Source: Malacoraja senta
Taxonomy: Eukaryota
Reading direction: 5' to 3'
Length of the DNA stretch: 64,000 bases
NCBI GenBank assembly: GCA_038087875.1
Contig: CM075992.1
Location: 7,938,001 to 8,002,000 of the forward strand
The notes under the pieces are model-generated. The model was not told the DNA's origin. It did not search any database and saw only the letters and a list, made by a program, of their open reading frames with translations. A program made the translations under genes and the position numbers. Numbering within the stretch: position 1 is the stretch's first letter; the number at the start of each line of letters is the position of its first letter. This document shows positions 1 to 64,000 of the stretch, piece after piece.

Positions 1-477
1 TGGCAGTCTGGTATTATCAGCAAAACATTTCTGTCATTCATTCCCATCAACTTGTAGTCTGGAGAATGCTGTTTGTATTATCCAAGCAACACATTTTCAC
101 AACTTGCATTTTGTATTCTTCGCTGCTCCTCTCTCCTGAAAGCAATAACCCATGACGTGGTAATCAATGCAATAAAGAAAACTGAAACATTTGCAAAAGT
201 CTTCAGCCAGAATTGCCAAATAGATGATCCATCTCAGCCTCCTCCAGTGGTCCCTAGTATGATAGATACCAGTCTTCAGCCAATTCGATTCACGACATAT
301 CACAAAATGGCTAAAGGCACTGGGTAGAGCAAACGTTATGGACCCTGACAACATTCTAGCAATAATACTGAAGACTTGTACTCCAGAACTTACTTTGCCC
401 TAAGCCAAACTGTTCTAATACATCAACAACACTGGCATTTACCTGACAATGTGGAAAATTGCTCATGTATCCACATA

Positions 478-975
478 GTCAGAAACATATAGCACAAAAC
501 ACGGAAAAAGGCCCTTCGGCCCAACAAGTCCATGCTGACTAAGATGCCCTATCTAAGCTACACCCATTTGTCCACATTATGATTCTATTATTCCAAGCCT
601 TTCCTATCAATGTATCTGTCCAAATGACTTTTAAATGTTGTTCTTGAACCTGCTTCAACTATTTCCTCTGGCAACTCGCTCCATCTACCCACCACACTGC
701 ATGTGAAAAATCTGCCTCTCAGGTTCTTATTAAATCTTTCCCTTCTCACCTTAAACCATTGCCATTGCATTATTGATCCCCCTACGGGAGTGAAAAAACT
801 GTGCATTCATCATTTCTATCCCCCTCATAATTTTATACACTTCCACAAGATCATCCTTCAGCCTTCCTGTGCTCCAAGGAATAAAGTCCTTTCCTGCCCA
901 ACCTCTCCCTATAACACAGACTCTCGAGTCCTGGCAAAATGTTCACATTTTCTCTGCATTCTTTCCAGCTGAATG
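478..975 (-). mobile_element. CR1/HER1-type LINE 3' fragment
   Basis: FKVRRERFNKNLRGRFFT..VVGRWSELPEEIVEA..FKSHLD C-terminal motif, plus GGGCCGAAGGGCC-like 3' end. Confidence 0.85.
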
Positions 976-1657
976 GCATCTTCCCTTCGAGACAACACTG
1001 CCATTCATTATGATCATGGCTGATAATCTAAAATCAGTACCCCGTTCCTACTTTTTCCCCATTCCCTTGATTCCTTTAGCTCCAAGAGTTAAATGTAACT
1101 CTCTTGAAAACATCCAGTGTCATCTGCAAAACACAGCCAATTGCCACAAATGTAGTCTACTTTCAATAATCAAAGTGATAGAAGGGATAGTCAATAGTAC
1201 GGACATGCTGTATGTTCTTAGATCAACCTGCTCACAGGCACTCAGTTCATAACCTCCTTCGAGCCTTGGTACAAACATGGAAAAAAAGGTTGAACTCCAA
1301 AGGTGAAGCGAGAGTAATTACCCTTGACATCAAGGGGTCTTGGCCAAATTAGAGACAATGTACATCACGGGAAAACCCACTATCGGTTGGAATCATATTC
1401 AGGACAAAGAAAGACGGTTCGAGGTCAACCATTTCAACCAGAGGATATCACTGCAGTAGTTCCTCAGGGTGACGTCCCAGGCCCAACCATCTTCATCTGT
1501 GTCATCAATAACCTTCCTTCATCAGCTCAGAGATAGGGGTGTTCGCAGATCATTGAAGCACCTTATCTTCACATCCAAATTCAGCAAAACTTAAGACAAT
1601 ATCCAGGCCTGGGTTGATGGGCAGCAAGTAAAATTTGCACCTCAAGTGCCAGGTAAT

Positions 1658-1867
1658 AAGTGTGTAAGAAGAAACTGCAAATGCTGGTTTAAACCAAAGA
1701 TAGACACAAAAAGCTGGAGTAACTCAGCGGGACAGGCAGCATCTCTGGAGAGAAGGAATGGGTGACGTTTTGGGTCGAAGAAGGGTCTTGACCCGAAACG
1801 TCACCCATTCCTTCTCTCCAGAGATGCTGCCTGTCCCGCTAAGTTACTCCAGCTTTATGTGTCTATC
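1658..1867. mobile_element. Palindromic Penelope-derived short element with 11-bp TSD
   Basis: About 80-bp inverted arms (agatagacacaaaaagctggagtaactcagc... / ...gttactccagctttatgtgtctatct), flanked by TGCCAGGTAAT at 1647 and 1868. Confidence 0.8.
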
Positions 1868-2499
1868 TGCCAGGTAATGATAATATCCAACAAGAAATTA
1901 GCTAGAAATATGACCATCAATGGCATTACCATCACCAAATTCCCCACAATCAATATCCTGGGGTCACCATTGACCCAAAAATTGAACTGGAGTAGTAATT
2001 TGCACAATGTGCCTATGTGCAGGCCAGAGGCTAGAAGTCCTGCAGCAAGTAATTCACCTAACTCACCAAACCCTGTGTATGGCTCAAGCCACTGGTATGA
2101 TGGAATACTTTCCACTTGCCTGGATGAGTGCAGCTTTAACAACACTCAAGAAGCTCATCACCATAATGAGAAAGCAGCCCACCTAATAGACACCCCAGCC
2201 ATGACCTAGTTTCTCCACCGAAACTCACAAAACCTCCTTAGATGGCACATTCCAAATCCACAACCCCTATCAGTTAGATGGGACTAACATGAACGAGTTG
2301 GACCAAAGAGCCAGTTTCTGTGCTGTATAACTACGACATTATATCTCTAAAGGGTGCACTTAGATTTCCAGAAAGTACCTAATTAGATGGTACAACAAAG
2401 ATTTTATGGAAAAAAAGCAGCTCATGGCACAGGAAGAATAATATTGGTGTGCAATTGACAATGCTAAGACAGAAAATAAGTTCAAAGCAGACAAAGAGC

Positions 2500-2940
2500 T
2501 ACACATGGATATAGATAGGTTAAGTGAGTGGGTAAAGTGGTATAAAATTAAGTGCAATGTGGGGAAAATATGAAATTATACCATTTTGGCAGGAGAAAAA
2601 AGGTGCATATTATCCAAATGGTAAGAGATTGCAGAGCTCAGAGGTGTTGAGGAATTTAGGTATCTTATTGCAAAAGGTTAAAATACAGATAGTAGTAAAC
2701 AGGAAAGCCAACAGAGTTTCCCACTCTAAAACTGTTCCACAAAACAATGTGAAAGCAGTCTTTGAATATTTTTTAATGCAGAAGGTAGATAGAATCTTGC
2801 TGAACAAAATGTTGAAAGTTTGCTATAGGAGACATAAATTAACAATTAAAGTTATACTTAAATCAGCGTGATGTTAAATGGTGAAGCAGGCTTAGAGTCT
2901 AAGTGGCCTACTCTTGCTCCAAATTTGTACATTTGTCTAT
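2500..2940 (+). mobile_element. Old degenerate CR1 fragment
   Basis: DIDRLSEW and YYPNGKRLQSSEVLRNLG remnants, plus a degenerate CR1 3' UTR. Confidence 0.6.
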
Positions 2941-3176
2941 ATGACAACCGGCAGAAGAAAAATCAATGCTAGCTAGAATTTTGTACAGTTATGTACTTTC
3001 CATAATTCAGAGCTTGAAGGACTCAAACAATTCTTTTGACAAATGGAAACTACATTTGAAACGGTTGATTACGGTAGATAAGATGTAGGCCCTGACAGAA
3101 TTAGATGCCATCCAGAAATTTTTCAAACCTCAATACACTTCAACAAATTTCAGATACTACTGCCAATGAGCCTAAT

Positions 3177-4030
3177 TTGATTTGATTTGATTTCATTTCT
3201 TGTCATTTGAACCTCAAAGAGGCTCAAACGAAACTCCGTATCCACAGCCATACAAACAAAACAATTCCTCCACGACACACAAACAATTCAATTTACAGAA
3301 AAACATCCATCACAGTGAATCTCCTCCTCACTCTGATGGAAGGCAAAGTCATTTCTCTCCCCTGCACCATTTTTCTCCCGATGTTGAAGCCCCAGGCGGG
3401 CAATGTTAAGTCCCACGGCCGTTGAGGCCGCGCCGGGCGGTATACAGCTTCGCTCCGGGCCCAAAGTCACAAGTTGGAGCCCCGGCGGCCGCTGGAATGT
3501 CCCACGGCTTTAACATTAAAGCCGCGCCGGGCGATTTACGGCCCCGCTCCGGGTCGTTCCAACCCTGCGACTCGAGCTGGAGAAGTTGCGTTGCGGGAGC
3601 TCCGGAAAGCGGTCTCTCACCCGGACCCGCGAGCTCCCGATGTCCCAGTCCACGGGTCTGCAGCTGGAGCTCCGGAGTGAGCAGCAACGAGTCACCACCG
3701 CTCCCCGCGTTCCGAGGACGGCCAGCCCCACGATGGTAAGTCCGCAGCTCCACAGGCTCCGCGACTGGAGCCCGCAGGTCGTCCCGGTCGGAGGCCGCTC
3801 CACGGAGCTAGGCCCCAACGACAACGGAGACCCGACAGGGAAAAGGTCGGGTCTCCCGTGCAGGGAATAGATTTTTTTAAAGTTTCCCCCTCCCCCCACA
3901 TATACACAATTAAAACAGTACAAAAAAAACACAAACAACTACATTTAACTAGACAATTTTTTTTATTTTTTTTAAGACAGACGGGCTGTAGGGGCCGCTG
4001 CAGTAATCCGCGCCGCCGCACTACTTAATC
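3177..4030 (-). mobile_element. GC-rich non-autonomous retroposon with (TCAAA)n tail
   Basis: (TTTGA)n at 3177, CpG-rich body with sharp borders against AT-rich flanks, CCTAAT on both sides; family not identified. Confidence 0.5.
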
Positions 4031-4894
4031 AACCTAATCTAAAAAGCAAGACCAAAATTTAATTAAGTGGCAGTTTATTGCATCTTAGATTATTAGCTTT
4101 ACATTAAAACTCCAAATATCCTGTATGCTCGGGATTCTTATGGTGCCAGATTTTGGATGTTATCCCGATTCATTCCCAAATTAAAAACACTTTTAATTCA
4201 CTTTTTGTAGATGTTACACAACAATGTAATAAATGTACCCGTAAATCCAGCAACGTTCATGGAAGCTTGGAAACCGGGGCCCCAGCGAGGTTCATGGAAG
4301 CATGGAACCAGGGCCCAAACAAACCAGATGCTGAAACAATGGCATCTCCAAACAGTCAGATATGTCATTACCAGAGTTTTGCTGTATTATAAAACAGTAA
4401 TTTATGGTGAGGAGATACACAAGTTGGAGATGCACACTCACCCATTTTGTAAGGTCAATCTCTTTACTGTTTGTCATCAGCATCCTCAGACTGTCAAGAA
4501 CTTATTGAATTTTTGCCATAAGCACAAATCAATCTTGCATTCGCCATTTAAGGATGGTACTTTAGGATCAGGATTCTGTCAGTGATGCAATTTATGATGT
4601 CAAATTTAAACTTTGGAGTTCCAGAAAACTGTGGAATCCCACTCCTGCAAAGAATCAGCTACTGGATTTTATTTTACATTTTTAACTTTGTTTTCATTTC
4701 CGTCTCCATCTTCCTGTTGTTGTATTATTTCTCTTTTGGAATCTAATCTGCTTCCAACATTCTTTCATTTGTTCCTCAAGTTCCTTTAGATAATGGAGAT
4801 AAGGCACTGAACCAGACATTAAAAAAAAAAAATACAATAGGAGCGGGAGCAGGCCACCTAGGGTCAAGTTAGTACAGTTGTAACTATGGCTTAA

Positions 4895-5193
4895 AGCCCC
4901 TGTCCCACTTACGTGTCCTAGGCATGTTAATTACGCGACCTCGTCGTCGCATTGAGGCACATGGGTATCGTGTGGGCCACGCGGGACGGTGGCATGGAGA
5001 AGCGGGGAGGGGTATGGAGTTGTGCGCGGTATCGTGCGGCGCTCCGGGATTTTGTAGCGTAACGAAATCTTCGCACGCCTCCGGCATGATGTAGCGTGTA
5101 CGCGTATTGCGGTCCCACGATACTCGTGCGCCTCAACGCGACGACGAGGTCGCCTAATTAGCGTGCCCAGGACACGTAAGTGGGACAGGGGCT
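4895..5193. mobile_element. PIF/Harbinger-type MITE
   Basis: Long TIRs agcccctgtcccacttacgtgtcc...ggacacgtaagtgggacaggggct, with TAA/TTA flanks. Confidence 0.75.
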
Positions 5194-6799
5194 TTACTGC
5201 AAAACGAAACAGAACACTGAAGACAAAACTTGTTTTATTTAAGCAATTTCAGGAAGTCAGAAGGAACTCTCCTGCATATCTGCTCAAAAAGATTTCCAGT
5301 GACCACCAAAAATAACCATACCCAAGATGTGCTCCCAATCATAAACTAGTCCTGCTTCAAGTAATCTAATTAAAGTTGTTTGTAAAATTGCCATACTGAT
5401 CAATAATCAATTTCATAAAATATGCTAAATTTGTCCTAATGCCTGTAAAATTGAGAAGAATCAACATTACATATGAGATTACACTAATTATAGTGCATAT
5501 TTTGATGAAAGCTCATTGTTAATTTTTATTTCTCTCTGTATTTCCACTTAATATTTTTACTTCATATTTTCAGCATCCACAGTATTTTCGTGCAATTGCC
5601 AACATTGTTAAACTTTATTTTGTTCTGGATATATTTTTGAATTGGTGTATCAATACATAACTTCATTGATCATCAAAATATATGGTGAGAAATGCCATTT
5701 ATCCTTCCACAGACAAATATAATATTTAAGTTCAAAGAATTACAAAAATGTAGAAAAAACATAAGAAGCAGTACACATATGAAATTCAATCACAGCAGTT
5801 CCTAGTAACTTTAGTCATCAAATGATAATTGCTATTTGACCATCTTCCCTCTCAGACCTCTACCTACCTTTGAGCAATTCCAAACATTGTATACCCAGCG
5901 AGGGCAAGAGGTTACTAGTCTATGAATACATTTCCTGTGCCTGGAAGATGCCTCAACCAATCAAACCACTGTCACAAGACTTGGGCTAAGCCAGGCAGAC
6001 CACAAAATTGAGGCTAACCTCAAGCATCCCATTCAAGGCTGCGACCAAGCATCATTTAGAATCATTAGGCTTCAGCTAAGAGAATGAGGCAAGTCAAAGT
6101 ACAAAAATAAATAAATGCATGAAACAGTAAATAGCAAACAAATAATGTTTAAGTTAAATAATTCAGTCAATAATAAACTTAATTCTTGGGGTATCCAAAC
6201 ATATTTGGTGTATGTAGATTTACTGAGTGGCAGATACAACTGTATGAGTCACTGCACAATCATTTGACCCACTTAGAATGCAGAGTCAAGACTTCAATCT
6301 CATAGGAACCACCTCTCCTGATCCTATATCAGACGAGGCTTGGTATAAGATCAGAAATGCTGTCAACTTAAATGGGGATTCTTGGCTGCTGAAACAGGCA
6401 AGCCAAGTTATTATTTTAGCTTAATCAACAAATTAAAAACTAATCAACCTAAGTGTTTTAACTTTAATAATAATAATAATAATAATAATGTTATTGTCAT
6501 TGCACATAGGTGCAACGAGGTTTGGTATGCAATGACAATAAAATCTTTAAATCTAATTAAATAATTTACATCAGTTTTAATAGTTTTTAAATTTACAAAT
6601 GCCTGAGCCACTTAAAAACTTAAATTTAACTGCCCAATATTATACCATCCAAGGTCTACCCCACTACCTGAACTACCCAAATCCCAGAAGTAAAGAGTCA
6701 GGAAGACTGGTGCTCCAGATCTGGCACGTCAGATTCAGAACCAGTCGACAACCATCCTTATTAATCTTATCTTCCAGCATATGGCTTGTCTAGAAACTT

Positions 6800-7140
6800 C
6801 TTACTGTCAAGCAACTGCTTTCACAACTTATTCAGACAGTGTATTCCAGGTATTCACTTTTCTCTGGGTAGTAAATGTCCCCCTCAATTCCGCTCTAAAT
6901 CTTGTAACATTTACCCTGTGTCCTTTAGTTTTTATCTCCAGCGGATAAGAGCAAAAAGGTTCCTGCAATCTACCCGATCTATACCTCTTAATTTTATATA
7001 CCTCAATCATGTCCCCTCTTAATTATCTCTGCTCCACAGAAGATAGACCTAGTCTATCCTCATAAAGGAAACACTCCATCCCAGACAAACATCCTAGTGA
7101 ATTCCCTCTTCATGCTCTTCAATGCCATCATATCTTTCCT
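6800..7140 (-). mobile_element. Old CR1 3' fragment
   Basis: MIEVYKI..KTKGHR..ELRGTFTTQRKVNTWNTL. Confidence 0.75.
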
Positions 7141-8829
7141 GTTGTGGATGGGCAGGGACACAAGATTCCAGAGAATTCTGACCCATTAAATTGCATATCT
7201 TAGGCTGATGGTATAAAAATAAACCAATCTCTGAATCACATTTGTTTCACAAATATGCAGCAGCCCTTTGTGAATACAAAGAACATTTATTGCTGATTTG
7301 CTGTATGATCAACCCTACTCCACTGCTTTAAAAGCAAACTTAACCTTCATGAACTTTAGCTTTATGTATAAACGTCCCTCCAATAAATTACAGAATTAGT
7401 TATTGCATTCCCATTATATTCTCAATGTATTATTCTGCTAAAAACCCAAGAATGCCAAGGTAAATATTTTCAACATAGAATACTCGAACATTTTTGGTTT
7501 TGCAAAAATGAAAATGAATTAAAAATCCTGTCTAATAGGATATTTAAAATTCCTCTCCCCCAAAGAAGCACAGCACATATTAAATCATCATATTCAATTT
7601 AATTTCTTACAATTACTCATGAATCCCAACAGCCATGGGAACATACACAGACCTTGAAATGTATTTAGACTTGCATTTTATTTGATATCTTGGCCCGAAC
7701 TATGAAAGGAACTATATTCAATGAAACTTCCATTCTGATTTTAGGAATTAACTAATCTATTCCTGGCAAATATAAAAATGCTAGTGAATGGAATTATAGA
7801 TTTAAATTTAGTATTAATTTCCAAAAATCTATACAAAACACAATCCTATCACAATTGGACTCCAAAGCAGTCAGAAAAGTAATTCCATTCAAAATAAAGT
7901 GCATCAGAGTAACTTCCCATCCTGTTATTACTCTTCAAACAACCCTGCCATGAGAATCTGAGATGATCAGATTTTGTAACCAACTTTGCTGCAAATTGTA
8001 TTTCCTTGGGAAAAATTTGATTATCTAGCATCAAATAGATGATAACCAAATCTTCCTTACAAAGGGTCATTGACCTAAAATACTACTTGTCTTCACAGAT
8101 GCTGCTTAACCTGCATATTTCCAGTATTTTTGATTTCTATTATAGATTCAAAGCATCCATAGCGCAAGAAATTATTTGCACCACTTCTATTCATGACCAT
8201 ACTATTTTAAAAGAAAAATTACAAACACGATTTAGCACTCAAATATTCTAATAGCTACTTCAAATATTCTCCAAGGCATTACCAATGCTAGAGCTCTGAA
8301 ACTTCTTCATATTGCCATTTAGATGCAGGAACCAGAAATATAACTGCTGAGTTGGCATTTCATCAAGTACAACAGTATGGTCCAGCCTATTACTATCCAT
8401 AAAACAATTATGCAACCAAATTATGAAAGTCTTCCAATAATATTAATGCGCTAGAAGCTTAAAAACAGCTACTGTCGTGCCCAATTGATGTCAACCAAAA
8501 TTGCATTTATCATATATGGTATTGAGAATTTTACTAGTTCATACAAATCAGCTACATGTCATTATTTGATAAAAAGACAGAATATCCTGAAAATTGAGTG
8601 GATGTCATCATTTAATTTTGACATATTTTGAACAGTTCTTTCAAACAGCTTTCTCAAATTTTCTGTTTCATCCTTAATCTAGGATGAAAAGAAACCAATT
8701 TCCAAAATCAAATGAATTTTGATACTACTTTTAGCAATGTTATTCTTTAAAATTTTCAACTTAATGAATTTAAGGAAAATTAGGCTAGTTGATAGTAGTT
8801 AGGTAATTAGTTAGTCCACACCATTTGTC

Positions 8830-9220
8830 TTCCCTATCCATCACCCCCCACTACTGTTCCATTCTTCCCACCACCCCTCCTGATTTTACATTTCACTTCC
8901 CACCTCTCTTCCTTATTGAATTCCACCATCTTCACCCTTTTGTCTTCATCACATATCAGCTCCAGCCTTGGTTACTATCTCCACCCTTCTGTTCCCCACC
9001 CAACATCTTCCAATCAACCCCTCTTACCTTGATCCATCTACCATTTGCCAGATCTTCCCCAACCCTTCCCCCATTCTACCAGCCATCTCCCCTCTACTAC
9101 CTCAGTCTAAATTAGGATCCCGAAATGAAAAGTCATCTATTTCCCTCCACAGATGCTGTCTGGCCTGCTGAGTTCCTCCAGCACATTGCTTTATGCTCAA
9201 CATTCCAACATCTGCAGCTT
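8830..9220 (+). mobile_element. Old Penelope-like 3'/pLTR remnant
   Basis: Pyrimidine-rich tract followed by degenerate cagtct..cccgaaa..gatgctg..ctgctgagttcctccagca, homologous to the younger copies. Confidence 0.55.
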
Positions 9221-11099
9221 GTCCTAGGTTAGTTGTTTGCTGTTGGATGGTGCTAAAAAAAAATCAAACGCCCTTTTCACATAGGATTCTGCAGCTTACA
9301 GCAAGTCAAATTCAGATCATAGGAAGTGAAAACCATAAATGGCTCTTAAAATGAAAATCTATGAAGGAGAGAAAATCCATCAAGCACATCAGTTCTGGGT
9401 AAGAGTTTATTTATTTTAGTAAAAACATCAAATATATCCCTCCATCAAAAAGTAGAACTGTAATAAGTAAGTTTTGTACTGGCCAGTGAATTGGCAGACT
9501 TCAGAAAATGTTCACATTAGCCAGTTAGTCTGCATTGTAGAGATGTGAACATAGCACCATGGTGAAAAATATCAATGTCATATGCAGGAAGGTTCAATTT
9601 TATTTCTAAAAGGCATGCATGTTATCACTAAATCACACTACATAAATCCTAGAATTACAACAAAATTCTGAGCAATATTGCTATTATTTTTTATAAGAAA
9701 AAAGGGACTTTTGGTAAAACTTTAAATGTGCAACATGCCCAGAAGCAGACTTTGTACAGACTGGTAAGCCCAGCTGCCATTGTTGATGATATACTATTTG
9801 AGTGAAAGGTCCAGGTTTTCATGACATTTTCCTTGAAGGTATGGAGAAATAAAACACTAACAGCAAGTATGAACAATATTTTCTGCTGCAAAAAACAGTT
9901 AATAATTGATTGCTAAATATGTTTTCAATGAAATAAAGCTTTATGTTGCTAGACATTAGGTAACATTTCACCCTGTACAAGTTTACTTCATATCTAAATT
10001 ATGACTTGTTGCACTTAGAAATAATAAAACATGCCATACAATTTTAAGGGTGCAGTGCAACAAAATTGGTAACTAAACATTTAAACTGAACTTATTCATT
10101 CCATATCATATTTGGAAATAATTAAGGCATGATGTCACCACATGGTTTTGCCACAAACTTTTGCAAAATACAGGGCACCACAAAATTCTATCCAGCTCTA
10201 CAGAATGTTATGCAGAACTATAATTACACCACAACTTGCAAATGAATATTGATTTTTTTTCCTGAATCTGTGATTATACCAACTAAGTTTATTCAAACAT
10301 TTGCTGTTGTGTTAACACAACCCTATCCAAAGTCATCTTAAGTGTTATTTTGCATTAGATAAGCTATCATTTAGGCTCCAGTTACAACAATATATTCAAA
10401 GAAAACAAGTAATCGCAGAACACATGAAGGTTTGGAGTGGATTTACAAATTTATTGAAAAGCAAACAATTTATTATTGTATGTATTTTAACATGGAATTT
10501 CCCATTGCATGATGCTCTGATCAGTTAGGTATGCATCATATTTCTCTATGAGATAAAAATTACTCTTCCGTCATTTTTTTTTAAACGCTGATCTTTTAAA
10601 GTATTTAAACAGTGCCTGAAAACAGCAATTGCCTTTATTGTGACTCTGTCCCCAAACTAATTAAAAATACTTCTCCATGGACTCATTAACGATCTTAGAA
10701 CAGACAAAAGCACAACTTTGTGAAATGATTACTAATCGTCGGTAATAAAGGGAAACGGGGAAACGGGGATGCTTTTGTCCTGAGATTTCTGCTGCTATTG
10801 TGCTGGTACAAAGCTTCCTAGATCTGCCATTTCCAGCCCAACGATCCCTTTTTCTGGCTTCCTACGTTCACACATTTGGTTGCCTCAGCCTCCCACTTCA
10901 TGAATACACTCAATTTTATATCTAATTCTTAGTGATACTTCGCAATCGAAATGCACTCAACTCCCAATACGATGACTTAAAAACACAGAAAACGTGCACA
11001 ACGAATTTCAACACAATTAGCTTCAAATGGTCGGAACAAACTGAGGGTCGCATTTGCACTTTTGACTAAAGTACTATTTTCAGCGTTGTAGTCGAGATC

Positions 11100-11310
11100 A
11101 CATTACTTTAAAATGCTTACATCGCTTCGACCAAATCGAGGAAAATAAACAACCGCGAACAGCAAATACCGACTCAAGTAGCAATCAGACTGCGGACCGC
11201 TCGGACGCGGTCGGCATGAGCCGGCGCCTGTTCCCTGACTCTTTCAGTCCTGACCCCACTAACATGGCGAGATACGTCTCTCACATTCTCAGTGGCAACG
11301 GGTGTTAAAT
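11100..11310. promoter_or_regulatory. Putative CpG-rich promoter / first exon
   Basis: Local CpG cluster in non-repeat AT-rich DNA; YY1-like AACATGGCG (11261-11269); RFX half-site TGGCAAC; minus-strand donor GAT|GTAAGC at 11121/11120. Confidence 0.5.
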
Positions 11311-11321
11311 GCATTTTTTCA

Positions 11322-11468
<147 letters not shown>

Positions 11469-14400
11469 TCAGCACAGAACTGGCCTCAAAACACAATATT
11501 GGGAAAATCAATGTGAAACACGAGTGTCAGCGGGTAGACCCCAATTTTCTTTTAAATCAGTACTCAAAGAATTTGTGACGGCTCCCGAATTCCAATTGCG
11601 ATAAAACATTTTTTAATTAATTTTAGTACATTTCACTGTCGGTATTCCAAAAATCCATAAATGTCAAGAAAAATATAGTAGGAATGCAATTAAAAGTATT
11701 TAGCTGCTCAAATGGTTAGTGTTGATACGTGACTGACAACCGATTACACACGCTCAAACACACCATTACATACTAAATAAACTATTAATAGCATTCTGAG
11801 CAGAATTTCCTCAGTTAGATTCACTAGACTTAAAAAACGCAACAAAGAAAAAACCCACACAATTCAACGCCTTGCCTGTGGAACTTTAAATTGAATTTAA
11901 TAATAAAAATGGCCATAAAGCCTGATATTGATTAAAGCTGTAACATACATCTATAGCCTGCAATATCTTTGTTGGACCTGGCCATAAGCAACTGATTACA
12001 TGTAGAACAAGTGAAACCAAATATAGTAAAACTGTTTTTGAAATGTTGGAAAGTATGATACCAGTAACCAGAGTTTTTACAATTATTTTAAAACTTCAAC
12101 ATTTCATTCAAAGCCATCTGTCTTGATGCCAGGATAGTTGTTGCTAAAGCCCAGATTATTACATTTATGAACCTTATATAAACTAACTCTTAAACAAGCA
12201 CAATCTCCAAAATAAAAGCTCAGAACTGCAAAATGTGTTTGCTGAAACATAAAGCCATTTTTTAAATTCATATCCAAAATTCATACACACATTTCAGTTG
12301 TAGCAAATATGTCATATTCAGTTTCAGACTAAGTGAATATTTGAAGTTAAGTATGCACAATTTATTCAATTATGTCCATATATCCCATTCCATTGCAGAA
12401 AAGTTATAATAACTCTCTGTCTACACTTCAATAATGTGGAACAATGGGAAATAGCTTTAAACAATAGACAAAATACTTTTAGAACATATCAATATTTTAA
12501 CAAAGTAACAAAGCGATAAAGCAAAGAAGAGCTGCACAACAGAATCATACAAATGATTTCCAATCCATTGAAATTTAATTAAATACCTAGAGTACATTCA
12601 CAGGTAAGCATTATTTCTGCACCTGAAAACCTCTATTCCAGAACTAGATAGCAAAATACAGGAACATACAGAGGGAAACAAACAACTACTGGGTGTTTTG
12701 AAAAGCTGCCAAAAAATTCAATGTTTCTATTTACATCTTACAAACTTGTTAGATGTAGTGGGCTGATTATGGAAAATTAAGTAAAAATAATAACCCAGGA
12801 AGTAATCTCCAATCAATCACAATATTGCATTATAGTTGCAGCAAACACTCTTTGAAAGAAAATTGGAAAACTTGTACAGAACATGATTATCCAATGAAAC
12901 TTTTCAAATCTTGAGGCAAACTGTGCCTCAAGCAAAGCCACAGCAACTCCACACAGCCTATGATATAGCAAGGATAATTCATAGGGCTTAGCAATGAAAA
13001 GATTAGGCTATAAAACATTTGTTTGCAAAAATCACAAAATGCATGGAAAATGCCAGTGTTATAAAACATAACTGTAAATAGTCATTAACAAATTAACAAC
13101 TCAAAACCACGTGGAAGTCACTGTTCAGTTTAACTTGGTTCAGTTAAATGAGAAACTATAGTAGTCTGCCACACAAATGTTGTAAAATGTACTCTCCACT
13201 CCCTAGATTTCTTTGCGACGATGTAATCTGCACCTTACAATGCTTCAACAAGCAAATCAATTATTCTTCCTTTCACTTTCTATTACTTAGCCAGCAGAAA
13301 ACTTTAGTAGTATCAGTAGTTGAAAATTACTACAATTAGCTGGTCTTCTAGTTATTATAATCAAATATATGCAGCAAGGTTAAATTTCATATTTAACATA
13401 GGATTTGAGATGGAGTAAAATTACACACTCATGAAAAATATCAAACCGACTCCTATCTTTTACATTAGTCCAGTTTCTTGAGCCACTACAATTTGTCAAT
13501 TTATTTTTAAACAAAACATTCAGTTAGTTACACCATCTTTAAATATTTAACTACATTGTGGTAAAACCTCTATGCTGCTATTTTCGATCTTTCAGGAAAA
13601 AAAAATTAAGAACTAGATAGAAATGGCTAATATAAACACCAAAAACAGAAAGACTGGCGGTGAATTTGTTCTGTGATCTTTTCACCATCTCAACATGCAC
13701 AATACAAAAGATAGGTTTCACAACAATGTAATCAAAATGAAGATTAAATTGTGTTTACCCAAAAGGAACAAATATTAATCATGGAAGCGCAGAGTTGTAT
13801 GTCAAACTTTTACTTTAAATAATAAAGATAGTATAACTAATGACATAGCCAATCACATACTTCTACAAAAACATAGCCAACAATGCAGATAGGCCTGGTC
13901 GAATTATACCACTTAAGGAACATCCCCACCTGGAAGACTTAAAACATTTTATCATAATAAAATTCCCCCACCTTGTACAAGAATCAGAATCAACAAATCA
14001 TTCAAACGAGGTGACAGCGAACACTGCATTAAAATCTAAATAAATAAGGTACATCGTACCGTTTATTAGAGAAATTAAAATGTAGTGTTCAAATTCAGTC
14101 ACTGCAATCCAGAAACAGAAATACAAATATGTTCAAAATCTGATATCCTACATTTAAACGGAAATAAACTATGATAGCATATTAACTGTAGTTGCAAACT
14201 ATCAGTTAATTACTCAAAAAATGGCAAAAGATTATAAATATCACATTTATTGCCTTATTTATATGATCGAATTGTATTATACAAAATTAAAATCAAACTT
14301 TTTTTTTTAAGCTTTTATATTTTGCTAATGCATGTTTGTGGCAAATGTTTATGAAACATCGTCAGAACAATGGGTATGGGTGGAGCAAGTAGGTTGCAAT

Positions 14401-15552
14401 ACCTAAAAGCTGAACATAAAAGAGCAGCCCATGCCAACTTAATTTTCTTCTCCCTAATCTCTTATCCCATCCTGGTAACAATGCCAATACTGTGGTTGGC
14501 CTGATGACAAGTTGATGAATAGATTAATTATCCGTTGATTAAAATTTGTAATCAATTAATTGCTCTATAAAGCATATATAGTCAAAAAGATTAAAGTGCA
14601 AAGAGAATTTATGGATTCTTTTGGTATCTTTGTTCTCATCTAAATCAGAGTGCAATTACCACAGAATAAATACACTGAAATATAAACACAAATAAATAAT
14701 ACAATTCGCTAATATTGTGAAATATATGTTAAAACAATCACAAAAACTCTTACTGGCAACTTTAATTTTGTAACCCTAGATAATTTTTTTAATCTATTTA
14801 AAGTAACTGGTAACAGCAGCAGGTTTTAATATTTTGAGTAACATACAATTTTGATGCACATCTCTGCACATCAGCAGAAAAGTTTGAGAAAATTCTTTAC
14901 AATTCTTATTAGTCTGCTTTTAGTAACATGAATAAAAATACACTGCCATACGAGATTATGTGGGGAAATATGTGAACATTTTTTAAACAAACTATTTCAC
15001 TTAAGGGAGTCTTTTTTTTAATCTTCTCTTCCACTCTGCTAGTTTAATTTTTGATTCTATTCTTCAAAAATGTAGATGCATTATAGTTTTGGTTAATTGT
15101 ATTTGAATACAGCTTTAAGCCAGTTGCTTTTTAGTCTACATTAGTTCTTACCAAACATTTGATACAATTCTGAATAGAATGCCATTTAACTTTGGTGAAA
15201 AAAGTCAAACACCATACAAAATTATTCAACAAGTATTTCAATGAGTATAACCAACGTCGATTCTTTGAAGTAAATTAGATTGTCACTATCTATTTACAGT
15301 AACCAAGTGTTTGAAAACACATGATAGCTTCAATACAATCCATAGATTCCCATCAAACAAAATGTTTTCACTGCATCCGATCTTAATCTTATCTTGGGCA
15401 TATAAACATGTTAAAAAAAATACACAAAACTCTAATGGCGCTAAATCCACGCCTTTGTTGCCAAAAAATCGACTGCTAAATTATCAGCTCAAAAATCTTC
15501 CAATCTAAACAAAGTAATCAGTTTATTTTAACCAGCAACCTTTGCTTGCTCA

Positions 15553-15752
15553 NNNNNNNNNNNNNNNNNNNNNNNNNNNNNNNNNNNNNNNNNNNNNNNN
15601 NNNNNNNNNNNNNNNNNNNNNNNNNNNNNNNNNNNNNNNNNNNNNNNNNNNNNNNNNNNNNNNNNNNNNNNNNNNNNNNNNNNNNNNNNNNNNNNNNNNN
15701 NNNNNNNNNNNNNNNNNNNNNNNNNNNNNNNNNNNNNNNNNNNNNNNNNNNN
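15553..15752. other. Assembly gap (200 N)
   Basis: Run of N. Confidence 1.
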
Positions 15753-16263
15753 CTATTGAGGGAGTGCAGCGTAGGTTCACGAGGTTAATTCCCGGGATGG
15801 CGGGACTGTCATATGTTGATAGAATGGACTGGCTGGGCTTGTACACTCTGGAGTTTAGAAGGATGAGAGGGTATCTTATTGAAACATATAGGATTATTAA
15901 GGGTTTGGACATGCTGGAGGCAGGAAGCATGTTCCTGATGTTAGGGGAGTCCAGAACCAGGGCCACAGTTTAAGAATAAGGGGTAAGCCATTTAGAACGG
16001 AGATGAGGAAAAACCTTTTCACACAGAGAGTTGTGAATCTGTGGAATTCTCTGCCTCAGAAGGCAGTGGAGGCCAATTCTCTGTATGCTTTCGTGAGAGA
16101 GTTGGATAGAACTCTTAAAGATAGCAGAGTCAGGGGATATGGGGAGAAGGCAGGAACGGGGTACTGATTGGGGATGATCAGCCATGATCACAGTGAATGG
16201 CGGTGCTGGCTCGAAGGGCCGAATGGCCTACTCCTGCACCTATTGTCTATTGTCTATTGTCTA
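15753..16263 (+). mobile_element. CR1/HER1 LINE 3' fragment
   Basis: IEGVQRRFTRLIPGMAGLSY..LGLYTLEFRRMRG; (CTATTGT)n tail. Confidence 0.95.
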
Positions 16264-16529
16264 TAATAGGAGGAAATATAAAGGTAGAAAATATACACTT
16301 GCAAACAAATTAAAAACCTGCATAAATGTGTATTTTACTTTCAATGGGGAATTGAATGAAATCACAGCCCATCAATAGTTGGATGTATTTTAATAACTCA
16401 TTGCCTGTACATCAGCAGAGTATTAATAATCCAAGGTGTAATGAAGACTGACAGGCAAACGATCAATAAATATGTCTCGCTGGAAGCAGCGTGGCCTGGC
16501 ACAGAGCGGGTGTGTACGGGGGGAGGGGG

Positions 16530-17030
16530 TTTAGTTAGTTTAGATATACAGCAAGAAGAAAGGCCCCTCGGCCCACTGAGTCCGTGCCGACCAGCCATCC
16601 CCGCACACTAACACGATCCCACACGCACTAGGGACAATTTACAATTTTACTGAACCCAAATAACCTACAAACCTGCACGTCTTTGGAGTGTGGGAGGAAA
16701 CCGGAGCACCCGGAGGAAACCCACGCAGGTCACGGGGAGAACGTACAAACTCCGTACAGACAGCACCCGTGGTCAGGATCGAACCCGGGTCTCTAGCGCT
16801 GTACTCTGTGCAATAAATGATCAGTTTTAGTTTTTAGTGTTAGAGATACAGCGCGGATACAGGCCCTTCGGCCCACCGAGTCCGTGCTGACCAGCGATCC
16901 CCGCACACTGAACACCATCCCACGCACCAGAGACAGTTTACAATTATACCGAGCCAATTAACCTACAAACCTGTACGTCTTTGGAGTGTGGGAGGAAACC
17001 GAAGGACCCGGAGACACCGGAGAAACCCTC
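16530..17030 (-). mobile_element. Two tandem HE1-type V-SINE copies
   Basis: B-box-like GGTTCGATCC, V-domain gtacgttctccccgtgacctgcgtggg, HER1-like tail with (CTAAA)n. Confidence 0.9.
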
Positions 17031-17234
17031 CGTCTCACCAAAACGATTGAGAACAGAACCCTCCCCCTCATGTTATTGAGGTTGATTCACGGAAACTAAG
17101 GGCCAGGAGCCCAGGAACACCTTGGTCTTAATTGAAAAGCACCGCCTTACTGGGTTCCTCCCACATCAAACCACACGGCACACACAACTCTAGGAAGCGG
17201 GGGTACTAATGCCTGCAAGCGGACACATCTATCA

Positions 17235-17500
17235 CAAGTTCACGTTGGAGCAGAATTAGGCCATTCGGCCCATCGACTCCGCTCCGCCTTTCAATCATGG
17301 CTAATCTCTGCCTCCTAATCCCATTTTCCTGCCTTCCCCCCATAACCCCTGACACCCGTTCTCATCAAGAATTTGTCTCTCTCTGCCTTAAAAATATCCA
17401 CTGACGTGGCCTCCACAGCCCTCTGTGGCAATGAGTTCCACAGATTAACTACCCTCTGACTAAAGAAGTTCCTCCTCACCTCCTTCCTAAAAGAGCGCCC
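17235..17500 (-). mobile_element. CR1 3' fragment
   Basis: FRKEVRRNFFSQRVVNLWNSLPQRAVEA. Confidence 0.9.
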
Positions 17501-17977
17501 TTGCCCCCTCATGGATCTCCCAGTACCTCCACACAATTGCTCTGAGTTATGTAGGAAATAATAAAATATTGATATATTAACATTTTAATTCGATGATATA
17601 TCAACATGAAACCTGTGATTCATTCTGGCCTAATTATAGCAGCTCCGCTCGCTCCAGAGTTGCCTGCCTCAGCACGTTTTCAAAACTCCGAACCCATTAT
17701 TCTACTTGTTTATAAAACGTGAATTCTCTTTGCTCCACATCTCTGGAGACTGTCCTCAGAAGGCAGAGGAGAGTCTCTTGTTCTGGCAGAAAGCAAAGGC
17801 GTAAGGCAAACAGTGCAAGTGCTGTCAATTCTCCTGCAGATTGTGTCAGTAGAGCAGTTGGAGCCGTAATCCTCAAGTGTCTGAGGACAGAGAGACAGGG
17901 AAATGAAGGGACATTGGAGCATGGGGTGATGGGGAGAACACACACCAACGATAGAGCATTGTATAGGATGGAACTCC

Positions 17978-18597
17978 AGATAGACACAAAATGCTGGAGT
18001 AACTCAGCGGGTCAGGCAGCATCTCTGGAGAGAAGGAATGGGTGACGTTTCGGTTCGAGACCCTTCTTCAGACTGAGAGCCAGGGAAACGAGAGATATAG
18101 ACGGTGATGTAGAGAGGTGTAGAAAATATGAATGAAAGATATGCAAAAACGTAAAGATGATAAAGGAAACAAGCCATTGTTAGCTGTGGGCTAGGTGAGG
18201 ATGAGTACAGTGAGTGAGTGTGTGGAATTCTCTGCCTCAGAGGGTGGTGGAGGCAGGTTCTCTGGATGCTTTCAAGAGAGAACTAGATAGGTTTCTTAAA
18301 GATAGCGGAGTCAGGGGATGTGGGAAGAAGGCAGGAACGGGGTACTGATTGGGGATGATCAGGCATGATCACATTGAATGGCGGTGCTGGCTCGAAGGCC
18401 AAATGTCCTACTCCTGCACCTATTGTCTCTTGTCTATTGTCTACAGACAATGAGAATCAACAAGCTGACTTTGAAGCTGGTACGACTTGGGTGGGGGAGG
18501 GATGGAGAGAGAGGGGATGCAATGGTTACTTCAAGTGAGAGAAATCAATACGCATACCACTGGGTTGTAAGCTGCCCAAGCGAAATATGAGATGCAG
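17978..18597 (-). mobile_element. Penelope-like 3' end/pLTR, interrupted by a + strand CR1 fragment (~18220-18443)
   Basis: Collinear with 27930-28475; GIY-YIG C-terminal remnant and hammerhead-like core. Confidence 0.8.
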
Positions 18598-18634
18598 ATA
18601 GGGTTTGCCTGAATGCTTGCTGGATTAGTTTAAT

Positions 18635-19135
18635 TTAGTTCAGTTTATTATCACGTGTACAGTGAAAAGCTTATGTTGCGTGCTATCCAGTCAGTGGAAA
18701 GATTATACATGATTACCGTCGAGCCGTCCACAGTGTACAGATACATGATAAGGGAATAACGTTTAATGCAAGATAAAGTCCAGTGAAGTCCGACCAAGGT
18801 TAGTCCAATGGTCTCCAATGTGGTTGATGCCAAGTCAGGACCGCTCTCTAGTTGGTGATAGGATGGATCAGTTGCCCGATAACAGCTGGGAAGAAACTGT
18901 CGTTGAATCGGAGGTGGTTAAGAAAGAACTGCAAGTGCTGGAAAAATCGAAGGTAGACAAAAATGCTGGAGAAACTCAGCGGGTGAGGCAGCATCTATGG
19001 AGCGAAGGAATAGGTGACGTTTCGGGTCCGAAACGTCACCTATTCCTTCGCTCCATAGATGCTGCCTCACCCGCTAAGTTTCTCCAGCATTTTTGTCCAC
19101 CTTTGAATCTGGAAGTGTGCGTTTTCACACTTCCG
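18635..19135 (-). mobile_element. Rex1/Babar-type LINE 3' end with a nested Penelope palindrome (~18918-19102)
   Basis: THTSRF..DSFFPAVIGQL motif; same 3' UTR as 52830-53185. Confidence 0.7.
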
Positions 19136-19382
19136 TACCTGGGTCTCTGGCGCTGTCAGGCAGCAACTCTACCGCTGCGCCACCGTGCCGCTCCGGGATA
19201 AAAGTGTTTGAAGAAGGGTTTCGGCCCGAAACGTTGCCTATCTCCTTCGCTCCATAGATGCTGCCGCACCCGCTGAGTTTCTCCAGCACTTTTTGTCTAC
19301 CTTCGATTTTCCAGCATCTGCAGTTCCTTCTTAAACATAAAAGTGTTATAGTGGGAGAGGCAGGAAGATGTGCGCGCAGGGT

Positions 19383-19396
19383 GTTGCCATGGCGAC
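19383..19396. promoter_or_regulatory. RFX X-box
   Basis: GTTGCCATGGCGAC, a 13/14 match to palindromic GTTGCCATGGCAAC, in a unique CpG-containing island with CAGGAAG and TGCGCGCA just upstream. Confidence 0.6.
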
Positions 19397-19812
19397 GGAG
19401 CTGGCTCTGACAGCCTGTGAGCGGCCTCTATCGACACTATAGAGACCAGCCTTCACAACATCCAAGGGCCGACGATCACTTCTGAGACGCTTTGAGGAAG
19501 ATTCCCACACGAGAAAACTTTCCGAAAGCCTTGTTGCTCTAAAGACTGAGGCGGAGCATTCCGGAAACAGCAGCCGGGAGAAGCTGGGAAGTTTCTGTGT
19601 GCGTGTGGTTCAGTCTCACACACAGCTAGAAAACAGGCCCTTCGGCCCACCGAGTCCACGCTGACCAGCGATGCCACTACCCTACACGCTGGGGACAATT
19701 TACAATTTTACCAAAGGCAATTAACCAACAAACCCGCACGTCTTTGGGATGTGGGAGAGATTGTCCCTCGTGTGTAGGGAGTGGACGTGAAAGCGGGATA
19801 ACTTAGAACTAG

Positions 19813-21080
19813 GAATCCAGGCAAAACATCGTACCATATACTTGGTACCACCCTTGAAGAATCCAAACAAACCAAGTATCTTGGCATCAAATTGCAGAAT
19901 GATCTGCGCTGGAATGGTCAGACTCATCATGCAACGGTGAAACATAGAAACATAGAAACATAGAAATTAGGTGCAGGAGTAGGCCATTCGGCCCTTCGAG
20001 CCTGCACCGCCATTCAATATGATCATGGCTGATCATCCAACTCAGTATCCCGTACCTGCCTTCTCTCCATACCCCCTGATCCCTTTAGCCACAAGGGCCA
20101 CATCTAGCTCCCTCTTAAATATAGCCAATGAACTGGCCTCGACTACCCTCTGTGGCAGAGAGTTCCAGAGATTCACCACTCTCTGTGTGAAAAAAGTTCT
20201 TCTCATCTCGGTTTTAAAGGATTTCCCCCTTATCCTTAAGCTGTGACCCCTTGTCCTGGACTTCCCCAACATCGGGAGCAATCTTCCTGCATCTAGCCTG
20301 TCCAACCCCTTAAGAATTTTGTAAGTTTCTATAAGATCCCCTCTCAATCTCCTAAATTCTAGAGAGTATAAACCAAGTCTATCCAGTCTTTCTTCATAAG
20401 ACAGTCCTGACATCCCAGGAATCAGTCTGGTGAACCTTCTCTGCACTCCCTCTATGGCAATAATGTCCTTCCGAAAGCAACAGGTGTCCTAAATTTTCTG
20501 AGGCGCAACTTTCATCATTGTTCAACTTCTGTCAAGGAGAAGCTATACTTCACCCTCGTTAGGACCTCATTTGGACTACGCAGTTGCAGCATGGGACCCA
20601 TACACAAATAAAAACATTTCTTCCATCGAACGTGTCCAAAGACAGGCAGCTCGATTTGTTACTAACACCTATGAGAGGAGAAGCGAGTGTTACCAAACTT
20701 CTGAATTCTCTGGGGTGGAACCCTCTCCAAGACAGACGTGAAGCTCACCGTTTGACCTGTTTTTACAAAATGTTAAATGGTCAGCTCGACATAGATTACA
20801 AGACCTACACCAAACCCAAACCAATTAGGAGCAGACGAGGGCATTCGATCCAATTTGAGATTCCAGCTACCAAGACAGATGTGTACACCAATTCATTCTT
20901 CCCCCGCACAATTACAGCATGGAATAATCTTCACCCAACCATAGTTACCCAACCAGATGCAACTAAATTTAAGGTAGCTCTTTCTTCCCAAAAACCCTTT
21001 CTGGCTTAAGCCCTCCCTCCACCACCTCCAGTTTAAATTCCATTTGGAATATTTTGGAGGACCAAGAAACCAAGAACCAA
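19813..21080 (+). mobile_element. Divergent CR1-group LINE 3' portion (invertebrate-like), (AACCAAG)n tail, 7-bp TSD
   Basis: YLGIKLQNDLRWNGQ..LRRNFHHCSTSVKEKLYFTLVR..LGWNPLQDRR..TNSFFPRTITAWNNL; GAACTAG at 19806 and 21081. Confidence 0.8.
19940..20471 (-). mobile_element. Young CR1/HER1 3' fragment nested in the previous LINE
   Basis: ORF 20042-20446 QRRFTRLIPGMSGLSYEERL...GYGEKAGTGY; (TTTCTATG)n tail. Confidence 0.95.
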
Positions 21081-21258
21081 GAACTAGTGCGATCAGGTGA
21101 TCGTTGGTCAGCATGGACCCGGTGGGCCGAAGGACCTGTTTTTGTGCTCTATCTCTAAACCAAACTTAACATGGATAGGGACCCTTCAGACTGATTCAAT
21201 GAGCTGCAAGCTTCTGATCACTGTGACTTGGGATCGAGAAAAATCTCTAATCCCACAG

Positions 21259-21565
21259 GGCGGCACGGTGGCGCAGCGGTAGAGTTGCTGCCTCTGGGTT
21301 CGATCCCGACTACGGGTGCTGTCTGTACGGAGTTTGTACGTTCTCCCCGTGACCCGCGTGGGTTTTCTCCGAGATCTTTGTTTTCCTCCCACACTCCAAA
21401 GTCGTACAGGTTAGTAGGTTAATTGGCTTGGTAAATGTAAAAAACTGTCCCTAGTGTGTGTAGGATAGTGTTAGCGTGCGGGATGATCATTGGTCGAAGC
21501 GGACTCGTTGGGCCGAAGGGCCTGTTTCTGTGCTGTGTCTCTCAGGTAAACGAAACTAAAAACTA
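21259..21565 (+). mobile_element. HE1-type V-SINE
   Basis: gggcggcacggtggcgcagcggtagag (A box), gggttcgatccc (B box), V-domain, tail. Confidence 0.9.
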
Positions 21566-22157
21566 AACGTCGTTCTGGCAATTTTGAATCCAGGCAGATT
21601 TGCAAATCCCAGCAGGTCCAGGCCTGCCGTGGATGGGAGTTCCCCGTCCTGCTCTAGCTCGGCCAAACACTCCGCACCCTTGGCAGAAGGCCGCGCACAC
21701 GCTCACCCACAAACGTACACAACACCCGCCCCAAGCAGCGCACCCAACATCCCAACCCATCGTGCGGGTTTCAATGGGGCACGACAGAGATGGCGAGGGT
21801 GAGGCAGGGTGCGGCAAAGGTGGTGGTGAGGGTGGGTGCTGGGTGACGATGGGCACCCATTCCTTCTCCCCGGAGATGCTGCCGGTCCCGCTGAGTTACT
21901 CCAGCATTTAGTGTCTATCTTCGGTGTAAACCAGCATCTGCAGTTCTTTCTTACACAGGTTTGTAGGTTAATTGGCTTCTGTAAGTTGTCCCTAAGGTGT
22001 CGGATAAAACTAGTGTCCTGGGTGATCACAGGTCAGCGTGGAGTAGGGAATGAATGCTCCACCGGGATAACATAGAACTAGTGTGGACGGGTGATCGTTG
22101 GTCGGCACGGACTCGATGGGCCGAAGGGCCAGTTTCCAAACTCTGTCTCTAAACTAA

Positions 22158-22596
22158 ACAGGAAAGATGTTCCCCATGTTGGGGGGAGTCCAGAACCAGG
22201 GGCCACACAGTTTAAGAATAACGGGTCGGCCATTTAGGACTGAGATGAGGAAAAACGTTTTCACCCAGAGAGTTGTGAATCTGTGGAATTCTCTGCCACA
22301 GAAGGCAGTGGAGGCCGATTCACTGCATGTTTTCAAAAGACAGTTAGATATAGCTCGAAGGTAGACACAAAATGCTGGAGTAACTCAGCGGGACAGGCAG
22401 CATCTCTGGAGAGAAGGAATGGGTGACGTTTCGGGTCGATGATATAGCTCTTAGGGCAAACAAAATCAAGGGATATGGAGAGAAGGCAGGAACGGGGTAC
22501 AGATTGTGGATGATCAGCCATGATCATATTGAATGGCGGTGCAGGCTCGAAGGGCCGAATGGCCTACTCCTGCACCTATTGTCTATGTTTCTATGT
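22158..22596 (+). mobile_element. CR1 3' fragment with an inserted Penelope fragment (~22357-22441)
   Basis: FRTEMRKNVFTQRVVNLWNSLPQ; GATATAGCTC duplicated around the insert. Confidence 0.9.
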
Positions 22597-23455
22597 AAAC
22601 AAAAAATGAAACATCTGAAAGCCAGGTTATGCTGCCTTACTGAAGAGGCTGATGTGAGTGTTGGCTGCGTCCTCTCTCGTAAAAAAACACCATTATGCAG
22701 TAATGATGACCTTAGCAAAGCTCCGTCTTTGCTGCCAGCAGCCCAGGGCTCAGGGCTAATCCACCTCTAATTGCTTTTTGATGGCACCAAGCCATGAACT
22801 CACGATCCATTGTATGTTTCTGCCAGACGAATTATACAGGACATTAAGAGAACGGAGAGAGACAAATTTGCTGTTTGAAAGACAAGCAATCAGGGTAATT
22901 GGGTCTGAATTTTGAAAGGAGGTGTCAATAAAGCAGCTGTTAGGACGGTGTGCCCGCGCTTCCCCTACGAGGAGGAGGGTGACGGCATTGTCCCTGACCT
23001 CCACAGATCAAATGTGGAGGAAGGAACTGCAGATGCTGGTTTAAACCGAAGATACACACAAAATTGCTGGAGTAACTCAACGGGACAGGCAGCATCTCTG
23101 GAGAGAAGGAGGGACGCACTGAAGCTCGGTGCAGCCAACGCCAAGGCTCAGTGGGGGAGGACCACAGTCTAGGGTCCTTCCGCTGCTGGACATGGGGGGC
23201 CAGGGTGTGGTGGAGACGCCCCTCAAAATAAGGGAAGGTATCCCATGCCAGGGGGCCACATCAGTGGTACGGGTGGGGGACAGATTTGTGAAATTTCAGA
23301 AATGTATATAGACTGCATTGAACAATTTGTATAGCCTCCGAAAATGTCGGATGAATTTTTCGCACGGTTCACGTATTGTATATATTTATTACCCGAATAA
23401 AGACCATTTTGAAATTTAAAACAAAAATCTCTGGAGAGAAGGAATAAAGTCATCA

Positions 23456-23792
23456 GGTCATGAGGAGTAGGAATAAAATTAGGCCATTCGGCCCATCAAG
23501 TCTACTCCGCCATTCAATCATGGCTGATCTATCTCTCCCTCCTAACCCCATTCTCCTGCCTTCTCCCCATAACCTCTGACACCCGTATTAATCAAGAATC
23601 TATCTATCTCAGCCTTAAAAATATCCATTGATTTGGCCTCCACAGCCTTTTGTGGCAAAGAATTCCACAGATTCACCACCCTGACTGAAGAAATTTCTCC
23701 TCATCTACTTCCTAAAAGATCGTCCTTTAATTCTGAGGCTGTGACCTCTGGTCCTAGACTCTCCGACTAGTGGAAACATCCTCTCCCCATCA
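23456..23792 (-). mobile_element. CR1 3' fragment
   Basis: Reverse complement of the CR1 C-terminus and 3' UTR. Confidence 0.85.
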
Positions 23793-23996
23793 ATAGAATG
23801 GGTGACGTTTCAGTCTGAAGAAGGGTCTCGACCCGAAACATCACCCATTCCTTCTCTCCAGAGATGCTGTCTGCCCCGCTGAGTTACTCCAGCATTTCGT
23901 GTCTGTCTCCACAGATCAAACCAGCAGAGCCATACAGAAGCAATGCCAGCAGGAACAAAGAGCAGTGAAATCCCTGACTGGCCCCCACAGAGTGTG

Positions 23997-24322
23997 TTTT
24001 TTAGTTTAGTTTAGTTTAGTTTAGAGATACAGCGTGGAAACAGGCCCTTCGGCCCACTGAGTCCGCACCGACCAGCGATCCCCGCACACTTACACTATCC
24101 TACACCCACTAGGGACAATTTACAATTATACCAACCAATTTACAATTATACCAACCAATAAACCCGTACGTCTTTGATGTGTGGGAGGAAACTGGAGATC
24201 CCGGAGAAAACCCACGCGGGTCACGGGAAGAACATGCAAACTCCGTATAGACAGCACCCATAGTCAGGATGGAACCCGGGTCTCTGGCGCTGTGAGGCAG
24301 CAACTCCACCGTGGCGCCACCT
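23997..24322 (-). mobile_element. HE1-type V-SINE
   Basis: Full head-to-tail match to the other copies. Confidence 0.9.
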
Positions 24323-24767
24323 ACGTAAAATGTCCAAAGTTCTGCAGATGGATAGATTTTTGTTTCGGACGGAACTGCAGGTGCCGGTTTACACCGAAGA
24401 TTGGCACAAAATGCTGGAGTAACTCAACGGGACAGGCTGACAAGAGAGAAGGAATAGGTAACGTTTCAGGTCAAGACCCTTGCTCCGACTGAGAGACTCG
24501 AAACACCACCAATTCCTTTTCTCCAGAGATGCCGCCTACCCCGCTGAGTTACTCCAGCATTTAGTGAACATTGAACGGGGTGATCAATGGCTGGCTTGGA
24601 GTCGAAGGGCCGAAGGGCCTGTTTCCATGCTGTCTCTCTGAACGTAACAAAAACTGACCATACACTAATCCCCAAAATTATGATGGCATTGTGTGACTCC
24701 TTAAACGGATTTGCACATGCATTATAAACCGCGGGGAGGATTGGAGAAATAGGTTGCAGACTTTGAA

Positions 24768-25326
24768 GACTCTGCTGTTCGATGACGTTGAGCTTGGCGG
24801 TGGTAAGGCCTTCAACGTTGAGCTGCAGTAGCGCTAAACCTCGACAGTTGGCGGCATTTAACGGTGCTGCCTGGCCCAGGGAGGCACGGCTTTTAGCGGT
24901 CTGCAGACGCGGTAAAGAGTTAAAGAAGGAACTGCAGATGCTGGAAAATCGAAGGTACACAAAACGAGACGCGGTAAAGACATTGGTTTCGCTTTGTGGG
25001 CTTATGAGCCTCGTGGAGGAGGCCGCGTAGAGGCTGTCTTTGTCTCCCCTTGTCTGCCCCGAAAGCAGTGGACAACCCTCAACCACTTGAGGACAGGTGT
25101 CTGACGCTATGGAGTAGCGATGAAGAGGTGGGGCCTCGTGGACAGCGCCTCCTGCGAGTGTGGGGACCCAACACAGACAGTGGAGCACATAGTCACCAGT
25201 TGCCCCAAACACCGGCCACCGAATGGTGAACGAGGTGTGATTGACCTGGACGATGACACGTTGGCCTGGCTCGCCTCAACGGAGCTGCAGGTCTAAAAGA
25301 CACACGACAGAGGAGAAGAAGAAGAA
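24768..25326. mobile_element. Rearranged Vingi (Ingi-group) LINE: inverted 5' APE start joined to the 3' zinc-knuckle end
   Basis: Minus strand LQLNVEGLTTAKLNVIEQ; plus strand LNHLRTG..MKRWGLVDSASCECGDPTQTVEHIVTSCPKH; (GAA)n tail. Confidence 0.75.
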
Positions 25327-25564
25327 TCTGCTGGATTCTTCAAGGCTTCTTCAAAGGTTGAGCAGGGTGGTTACCAAAATACATTCCCAGCCACCCTGAC
25401 CTAGTCTTCGTTCCACTTATTCAACATCAATCAGGGACTTACCAATTGTCCCATGATTTTATCCAATTTGGACTCATTCATCAGTCTGAAGAAGGGTTCC
25501 GACTCGAAACGTCACCCATCCTTTTTATCTTGACTCCAGAGATGCTGCCTGACCCGCAGAGTTA

Positions 25565-26252
25565 AGGCCCTGTCCCACTTACGTGTCCTTGGCACGCAAA
25601 TTACGCGACCTCGTCGTTGCGTTGAGGCGCACGGGCATCGTGTGGCCGTGCGGGGCCGGTCCCACTGAGAAGCGCGGAGGGGTATGGAGTTGTGCGCGGT
25701 ATCACGCGACGCTCCGAAATTTTGTAGCGAACAAAATCTTCGCGCGCCACCGGCCTGTCGCGTAACTGACGGCCAAAGTGGGACAGGCCCAAGACCCTGG
25801 CACGACGCAACGTCTCACCTCCAACAGCAGCAGAAGCAGCCAAACGATCGCCGAGCTCGGCCTGGGGCTCACGGCCGTTGCGGATCCGGATCCGCCCCCA
25901 CTTCTACTCCCAGAGCAGGGCCAAGAAAATTGAAGAGAGACACGAAATGCAGGAGTAACTCAGCAGGACCGGCAGCAACTCTGGAGAGAAGGAATGGGTG
26001 ACGTTTCGGGTCAAGACCCTTCTTTCAGACTGAAGAAGAGTCTCGACCCAAAACATCACCCATTCCTTCTCTCCAGAGATGCTGCCGGTCCCACAGAGTT
26101 ACTCCAGCATTTTGTGTCTATCTTCAAATGACGTCACACGCTCCAGACGGCTGTGCGGGCGCATGATGACGCGCACGACTCTCGCGGGACCGTCGCGCCT
26201 CAACACGACCACGAGGTCACGTAGTTAGCGACACGTAAGTGGGGCAGGGGCA
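25565..26252. mobile_element. Harbinger-type MITE carrying a Penelope palindrome, inserted into another Penelope remnant
   Basis: TIRs aggccctgtcccacttacgtgtc / gacacgtaagtggggcaggggca; TTA TSD restores gagTTActc. Confidence 0.8.
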
Positions 26253-26394
26253 TTACTCTGTGTATCTTTTTGTGGATCTTTGGTAAAAAACAGCATCTGC
26301 ATTTTCTACGTTTCCTCATTATTTGAAACCTTCAAGCTGAAATTATTCCGGTGAATTCCGTGGTCTTTGTTGAGAATTGAACAGTTCAAGTGGA

Positions 26395-26792
26395 GATGGG
26401 CACAAACAGCTGGGGTAACTTAGCGGGTCAGGCAGCATCTCTGGAGAAGGAAAAAAACGGTGATGTTTCAGGTCTGAACCCTTCTTCAGACTGAAAGATA
26501 GAAGGGTCTGAAGAAGGTAGACAAAAATGCTGAAGGGACTCAGCGGGTGAGGCAGCATCTATGGAGCGAAGGAATAGGTGATGCTGCCTCACCCGCTGAG
26601 TTTCCCCAAGATTTTTGTCTACCTTCGATTTTTCCAGCATCTGCAGTTCTTTCTTAAACAGGGTCTGAAGAAGGGTTCCCAGCCAAAATGTCATTTCTTC
26701 TCTCCAGAGAAGCTGCCTGTCCCACTGAGTTACTCCAGCTTTTTGTGTCTATCTTCAGTGTAAGCCAGCATCTGCAGTTCTTTCCTACACAT
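26395..26792. mobile_element. Nested Penelope-derived palindromes
   Basis: One subfamily's palindrome inside another; AGGGTCTGAAGAAGG repeated. Confidence 0.75.
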
Positions 26793-26835
26793 TTTAGATA
26801 GGAGATGGGTTTGTGTATAGGTCTCCCCCCAACTC

Positions 26836-27369
26836 AAGGTGGGGAACCTGCAGCCTTAAGGCCGCATGCGGCCTTCTAGGCCATTAAGTGCGGCCTTTTG
26901 GATGAATCCAAATTTTGTAGAACAAATCCTTTTCTTTTTATTTTATTAATATGCTTTTGTTCGTCTTTTATTATTTTTATTTTATTTTAAAATGAACGTA
27001 TTTAAAATACCAAAGAATAAAAGAAGATTCAACGAAATAATCGTCCCCGACTGACGGCCACAATTAAAATATTAGTAAGTCATGAGGGCTATTTTAACAC
27101 CTGTTATGCTCATGATTTAGTTCTAATGCGATTCTAGAATGTGCGTTAACCTCCCACAAAAAGCAGTCACAACAAACTCATTAAAAGGTTAGTTAACTTT
27201 AGAATTAACAATTTTTTTCCATTTTCTTGAAGTTAGTACATATTTGTTCGATTTTTACAAAACAATGTACATTTTGAAGTATATCTAATTGAAGTTTCTT
27301 GGATGCGGCCTTATTAGATTACAGCTAACTTAATGCGGCATTCCAACATGAAAAGTTTCCCCATCCCTT
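26836..27369. mobile_element. hAT (Charlie-like) non-autonomous DNA transposon
   Basis: Termini caaggtggggaacc / gtttccccatccct, subterminal GCGGCC repeats, AT-rich interior. Confidence 0.6.
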
Positions 27370-27431
27370 AAGTTATATCAAGTAATCTCCCTGGCCTGAT
27401 TCCTTCAGAAGGGGGAAATTGGCACAAATAT

Positions 27432-27750
27432 GTTTAGTTTAGTTTAGTTTAGAGATACATCACGGAAACAGGCCCTTCGGCCCTTGGAGCCCACGCCGAC
27501 CAGCGATCCCCGCACATTAACACAAGCCTACACACATCAGGGACAATTTACACTTATACCAAGTATACAAACCCAAGCCAATTTACCTACAAACCTGCAC
27601 GTCTTTGGAGTGTGGGAGGAAACTGATGATCTCAGAGAAAACCCACGCGGTCACAGGGAGAACGTACAAACTCTGTACAGACGGGACCCGTAGTCGGGAT
27701 GGAACCCGGGTCTCTGGCGCTGCGAGCGCTATAAGGCAGCAACTCTACCT
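27432..27750 (-). mobile_element. HE1-type V-SINE
   Basis: Matches the family consensus. Confidence 0.9.
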
Positions 27751-27929
27751 TTGGGAGTTAACAATTCATCCATTCATTACAGCTCCCTGGATTAGAGCAG
27801 GTAGTCTTATAGGTTCCTATAAAAGATGCATGGTAACTCACAAGCCTCGTGAGACGATTCTCCTCGCTCCTTCGCGTTCAACTACACACACGGTATTCAC
27901 TGAATCTAAAGTATTATGAACGTGACCAC

Positions 27930-28475
27930 TGAAGATGGGCGCAAAATGCTGGAGTAACTCAGCGGGACAGGCAGCATCTCTGGAGAGAAGGAATACGTGA
28001 CGTTTCGGGTCGAGACCCTTCTTCAGACTGAGGATCAGGGGAAAGATAAACGAGAGATATAGACGGCGATTTCGAGAGATATAGAACAAATGGATGAAAG
28101 AAAAATAACAATGACAAAGGAAACAGGCCATTGTTAGCTGTGGGCTAGGTGAAAACGAGTTACAGACAATGAGACTCAACAAGACGACTTTGAAACTAGT
28201 ACAATGACTAGGATGGTGGAGGGAGAGAGAGGGGATGCAAGGGTTACTTGAAGTTAGAGAAATCAATGTTCATACGCTGTAAGCTACCCAAGTGAAATAT
28301 GAGGTGGTGTTCCTCCACTTTGCGCTGGGCCTCACTCTGACAGTGGAGGAGGCCCAGGACAGAAAGGTCAGTGTGGGAATGGGAGGGGGAGTTAAAGTGT
28401 TTGGCAACCGGGAGATCAGGTAGGCCTGAGCGAAGGTGTTCAGCGAAACGATCGCCCAGTCTACGTTTGGTCTTT
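27930..28475 (-). mobile_element. Penelope-like retroelement 3' end: GIY-YIG endonuclease remnant plus pLTR
   Basis: TKRRLGDRFAEHLRS..PVAKHFNSPSHSHTDLSVLGL..RKVEEHHLIFHLGSLQ..MNIDFSNFK, followed by the repeat unit seen across the window. Confidence 0.9.
27998..28030 (-). ncRNA. Minimal type I hammerhead ribozyme core (Penelope pLTR)
   Basis: cagt-CUGAAGA-A-GGGU(CUCG)ACCC-GAAA-CGUC-acg; helix I is weak. Confidence 0.6.
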
Positions 28476-28892
28476 TCACTGCATCCAACCAATCGCCCCA
28501 GAGATAGCTATTGCTGCAGAACTTATTCCCGTGGACCATGTTGAACTCTTGAGAAGGTCATTAAGACAAAAGCGCTTATCTTTTACATTCTATTAGTTCA
28601 TACTTGATAGTTTTATCGTGTGTTTATTTCAAGGCAATATATCAAGTTCCTCTTTGATGTCCACACTGTATTAATGATGTGTTTCTTGCAGCAAGGTTGG
28701 AGTGGAGGTGTCTGCGTGATACACCGGCTCTCAGGGTTATCAACGATGTTTAGTGGCAGCGCGAAAGAAGGAACTGCAGATGCTGGATTACAACAACAAA
28801 AAAGATACAATGTGCTGGAGTAACTCAGCAGATCAGGCCCAATGTGGAGTACACAGATTGGTGACATTTCAGGTTGGGACACTTCTTCAGAC

Positions 28893-29287
28893 CAAAGATC
28901 CTATAGCGGAGCAAGATAGCCCACTCGACGAAAAAGACGTAGTACGGTCATGGGCTGATTCATGGGTAATTTTCGGCCCCATTTCCGTAACCGGCTTCCG
29001 TCTCCGCACCAAAGATCCCATAGCGGAGCAAAGATACTAGTGCGGAGACGGAAGCCGGTTACGGAAACATCCTGGTAAAAATAAAAGTTCTTTGGTAAAA
29101 ATCTTCTCCTCATTTTCAGAATTATAATTTATTAACACAAACTGTTCCCCCGCAACGTTGATTACACTGCGAGTCGGGTCGGGTCAGGTTACTGAAATGG
29201 GTGAAAAAAAGGGCCACGTTGCGTACTACACGTCAGCCCATTGCATTTAGCAGGAGTGGTCTATCTTGCTCCACTATAGGATCTTTG
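28893..29287. mobile_element. hAT-like MITE (copy 1) inside a Penelope palindrome
   Basis: TIR caaagatcctatagcggagcaagatag; 8-bp TSD CTTCAGAC/CTTCAGAT. Confidence 0.75.
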
Positions 29288-29551
29288 CTTCAGATTGGAA
29301 TAAGGTCCCGACCCAAAACGTCACTTATCCAAGTTCCCCAGCTATGCTGCCTGACCCGCTGAGTTTCTCCAGCACTTTGTGAGTTTAGTGGCCGCGCGTT
29401 GCTGTGCTCTGCCACCTCCCTCTTGTCTTCACCGGCACATATCTCCCCAGGTCACCTCTGGCATTTTGCATCAAACACCATTCAATTGCAATCGGAAAAA
29501 CCGCAGCAAAACGCTGGTGCGGCTGTTAGAGCTGCAACCTTGCAGCGCCAG

Positions 29552-30090
29552 TAGGGTTGCCAACTTTCTCACTCCCAGATAAGGGACGAAAGGTCAAAGT
29601 AAGGGACAAATTCCCGACGGCCATTCGTTGCCCGACTCGGCCGTGGCTGGGTGAATGATGAGTTGGCCCCCGGGTGCTGGACTGCACACAAAGCCCAGCC
29701 GGCGGGTCAGCTGAGGGGTTTTGGCCCGGGCCGCGCGACGTCGCGCGCAAAGTCCAGCGCCCCATCCAACTCATGAACCGATGGTTGGCCATGAGAAGGC
29801 GGGGTGGTGGTGGTGTCGGCGGTAAGCGAAGATCCGAAGGTCGGACAGCTGGCCGGGCTGCCGGCCGACGGGGCCACGGGCGAGGCGCTGCTGCTGCTGC
29901 TGCTGCACTCCATGGGCTGCACTACGTCGGGACGGGTGAGGCGGGGCCGGACGTGGCGCTCCGACCCGACAGTCCCCTCGACCCGAGTAGTAGCAGTCAA
30001 ATACGGGACAAGGGCGGTCCCGTACGGGACAAATCAATTTAGCCCAATATACGGGATGTCCCGGCTAATACGGGACAGTTGGCAACCCTT
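29552..30090 (+). mobile_element. hAT (Blackjack-like) non-autonomous element inserted in an HE1 SINE
   Basis: TIR tagggttgccaact / agttggcaaccctt; perfect 8-bp TSD AGCGCCAG; GGGAC subterminal repeats. Confidence 0.85.
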
Positions 30091-30672
30091 AGCGCCAGAG
30101 ACCCGAGTTTGGTCCCGACCCCGGGTGCCGTCTGTGTGTGTGTGGAGTTTACACGTTCTCCCCGTGACCACGTGGGTTTCCTCCAGGCGCTCCGTCTTCC
30201 TCCCACATCCCGAGACGTGCGGGTTTGTAGTTAGGCACAAAATGTTGGAGTAACTCAGCGAGTCAGGCAGCATCTCCGGAGATGTTTCAGGTCAAGACCC
30301 TTCTGAATGTGTAGTGGATGGATGGGGCAGTGAGAGCAGGTAGAACTAGTGTGAACAGGTCATCTCCATTTTTCAGGCTAAGTAGATGTGAGGGTGGGGC
30401 GGGGGTGGGGGTGGGGGATTTTGTTGCCAACTTTGATTCGTTCCAGCCTTCTCTCGCCTCCAGTATATTCTCCCCCACCACCCCTCACCTCTACTTTCAG
30501 ACTGAAAAAAGGTTCCGACCTGAAACGTCACCTATTCTTTACCGCCAGAGATGCTGCCTGGCCCGCTGAGTTACTCCAGCACATTGTGTCTATCTTCGGT
30601 ACAAACCCGCACGTCATTGTGATGCGGGTGGAAACCAGAGCACTAGGAGGAAACCCACGCGGTCACAGGGAG

Positions 30673-31030
30673 AACATAGAAAATAGGTGCAGTAGTCGGC
30701 CGTTCAGCCCTTCGAGCTAGCACCGCCATTCAAAGTAATCATGGCTGATCATCCAAAATTAATTACCCGTTCCTGCTTTTTCCCCATATCCCTTGATTCC
30801 GTTTGCTCTAAGAGGTAAATCTAACTCTCTCTTGAAAACATTCAGTGAATTGGCCTCCACTGTCTTCTGTGGCAGAGAATTCCACAGATTCACAACTCTC
30901 TGGGTGAAAACGTTTTTCCTCATCTCAGTCCTAAATGGCCGACCCCTTATTCTTAAACTGTGACCCCTGGTTCTGGACTTCCCCCAACATGGGGAACATT
31001 TTTCCTGCATCTAGCCCGTTCTAGCCTGCA
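30673..31030 (-). mobile_element. CR1 3' fragment
   Basis: SRTRGHSLRIRGRPFRTEMRKNVFTQRVVNLWN. Confidence 0.9.
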
Positions 31031-31624
31031 TCTAGAACATGCAAACTCCACACAGACAGCACCCGAGGTGAGGGATTGAACTCGGTTCTCTGGTGCCGCG
31101 AGACAGCAGCTCGACCCGTTGCGCTACTGTACTTGCCTTGTGCTGCTGCCAAGGAGTTAGAATGATTCAAAATTAGTTGGGAGCTTCAACAATCATCCCT
31201 CCATTTCATGGGCTCGTAAAGCTGAGGAATATAATCTTCTCCTTAAGAGGAGTGTTTCTGGAGTAGAGCTTCAGGGCTTCCAAGATGTGTTTCAACAAGC
31301 GACGTGTTTATACGGTGTAATCACTGCGGCAGTGTGAGAATTGCTTCTGATATTTAGCTTTTCAAAAGGTCCTATAGATAACAGTGAAGTGCTGCAAGTG
31401 GCGAGGTAAAATGTTGGGGGAAGTTGGCTGATAAAAAGCTCTTGGTTAGGGATTCCAAATTCTTGCGGCTAGTCGGGTAGTTTTAAAATATTGAGGAAGA
31501 AGGAACTGCAGATGCTGGATTACAACAACAAAAAAGATACAATGTGCTGGAGTAACTCAGCAGATCAGGCCCAATGTGGAGTACACAGATTGGTGACATT
31601 TCAGGTTGGGACATTTCTTCAGAC

Positions 31625-32034
31625 CAAAGATTCTATAGCGAGCAAGATAGCCCACTCGACGAAAAAGACGTAGTACGGTCATGGGCAGATTCACGGGTAA
31701 TTTTCGGCCCCATTTCCGTAACCGGCTTCTGTCTCCGCACCAAAGATCCCATAGCGGAGCAAAGATAACTAGTGCGGAGACGGAAGCCGGTTACGGAAAC
31801 ATCCTGGTAAAAATAAAAGTTATTTGGTAAAAATCTTCTCCTCATTTTCAGAATTATAATTTATTAACACAAACTGTTCCCCCGCAACGTTGATTACACT
31901 GCGAGTCGAGTCGGGTCGGGTCGGGTTACTGAAATGGGTGAAAAAAAGGCCCACGTTCCGCTCTGTTGCGTACTACACGTCAGCCCATTGCATTTAGCAG
32001 GAGTGGTCTATCTTGCTCCGCTATAGGATCTTTG
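31625..32034. mobile_element. hAT-like MITE (copy 2) inside a near-identical Penelope palindrome
   Basis: Same TIR, TSD and host sequence as 28893-29287. Confidence 0.75.
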
Positions 32035-32415
32035 CTTCAGATTGGAGTAGGGTCCCGACCCAAAACGTCACTTATCCAAGTTCCCCAGCTATGCTGCCTG
32101 ACCCGCTGAGTTTCTCCAGCACTTTGTGAGTTTAGTTTTGTTCAGTTCAGTTGAGGGATTCGGCGCAGAAACAGTCCCTTCGGCCCACCAAGCCCGTGCT
32201 GACCAGCGATACCCGTACACTAGCACTATCCTAAACATACTAAGGACAGTTCACAATATTTACCAAGCCAATCAGCCCACAAACCTGTACGTCTTTGGAG
32301 CGTGGGAGGAAACCGGAGATGCCGGAGAAAACCCACGCGGTCACGGGGAGAACGTACAAACTCCGTACAGACAGCACCCGTAGTCATGATCGAACCTGGG
32401 TCTCCGGCGATGTCA

Positions 32416-32733
32416 AGGGCCTGTCCCACTGTACGAGCTAATTCAAGAGTTCTCCCGAGTTTCCCCTGATTCGAACTCGGAGAATTACGGTATCAGCCGC
32501 TCGTAGGTACTCGGGGCTCTCGTGGACATTTTTCAACATGTTGAAAAATCTTCACGAGTCTTCATGAGTTTACCGCGTTTCCCGAGTACCTGCCGTTAGC
32601 GTTACGAGCCGCTAAGAGACGTCCAGAGCTCCGACGTACCCGCTACGTACATTCTACGTGCTTACCACGAGTTTGATTTTTTTTTTTAACTCGGGAGAGC
32701 TCTTGAATTACCTCGTACAGTGGGACAGGCCCT
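32416..32733. mobile_element. Harbinger-type MITE inside a minus-strand HE1 SINE (32128-32770)
   Basis: agggcctgtcccactgtacgag / ctcgtacagtgggacaggccct; TCA/TAA flanks. Confidence 0.8.
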
Positions 32734-32974
32734 TAAAGCAGCAACTCTACTGCTGCGCCACCGTGCCGCCCGAGTTGCTAAATATTGGTCATAAAGTGTA
32801 TTCAGCTACGTGAGAGTTTAGAGTTTATTGTCAAATCTGACATTAAGTTGCCAGATCTATTTTCTTTTGTGGAGTTTTTGGTTATTTGTTGAAGGGATCC
32901 AAGTCTCTTTCAGCTTTCTCCCTCCCACTACAATCAGTCTGGGGAAGGGTCCCAACCCGAAACATCGCCTGTCC

Positions 32975-33823
32975 ATAGAAACATAGAATCATAGAACATA
33001 GGTGCCATTCGGCCCTTTGAGCCTGCACCGCCATTCAATATGATCATGGCTGATCATCCAACTCAGTATCCTGTACCTGCCTTCTCTCCATACCCCCTGA
33101 TCCCTTTAGCCACAAGGGCCACATCTAACTCCCTCTTAAATATAGCCAATGAACTGGCCTCAACTGCTTTCTGTGGCAGAGAGTTCCACAGATTCACCAC
33201 TCTCTGTATGAAAAAAAATGTTTTTCTCATCTCGGTCCTAAAAGACTTCCCCCTTATCCTTAAACTGTGACCCCTTGTTCTGGACTTCCCCAACATCGGG
33301 TACAATCGTCCTGCATCTAGCCTGTCCAACCCCTTAAGAATTTTGTAAGTTTCTATAAGATCCCCCCTCAATCTTCTAAATTCCAGCGAGTACAAGCCGA
33401 GTCTATCCAGTCTTTCTTCATATGAAAGTCCTGCCATCCCAGGAATCAGTCTGGTGAACCTTCTCTGTACTCCCTCTATGGCAAGAATGTCTTTCCTCAG
33501 ATTAGGAGACCAAAACTGTACGCAATACTCCAGGTGTGGTCTCACCAAGACCCTGTACAACTGCAATAGAACCTCCCTGCTCCTATACTCAATTCCTTTT
33601 GCTATGAATGCTAACATACCATTCGCTTTCTTCACTGCCTGCTGCACCTGCATGCCTACTTTTAATGACTGGTGTACCATGACACCCAGGTCTCGTTGCA
33701 TCTCCCCTTTTCCTAATCGGCCACCATTCAGATAATAGTATACTTTCCTGTTTTTGTCGCCAAAGTGAATAACCTCACATTTATCCACATTAAACTGCAT
33801 CTGCCATGCATTTGCCCACTCTC
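32975..33823 (-). mobile_element. Young 5'-truncated CR1/HER1 LINE with an open 245-aa ORF2 C-terminus (33063-33800)
   Basis: MQFNVDKCEVIHFG..RDLGVMVH..LVRPHLEYCVQFWSP..RVVNLWNSLP. Confidence 0.95.
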
Positions 33824-34404
33824 CGTGTTCCTCAGAGAATGGAGAACAGGGAACTGGAGTAATCCAGCGGGTCAGGCAGCATCTCTGAAGAACATGGATT
33901 AGTGACGTTTCAGGTCGGGATCTTTCTCCAGACTGCTAGGTGACTTGAAAAGTCGCTTATCCATGTTCTCCAGAGATGCTGCCTGACCCGCTGAGTTACT
34001 CCAACACTTTGTGTCTTTTTTTTGTCCCGTCTGAATAAGGGTCCAGACCCGAAACGTCACATATTGATATTCTCCAGAGATGCTGCCTGACCCGCTGGGG
34101 GTTCCCCCAGCACTTCATTGAAAACTTCTTTTCTGTAAACCGCCATCTGCAGTTCCTTGTTTCTACATGTCCTCCAGAGAACCTGCCCAACACTTTAAGT
34201 TGCCACAGCCATAAGTTGGCCATAAGGCTTACATTTATATTGAACTCTTCACAACCCTGGACCTAACTCACCTCTCGCAAGCGATGAGGCACTGCTGATA
34301 CATGGGCGGGTGTGGTAATGAAGGAAATGAAATTGTTCATTTGCACTGAGGAATGTGCAATATTGCAGTGGGCAGATAATCTGTTTTGGATCTGTTGATT
34401 GAAG

Positions 34405-34535
34405 AATAATGTTAGCCAGGGCACTGTGAAACATAAATCTCTCTTTGAAAAGCGCAGTGGGACCTGTCCTGCCCTTTGGAATGGGCAGGGCTGGTTTAAG
34501 ACTGCATCTGGGAGACAGCACTAGCAGTGTGTAGA
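34405..34535 (+). mobile_element. Possible ancient DeuSINE (Deu-domain) relic
   Basis: aatgttagccagggcac..ctctttgaaaag..gtggga..gggctggtttaag..catctg..agacagcac resembles, from memory, the Deu-domain of SacSINE/AmnSINE. Confidence 0.4.
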
Positions 34536-35262
34536 GTCAAGAGGGGCCCAGGCAGGGTGAACAGACATAGCTGAAAGGTAATAAATACCAAGAACAATTC
34601 TAGTGGAGTTCAGGAAAAGCAAGTTCACCCAAGAGTAACTCACTGCCTGAAAGAGTTTTTGGAAACTTTCGCTGATGGTGCAAGGTAGCGCTCGATGCGC
34701 TGGTGAAAGCTGCAGAGCAACTCTTGGGGAATTGGGATCAGTCCAAAGCACTACTCAGAGAACAATCACATACAGATTGTCACGGAGCCACGGAAACAGG
34801 TAGAAGGGCAGGTGGTTACAAGATTTGGAGAGAGTAGAATTAAGAGTCTTTGAGCCAAAGACGCACAGGTTTGTAAGAAGGGTTTTGACGCGAAACGTTG
34901 CCTATTCCCTTTGCTCCATAGATGCTGCCTCACCCGCTGAGTTTCTCCAGCAGTTTTGTCCACCTAAGGTTTGTAAGTGAATTGGTTCCGGCAAAACGTT
35001 GGAAATTCTCCCTAGTGGGTGTGGGATAGTGCTAGTGTGTGGAGATCGCTGGTCAGCGCGCACTCAATGGGCCAAAGGGCCAGTTTCCATGCTGAATCCC
35101 AAAACTGATCGAAAATAAACAATTAAAAGACACTTTGATAGGTACATGGATAGGGGGATATGAGCCAATTGTAGGTGAATGGTCATAGCTTAGATGGGGC
35201 ATCTTGGTCATCATGGAATGGTGATGGGGGTCGGATTAGTCAACGGGTGAAGTAAATTATCA

Positions 35263-35461
35263 AGGGCCTGTCCCACTTTCACGACCTAATTCACGACATT
35301 TTTCATCAGGCTAGAAAAACGCCCCGACCTACTTGATGCCACGAGTACCTACGACTAGCATCACGGCCTGCTACGACCTCGTGACGACCATGCTGCAAGT
35401 ATGAGTCAAGGGCAAACTCGGCAGAGGTCGTGAATTAGGTCGTGAAAGTGGGGCAGGCCCT
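35263..35461. mobile_element. Harbinger-type MITE
   Basis: agggcctgtcccactttcacgacctaattcacgac and its reverse complement at the 3' end. Confidence 0.8.
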
Positions 35462-35719
35462 TAAAGGTTAGAGTTGCAAAGGAGAATAAAAAGGTATCGG
35501 ATAACATCAGCCGCCCATCATTCCACAGGTACTGACTGACCCAGTTGTGTTTCTCCAACTCCAAACTCCAGCACTGCACTTGTGACTCTATCAGTGCCTT
35601 TCTGTTTTCACTTCAAGGGGAAGGTAGTGAGTCAGGCTCTGAGTGTGTGTGTTGCCCAACTTCTCTCCATATCAATGCTTCAATGGTTCTTCATTGACAT
35701 GCGTGAAATTCATTTTTGC

Positions 35720-35930
35720 GCAGCGCACACGATATACGATGCGATAGAATATTTATCCCAGGAGGGAGATTGATCTGCCACCAGTCATTAAAACACAAAA
35801 ATGCATGAAACGTGAAATTAGCGTGACGAGCGGAAAGGATTGGGGATGTGCAAAGATTGGGGAGGGGAGTCAGTCTCAGTCTACCCCACGACAGATGTGG
35901 GAGGAGTTGTACACTTTGATAGCCATTTAC
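35720..35930 (-). mobile_element. Rex1/Babar 3' end
   Basis: Homologous to 42729-43237. Confidence 0.75.
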
Positions 35931-35980
35931 TAAAGAAAAGTCCACAGTCCAAGTGCTGGATGTACTGGAGTGGCCCCGAT

Positions 35981-36060
35981 CCAGGTAAGCCCAGGTAAGC
36001 CCCAGGTAAGCCCCAGGTTAGCCCAGGTAAGCCCCAGGTAAGCCCCAGGTAAGCCCCAGG
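35981..36060 (+). repeat. Minisatellite (CCCAGGTAAGC)n, about 7 units
   Basis: 10-11-bp tandem unit seen directly. Confidence 0.95.
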
Positions 36061-36258
36061 CTACTGCAGGGCCTCCTCCGTCGCCCTCGACCGACTCAGC
36101 CCGCCAACCAACGTCCCTCTCCTCGCCCGGCCGCCTCTATATCCTCCCTCTATCTCACACCTCTTCAGTCTCCTTTTCACCTCCAGCCTTTGTCTACCCA
36201 TCTGCCAATCGAACTCCCCCCATCCCCCACCCCTCTCACCTAGATCTACCTATCACTT

Positions 36259-36515
36259 GGTACACAAAAATGCTGGAGAAACTCAGCAGGTGCAGCAGCA
36301 TCTATGGAGCGAAGGAAATAGGCAACGTTTCGGGCTCCTCCTCCGCCTTTTTCCTTTTTTCCTTTCTTCTCCCCACCCCCTATCAGTCTGAAGAAGGGTT
36401 TCGGCCCGAAACGTTGCCTATTTCCTTCGCTCCATAGATGCTGCTGCACCCGCTGAGTTTCTCCAGCATTTTTGTGTACCTTCGATTTTCCAGCATCTGC
36501 AGTTCCTTCTTTAAC
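36259..36515. mobile_element. Penelope-derived palindrome with an intact hammerhead-like core at 36388-36415
   Basis: CTGAAGAAGGGTTTCGGCCCGAAACGTT; TCTACCTATCACTTG duplicated on both sides. Confidence 0.8.
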
Positions 36516-36612
36516 ACTCTACCTATCACTTGCCAGGCTTGGTCCTGCCCCCACCTCCCTTTTCCAGCTTTCTCACTCTGACGCCCAGCAGGCTGAGGAT
36601 GAGTCCAGACCG

Positions 36613-37058
36613 AAAGATTGAAAAGACTAGGCTTGTATTCACTGGAGTTTAGAAGGATGAGGGGCTATTTTATAGAAACATATAAAATTATAAAAGGACT
36701 GGACAAGCTAGATGCAGGAAAAATGTTCCCAATGTTGGGCGAGTCCAGAACCAAGGGCCACAGTCTTAGAATAAAGGGGAGGCCATTTAAGACTGAGGTG
36801 AGAAAAAACTTTTTCACCCAGAGAGTTGTGAATTTGTGGAATTCCCTGCCACAGAGGGCAGTGGAGGCCAAATCACTGGATGGATTTAAGAGAGAGTTAG
36901 ATAGAGCTCTAGGGGCTAGTGGAATCAAGGGATATGGGGAGAAGGCAGGCACGGGTTATTGATAGGGGACGATCAGCCATGATCACAATGAATGGCGGTG
37001 CTGGCTTGGGGCCGAATGGCCTCCTCCTGCACATATTTTTTATGTTTCTATGTTTCCA
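36613..37058 (+). mobile_element. CR1/HER1 3' fragment
   Basis: ORF 36618-36962. Confidence 0.95.
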
Positions 37059-37364
37059 TGGAAACATCGTCTGTTCACGGATGCTGTCTGACCCGCTGAG
37101 TTTAGTTCACTTTAGAGATACAGCACGGCAACAGGCCCTTCAGCCAACTGAGTCTGCACTGTGCATGTATTTGTGTATTCATGTATTGTCTCTCTGCTGG
37201 CTGGATAGCAGGCAACAAATGCTTTTCACCGCAGCTCGGTACACGTGACAATAAACTAAACTGAACCTGATCAACCATCATCCTGTACACTGGGTCTGCA
37301 AAGGGATCCCACAGTCAGGATTGAACCCGGGTCTCTAGCGCTGTCAATTGTACAATAAATGACT

Positions 37365-37680
37365 AATTTTAGTTTTTAGTTTTAGGATACAGCACAGATA
37401 CAGGCCCTTCGGCCCACCGAATCCATGCCGACCAGCGATCCCCGCACACTAAACACCATCCTACACACACTAGGGACAATTTACAATTTACAGAAGCCAG
37501 TTAACCTACAAACCTGTACGTCTTTGGAGTGTGGGAGGAAACCGGAGCACCCGGAGAAACCCCACGCAGGTCGCGGGGAGAACGTACAAACTCCTTACAG
37601 AGAGCACCCGTGGTTAGGATGGAACCCGGGTCTCTGGCGCTGTGAGGCAGCAACTCTACCGCTGCGCCACCGTGCCGCCA
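37365..37680 (-). mobile_element. HE1-type V-SINE
   Basis: Full-length match. Confidence 0.9.
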
Positions 37681-38317
37681 CACGCACGCGTTCCTCCAGC
37701 ACTCTGCGGTTTGCTTGCGAAAGGGACTGATGCTGAACTACTGAATTCCTCAACGCCATGTATGGAGCAAGTGGCTGTGAAGACTTGTTTCTAACCATTG
37801 CCATGGCGTACATCTGGAAAACTTTAAGCCTTTAGCAGATGCGGGTTCTGCTTTGTCACGAGCTACCGCGGCCAATTTCCACCTGACATGTTCGGGGTAG
37901 AACATGCAAACGCAATGCAAACCACAAAATGCTTCCAGTCGGAGACGATACCAGAAGCAGGGACTATAAATATCAGATTGTCACTAATAAATCCAGCAGG
38001 GATCCCAGGGGAAACTTCTTTTCCCGGAATGTGATTACAGTGGGAAAGACACCACTGCTGGGAATAGTTGAACAGTGAAGTATAAATTAATTCAGGAGGA
38101 AGTCAGGGAGGCTCGTGTCGAGATACGAGTGTAAGACTTTAGACTGTTGACATACAGTGTTGAAACAGGCCCTTCTTCCCACTGAGTTTGGGCCGATCAC
38201 CCTGCACACCATTTTTTTTTTTTTTGCACAATCCGCAAGCGTTGCCACTTTTCATTTCACTACACATCTCGTATGTGTATGTGACGAATAAACTTGACTT
38301 GACTTGAACACTAGCAT

Positions 38318-38683
38318 CGTGGTCACAGGAGTGGAAGGCAACCTCATCTCCATTACACAGCTACATCTCTTCACCAGATAAAAGCTGTCCAGGGTCTGAC
38401 CTCCCCAGAGGAGCATGGGTGAAGCTCAACAGACTTGGTACTGGAGATGGGCGTTTCAATGCCAGCATGTGGAGATGGGGGCTCCGCCAGAGCCCAGCCT
38501 GTGAATGCGGAGCAGAACAACAGACAGCCAACCATGTCATCTCTGGGTGCCCGCTCTACCACCCACCAAATGGAGCTGTGTCAGGGCCTGGCAGACATTG
38601 ACGCCAACAGAGACAACAACCTGGCTGCTCAACTGAGATCTAACTATTCCTTTGGTTTATGCTTCATTCACAAGAAGAAGAAG
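38318..38683 (+). mobile_element. Vingi LINE 3' end
   Basis: WVKLNRLGTGDGRFNASMWRWGLRQSPACECGAEQQTANHVISGCP; (GAA)n tail; ACTAGCA TSD. Confidence 0.85.
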
Positions 38684-39130
38684 ACTAGCACCGTCCTACA
38701 CACTAGGGGCAATTTGCAATATTACTGAAGCCAATAACCTACAAACCTGAAGATAGACACAACAGGTTGGAGTAACTCAGTGGGTCAGGCAGCATCTCTT
38801 GGAGAAAAGGAATGGGTGAAGCTTCGGGTCGAGACCCTTCTCCAGACTGAGAGTCAAGGGAGAGGGAACTGAGAGATATGAAAAGGTACATAAAACAAAT
38901 TAATGAAAGCTATGCAAAAAAAAAGATCAAAGCCGTCTTTGGATGTGGGAGGAAACTGGATCACCCAGAGAAAACCCACGTGGTCACAGGGAGAACGTAC
39001 AAACTCTGTACAAGCAGCACCTGTAGTCAGGATCGAACCCGGGTCTCTGGTGCTGTGAGGCAGCAACTCTACCGCAGCACCACCGTGCCTGGCTGTCATA
39101 CCAAGCTGTGATACATCCAAACACATTCTA

Positions 39131-39700
39131 TATGTGTGTGTGTGTGTGTGTGTGTGTGAGTTTGTGTGCTTATGCAGTTGTGTGTGTGTATGTTGTGTGT
39201 GCGTGTGTGAATGTGTGCGTGTGTGAATGTGTGCGTGTGTGAATGTGTGCGTGTGTGAATGTGTGCGTGTGTGAATGTGTGCGTGTGTGAATGTGTGCGT
39301 GTGTGAATGTGTGCGTGTGTGAATGTGTGCGTGTGTGAATGTGTGCAATGTGTTCGGGTGTGAATGTGTGCGTGTGTGAATGTGTGCGTGGTGAATGTGT
39401 GCGTGTGTGAATGTGTGCGTGTGTGAATGTGTGGGTGTGTGAATGTGTGTGTGTGAATGTGTGTGTGTGAATGTGTGGGTGTGTGAATGTGTGTGTGCTG
39501 TGTAGTTGTGTATGCAGGGAGTTGTATGTGAGTGTGTGGGTGTGAGTGTGTATGGCATTGTGTGTGTGTATGGCATTGTGTGCGAGTGTAGTTATGTATA
39601 TGTGTGGTTGTGCATGTGTGTATGCGGTAGGTGTGTGTGTGTGTGTGTGTATGCGGTAGGTGTGTGTGTGTGAGTGTGCGTGAGTGAGTGTTTGTCTGTG
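39131..39700. repeat. TG-rich micro/minisatellite with a 14-bp unit GTGTGAATGTGTGC
   Basis: Direct tandem repeats. Confidence 0.95.
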
Positions 39701-39779
39701 TTCGCATGTGTATCTGTACATTTCAGCGAATGCCTCGCTGAAAGTGTTTCTTGCTGCTTTTACAGAAATTGCAGCAAAG

Positions 39780-39979
39780 NNNNNNNNNNNNNNNNNNNNN
39801 NNNNNNNNNNNNNNNNNNNNNNNNNNNNNNNNNNNNNNNNNNNNNNNNNNNNNNNNNNNNNNNNNNNNNNNNNNNNNNNNNNNNNNNNNNNNNNNNNNNN
39901 NNNNNNNNNNNNNNNNNNNNNNNNNNNNNNNNNNNNNNNNNNNNNNNNNNNNNNNNNNNNNNNNNNNNNNNNNNNNNNN
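39780..39979. other. Assembly gap (200 N)
   Basis: Run of N, flanked by simple repeats. Confidence 1.
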
Positions 39980-40485
39980 TCTCTCTCTCCCTCACTCTCT
40001 CTCTCTCACTCTCTCTCTCCCTCTCTCCCTCTCTCCCTCTCTCTCCCTCTCTCCCTCTCTCTCTCCCTCTCTCTCTCTCGCCGTTGTCTAGGTTTAGTTT
40101 AGATTTCAGCGCAGAAACAGGCCCTTCGGCCCACCGGGTCGGCGCCAACCAGCGATCCCCGCACATTAACACCATCCTACACCCACTAGGGACAATTTAC
40201 AACTTTACCGAAGCCAATTAACCTACAAACCTGTACGTCTTTGGAGTGTGGGTGGACACCGAAGATCTGGGAGAAAACCCACGCAGGTCACGGGGAGAAA
40301 GTACAAACTCCGTACAGACAGCGCCCGTAGTCAGGATTGAACCCGGGTCTCCGGCGCTGCATTCGCTGCAGGGCAGCAACTCTACCGCTGCCCCACCGTG
40401 ACTGCCCGTATACTATCCTTCACCCCTCTGCACCCCTCCACCCTCCACCCCCCCTCCCCAGTCCCTCCCCTCCACCGGTGCAGAA

Positions 40486-40562
<77 letters not shown>

Positions 40563-40754
40563 GAGATAGATGGATAGATGGATAGATGGATAGATAGAGA
40601 GATAGATATGGATGGAGACCTAGGTGGGTGGTTAGAAGAGTGAGGGGGAGAGATATGGGAGAGAGAGGGAGAGAGAGAGAGAGAGAAATGGAAGAGCGAG
40701 AGAGAGTGAGATACAGAGAGAGAGAGAAAGATGGGGAGAGAGAGGAGGTGGTGA

Positions 40755-40800
<46 letters not shown>
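39980..40800. repeat. (CT)n, HE1 SINE (40090-40410, minus), (GATA)n and (GA)n
   Basis: Seen directly. Confidence 0.9.
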
Positions 40801-40802
<2 letters not shown>

Positions 40803-41799
40803 TCTCAGCTGATGGGAGTGGGCTGTTTGTGCCATTGTGGAGCAGTGGCAGTGTATGAACTCTGCCTCAGGGTGGTTTGGGGGGGAAGATATGGGGGGGG
40901 GTGGCTGAGGGGGAGGGAGGTGTGGGGTAGTGGAGGGAGGGGGTAGTGGGATGGAGGAGTGGCTCCGTGGACAGACACACACACAGAGTGCGGGGGTGGG
41001 GATGTGTGGTCTGGTCTGGTTTGTGGTGTGGACAGCTACATCAGCATTCCCAGCCTGCAGTCCCCAGCTTACTGCTGAGTGCCAGCAATCGAGTGTAATT
41101 GAAATATTAAATAGCGGGGCACTTAGTAAGTAATTGCCTGAATGAAGTGAGAAGATTTGATGAGGGGAAGAGAGGCTGGCATGTGGTGGAGTTGTTTAAC
41201 ATCGCATTTGATCCCGGCCCCAATCTGACAAACAGGATTAGAGTCACTCAGAGCTGTACGGCAAGTAAACAGGCCTTCGGCCCACCTTCTCCCTGCTGGC
41301 CAAGCTGCCATTCCGGGCTAGTCCCATTTGCCGGCATTTGGCCCTTAAGTTTATTGTTTAATCAGAGGGCAGTGAATCTGTGGAATTCTTTGCTGTGGGG
41401 GCCAAGTCAGTGGATATCTTTAAGACAGAGATAGATTGATTCTGGATTAGTACGGGTGTCAGAGGTTATGGGGAGAAGGCAGGAGAATGGGGTTAGGTGG
41501 GAGAGATAGATCAGCCATGATTGAATGGTGGAGCAGACTTGATGGGCCGAATGGCCTAATTCTGCTCCTATGACTTATTACCTTATGATAAGCCTCTAAA
41601 TTGTCCCCAGTGTGTCGGGAGTGGCAGCACCTCCCACCCATATGGTACGGTGGTGGGTGTATGGAACGAGCTGCTGGAGGAGGTAGTTGAGGCAGGGACT
41701 GTAACAATATTTCAATGACCTTCGGACCAGGTTACTGGGCACAGTGGCCCGGCGGTCGTGTTTCTTGCCTCACAGCACCAGAAACCTCTGTGTCTCCCT

Positions 41800-42132
41800 C
41801 TCCCCTGACTCTCAGTCTGAAGAAGGGTCTCGACTGAGGAATTCTCTGCCTCAGAGGGCGGTGGAGGCCGGTTCTCTGGATGCTTTCAAAAGAGAGCCAG
41901 ATAGGGCTCTTAAAGAAAGCGGAATCAGGGGATATGGGAAGAAGGCAGGAACGGGGTACTGATTGGGGATGATCAGCCATGATCGCATTGAATGGCGGTG
42001 CTGGCTCGAAGGGCCGAATGGCCTACTCCTGCACCTATCGTCTATTGTCTATCGACCCGAAACGTCACCCATTCCTTCTCTCCAGAGTTGCTGCCTGTCC
42101 CGCTGAGTTACTCCAGCATTTTGTGCCTGTCT
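41800..42132 (+). mobile_element. Penelope pLTR whose hammerhead helix II is split by a CR1 3' fragment (~41836-42052)
   Basis: ctgaagaagggtcTCGAC [CR1] TCGACccgaaacgtcacc. Confidence 0.8.
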
Positions 42133-42294
42133 TCAAGGCTTCACTCTGTGTCGAACCCTGCACAGTGTAGGGTTAGAGCTCCATCTGCTTCCTGCAGAGG
42201 GAGATGTATTCAGCAGCTGCGCAGGTCCAGGTGACCAGGATGCTGCCGCCGTCCGTCTCTCACTGTTCATTTTTCACAAGCTACGAGTCGGCGA

Positions 42295-42722
42295 AATTCC
42301 CTTCCCATTCCCACACTGGCCTTTCTGTGCTGGGCCTCCTCCACTGTCAGAGTGAGGCCCAACGCACAAAGTGGAGGAACGGCAACTCATATTTCACTCG
42401 GGCAGTTTACAACCCAACGGTATGGATATTGATTTTTCTAATCTAAAGTAACTCTTACATCCACTCTCGCTCTGTCTCTCCCCCACCCTAGTCGACCCAC
42501 TCCTTATCACCTGGCCCCACCTCACCTGATCATCGTTGCTAGGCTTAAGATGTTCATTGCATATCTTTCATTCATTTGTCCTTTTACCTTTCCGTACCCC
42601 TAGTTTCCCTCTCCCCCCAACTCTCAGTCTGAAGAAGGGTCTCGACCTAAAACGCCGCCTATTCCTTCTCTCTAGAGATGCTGCCTGACCCGCTGAGTTA
42701 CTCCAGCATTTTGTGTCTATTT
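42295..42722 (+). mobile_element. Penelope-like 3' end (GIY-YIG remnant plus pLTR)
   Basis: PSHSHTGLSVLGLLHCQSEAQR..GSLQPNGMDIDFSN. Confidence 0.85.
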
Positions 42723-42728
42723 TCCATG

Positions 42729-43237
42729 CTGCGATACGATACGATAGAACCTAATTCATCCCAATGGGGACATTGATCTGCCAACAGTCATAAAAACACA
42801 CAAAATACAGGAAACATGAAATTAAAGTGACGAGTGGAAAGGATTGGGGATGTGCAAAGATTGGGGAGGGGGGGGGGGTCAGTCTCAGTCTCCCCCACGA
42901 CAGAAGGGGGAGGAGTTGTACACTTTGATAGCCACAGGGAAGAAGGATCTCCTGTGGCGTTCTGTGCTGCATCTTGGTGGAACCAGTCTGTTGCTGAAGG
43001 TGCTCCCTCCGGTTGACCAGTGGGTCATGGAGGGGGTGAGCTGTATTGTCCAGGATGCTCCGCAGTTTGAGGAGCATCCTCCCCTCCAAGACCAACCTCC
43101 CGTGAATCCAACTCCAACTCCGCCCCCAGGATGGAGCCAGCCTTCCTGATGGGTTTGTTGATCCTGTTGGCGTCCGCGGCCTTCGCCCTGCTGCCCAGCA
43201 CACGGCAGCGAAGAGGATGGCACTGGCTACCACCGAC
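42729..43237 (-). mobile_element. Rex1/Babar LINE 3' fragment
   Basis: SVVASAILFAAVCW..LRSILDNTAHPLH..RCSTERHRRSFFPVAIKVYNS; (TATCG)n tail. Confidence 0.85.
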
Positions 43238-43249
43238 ATCTGCAGATGT

Positions 43250-43515
43250 TGAAACAGGCCCTTCGGCCCACCAAGTCCGTGTCGACCAGCAATCACCCCG
43301 ATCCTACACACTAGGGACAATTTACAAAAGCCAATTAACCCACAAACCTGTACGTCTTTGGAGTGTGGGAGGGATCCTGAGCACCCGGAGAAAACCCACG
43401 CGGTCACGGGGAGAACGTGCAAACTCCGTACAGACAGCACCCGTAGTCAGGATCGAACCCTTGGTCTCTGGTGCTGTAAGGCAGCAACTCTACCGCTGCG
43501 TCACCGTGCCGCCCC
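43250..43515 (-). mobile_element. HE1-type V-SINE
   Basis: Family match. Confidence 0.9.
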
Positions 43516-44219
43516 AATGTCTGAGAGGCATCTGAATTGCTGAGATATAGAAGGCTACGGAGCATATTTGGGAAATGGGATTAGTGTTCACGGGCCCTTG
43601 AAAGTTGGCATGGACATGATGGGCTGAAGGGCCTGTTTCCGTGCTGTGTGACCCTGTGTCCCCTCACTACAGGTTGGACCTTCCATCACACTGTCTGAAC
43701 AAACTCCGTACAGACAGCACCCGTAGTCGGGATCGAACCCTTGGTCTCTGGCGTTGTGAGGCAGCAACTCTACCGCTACGCCACCGTGCCACTCTGGTTG
43801 TGTGTTGCTGCTGCTCCTGTATAATATACATGTGGTTCTGTCACCGGTCATGTGTCACAGAGTGCAATTGGCGCTGGCTGGCATTTTCATAAGTTCGTAA
43901 GTGCCAGGAGCAGAATTAGGCCATTCGGCCCACCAGGTCTACTCAATCATGGCTGATCTAACTCTCCCGCCTAACCCCATTTCTCCTGCCTTCTCCCCAT
44001 AACCCCTGACCCCATTTGTTGTAGTGTTGTTGTATTCAGTGATTGGAAACACAATGTGTGCGAGACTGAGCGAACCACGTCCCAGGCCACGCGGTGACTC
44101 TCAGTCTAGCGGTCGAGAGGGTGACCGCCACCCTCCCTGATCACCATGTCACAGTGGAACAGGACTGACCCAGGCTCACATACACTTCCATAGGCACCTG
44201 ATATCCTGTCAGAGGTCAA

Positions 44220-44570
44220 CAGGCTTGGACAGAGTGGATGTGGAGAGGATGTTTCCACTAGTGGGAGAGTCTAGGACTAGAGGCCACAGCCTCAAAATTA
44301 AAGGACATTCCTTTAGAAAGGAGATGAGGAGGAATTTCTTTAGCCAGAGGGTGGTGAATCTGTGGAATTCTTTGCCACAGACGGCTGTGGAGGCCAAGTC
44401 AGTGGATATTTTTAAGGTGGAGATTGGCAGATTCTTGATTAGTGTGGGTGTCAGGGAGAAGGCAGGAGAATGGGGTTAGGCGGGAGAGATAGATCAGCCA
44501 TGATTGAATGGCGGAGTAGACTTGATGGGCCGATTGGCCTAATTCTGCTCCTAGACTCATGAGCTTATGA
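44220..44570 (+). mobile_element. CR1 3' fragment
   Basis: ORF 44225-44479. Confidence 0.9.
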
Positions 44571-44756
44571 ACGAGAATGAGTGGCGGGGGTCTGTGTGGA
44601 ATCTGCCCCCACACCTCCTCCTCCTCCCACATGCCCCCTGGTGGCCACAGCTACGGGGGAGACAGAGGGAAAACAGAGACAGACAAATGGACAGGGTGAT
44701 GTCAGAGGGAGACACAGCTGGAGAGAGAAGGAAAGAGAGAGATGAATTGAAAGAAA

Positions 44757-45081
44757 GGCGGTCACGGTGGGGCAGCGGTAGAGTTGCTGCCTCACAGCGA
44801 ATGCAGCGCCGGAGACCCGGGTTCGATCCTGACTACGGGTGCTGCCTGTACGGAGTTTGTCCGTTCTCCCCGTGACCTGCGTGGGTTCCCCCTGAGATCT
44901 CCGGTTTCCTCCCACACTCCAAAGACGTACAGGTTTGTAGGTTAATTGGCTTGGTAAATGTAGAAATTGTCCCTAGTGTGGGTGTAGGATGGTGTTAGTG
45001 TGCGGGGATCGCTGGTCGGCACGGACCCGGTGGGCCGAAGGGCCTGTTTCCTCGCCGTATCTCTAAACTAAACTAAACTAA
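44757..45081 (+). mobile_element. Full-length HE1-type V-SINE
   Basis: A/B boxes, V-domain, (CTAAA)n tail. Confidence 0.92.
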
Positions 45082-45084
45082 ATA

Positions 45085-45705
45085 GATAAAGGCAGACAAG
45101 CAGCGAAAGAGGGAACGGGGTAGATAGAAGGGAAGGGAGTGGAGAGAGGGAAAGACACAGGGGAGGAGTGAAGAGAGAAAAACAGAGAAGGTGACAGGTG
45201 AAGAGAGGCAGAGGAAGGCAGAGAGTGGGAGGAAGCGAAAAGGGGAGGGAAAGAGTAAAAGTGGGAATTAATTCGGGAGAGAAAGTCATGGAGCGGGAAG
45301 AAAAGGAGAGGTGGGGAGAATTATAAGAAAGAGGGGAATGAAAGAGTGAAAATGAGAATTAATTAGGAAAGGAAAGGCACTGGGGAAGGAGAAAAGGAGA
45401 GGGAGAGAGGGAAGTGGAGAGAGAATAAAAGAAAAGGGGGAAAGTGAGAGAATTAGATAGGGAGAGAAAGGAGCAAAGGAGAGACAAAGTGGAGAGAGAA
45501 AAAAACAGGGTGACAGGAGAGAGGCAGAGGGGAAGGTGGAGGGAGAATAAAAGAAGAGGGGGATAGAGTGAAAGTGAGAATTAGGGATGGAGGGAGGGAA
45601 AGGCAAAAAGGAGAAAAGGTTAGGGAGATAGACAAAGATAAGAAACAGAAAGGACAAGCGGAGGAGGGAGGGAAGAGGAGAGTGAGTGGAGCAGGAGAAG
45701 GGAGG
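45085..45705. repeat. Polypurine low-complexity tract
   Basis: About 600 bp dominated by A and G. Confidence 0.9.
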
Positions 45706-45865
45706 ATAGACACAAAATGCTGGCGTAACTCAGCGGGACAGGCAGCATCTCTGGAGAGACGTTTCGTGTCGAGTCCCTTCGTGTCGTGTCTGAAGAAGTG
45801 TCCCCCGTTCCTTCTCTCCAGGGATGCTGCCTGCCCCGCTGAGTTAATTAGCATTTTGCGTCTAT

Positions 45866-46470
45866 CTTCTGCAGTTGTATAGGGCTCTGGTGAGACCACA
45901 TCCGGAGTATTGTGTGCAGTTTTGGTCTCCTAATTTGAGGAAGGACATCCTTGTGATTGAGGCAGTGCAGCGTAGGTTCACGAGATTGATCGCTGGGATG
46001 GCGGGACTGTCATATGAGGAAAGATTGAAAAGACTAGGCTTGTATTCACTGGAGTTTAGAAGGATGAGGGAGAATCTTATAGAAACATATAAAATTATAA
46101 AAGGACTGGACAAGCTAGATGCAGGAAAAATGTTCCCAATGTTGGGCGAGTCCAGAACCAGGGGCCACAGTCTTAGAATAAAGGGGAGGCCATTTAAGAC
46201 TGAGGTGAGAAAAAACGTTTTCACCCAGAGAGTTGTGAATTTGTGGAATTCCCTGCCACAGAGGGCAGTGGAGGCCAAATCACTGGATGGATTTAAGAGA
46301 GAGTTAGATAGAGCTCTAGGGGCTAGTGGAGTCAAGGGATATGGGGAGAAGGCAGGCACGGGTTATTGATTGGGGACGATCAGCCATGATCACAATGAAT
46401 GGCGGTGCTAGCTCGAAGGGCCGAATGGCCTCCTCCTGCACCTATTTTCTATGTTTCAATGTTTCTATGT
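45866..46470 (+). mobile_element. CR1/HER1 3' fragment
   Basis: ORF 45875-46369. Confidence 0.95.
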
Positions 46471-46689
46471 AAACCGAACAACTGCACCAGGAAGGCGGAC
46501 ACAAAATGCTGGAGTAACTCAGCGGGACAGGCAGCATCTCTGGAGAGAAGGAACGGGTGACGTTTTCGGGGTCGAGACCCTTGTTCAGACCCAGCTTCAC
46601 TAGACGGGGTGTCGGTGTGAACCTAATGTGAAGCATCTCGGAGAGACGCAGGCCTGGAAACAGATGGAGGCTTGGGGCTTTGAGGCAAT

Positions 46690-47165
46690 GTTGCCGCTCT
46701 TGGGGCTTGGAAAGCTGCCAATACGCGCTGTCCCTTTTTTTTTTTTGTGATGAATAATGATTTATAAAGCTGCTTTTACCATTCACGAGCTGCCCTTGGG
46801 GGGAAAGCAGTCGGATTAAAAGATGACAAGAAATTAAATTGTGTTTCGGCAGCTCTGCTGAGGCAGCTGAGGCAGCAGGATAACTCGTCTGCCTTCTCCT
46901 GATAAATCACCCACCGCCTTTCTGTAGGAAATGTATAATTAGTAGCGCAGTCTGCCTGCGTCAGCAGAAAATAACAGGAGCGGAGAGAGAAAAAAGAATC
47001 TCTTCATTAAAAGAAAATATATAACGGCACGCAGTTGAACATGGGACACTCCGGTTCTGTGGAGTGATTAACAATTCTCAGTAAAGCAAAAAAATGGACC
47101 AAAATGATGAATAATATGCATGTTGGTAATTAGTGTGTAACTTCAGTGGCTGAGCTAATGGGGCA
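46690..47165. promoter_or_regulatory. Candidate conserved non-coding enhancer
   Basis: Repeat-free island with four TGATNNAT, a Maf half-site, TAATTAG and TGACA motifs. Confidence 0.5.
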
Positions 47166-47196
47166 CCCTTCTTAGAAAATCCTTCCCCATCTTAAA

Positions 47197-47815
47197 GGGC
47201 GGCAGGAGTAGAGTTGCTGCCTCACAGCGCCAGAGGCCTGGGTTCGATCCTGACTATGGGTGCTGTCTGTGCGGAGTTTGTACCTTCTCCCTGTGGCCAC
47301 GTGGGTTTTCACCGGGCGCTCCGGTTTCCTCCCACATTCCAAAGACGTGCGGGTGCGGGTTTCATGGTTCATTGGCTTTTGTAAGTTGGAAGTTGTCCCT
47401 CGTGTGTGTACGGTAGTGTCTAAGCCACAGCCTTAGAATAAAGGGGAGGCCATTTAGGACTGAGGTGAGAGAGAACTTTTTCACCCAGAGAGTTGTGAAT
47501 TTGTGGAATTCCCTGCCACAGAGGGCAGTGGAGGCCAAGTCACTGGATGGATTTAAGAGAGAGTTAGATAGAGCTCTAGGGGCTGGTGGAATCAAGGGAT
47601 ATGGGGAGAAGGCAGGCACGGGTTATTGATAGGGGACGATCAGCCATGATCACAATGAATGGTGGTGCTGGCTCGAAGGGCGGAATGGCCTCCTCCTGCA
47701 CCTATTTTCTATGTTTTTCTATGTTTTTTCTATGTAAGTGTGCAGGGATCGCTGGTCGGTGCGGACTCGATGGGCCGAAGGGCCTGTTTCCCCACTGTAT
47801 CTCTAAACTAAACTC
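47197..47815 (+). mobile_element. HE1 SINE interrupted by a CR1 fragment (47422-47735)
   Basis: SINE head and body, CR1 C-terminus, then SINE tail. Confidence 0.85.
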
Positions 47816-47842
47816 ATCTTCTTTGAATAAAGAATTTCCTTG

Positions 47843-48790
47843 AGAGTCACACAGTGTGGAAACAGGCCCTCGGCCCAACTTTCCCACCAGCGACCACCAT
47901 GCCCCACCTACACTAGTCCTACTGCCTGCTTTTGGTCCAGATCCCTCTAAACCTGTCTTATCCATGTACCTGTCTAATTGTTTCTTAAACGATGGGATAG
48001 TCACTGCCTCAACTACCTCCTCTGGCAGCTTGTTCCATACACCCACCACCCTTTGTGTAAAAAAGTTGCCCCTCAGGTTCCTATTAAATCTTTCCCCCCT
48101 CACCTTAAACCAATGTATTCCAGTTCTCCACACTCTGGGCAATAGACTCTGTGCGTCTACTAGGCAAAGACCAGCATCCCATCCAACACATGAACCGATG
48201 ATCGGCCATGAGAAGGAGGGGTGATGGTGTCGGCGGTAAGCGAAGGTCCGAAGGTCGGACAGCTGGCCGGGCTGCTGACCGACGGGGCCACGGGCGAGGC
48301 GCTGCTGCTGCTGCTGCTGCACTCCATGGGCTGCACTATGTCGGGACGGGTGAGGCGGGACCGGACGCGGCGCTCCGACCCGACGGTCCCCTCGACCCGA
48401 GTAGTAGCAGTCAAATACGGGACAAGGGTGGTCCCGTACAGGACAAACCAATTTAGCCCAAAAGATGTCCCGGCTAATACAGGACAGTTGACAACCCTAA
48501 TCTATTCCTCTCATGATTTTATACACCTCCATAAGATCACCCCTCATCCTCCTGCGCTCCATGGAATAGAGACCCAGCCTGCTCAACCTCTCCCTATAGC
48601 TCACACCCTCTAGTCCTGGCAACATCCTGGTAAATCTTCTCTGCGCCCATTCCAGCTTGACAACAACCTTCCTATAACTTGGTGACTAAAACTGAACACA
48701 ATATTCTAAATGCGGTCTCACCAACGTCTTATGCAACTGCAACATGACCTCCCAACGTCTATACTCAATACTCTGACTGATGAAGGCCTG
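47843..48790 (-). mobile_element. CR1 fragment interrupted by an internally deleted Blackjack-like hAT element (48161-48499)
   Basis: FKVRGERFNRNLRGNFFTQRVVGVWNKLPEEVVEA; the insert matches 29552-30090. Confidence 0.85.
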
Positions 48791-48884
48791 AGACCTGGTG
48801 GGCCTGTTTCCACGCTGTATCTTTCAATCAATTCATTCCTAGACCAAGTGTTAAAGAAGGAACTGCAGATGCTGGAATAAAGAA

Positions 48885-48920
48885 GGGTCTGAAGAAGGGT
48901 TTCGGCCCGAAACGTTGCCT
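48885..48920 (+). ncRNA. Minimal type I hammerhead ribozyme motif (best-formed copy)
   Basis: GGGU-CUGAAGA-A-GGGU(UUCG)GCCC-GAAA-CGUU-GCCU; helix I GGGU/GCCU. Confidence 0.65.
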
Positions 48921-49609
48921 ATTTCCTTCGCTCCATAGATGCTGCTGCACCCGCTGAGTTTCTCCAGCACTTTTGTCTACATTCCTAGATCAACGTTGGT
49001 TTCAGTTTACAGTTTTCAGTTCAGTTTATTGTCACGTGTACCCAGGTACAGTGAAAAGCTTTTGTTACGAGCTATCCAGTCAGCGGAAAGACAATACGTG
49101 ATTACAATCGAGCCATTTACAGTGTACAGATACATGATAAGGGAATAACGTTTAGTGCAAGGTAAAGCCAGCAAAGTCTGATCAAGGATAACGAGGAAGA
49201 GAAGGAGAGGTTAGACACAAAATGCTGGACTAACTCAGCGGGACAAGGCAGCATCTCTGGGGAGAAGGAATGGGTGACGTTCCGGGTCGAGACCCTTCTT
49301 CAGACTGACGTTCCGGGTCGAGACCCTTGTAACTCCAGCTTTTTGTGTCTATCTTCGGTTTAAACCTGCAACTGCAGTTCCTTGTCACACAGGAGAAGGA
49401 GAGGAGTCGAGGCCACTGTAGAGAGGTGAGTGCTGACCCTGGTCAGATGCACTGCTCTTGGTGGCAGCTTTCAGTCCGTGGGTCTCCTCCCCGACACCCA
49501 GCCCTGCTGGAGCAGCTTCAGCCACGATGCTAGTGACCGTGAAATACGGCGTAAACCTGGTGCTGTCGATCACGTCAGGGATGGAGTGCTTCCACTGCAG
49601 AAGGGCAGA

Positions 49610-50140
49610 GGGCAGCCACGGTGGCGCAGCGGTAGAGTTGCTGCCTTACTGCGCTCACAGCGCCAGAGACCTGGGTTCCATCCCGACTACATGTGCTGTC
49701 TGTACGGAGTTTGCACGTTCTCCCCGTGACCTGCGTGGGTTTCCTCCGAGATCTCCGGTTTCCTCCCGCACTCCAAAGACGTACAGGTTTGTAGAACTGT
49801 CCCCTGGTGTGTGTAGGGTAGTCATTAGACAATAGACAACAGGTGCAGGAGTAGGCCATTCGACCCTTCGAGCCAGCACCGCCATTCAATGCGATCATGG
49901 CTGATCATCCCCAATCAGTACCCCGTTCCTGCCTTCTCCCCATATCCCCCGACTCCGCTATCTTTAAGAGCCCTATCTAGCTCTCTCTTGAAAGCATCCA
50001 GAGAACCCGCCTCCACCGCCCTCTGAGGCAGAGAATTCCACCTAGTGTGCTAGTGTGCGGGGATCGCTGGTCGGCGCGGATCCGTTGGGCCGAAGGGCCC
50101 CCGTTTCAGAGCTGTGTCTCGAGACTAAACTAAAATGAAA
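49610..50140 (+). mobile_element. HE1 SINE interrupted by a minus-strand CR1 3' end (49827-50040)
   Basis: Family matches. Confidence 0.85.
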
Positions 50141-51327
50141 CTAAGCAGAATCGCTGATTGCGCTGCTCAATTGTGGAGCGAATCTCAAGGCAGGAGGGAC
50201 AGGGCATCTGTAAAGCCTTCATAAAGATAGACTACCTCAGGCCTGGCACACCAGGATGGATGAGGCTGCCTGTAACTGCTGCTTTAATACACTGCTGCTT
50301 CCCATCCCTCTGATGTTATTTTCCAATCTGCTGTCACAAGGCATTCTGGAGACAGATACCTGAGGTTAACAAGGTCTGTGGGCTGTGGGGATGTTCCTTT
50401 GTCACTTGTGCAACTGCATGGTGAAACTATAGAGTCACAGAGTGATACAGTGTGGAAACAGGCCCTTCGGCCCAACTCGCCCACACCGGCCAACATGTCC
50501 CAGATACACTAGCGCTTGGTCCATATCCCTCCAAACCTGACCTCTCCATGTACCTGTTTCTTCGTGCATTTTTCCTCTTGCTTATCTTACACCAGTGGGC
50601 GCCGCCATCTTTGGGCGCCGTTTCCGATGTCCAAAGTCCGGTCGGCCTGGGGTCTGGGACCACCGGAGCGGATCCAGATCCAGGCGAGCCCCAGGCTGCT
50701 GCGGGGCCTTCATCCGTCGCCCTCGACCGGCTCAGCCCTGCCAACCCATGTCCCTCTCCTCTCCCCTCCTCTCCCGAACTGGGGTCTCTGGCACCGTGAG
50801 GCAGCGACTCGACCCGCTGAGGCACCGTGTGCCCCCCTGATTACTTTACGCCTCCTGACTGGGCCTATTATATCTGTGAGACCAGAGCTGTCACGGGGGG
50901 GGAGTGTTCAGTTGTTTAGTTTAGTATTGTTTAGCTTGAAGAGACAGCGTGGAAACAGGCCCACCGAGTCCGCGCCAACCAGCCATCCCCGCACACTAAC
51001 ACTATCCCACACACTAGGGACAATTTACAATTTATACCGAAGCCAATTAACCTGCAAACCCGCACGTCTTTGGAGTGTGGGAGGAAACCTGAGCACCTGG
51101 AGAAAACCCACTCAGGTCACGGGGAGAACGTACAAGTTTAAGTTTAATTTCCCTGCACCGACAAGCAGACTGAACTGTAAGAGCGTGAAGAATGGAAGAT
51201 GGAAGATTGCAAAGTGCATCAGGGGTAGACAGCAGGGTCGTAGTGGTCTCAGTACAAACATCAATACATCAAACCCCTTCTCTCAGTCCCCAAACACAGG
51301 GACTCTGAAGAAGGAGCTCAACATCTA

Positions 51328-52315
51328 AACATATAACATTCTTAGGGGTTTGGACAGGTTAGATGCAGGAAAAATGGTCCCCATATTGGGGGAGTCCAGA
51401 ACCAGGGGTCACAGTTTAAGAATAAGGGGTCGGCCATTTAGGACTGAGATGAGGAAAAACTTTTTCACCCAGAGTTGTGAATCTGTGGAATTCTCTGCCA
51501 CAGATGGCAGTGGAGGCCAATTCACTCCTATATGTCTCCAAGAGAGAGTTAAGGGCCTGTCCCACTTGGCCGTCATTCGCGCGCCATTTACGCAACCTGC
51601 TAGCGTGTGGGTAACGCGTGGGTAGCGCGGGGACGGGCGCATGGAGTGGTGTGGAGGAGTGCGGAGTGGCGTGGAGGAGTGTGGGCTTCGTCCTGAACGA
51701 AATCTTCGCGCGCCACCTGCCTGTCGCGTAACTGAGGGCCAAAGTGGGACAGGCCCAAGACCCTGGCGCGGCGCAACGTCTCACCTCCAACAGCAGCAGA
51801 AGCAGGCAAACGATCGCCGAGCTCGGCCTGGGGCTCACGGCCGTTGCGGATCCAGATCCGCCCCCACCCCTACTCCCAGAGCGGGGCCAAGACGATTGGA
51901 GATAGACACAAAATGCAGGAGCAATGGGTGACGTTTCGGGTCGAGACCCATCTTCAGACTGAAGAAGAGTCTCGACCCAAAACGTCACCCATTCCTTCTC
52001 TCCAGAGATGCTGCCTGTCCCGCTGAGTTACTCCTGCATTTTGTGTCCATCTTCAATTGATGTCACGCGCTCCAGACGGCTGTGCGGACGCATGATGACA
52101 CGTGCGACTGTCGCGCGTCAGTCACTGTCGTGTAAATGACGGCCAAGTGGGACAGGCCCTTTAGATTTAGCTCTTAGGGCTAACAGAATCAAGGGATATG
52201 GGGAAAAAGCAGGAACGGGATTCTGATTATGGATGACCAGCCATGATTATATTAAATGGCGGTGCTGGCTCGAAGGGCCGAATTACCTAATCCTGCATCT
52301 ATTTTCTATGTTTCT
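51328..52315 (+). mobile_element. CR1 3' fragment split by a MITE
   Basis: agagagagTTA|gatttagctc is restored on removing the MITE. Confidence 0.9.
51552..52160. mobile_element. Harbinger-type MITE carrying a Penelope palindrome
   Basis: TIR agggcctgtcccacttggccgtcatt; perfect TTA TSD; interior homologous to 25565-26252. Confidence 0.85.
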
Positions 52316-52829
52316 CTGTCCCGAAACGTCGCCCATTCCTGCTCTCCAGAGATGCTGCCTGTCCCGCTGAGTTACTCCAGCATCTGATGTCTAACTTCGG
52401 TTTAAACCAGCAACTGCAGTTCCTTCCTACAGACCCCGATGGGCCGATGGGCCGGGCCGGGCCGGGCCCGCTGAGATTTAGCCAAGGGATCTGCAGCTGA
52501 CGGAACAACTAGGCCCATTACTGCAGCTCTAGCGCCACATATGGGTCGGAGTCGAGGGCTAGACATCTCTCTCTCTCTCTCCCTGTCCCCCCGAGATTGC
52601 CAGACAGCTGCAGACTTCCACAGCTCTAGCCTCCTATACAGTTTAGATCAAAGATAGACACAACATGCTGGAGTAACTCAGCGGGACGGGCAGCATCTGT
52701 GGACAGAAGGAATGGGTGAAGTTTCGGGTGCAGACCCTTCTTCAGAACTGTACCCCTGTTCCGTTTATTGCATCCGGGGATTAAAGTCCGAATACGCAGC
52801 CACCACAGTCCGCGACACACTCACACAAG

Positions 52830-53185
52830 GGTCCTGCCTCGGCAAGGCCAGCAGCATAATCAAGGACCAGTCTCACTCCCTCTTCTCCCCTCTCCCATCG
52901 GGCAGAGATACTGAAGTGTGAAAACGCACACCTCCAGATTCAGGGACAGTTTCTTCCCAGCTGTTCTCAGGCAACTGAACCATCGTACCACCAACTAGAG
53001 AGCGGTCCTGAGCTACTATCTACCTCACTGGAGACCCTCGGCCTATCTTTGATCGGACTTTACTGGCTTTATCTTGCACGGAACGATATTCCAGTTATTC
53101 CCTATATAATGTATCTGCACACTGTGAATGGCTCGACTGTTATCATGTATTGTAGTCCCGCTGACTGGATAGCACGCAATATGCA
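52830..53185 (+). mobile_element. Rex1/Babar 3' fragment
   Basis: CLGKASSIIKDQSHSLFSPLPSGR..THTSRFRDSFFPAVLRQLN. Confidence 0.8.
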
Positions 53186-54145
53186 AAGGGCGGCACGGTG
53201 GCGCAGCGGTAGAGTTGCTGCCTCACAGCGCCATAGACCCGGGTTCCATCCTGACTACGGGTGCTGTCTGTACGGAGTTTGTACGTTCTCCCCGTGACCT
53301 GCGTGTTTTTTTATCCAGGACCTCCGGTTTCCTCCCACACTCCAAAGACACAGAGGTTTGTAGGTTAATTGGCTTTGATATAATGATATCAAACCGCAGC
53401 TGAAACCGAAACAGGAGCACCCGGAGGGGGCAACCGCGGTCGCGGGGAGAACCTGCAAACTCCACATCGGAGCTGGGTCATGGTGCTGTGAGGCAGCAGC
53501 TCTACCCGACCAACTACCCTACCCACTACTCCACCCTCGCCCTGGTCTCCCAGCAGAGCGGGATATGCTTCAGGAAATGTTGCATAGAAAATAGAAAATA
53601 GGTGCAGGAGTACCTTCAAGCCAGCACCGCCATTCAATATGATCATGGCTGATCATCCACAATCAGTACCCCGTTCCTGCTTTTTCCCCATATCCCTTGA
53701 TTCTGTTAGCCCTAAGAGCTAAATCTAACTCTCTCTTGAAAACTAAAGAAACTGCTGACGAAAGTTTGTTTCCAACTTCTTCCCAACAACAATCAGCCTA
53801 TTTAGTTTACTAGTTTAGAGATACAGCGTGGAAACAGGCCCTTCGGCCCACCGAGTCCGTGCTGACCAGCAGTCCCTGTATGCTAGCACTATCCTGCACC
53901 CTAGGGACAATTTACAATTTTATCGAAGCCAATTAATCTACAAACCTGCACATCTTTGGAGTGTGGGAGGAATGGACTCCTTCTAGGAAATATAAAAACT
54001 GAAGGGTGTTGATTTAAAGACAGCGCCAAAAGGAGAAAAGGTCAGATAATGTCCCCCCCAAGCCTCATATCCCGGCAGCGGCCAGCAGATGGAGCCCTGG
54101 AGCTGTGTACCAGAGAGAACAGGACCTGTGATCACACACACATCA

Positions 54146-54743
54146 TATAGGGGGTTGTACATAAGGTCACTGGGTCATAGGGCTCACTGCATTGCAGCAA
54201 CAGTAAGGCATTATTTGTAGGTTTTCTTGATTCCTTTGGTATCTAAAAAGTCTCAGAAGTGATAAATCTGGTTGTAATTTTTGCTTCAGATGCGTTTTAT
54301 TTTTGTATGTAAAAACCCACTTGAGAACCATGGGCGATTTCAACATTTTACAGCCAGATTTATCCCTTCTGAAACTTTTTAGATGCCAAAGGAATCAAGA
54401 AAAATCACAAATAATGCCTTAGTTGATGAAATGCAGTGAGCAAGGCCAATGTTCGCCAAGCACTTTGGCTGTTGTTGTTCCTTTCAGCTCTCGCTTCAAT
54501 CTACCGTAATTTCTCCTCACTTTTTGAATTCTGAAGTTGGCTAAATGTCTCTCACGCTTATCCCGATTTCCATAATTATTTACAGCGCAAATATTGACCA
54601 TTTCGGCGGGTTTTAACGGGCCCGCTACGCTGGAAACAATGGTAAGTGCCTGCCTGCAGTTCATCGCGTGTACTCCACTTGGCGTAGTGTAGCAACAGTA
54701 CGGGTCATGGGTCGTGACCCGACTGCCGTGAAACCTCCCTATA
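54146..54743. mobile_element. Unclassified TIR element with a large internal inverted repeat
   Basis: Termini TATAGGGGGTT / AACCTCCCTATA; internal arms ~54182-54277 and ~54348-54441. Confidence 0.6.
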
Positions 54744-55440
54744 ACACACACACATACAGCACATGCACATCATACAACACATACGCACACACATCATACA
54801 ACACACACACGCAGCATACATCATACAACACACACGCACATCATACAACACTCACACACATCATACAACACACATACACACGTCATACAACACACACATT
54901 GTACAACACACACACACACACATCATACAACACACACACATCATACAACAGACACACGCACATATCATACAACACACACACACACATACATACAGCACTC
55001 ACACACATCATACAACACACATACACTCGTCATACAACACACACACATCGTACAACACACACACATCATACAACACACACACACATCATACAACACATGC
55101 ACCCACATCATACAACACACACACAAACACACCATACAACACACACATCATACAACACACACACAGACATCATACAACACACACACACACACATCATACA
55201 ACAGACACACACACACATCATACAACACACACACATACATACAGCACTCACACACATCATACAACACACATACACATGTCATACAACACACACACACATC
55301 ATACAACATACACGCACACACATCATACAACACACATGCACACACATCATACAAAACACACACAGCATACATCATACAACACACACACACACACATCATA
55401 CAATGCTCACAGACATCACACACACACACGTCATACAACA
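54744..55440. repeat. CA-rich minisatellite, unit CATCATACAA(CA)n
   Basis: Direct tandem repeats. Confidence 0.95.
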
Positions 55441-56527
55441 GGGAGGGATGATAGGACTGTTTGGTGAACGTTAGTAACTTTGTCGTAGCCAGAAGCTTGG
55501 CGATACTTGTGTACAGTCTAGGTGAGGTCTGTGTTGTTCTGTGTGCAGAATACAGAATGTCACTGTGCCCAGGTACATGTGTCACTAAAGTATCACTGAA
55601 TCATTGATCCAACTGCAAGTTGTGTTTTTGAAACTGGGCCCCAGTTCATAAGATCATACGATCATAAGTGTTAGGAACAGAATTAGGCCATTCGGCCCAT
55701 CAAGCCAAACGCAGCGGTAGAGTTGCTGCCTCACAGCGCCAAAGACCCGGGTTTGATCCTGACTACGGGTGCTGTATGTACAGAGTTTGTACCTTCTCCC
55801 TGTGACCACGTGGGGTTTGTCCGGGTGCTCTGGTTTCCTCCCACACTCCAAAGACCGAGAGGTTTCTAGGTTAATTGGCTTTGGGAAAGATTGTAAATTC
55901 ATAAGTTCATAAGTGATAGGAGCAGAATTAGGCCATTCGGCCCATCAAGTCTACTCCGCCATTCAATCGTGGCTGATCTATCTCTCCCTCCTAACCCCAT
56001 TCTCCTGCCTTCTCCCCGTAACCCCTGACACCCGTACTAATCAATTGTAGGATGTATAGTTTCACACCGCCCACCCTCACATGTCAAGAACACATCTAAA
56101 GGGCGATGGAAGGTACATCATTCAGCCCCCGTGTTCTCTTCCCTTCCCACGCACGCACTGGAGCGGCAGAAGCTGAGGGGGAAACTGATAGAAGCATCAA
56201 AAATAACCAGAGACGTAAATACGGCAGACAGTCCAAACCTGAAGAAGGGTCTCAACCCAAAACGTCACCCATTCCTTCTGTCCAGAGATGCTGCCTGTCC
56301 CGCTGAGTTACTCCAGCTTTTTGTGTCTATCTTCGGTCAAAATCTTTCTTCCAGGGTGGAAATGTCAAAAACTCGAGGGCGTAGTGTTAAGGTGATCGGG
56401 GAACAGTTTAAAGGAGATGTGTGGAGCAAGTATTTTACACAGAGGGTGGTGGGGGCAGATACGATAGTGGCGTTTAAGAGGCTTTTGGATATGCAGGGAA
56501 TGGAGGGATATGGATCACATGCAGGAA

Positions 56528-57033
56528 TAGGGTCGACAACTCTCTCACTCCCAAATAAGGGACAAAAGGTCAAAATACGGGAGAAATACCCGACGGCAAT
56601 TCGTTGACCTACTCGGCCGTGGCTGGGTGAATGATGAGTTGGCCTGGGTGCTGGACTGCACACAAAGCCCAGCCGGCGGGACAGCTGAGGAGTTTTGACC
56701 CGGGCCGCGCGCAAAGTCCGGCACCCCATCCAACTCATCAACCGATGATCGGCCATGAGAAGTGGTGTCGGCGGTAAGCGAAGGTCCGAAGGTCGGACAG
56801 CTGGCCGGGCTGCCGACCGACGGGGCCATGGGCGAGGAGCTGCTGCTGCACTCCATGGGCTGCACTACGTCGGGACGGGTGAGGCGGGGCCGGACGCGAC
56901 GCTCCGACCCGATGGTCCCCTCGACCCGAGTAGTAGCAGTCAAATACGGGACAAGGGCGGTCCCGTACGGGACAAACCAATTTAGCCCAATATACGGGAT
57001 GTCCCGGCTAATACGGGACAGTTGGCAACCCCA
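56528..57033 (+). mobile_element. Blackjack-like hAT element (third copy) inside a CR1 3' end
   Basis: Collinear with 29552-30090. Confidence 0.85.
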
Positions 57034-57569
57034 CCTGCAGGCAGAGGAGATTAGTTTATCTTGGCATCATGGTCGGCACAGACATTGTGGGCTGAAGGGC
57101 CTGTTCCTGCGCTCCCCATAGGACTCTGCCCCCTAATGTCCAGCAGCGGAATGACCCTAGACTGTGGTCCCTCCCCCACCGAGCCTTGGCGTTGGCTGCA
57201 TCGAGCTTCAGTGCGTCCCTCAGCACATACTCCTGCAGTCTGCAGCGGGCCAGTCGGCAACATTCCCCGACGGACATCTCGCTGTGGAGGAAGGAACCGC
57301 AGATGCTGGTTTACACCGAAGATAGGCACAAAGTGCTGGAGTAACTCAGCGGGTCAGGCAGCATCGCTGGAGAACATGGATGGGTGACGTTTCGGGTCAG
57401 AGCCTTTCCTCAGACTGAAAGTGGACGGGAGGGAACTGGAGGTGGTAAAAGGCCAGAACAAAGCAGGGCCGGCAACAGATGACCAAGGGAGGGTGGAGCC
57501 CACAATGGCCCATTGTTGGCTCGGGAAGAGGTGATCATTAAAGGATACAGTCATGCGAACTGTACAAAT

Positions 57570-58148
57570 AGTCATAGAGTGTTACAGCATGGAAACAGGC
57601 CCTTCGGCCCAACTTGCCCACACCAGCCAACATGTCCCAGCTACACTAGTCCCACTTGCCTGCACTTGGTCCATATCCCTCCAAACCTGTCCTATCCATG
57701 CACCTGTCTAACTGTTTCTTAAACGATGGGATAGTTCCAGCCTCAACTAAATCCTCTGGCAGCTTGTTCCATACACCCGCCACCACTTGTGTGAAAAGTT
57801 ACCCCTCAGATTCCTATTAAATCTTTTCCTCTTCACCTTAAACCCATGTCCTCTGGTCCTCGATTCCCCTACTCTGGGCAAGAGACTCTGTGCATCCTCC
57901 CGATCTATTCCTCTCATGATTTTATACACCTCTGTAAGATCACCCCTCATCCTCCTGCGCTCCAAGGAATAGAGACCCAGCCTGCTCAACCTCTCCCTGT
58001 AGCTCACACCCTCTAGTCCTGGCAACATCCTCGTAAATCTTCTCTGCGCCCTTTCCAACTTTCCTATAACATGGTGCCCAGCATTGAACACAATATTCTA
58101 AATGTGGCCTCACCAACGTCTAATACAACTGCAACATGACCTCCCAAC
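57570..58148 (-). mobile_element. CR1 3' fragment
   Basis: LERAQRRFTRMLPGLEGVSYRERLSRLGLYSLERRRMRGDL. Confidence 0.92.
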
Positions 58149-58665
58149 AATACAATAGATAGACACAAAAAGCTGCAGTAACTCAGCGGGTTAGGCAGCT
58201 TCTCTGGAGAAAATGGAATGGATGACGTTTCAGGTCGAGACCCTTCTTCAGACTCTGGGGAAGGGTCTTGACACAAAACGTCGCCCATTCCTTTTCTCCA
58301 GAGATGCTGCCTGACCCGCTGAGTTACTCCAGCTTTTTGTTTCTATCTTCGGTGTCAACCAGCATCTGCATTTCCTCCCTACACTTCTATACTCAAAGAC
58401 TGATGGAGACCTGACTGATATAGGACAACCAGGGTGCGGGAGGGGATGGGGGAAGAGAGGGGATGCAAGGGCTACTTGAAGTTGGAGAAGTCAATGTTCA
58501 TACCGCTGGGGTGTAAGCTGCCCAAGTGAAATATGAGGTGCTGTTCCTCCAATTTAAACTGTCCAAGCGAATCGTACTGTGTTGCGAGGCCAATAAGTTT
58601 CAGGCACGGCAAAGAGCGTCCTTCACTGGAGTGACGATCTACTCCAATGCAGAGATTTCAACACC

Positions 58666-59040
58666 TGGGGGCGGAGTTGGAGTTGGATTCACGGGAGGTT
58701 GGCCTTGGAGGGGAGGATGCTCCTCAAACTGTGGACCATACAGCTCACCCCCTCCATGACACACTGGTCAACCTGAGGAGCACCTTCAGCAACAGACTGG
58801 TTCCACCAAGATGCAGCACAGAACGCCACAGGAGATCCTTCTTCCCTGTGGCTATCAAACTGTACAACTCCTCCCCCTTCTGTCGTGGGGTAGACTGAAT
58901 CCCCTCTCCCCCCCCTCCAATCCTTTCCACTCGTCACTTTAATTTCATGTTTCATGTATCTTGTGTTTTATGACAGTTGGCAGATCAATGTCCCTCGTGG
59001 GATAAATAAAGTTCTATCGTGTCGCATTGTATCGTATCGT
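58666..59040 (+). mobile_element. Rex1/Babar 3' fragment
   Basis: HPLHDTLVNLRSTFSNRLVPPRCSTERHRRSFFPVAIKLYNS. Confidence 0.85.
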
Positions 59041-59049
59041 TTTATCGCA

Positions 59050-59745
59050 AGCACGAAAGTTGGCGTGCAGGTACAGCAGGCAGTGAAGAAAGCTAATGGA
59101 ATGTTGGCCTTCATAACAAGAGGATTTCAGTATAGGAGTAAAGAGGTTCTTCTGCAGTTGTATAGGGCTCTGGTGAGACCACATCTGGAGTATTGTGTAC
59201 AGTTTTGGTCTCCTAATTTGAGGAGGAACATCCTTGTGATTGAGGCAGTGCAGAATAGGTTCACGAGATTGATCCCTGGGATGGCGGGACTGTCATATGA
59301 GGAAAGATTGAGAAGCCTAGGCTTGTATTCACTGGAGTTTAGAAGTATGAGGGGGATCTTATAGAAATATATAAAAATATAAAAAGACTGGACAAGCTAG
59401 ATGCAAGAAAAATGTTCCCAATGTTGGGCGAGTCCAGAACCGGGGGCCACAGTTTTAGAATAAAGGGGCGGCCATTTAAGACTGAGGTGAGAAAAAACGT
59501 TTTCACCCAGAGAGTTGTGAATTTGTGGAATTCCCTGCCACAGAGGGCAGTGGAGGCCAAGTCACTGGATGGATTTAAGAGAGAGTTAGATAGAGCTCTC
59601 GGGGCTGGTGGAATCAAGGGATATGGGGAGAAGGCAGGCACGGGTTATTGATTGGGGACGATCAGCCATGATCACAATGAATGGCGGTGCTGGCTCGAAG
59701 GGCCGAATGGCCTCCTCCTGCACCTATTTTCTATGTTTCTATGAA
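59050..59745 (+). mobile_element. CR1/HER1 3' fragment (frameshifted)
   Basis: VQQAVKKANGMLAFI..LVRPHLEYCVQFWSP. Confidence 0.95.
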
Positions 59746-60011
59746 AGTTGGAGTAAAGAAGAAAAAGGAATGTCCCCCGACTCTCAGTCTGAAGAAGGGC
59801 CTCGACCCGAAACGTCACCCATTCCGTCTCTCCAGAGATGCTGCCTGTCCCACTGAGTTACTGCAACATTTGTGTCTATCTTCGGTGTATATCCAGCATC
59901 TGCAGTTCCTTCCGACACGGAACAGAGACTGTGTCTCTTTACAATGTTGTGTAAAGTCGCAGAGCCCCAGGCAATGCGAGAGGCTTATCCACCTCCTCCC
60001 CCCATCCTATC

Positions 60012-60585
60012 ATGCATGCTGACCGGTTGCATTGTGGCTTGGTTCGGCAACTTGAGCGCCCAGGAGCGGAAAAGACTGCAAAAAGTAGTAAACACTGCCC
60101 AGTCCATCATCGGCTCTGACCTCCCTACCATCGAGGGGATCTATCGCAGTCGCTGCCTCAAAAAGGTTGGCAGCATCATCAAGGACCCACACCATCCTGG
60201 CCACACACTCATCTCCCCGCTACCTTCAGGTAGAAGGTACAGGAGCCTGAAGACTGCAATGTCCAGGTTCAGGAATAGCTACTTCCCCACAGCCATCAGG
60301 CTATTAAACTCAACTCAAACAAAACTCTGATCATTAATAGCCCATTATCTGTTTATTTGCACTTTATCTGTTTATTTATTGATGTGTGTATATATTTATA
60401 TAATGGTATATGGACACACTGATCTGTTCAGTATTCATGTCTACTTCGCTCCATAGATGCTGCTGCACCCGCTGAGTTTCTCCAGCATTTTTGTGTACCT
60501 TCATGTCTACTATGTTCTGTTGTGCTGAAGCAAAGTAAGAATTTCATTAACCAGTCTGGGACACCTGACAATAAACTCTTGAGTC
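60012..60585 (+). mobile_element. Rex1 LINE 3' fragment with a small Penelope insert (TSD TTCATGTCTACT)
   Basis: LTGCIVAWFGNLSAQERKRLQKVVNTAQSIIG..LPSGRRYRS..RFRNSYFPTAIRLLN. Confidence 0.9.
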
Positions 60586-61475
60586 TATCCAGCAGCATCT
60601 TACACACTATCAACTAAAGAATTGGTTTCATTGTGAAAGCTTTAACTTCAGTTATATTCAGTGAGATTGGCCCGAGGGGGAACGAGAAAGCTGGTGTTAT
60701 TTTTGAGCAAGGCGTGTGTAATCTTTGTAATACACTTTGTTTGTTCGACTGGCTCTGTGTTAAGCGTTGGTTAATACATCATCAGTCCGATTAGATGGAA
60801 ATTATTTTATGAAACTCCAGCTAGAATATATCAGCTGAGTGGCTGGGTCTTTCAGAGTGAGGTCGGGAAATTTGTGAATTTGGGTATTGAGATACAGCAT
60901 GGAAACAGGCCCATCGGCCCATCGAGTCTACGCTGACCATCGATCACCTGTACACTAGTTCTATCCCACACACTAGGGGCAATTTTACAATTTTACCATA
61001 GCCAATATTCTTTTGCTCTGGTACTTTCTTTCATTCTTCACATGTTTAAATTATAACATGTCACAGCATCAGAAGCCTGGATCGCCTCAGCGCAGAGGGA
61101 GAACAAAGCGGGAAGAGACAGAGACTTTAAGACTTTTGCCTCCATCACAGTGAGGTGCCTGGTGAACTCACTGTGGTGGATGTTAATTTGTGTTTATTGT
61201 GTGTTTTGTCATTTATTATTATATGTATGACTGCAGGCAACGAAATTTCGTTCAGACCGAAAGGTCTGAATGACAAATAAAGGAATCTCTAATCTCTATA
61301 ATTATGGGAGGGCTGGTCCCCCAACGCAATATTCCACCGCTCCACCAATTCCAATATTGGTGGCCAGTGGGGGGAGGGGGTGGGGCTTTCTGGAGCGCTA
61401 GTATGTGTGTTGTGGGCCGAAGGGGCTGGTTTCCAGAGGGGCTAGTATGGACATTGTGGGCCGAATGGATTCTTG

Positions 61476-61815
61476 GGCTGGCAGCTCAGTCACTCAGGCC
61501 TGGTGGGCTGGCAGCTCAGTCACTCGGGGCTGGTGGGCTGGCAGCTCAGTCACCCATGGCTGGTGGGCTGGCAGTTCAGTTACTCAGGGCTGGTGGGCTG
61601 GCAGATCAGTCATTCAGGGCTGGTGGGCTGGCAGTTCAGTCACTCAGGACTGGTGGGCTGGCAGCTCAGTCACTCAGGCCTGGTGGGCTGGCAGCTCAGT
61701 CACTCAGGGCTGGTGGGCTGGCAGCTCAGTCACCCATGGCTGGTGGGCTGGCAGCTCAGTCACCCATGGCTGGTGGGCTGGCAGATCAGTCACTCAGGGC
61801 TGGTGGGCTGGCTGT
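61476..61815. repeat. 30-bp minisatellite, about 11 copies
   Basis: GGCTGGCAGCTCAGTCACTCAGGGCTGGTG. Confidence 0.97.
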
Positions 61816-61841
61816 TCACTCACGGCTAGTCCATGAAATTC

Positions 61842-62095
61842 CATTTCAAGCAGAGTGCAGGCCAGCAAATTCAATTTCATAGCATTTCAAGCAGAGTGCA
61901 GGCCAGCAAATTCAATTTCATAGCATTTCAAGCAGAGTGCAGGCCAGCAAATTCAATTTCATAGCATTTCAAGCAGAGTGCAGGCCAGCAAATTCAATTT
62001 CATTGCATTTCAAGCAGAGTGCAGGCCAGCAAATTCAATTTCATAGCATTTCAAGCAGAGTGCAGGCCAGCAAATTCAATTTCATAGCATTTCAA
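61842..62095. repeat. 41-bp minisatellite, about 6 copies
   Basis: CATTTCAAGCAGAGTGCAGGCCAGCAAATTCAATTTCATAG. Confidence 0.97.
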
Positions 62096-63182
62096 CCTCC
62101 TAACAAATCATTTATTGCTAGTACATTGCAGACTCACAGTTCAGTTGATTCACAGCTTAGAATCACAGTCGTGGACTCTCCCTCGCGATTTTCGAGAGTG
62201 ACTGACTCACGTCCAGGCATCCGGGGTTTTATACTCCTGCCCCCCCACGGAAGGGGCGTTACCTTCATCATTGTAATTGACAGGCGAGAGGACCAATCAT
62301 CTGATCTCAAAAAAATTGTAAACACTCATAACATTTTGATTTTTCACCGATCTAAAAAATCCTCGTGGCTGCCTCAGCGGAGGAGGACTGTGAGTAAGAT
62401 GGCCAAAAATCATAGCGATATCGGGCAGTGCTTTTTCTAAAATCAGTATACAGGGCAGTCAGGAAGTGGTCAAGATTAGACTTTTAGTTCTATAGATAGA
62501 TGTTTTATTTTTAATTATCTACTGTTTATTGTGTTGTTACTTGCGAGCACAGCACCAAGGCAAATTCATTGTATGTATACATACTTGACTAATAAAATGT
62601 ATTCAATTCAATTCAATTAACCTGCAAACCTGCACGTCTTTGGAGTGTGGGAGGAAACCGGAGCTCCTGGAGAAAACCCACGCAGGTCACGAGGAGAAGA
62701 TACAAACTCAGTACAGACAGCACCCGTAGTCAGGATCGAACCTGGGACTCTGGCACTGTGGGGCAGCAACTCTACCACTGCAGCACCGTGCTCCAAACTA
62801 TACTAAAAATACAACTCAGAAAGATCAGTCAGAAAGGAATGGGGCATCAATGAAAAAATCCCATGGGACTCCACTGGTGGCTTGTGTCTAATAGTTCTTG
62901 TGTCCTATGGTTGGTAAACTGCTGATGGGAATCAGTTTTTAACTGTGAACATCAAGCTGACTTGGGTTTGAACTTTTAATCCCAACCATTCCGCTGCCTT
63001 CGCTCCAGGCAATGGCATTCCCTTCCCAACCTCTCCGCCTCCCGATCCGCCTTTTCCCCTTTGATGGAAACTTGAGACTTTTGCTGGAGGTTTGTCATCT
63101 TGACATTTCCGTCTGTGCCGGAGTCAAGGATTACTCGGCAACACTCCGCAAAACAGCCTGGGACATTTGACAACATGAGAGC

Positions 63183-63625
63183 TTAGTTTAGTTTGGATAT
63201 ACAGCGCGGAAACAGGCCCTTCGGCCCACCGAGTCCGCGCCGACCAGCGATCCCCGCACACTAACACTATCCTACACCACTAGGAACAATTTACAGGTAG
63301 GTCCGCAGAAGGGTTTCAGCCCGAAACGTTGCCTATTTCCTTCGCTCCATAGATGCTGCTGCACCCGCTGAGTTTCTCCAGCACTTTAGTCTACCTTTGA
63401 TTTTCCAGCATCTGCAGTTCGTTCTTAAACACAAGGGCCAATTTACACATACACCAAGCAAGCCTGTACGTCTTTGGGGTGTGGGAAGGAAATTAAAGAT
63501 CTCGGAGAAAACCCGCGCGGTCACGGGGAGAACGTACAAACTCCGTACAGACAGCGCCCATAGTCGGGATCGAACCTGGGTCTCTGGCGCTGCAAGGCGG
63601 CAACTCTACCGCTGCGCCACCGTGC
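63183..63625 (-). mobile_element. HE1 SINE with a Penelope insert (~63296-63435)
   Basis: Family matches; CAATTTACA duplicated. Confidence 0.85.
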
Positions 63626-63949
63626 AGTGAGAGGTACCACAGAGAGACAAACTTGGACAATACAGCTCACCCCCTCCATGACACACTGGTGAACCTCTCC
63701 ACTCGTCACTTTAATTTCACGTTTCATGTATCTCGTTGTGCTTTTATGATTGTTGGCAGACCAATTTCTCTCCTGGGATAAATAAAGGTTGATCGTATCT
63801 TCTCGTCTCGTATCATTTGCTGTTGTGCCAATTGCCCTCCAGTGTGTTCGCCATAGACTGTCTACTGAGCATTATTCCGTGTGACTCTTGGCTCAGGACT
63901 GGAACATGCAGCTGACTTCCATTAACGATGCTTTCCTTCCCTTCTACAG

Positions 63950-64000
63950 TATGTCCTACCACCGATGTCCTCTGGTCCTCCATTTACACAGAGGAAGATC
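63950..64000 (+). other. Candidate exon start of an unidentified gene, running off the window
   Basis: Branch-like GCTGAC/ATTAAC, tract ctttccttcccttctacAG; all three frames open to the window end. Confidence 0.45.

Follow-up and report, generated by a model that had tools for sequence, protein, structure and literature searches.

What are the short repeats that give rise to the sequence at positions 48885–48920 of this 64,000-nucleotide stretch of Malacoraja senta DNA (hereafter the window)? The locus carries the core of a minimal hammerhead ribozyme, and such repeats could be the debris of a Penelope-like element (PLE), a retrozyme-like family in their own right, or ribozymes at work on host transcripts. 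The locus is made up of the following parts, with core positions named in hammerhead numbering (C3, G8, A9, 10.1, G12, 15.2–16.2).

48834–48847, no strand: left target-site duplication, 14 bp, with one mismatch to the right one
48847–48886, minus strand: inverted arm, almost only tail (+92 to +131), head to head with the body
48885–48888, plus strand: helix I 5′ strand, pairing with 48917–48920 over 4 bp, two of them G-U
48887–48984, plus strand: 5′-truncated element body, beginning at the hammerhead start and reaching the short, tail-less 3′ end (about +97 from C3)
48889–48916, plus strand: minimal hammerhead core, subfamily B1
48889–48895, plus strand: CUGAAGA, with the extra A at 48896
48897–48900 with 48905–48908, plus strand: helix II
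48909–48912, plus strand: GAAA; palindrome ACGT at 48912–48915; predicted cut after 48916
48980–48993, no strand: right target-site duplication

The unit 48834–48993 is a complete example of such an insertion, consisting of a 14-bp duplication, an inverted tail-only arm and then the body. The 5′ strand of helix I at 48885–48888 is, judging from its sequence, apparently the product of a short core duplication at the 5′ junction; hammerhead copies with native upstream sequence have a helix I of 2 bp.

The core at 48889–48916(+) and that at 36388–36415(+) both read CTGAAGA-A-GGGT(TTCG)GCCC-GAAA-CGTT, confirming the hammerhead-like cores that the initial annotation had placed there. On the minus strand at 27998–28030 the motif is also present, although the true core is 28026–27999 and the annotated span had included a few flanking bases, and the core at 59789–59816(+), described as having one mismatch, has a single one, located in helix II. 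The loose pattern CTGANGA-N8-30-GAAA matched the window 18 times, compared with 4.7 ± 2.3 in 100 shuffles (none of which reached 18), and the 28-nt core with up to three mismatches matched 18 times in the window and not at all in the shuffles. An anchor scan of the window gave 48 hits, from which one duplicate anchor and one short partial duplication were removed, resulting in 46 copies (25 plus, 21 minus). Both core boxes, UH, the 4-bp helix II and the ACGT palindrome are all intact in six copies (G12 at 25506, 28006, 36408, 48909, 51937 and 58231), three on each strand, and the remaining 40 are broken, so the picture of a frequent short repeat with many mutated copies holds. Intact motifs on the same strand are spaced 6.3–23.9 kb apart. 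The hammerhead-bearing PLE family covers 7,137 bases, or 11% of the 64-kb window.

Across 32 independent copies, the majority base fits the published PLE hammerhead consensus at each core position (Fig. S3 of PMC4209133), which supports the proposal that the motif is the minimal hammerhead of PLEs. The extra nucleotide between A9 and 10.1 is A in 31 of the 32 and T in the other, while the 10.1–11.1 pair is G-C in 18, G-U in 5, A-U in 2 and unpaired in 2 (n = 27). Helix II is paired in 91.7% of cells. The palindromic 15.2–16.2 is CG in 31 of 42 copies, with 8 of the other 11 being CpG decay products, and helix I comprises two contiguous pairs in five of the six intact copies and four in copy 48889–48916. 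The two subfamilies had been described as differing in helix II with pairing retained in both; pairing is indeed kept, but the difference is a one-sided change from U-A to U-G plus a loop change, with no compensatory pair. With a 2-bp helix I, the motif departs from the canonical type I hammerhead (helix I of about 6 bp, loop 1–loop 2 contacts). None of the 13 matches that an Rfam scan of the window returned up to E = 5 was to a hammerhead family.

A PLE origin of subfamily A is evident from the longest copy, 28492–27921(−), in which the last part of a GIY-YIG endonuclease ORF is followed by a UTR and then by a subfamily A hammerhead. The window holds four PLE endonuclease remnants, found in the following features.

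28244–28492, minus strand: C-terminal 82 aa of a PLE GIY-YIG endonuclease ORF (P0001), stop codon included, preceding the subfamily A hammerhead
28028–28243, minus strand: UTR/pseudo-LTR of about 215 nt that closes with a pyrimidine tract and, separated from the core by one base, an AG (candidate 3′ splice site)
27921–28027, minus strand: subfamily A hammerhead (intact core 28026–27999) and conserved block downstream
42276–42727, plus strand: second such copy, with endonuclease-coding sequence (from 42276–42448), UTR and mutated hammerhead
17976–18594, minus strand: third such copy, with endonuclease remnant (18594–18529), UTR and hammerhead, and another repeat inserted at about 18221–18441
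58157–58705, minus strand: endonuclease remnant (58705–58475) adjoining an inverted pair
58157–58265, minus strand (intact core 58251–58224), and 58241–58385, plus strand (tailed): the inverted pair

In three of these (28492–27921, 42276–42727 and 18594–17976) the hammerhead of subfamily A follows the PLE ORF. The proposed Penelope derivation is thus upheld directly for subfamily A only, and subfamily B1 is linked to the ORF only via its homology to A (about 84% over 87 nt). P0001 is 64–67% identical to three Hypanus and Mobula PLE proteins (three of five longer relatives), with the alignment to P0004 showing 65% identity (E 2e-31); these relatives by themselves point to a probable ray or skate as the host. 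Read by eye, the relatives P0003–P0005 contain an RT motif, a CX2-5CxxC linker and GIY-YIG; the RT motif and linker are also visible in P0089 and P0151, and the corresponding part is absent from the window. P0003–P0005 match Pfam PF01541 at E 0.0005–0.002, under the curated cut-off, and a Pfam scan of P0001 alone gave no match. A wider protein search found 462 relatives at E ≤0.001, some of them full-length 800-residue ORFs, while no full-length PLE or RT sequence is present in the window. The CX2-5CxxC linker defines Neptune and Nematis PLEs (PMC8557442); our Neptune-like assignment is made on this motif in the relatives rather than on a tree, and Nematis has the same linker. Four host-type protein records (P0007, P0014, P0008 and P0079) contain the PLE endonuclease end as an insert or C-terminus, representing either exonised PLE pieces or gene-model errors.

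The ends of the copies show how they were inserted. Seven window copies used as BLAST queries identified 66 arms, grouped in 48 units; the arm ends are those of the BLAST alignments, which palindromes and divergent UTRs blur. Among the 57 arms reaching the 3′ part, 32 end at +85 to +110 and 21 at +120 to +135 from C3, two clusters about 35 nt apart that correspond to the absence or presence of the tail. PLEs are reported to carry an optional tail of 30–40 bp, and in the anole element the tail marks two internal RT start sites (PMC11167929). Target duplications (score ≥10) were found for 9 of 48 units compared with 5 of 500 random pairs outside simple repeats (p = 2e-7), the control having been restricted in this way after at least 13 of 299 random pairs scored high with simple repeats included. 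The duplications are 10–15 bp long. There are 13 head-to-head junctions, of which 12 are independent (one false entry was excluded). The range of arrangements is illustrated by these copies.

1659–1869, no strand: head-to-head pair, one arm tailed, with a 13-bp target duplication
18914–19106, no strand: head-to-head pair joined in loop II (subfamily B2)
19201–19340, plus strand: solo B1 copy, hammerhead start to tail end, with an 11-bp target duplication
25486–25513, plus strand: intact core of a divergent copy
33854–34162, no strand: inverted arm and partial head-to-tail tandem (33941–34016, 34029–34162), without a complete intact motif
36259–36520: B1 unit with an arm at 36259–36335(−), about 55 nt of native pyrimidine-rich upstream sequence, the intact core 36388–36415(+) and tail, and a 15-bp target duplication
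51917–52058, no strand: head-to-head pair joined at the hammerhead start, with intact core 51957–51930(−)
59771–59920, plus strand: tailed subfamily A copy, core 59789–59816 with one helix II mismatch

The PLE hairpins at 51917–52058 and 25925–26126 have their junction, mutations and flanks in common, and were therefore copied within a larger repeated unit. A composite of a head-to-head PLE pair with an element of about 400 bp at the junction is present twice (28764–29381 and 31492–32128), and the element splitting the pairs has inverted ends. At 49276–49338(−), a partial core breaks off at the predicted cut site, where the beginning of another core is attached; a 33-base step back of this kind is seen in 13 contigs of public run X1 and 3 of X15, and the joint could be explained by 3-base microhomology.

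Inverted PLE pairs would also form long hairpins if transcribed. Those at 1733–1835, 18975–19079, 45726–45846 and 51915–52002 coincide with Rfam miRNA matches, which are below gathering scores, and we rejected a miRNA identity for them. The top Rfam match (59 bits, gathering 195) is an AT-rich, non-PLE long inverted repeat at 54206–54421. The surrounding sequence is uneven, with an AT-rich (GC about 0.29–0.39), repeat-poor block at 5200–15550 ending at an N gap (15553–15752), beyond which GC is about 0.48–0.55 and repeats are dense. One LINE ORF family, presumably CR1-like, has left many 3′ fragments (20042–20488, 33063–33935, 45848–46369 and 58894–59364); other LINE ends are found at 20563–21009 and 59857–60330, and neighbouring minisatellites at 61474–61823 (30 bp × 11.7) and 61842–62095 (41 bp × 6.2).

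For the 5′ ends, we removed from the 66 arms 11 that were duplicated composites, upstream-only pieces or fragments, and a further 11 running into native UTR, leaving 44. Relative to a uniform null, these are concentrated at the hammerhead start (−13 to +4; 23 of 44 arms, p = 2e-8) and at +11 to +17 (9 of 44, p = 0.001), with no enrichment at the cut site (+26 to +31; 3 of 44, p = 0.40). By reading, an inverted arm or target duplication bounds at least 14 of the 23 hammerhead-start ends; the others could be divergent UTRs. Public contigs from four runs, probably of related species (best word share 0.56), were aligned to 27900–28520. Summed contig depth, which is no copy number, reaches 3.5e7 over the core in run X1 and has dropped to 1.0e6 at a distance of forty bases upstream, and the profile has a like shape in the three other runs. 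Heterogeneous loose ends lie behind 28029 in 1,008 public contigs, and 8 of the 15 joints listed switch strand with one side at 28024–28032; no pile of loose ends occurs at 27998/27999 among the 24 entries listed. The copies normally span the predicted cut site and have their 5′ ends elsewhere, and the template is therefore normally uncut by the ribozyme. Copying stops at the hammerhead 5′ edge or in loop II, and because both places are short palindromes, fold-back priming is suggested, as has been proposed for rotifer PLEs (PMC3846280).

Taken as a whole, we consider it probable that the copies are 5′-truncated insertions from several subfamilies of an endonuclease-bearing, Neptune-like PLE with a minimal type I hammerhead in its terminal repeat. 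The initial annotation had instead proposed a retrozyme-like, non-autonomous family. No tandem array of units with complete motifs is present among the 33 TRF rows for the window, and none of the partial tandems (26580–26792, 33941–34162 and 49276–49338) holds two complete motifs. Because of this, and with the copies showing the signatures of truncated PLE insertion, we read them as 5′-truncated PLE insertions and not as retrozymes. A broader version, in which the 100–135 nt units form a separate family (SINE-like or retrozyme monomers) mobilised in trans by PLE protein, their short RNA either starting at the hammerhead or being cut from tandem copies, is in our judgement unlikely. It would account for the sharp 5′ boundary at the core start (the 23 of 44 arms, the depth step and the loose ends at 28029), as a pile-up of 5′ ends at one point is also expected from a short dedicated RNA. 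Summed contig depth over the core is about four times the peak over the endonuclease-coding sequence, and short forms therefore dominate; head-to-tail joints of the short unit (‘goes back 86’) occur in 20 contigs of run X1, and dimers therefore exist somewhere in relatives. B1 copies in the window are ORF-less and 94–97% identical to copy 48889–48916, and Li et al. 2026 (bioRxiv 10.64898/2026.07.22.740005) report retrozymes in one chondrichthyan genome. However, self-cleaved RNA would start at +29, close to which lie just the 3 of 44 arms noted above, units are not arrayed in tandem, and a continuous series of longer copies extends into the ORF. A tRNA-headed SINE was rejected, with 0 tRNA genes in the window.

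With the copies read as truncated PLE insertions, we asked what their ribozymes do. Core mismatches (33 of 352, 9.4%, in 32 independent copies) are as frequent as those in the downstream block (92 of 1086, 8.5%, in 28 copies; p = 0.59), and an excess of core conservation over flanks, whose lack the initial annotation had named as one half of what would speak against it, is absent. Dead copies should behave in this way, and the result leaves a working ribozyme in the source element unrefuted. C11.1 and G12 make up a CpG that provides an internal control, reading TG in 7, CA in 6 and TA in 1 of 42 copies. TG keeps pairing and CA loses G12, so the lethal G12A is about as common as the tolerated change within the same CpG. 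The covariation score is 0.197 compared with 0.186 when shuffled, with 115 of 500 shuffles as high and a two-sided change in one of six pairs, where the copies are very alike and decaying neutrally. Bases 10.1–10.4 pair with 1.1–1.4 in 89.8% of cells, compared with the 91.7% for helix II. In folding models with no tertiary contacts and no positive control, the probability of helix II is ≤0.07 in 10 of 10 monomers and the double-hammerhead fold lies 23–40 kcal/mol above the dimer minimum, predicting that inactive pairings are favoured over the active fold. Published minimal motifs show no cutting as monomers and weak cutting as dimers (PMC4209133), with eight of nine published Xenopus dimers uncut, and for the anole element cleavage is protein-assisted and hammerhead mutants do not impair insertion in vitro (PMC11167929). 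The genomic copies look dead, while the motif of the source element may still work.

These results bear on the earlier suggestion that some copies might cleave host transcripts. It finds no support here, given that 40 of 46 copies are broken, that the intact ones are divided evenly between strands and lie kilobases apart on the same strand, and that G12A is about as frequent as its tolerated counterpart. That the dispersed copies are active ribozymes cutting host transcripts, and are kept for that, we regard as very improbable, even though 6 of 46 keep all core features, copy 48889–48916 has a 4-bp helix I, and with so many copies help from trans dimers or PLE protein is conceivable (protein-assisted cleavage, PMC11167929). 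Against it are the lack of excess conservation and of covariation above shuffles, the lack of strand bias (25 copies plus and 21 minus, with three intact ones on each strand), the folding models, which disfavour the active helix II and double hammerhead (no positive control), and the published inactivity of minimal motifs as monomers and in most Xenopus dimers. In addition, no host exon was recognised by eye among 133 open stretches in the non-repetitive DNA of the window.

At the other extreme, the hammerhead-like string could be a degenerate vestige even in the source element, kept for a splice acceptor, a protein-binding hairpin or a coding frame. The 2-bp helix I, the near-equal pairing of 10.1–10.4 with 1.1–1.4, and the harmlessness of hammerhead mutants to anole-element insertion in vitro would suit such a reading. 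We nevertheless find it scarcely credible, as the majority base fits the published consensus at every core position across subfamilies with differing UTRs, and a 2-bp helix I is also present in six rows of the published alignment (PMC4209133 Fig. S3). A conserved reading frame through the core and tail was not established, with frames differing among nine copies.

Immediately upstream of the core is a candidate splice acceptor. In each of the 11 copies whose upstream sequence is native, an AG immediately precedes the base in front of C3, and no further AG occurs within 20 nt; at least four UTR types are represented, and 10 of the 11 copies show 63–93% pyrimidines. The AG also belongs to a palindrome, TCAG-T-CTGA, whose other half is the core start. 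No GT..AG joint into this AG was found among the 15 joints listed of 626 in the public contigs, and no donor was identified. D. virilis Penelope has an intron whose end falls at helix I (PMC4209133, PMC2377424), and several rows of the published alignment have a similar U-rich tract and AG (PMC4209133). Use of the candidate 3′ splice site, a single base ahead of the core, would substitute a new 5′ strand of helix I, and helix I would become longer in all subfamilies if the first exon ended in G bases. We therefore put forward, tentatively and as a doubtful extension of the preferred reading, that the hammerhead start is a functional switch, where splicing could turn the ribozyme on in spliced mRNA only, unspliced RNA, kept inactive by a hairpin, serves as template, and reverse transcription begun at the tail yields the 100–135 nt units in large numbers by stopping or folding back there. 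If this were true, hammerhead-headed, often palindromic units would be a very abundant SINE-like family and a source of long hairpins in ray genomes.

Returning to the truncated-PLE reading, the likely sequence of events is as follows. The hammerhead would lie in the PLE terminal repeat, about 215 nt after the ORF stop, as seen for subfamily A. The RT-endonuclease would nick DNA with a 10–15 bp stagger, consistent with the duplications, and reverse transcription would begin inside the element's own RNA, about 97 or 131 nt after C3, consistent with the two 3′ ends; internal initiation is borrowed by analogy from the anole element (PMC11167929). Copying would pass through the uncut hammerhead, given that copies span the cut site, and would stop or switch template at its 5′ edge or loop II, where ends pile up, with the short palindromes there possibly giving head-to-head inverted arms by fold-back. 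Inserted copies would then decay neutrally, as those in the window do, leaving dispersed copies mostly inert. In the source element, the ribozyme probably cuts tandem read-through RNA slowly, aided by protein or by dimer formation, and may be held off by a competing hairpin.

This arrangement closely resembles the minimal hammerheads described in PLE pseudo-LTRs by Cervera and de la Peña 2014 (PMC4209133), which share CUGANGA-H, G10.1–C11.1, GAAA, the palindromic 15.2–16.2 and UH, are situated after the PLE ORF, occur mostly as dispersed single motifs from truncated PLEs, and form close pairs on opposite strands. The 4-bp helix II and 2-bp helix I of the window are at the short end of the published range (helix I 2–6 bp), and no cartilaginous fish is among the rows consulted of Fig. 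S3 and Table S1. Neptune-clade endonuclease-bearing PLEs (PMC8557442) and Poseidon_Ac of the green anole (PMC11167929) likewise have a C-terminal GIY-YIG, the linker (seen here in the closest relatives), 5′ truncation, partial tandems, an inverted 5′ copy and an optional 30–40 bp tail, whereas the window holds 3′ ends only, and a strong pile-up of 5′ ends at the hammerhead start is not described in the parts of these two papers that were consulted. Drosophila virilis Penelope (PMC2377424; PMC4209133) has a 2-bp helix I with the 3′ end of an intron on its 5′ side, similar to the pyrimidine tract and AG that are set off from the core by one base in the window, although the fly intron is proven by RT-PCR and the acceptor here is a candidate from sequence. 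Animal non-LTR retrozymes (PMC7229834; bioRxiv 10.64898/2026.07.22.740005) are also short and non-coding, with a type I hammerhead and kinship to PLE pseudo-LTRs, but are tandem repeats with a complete hammerhead per unit (canonical in PMC7229834) and form circular RNAs, whereas the window units are dispersed or inverted, minimal and mostly broken. Searches of the literature turned up no account of this family from rays or skates, although it may be among the chondrichthyan families of Li et al. 2026.

Neither a new retrozyme family nor regulation of host RNA is supported by the analysis. What it adds is a cartilaginous fish to the animals in which minimal hammerheads are known from PLE terminal repeats, together with the finding that hammerhead PLE stubs can occupy a tenth of a genomic window, where dense insertions map the starts and stops of reverse transcription relative to the ribozyme. 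These copies raise the question of whether splicing or PLE protein switches on a motif with a 2-bp helix I.
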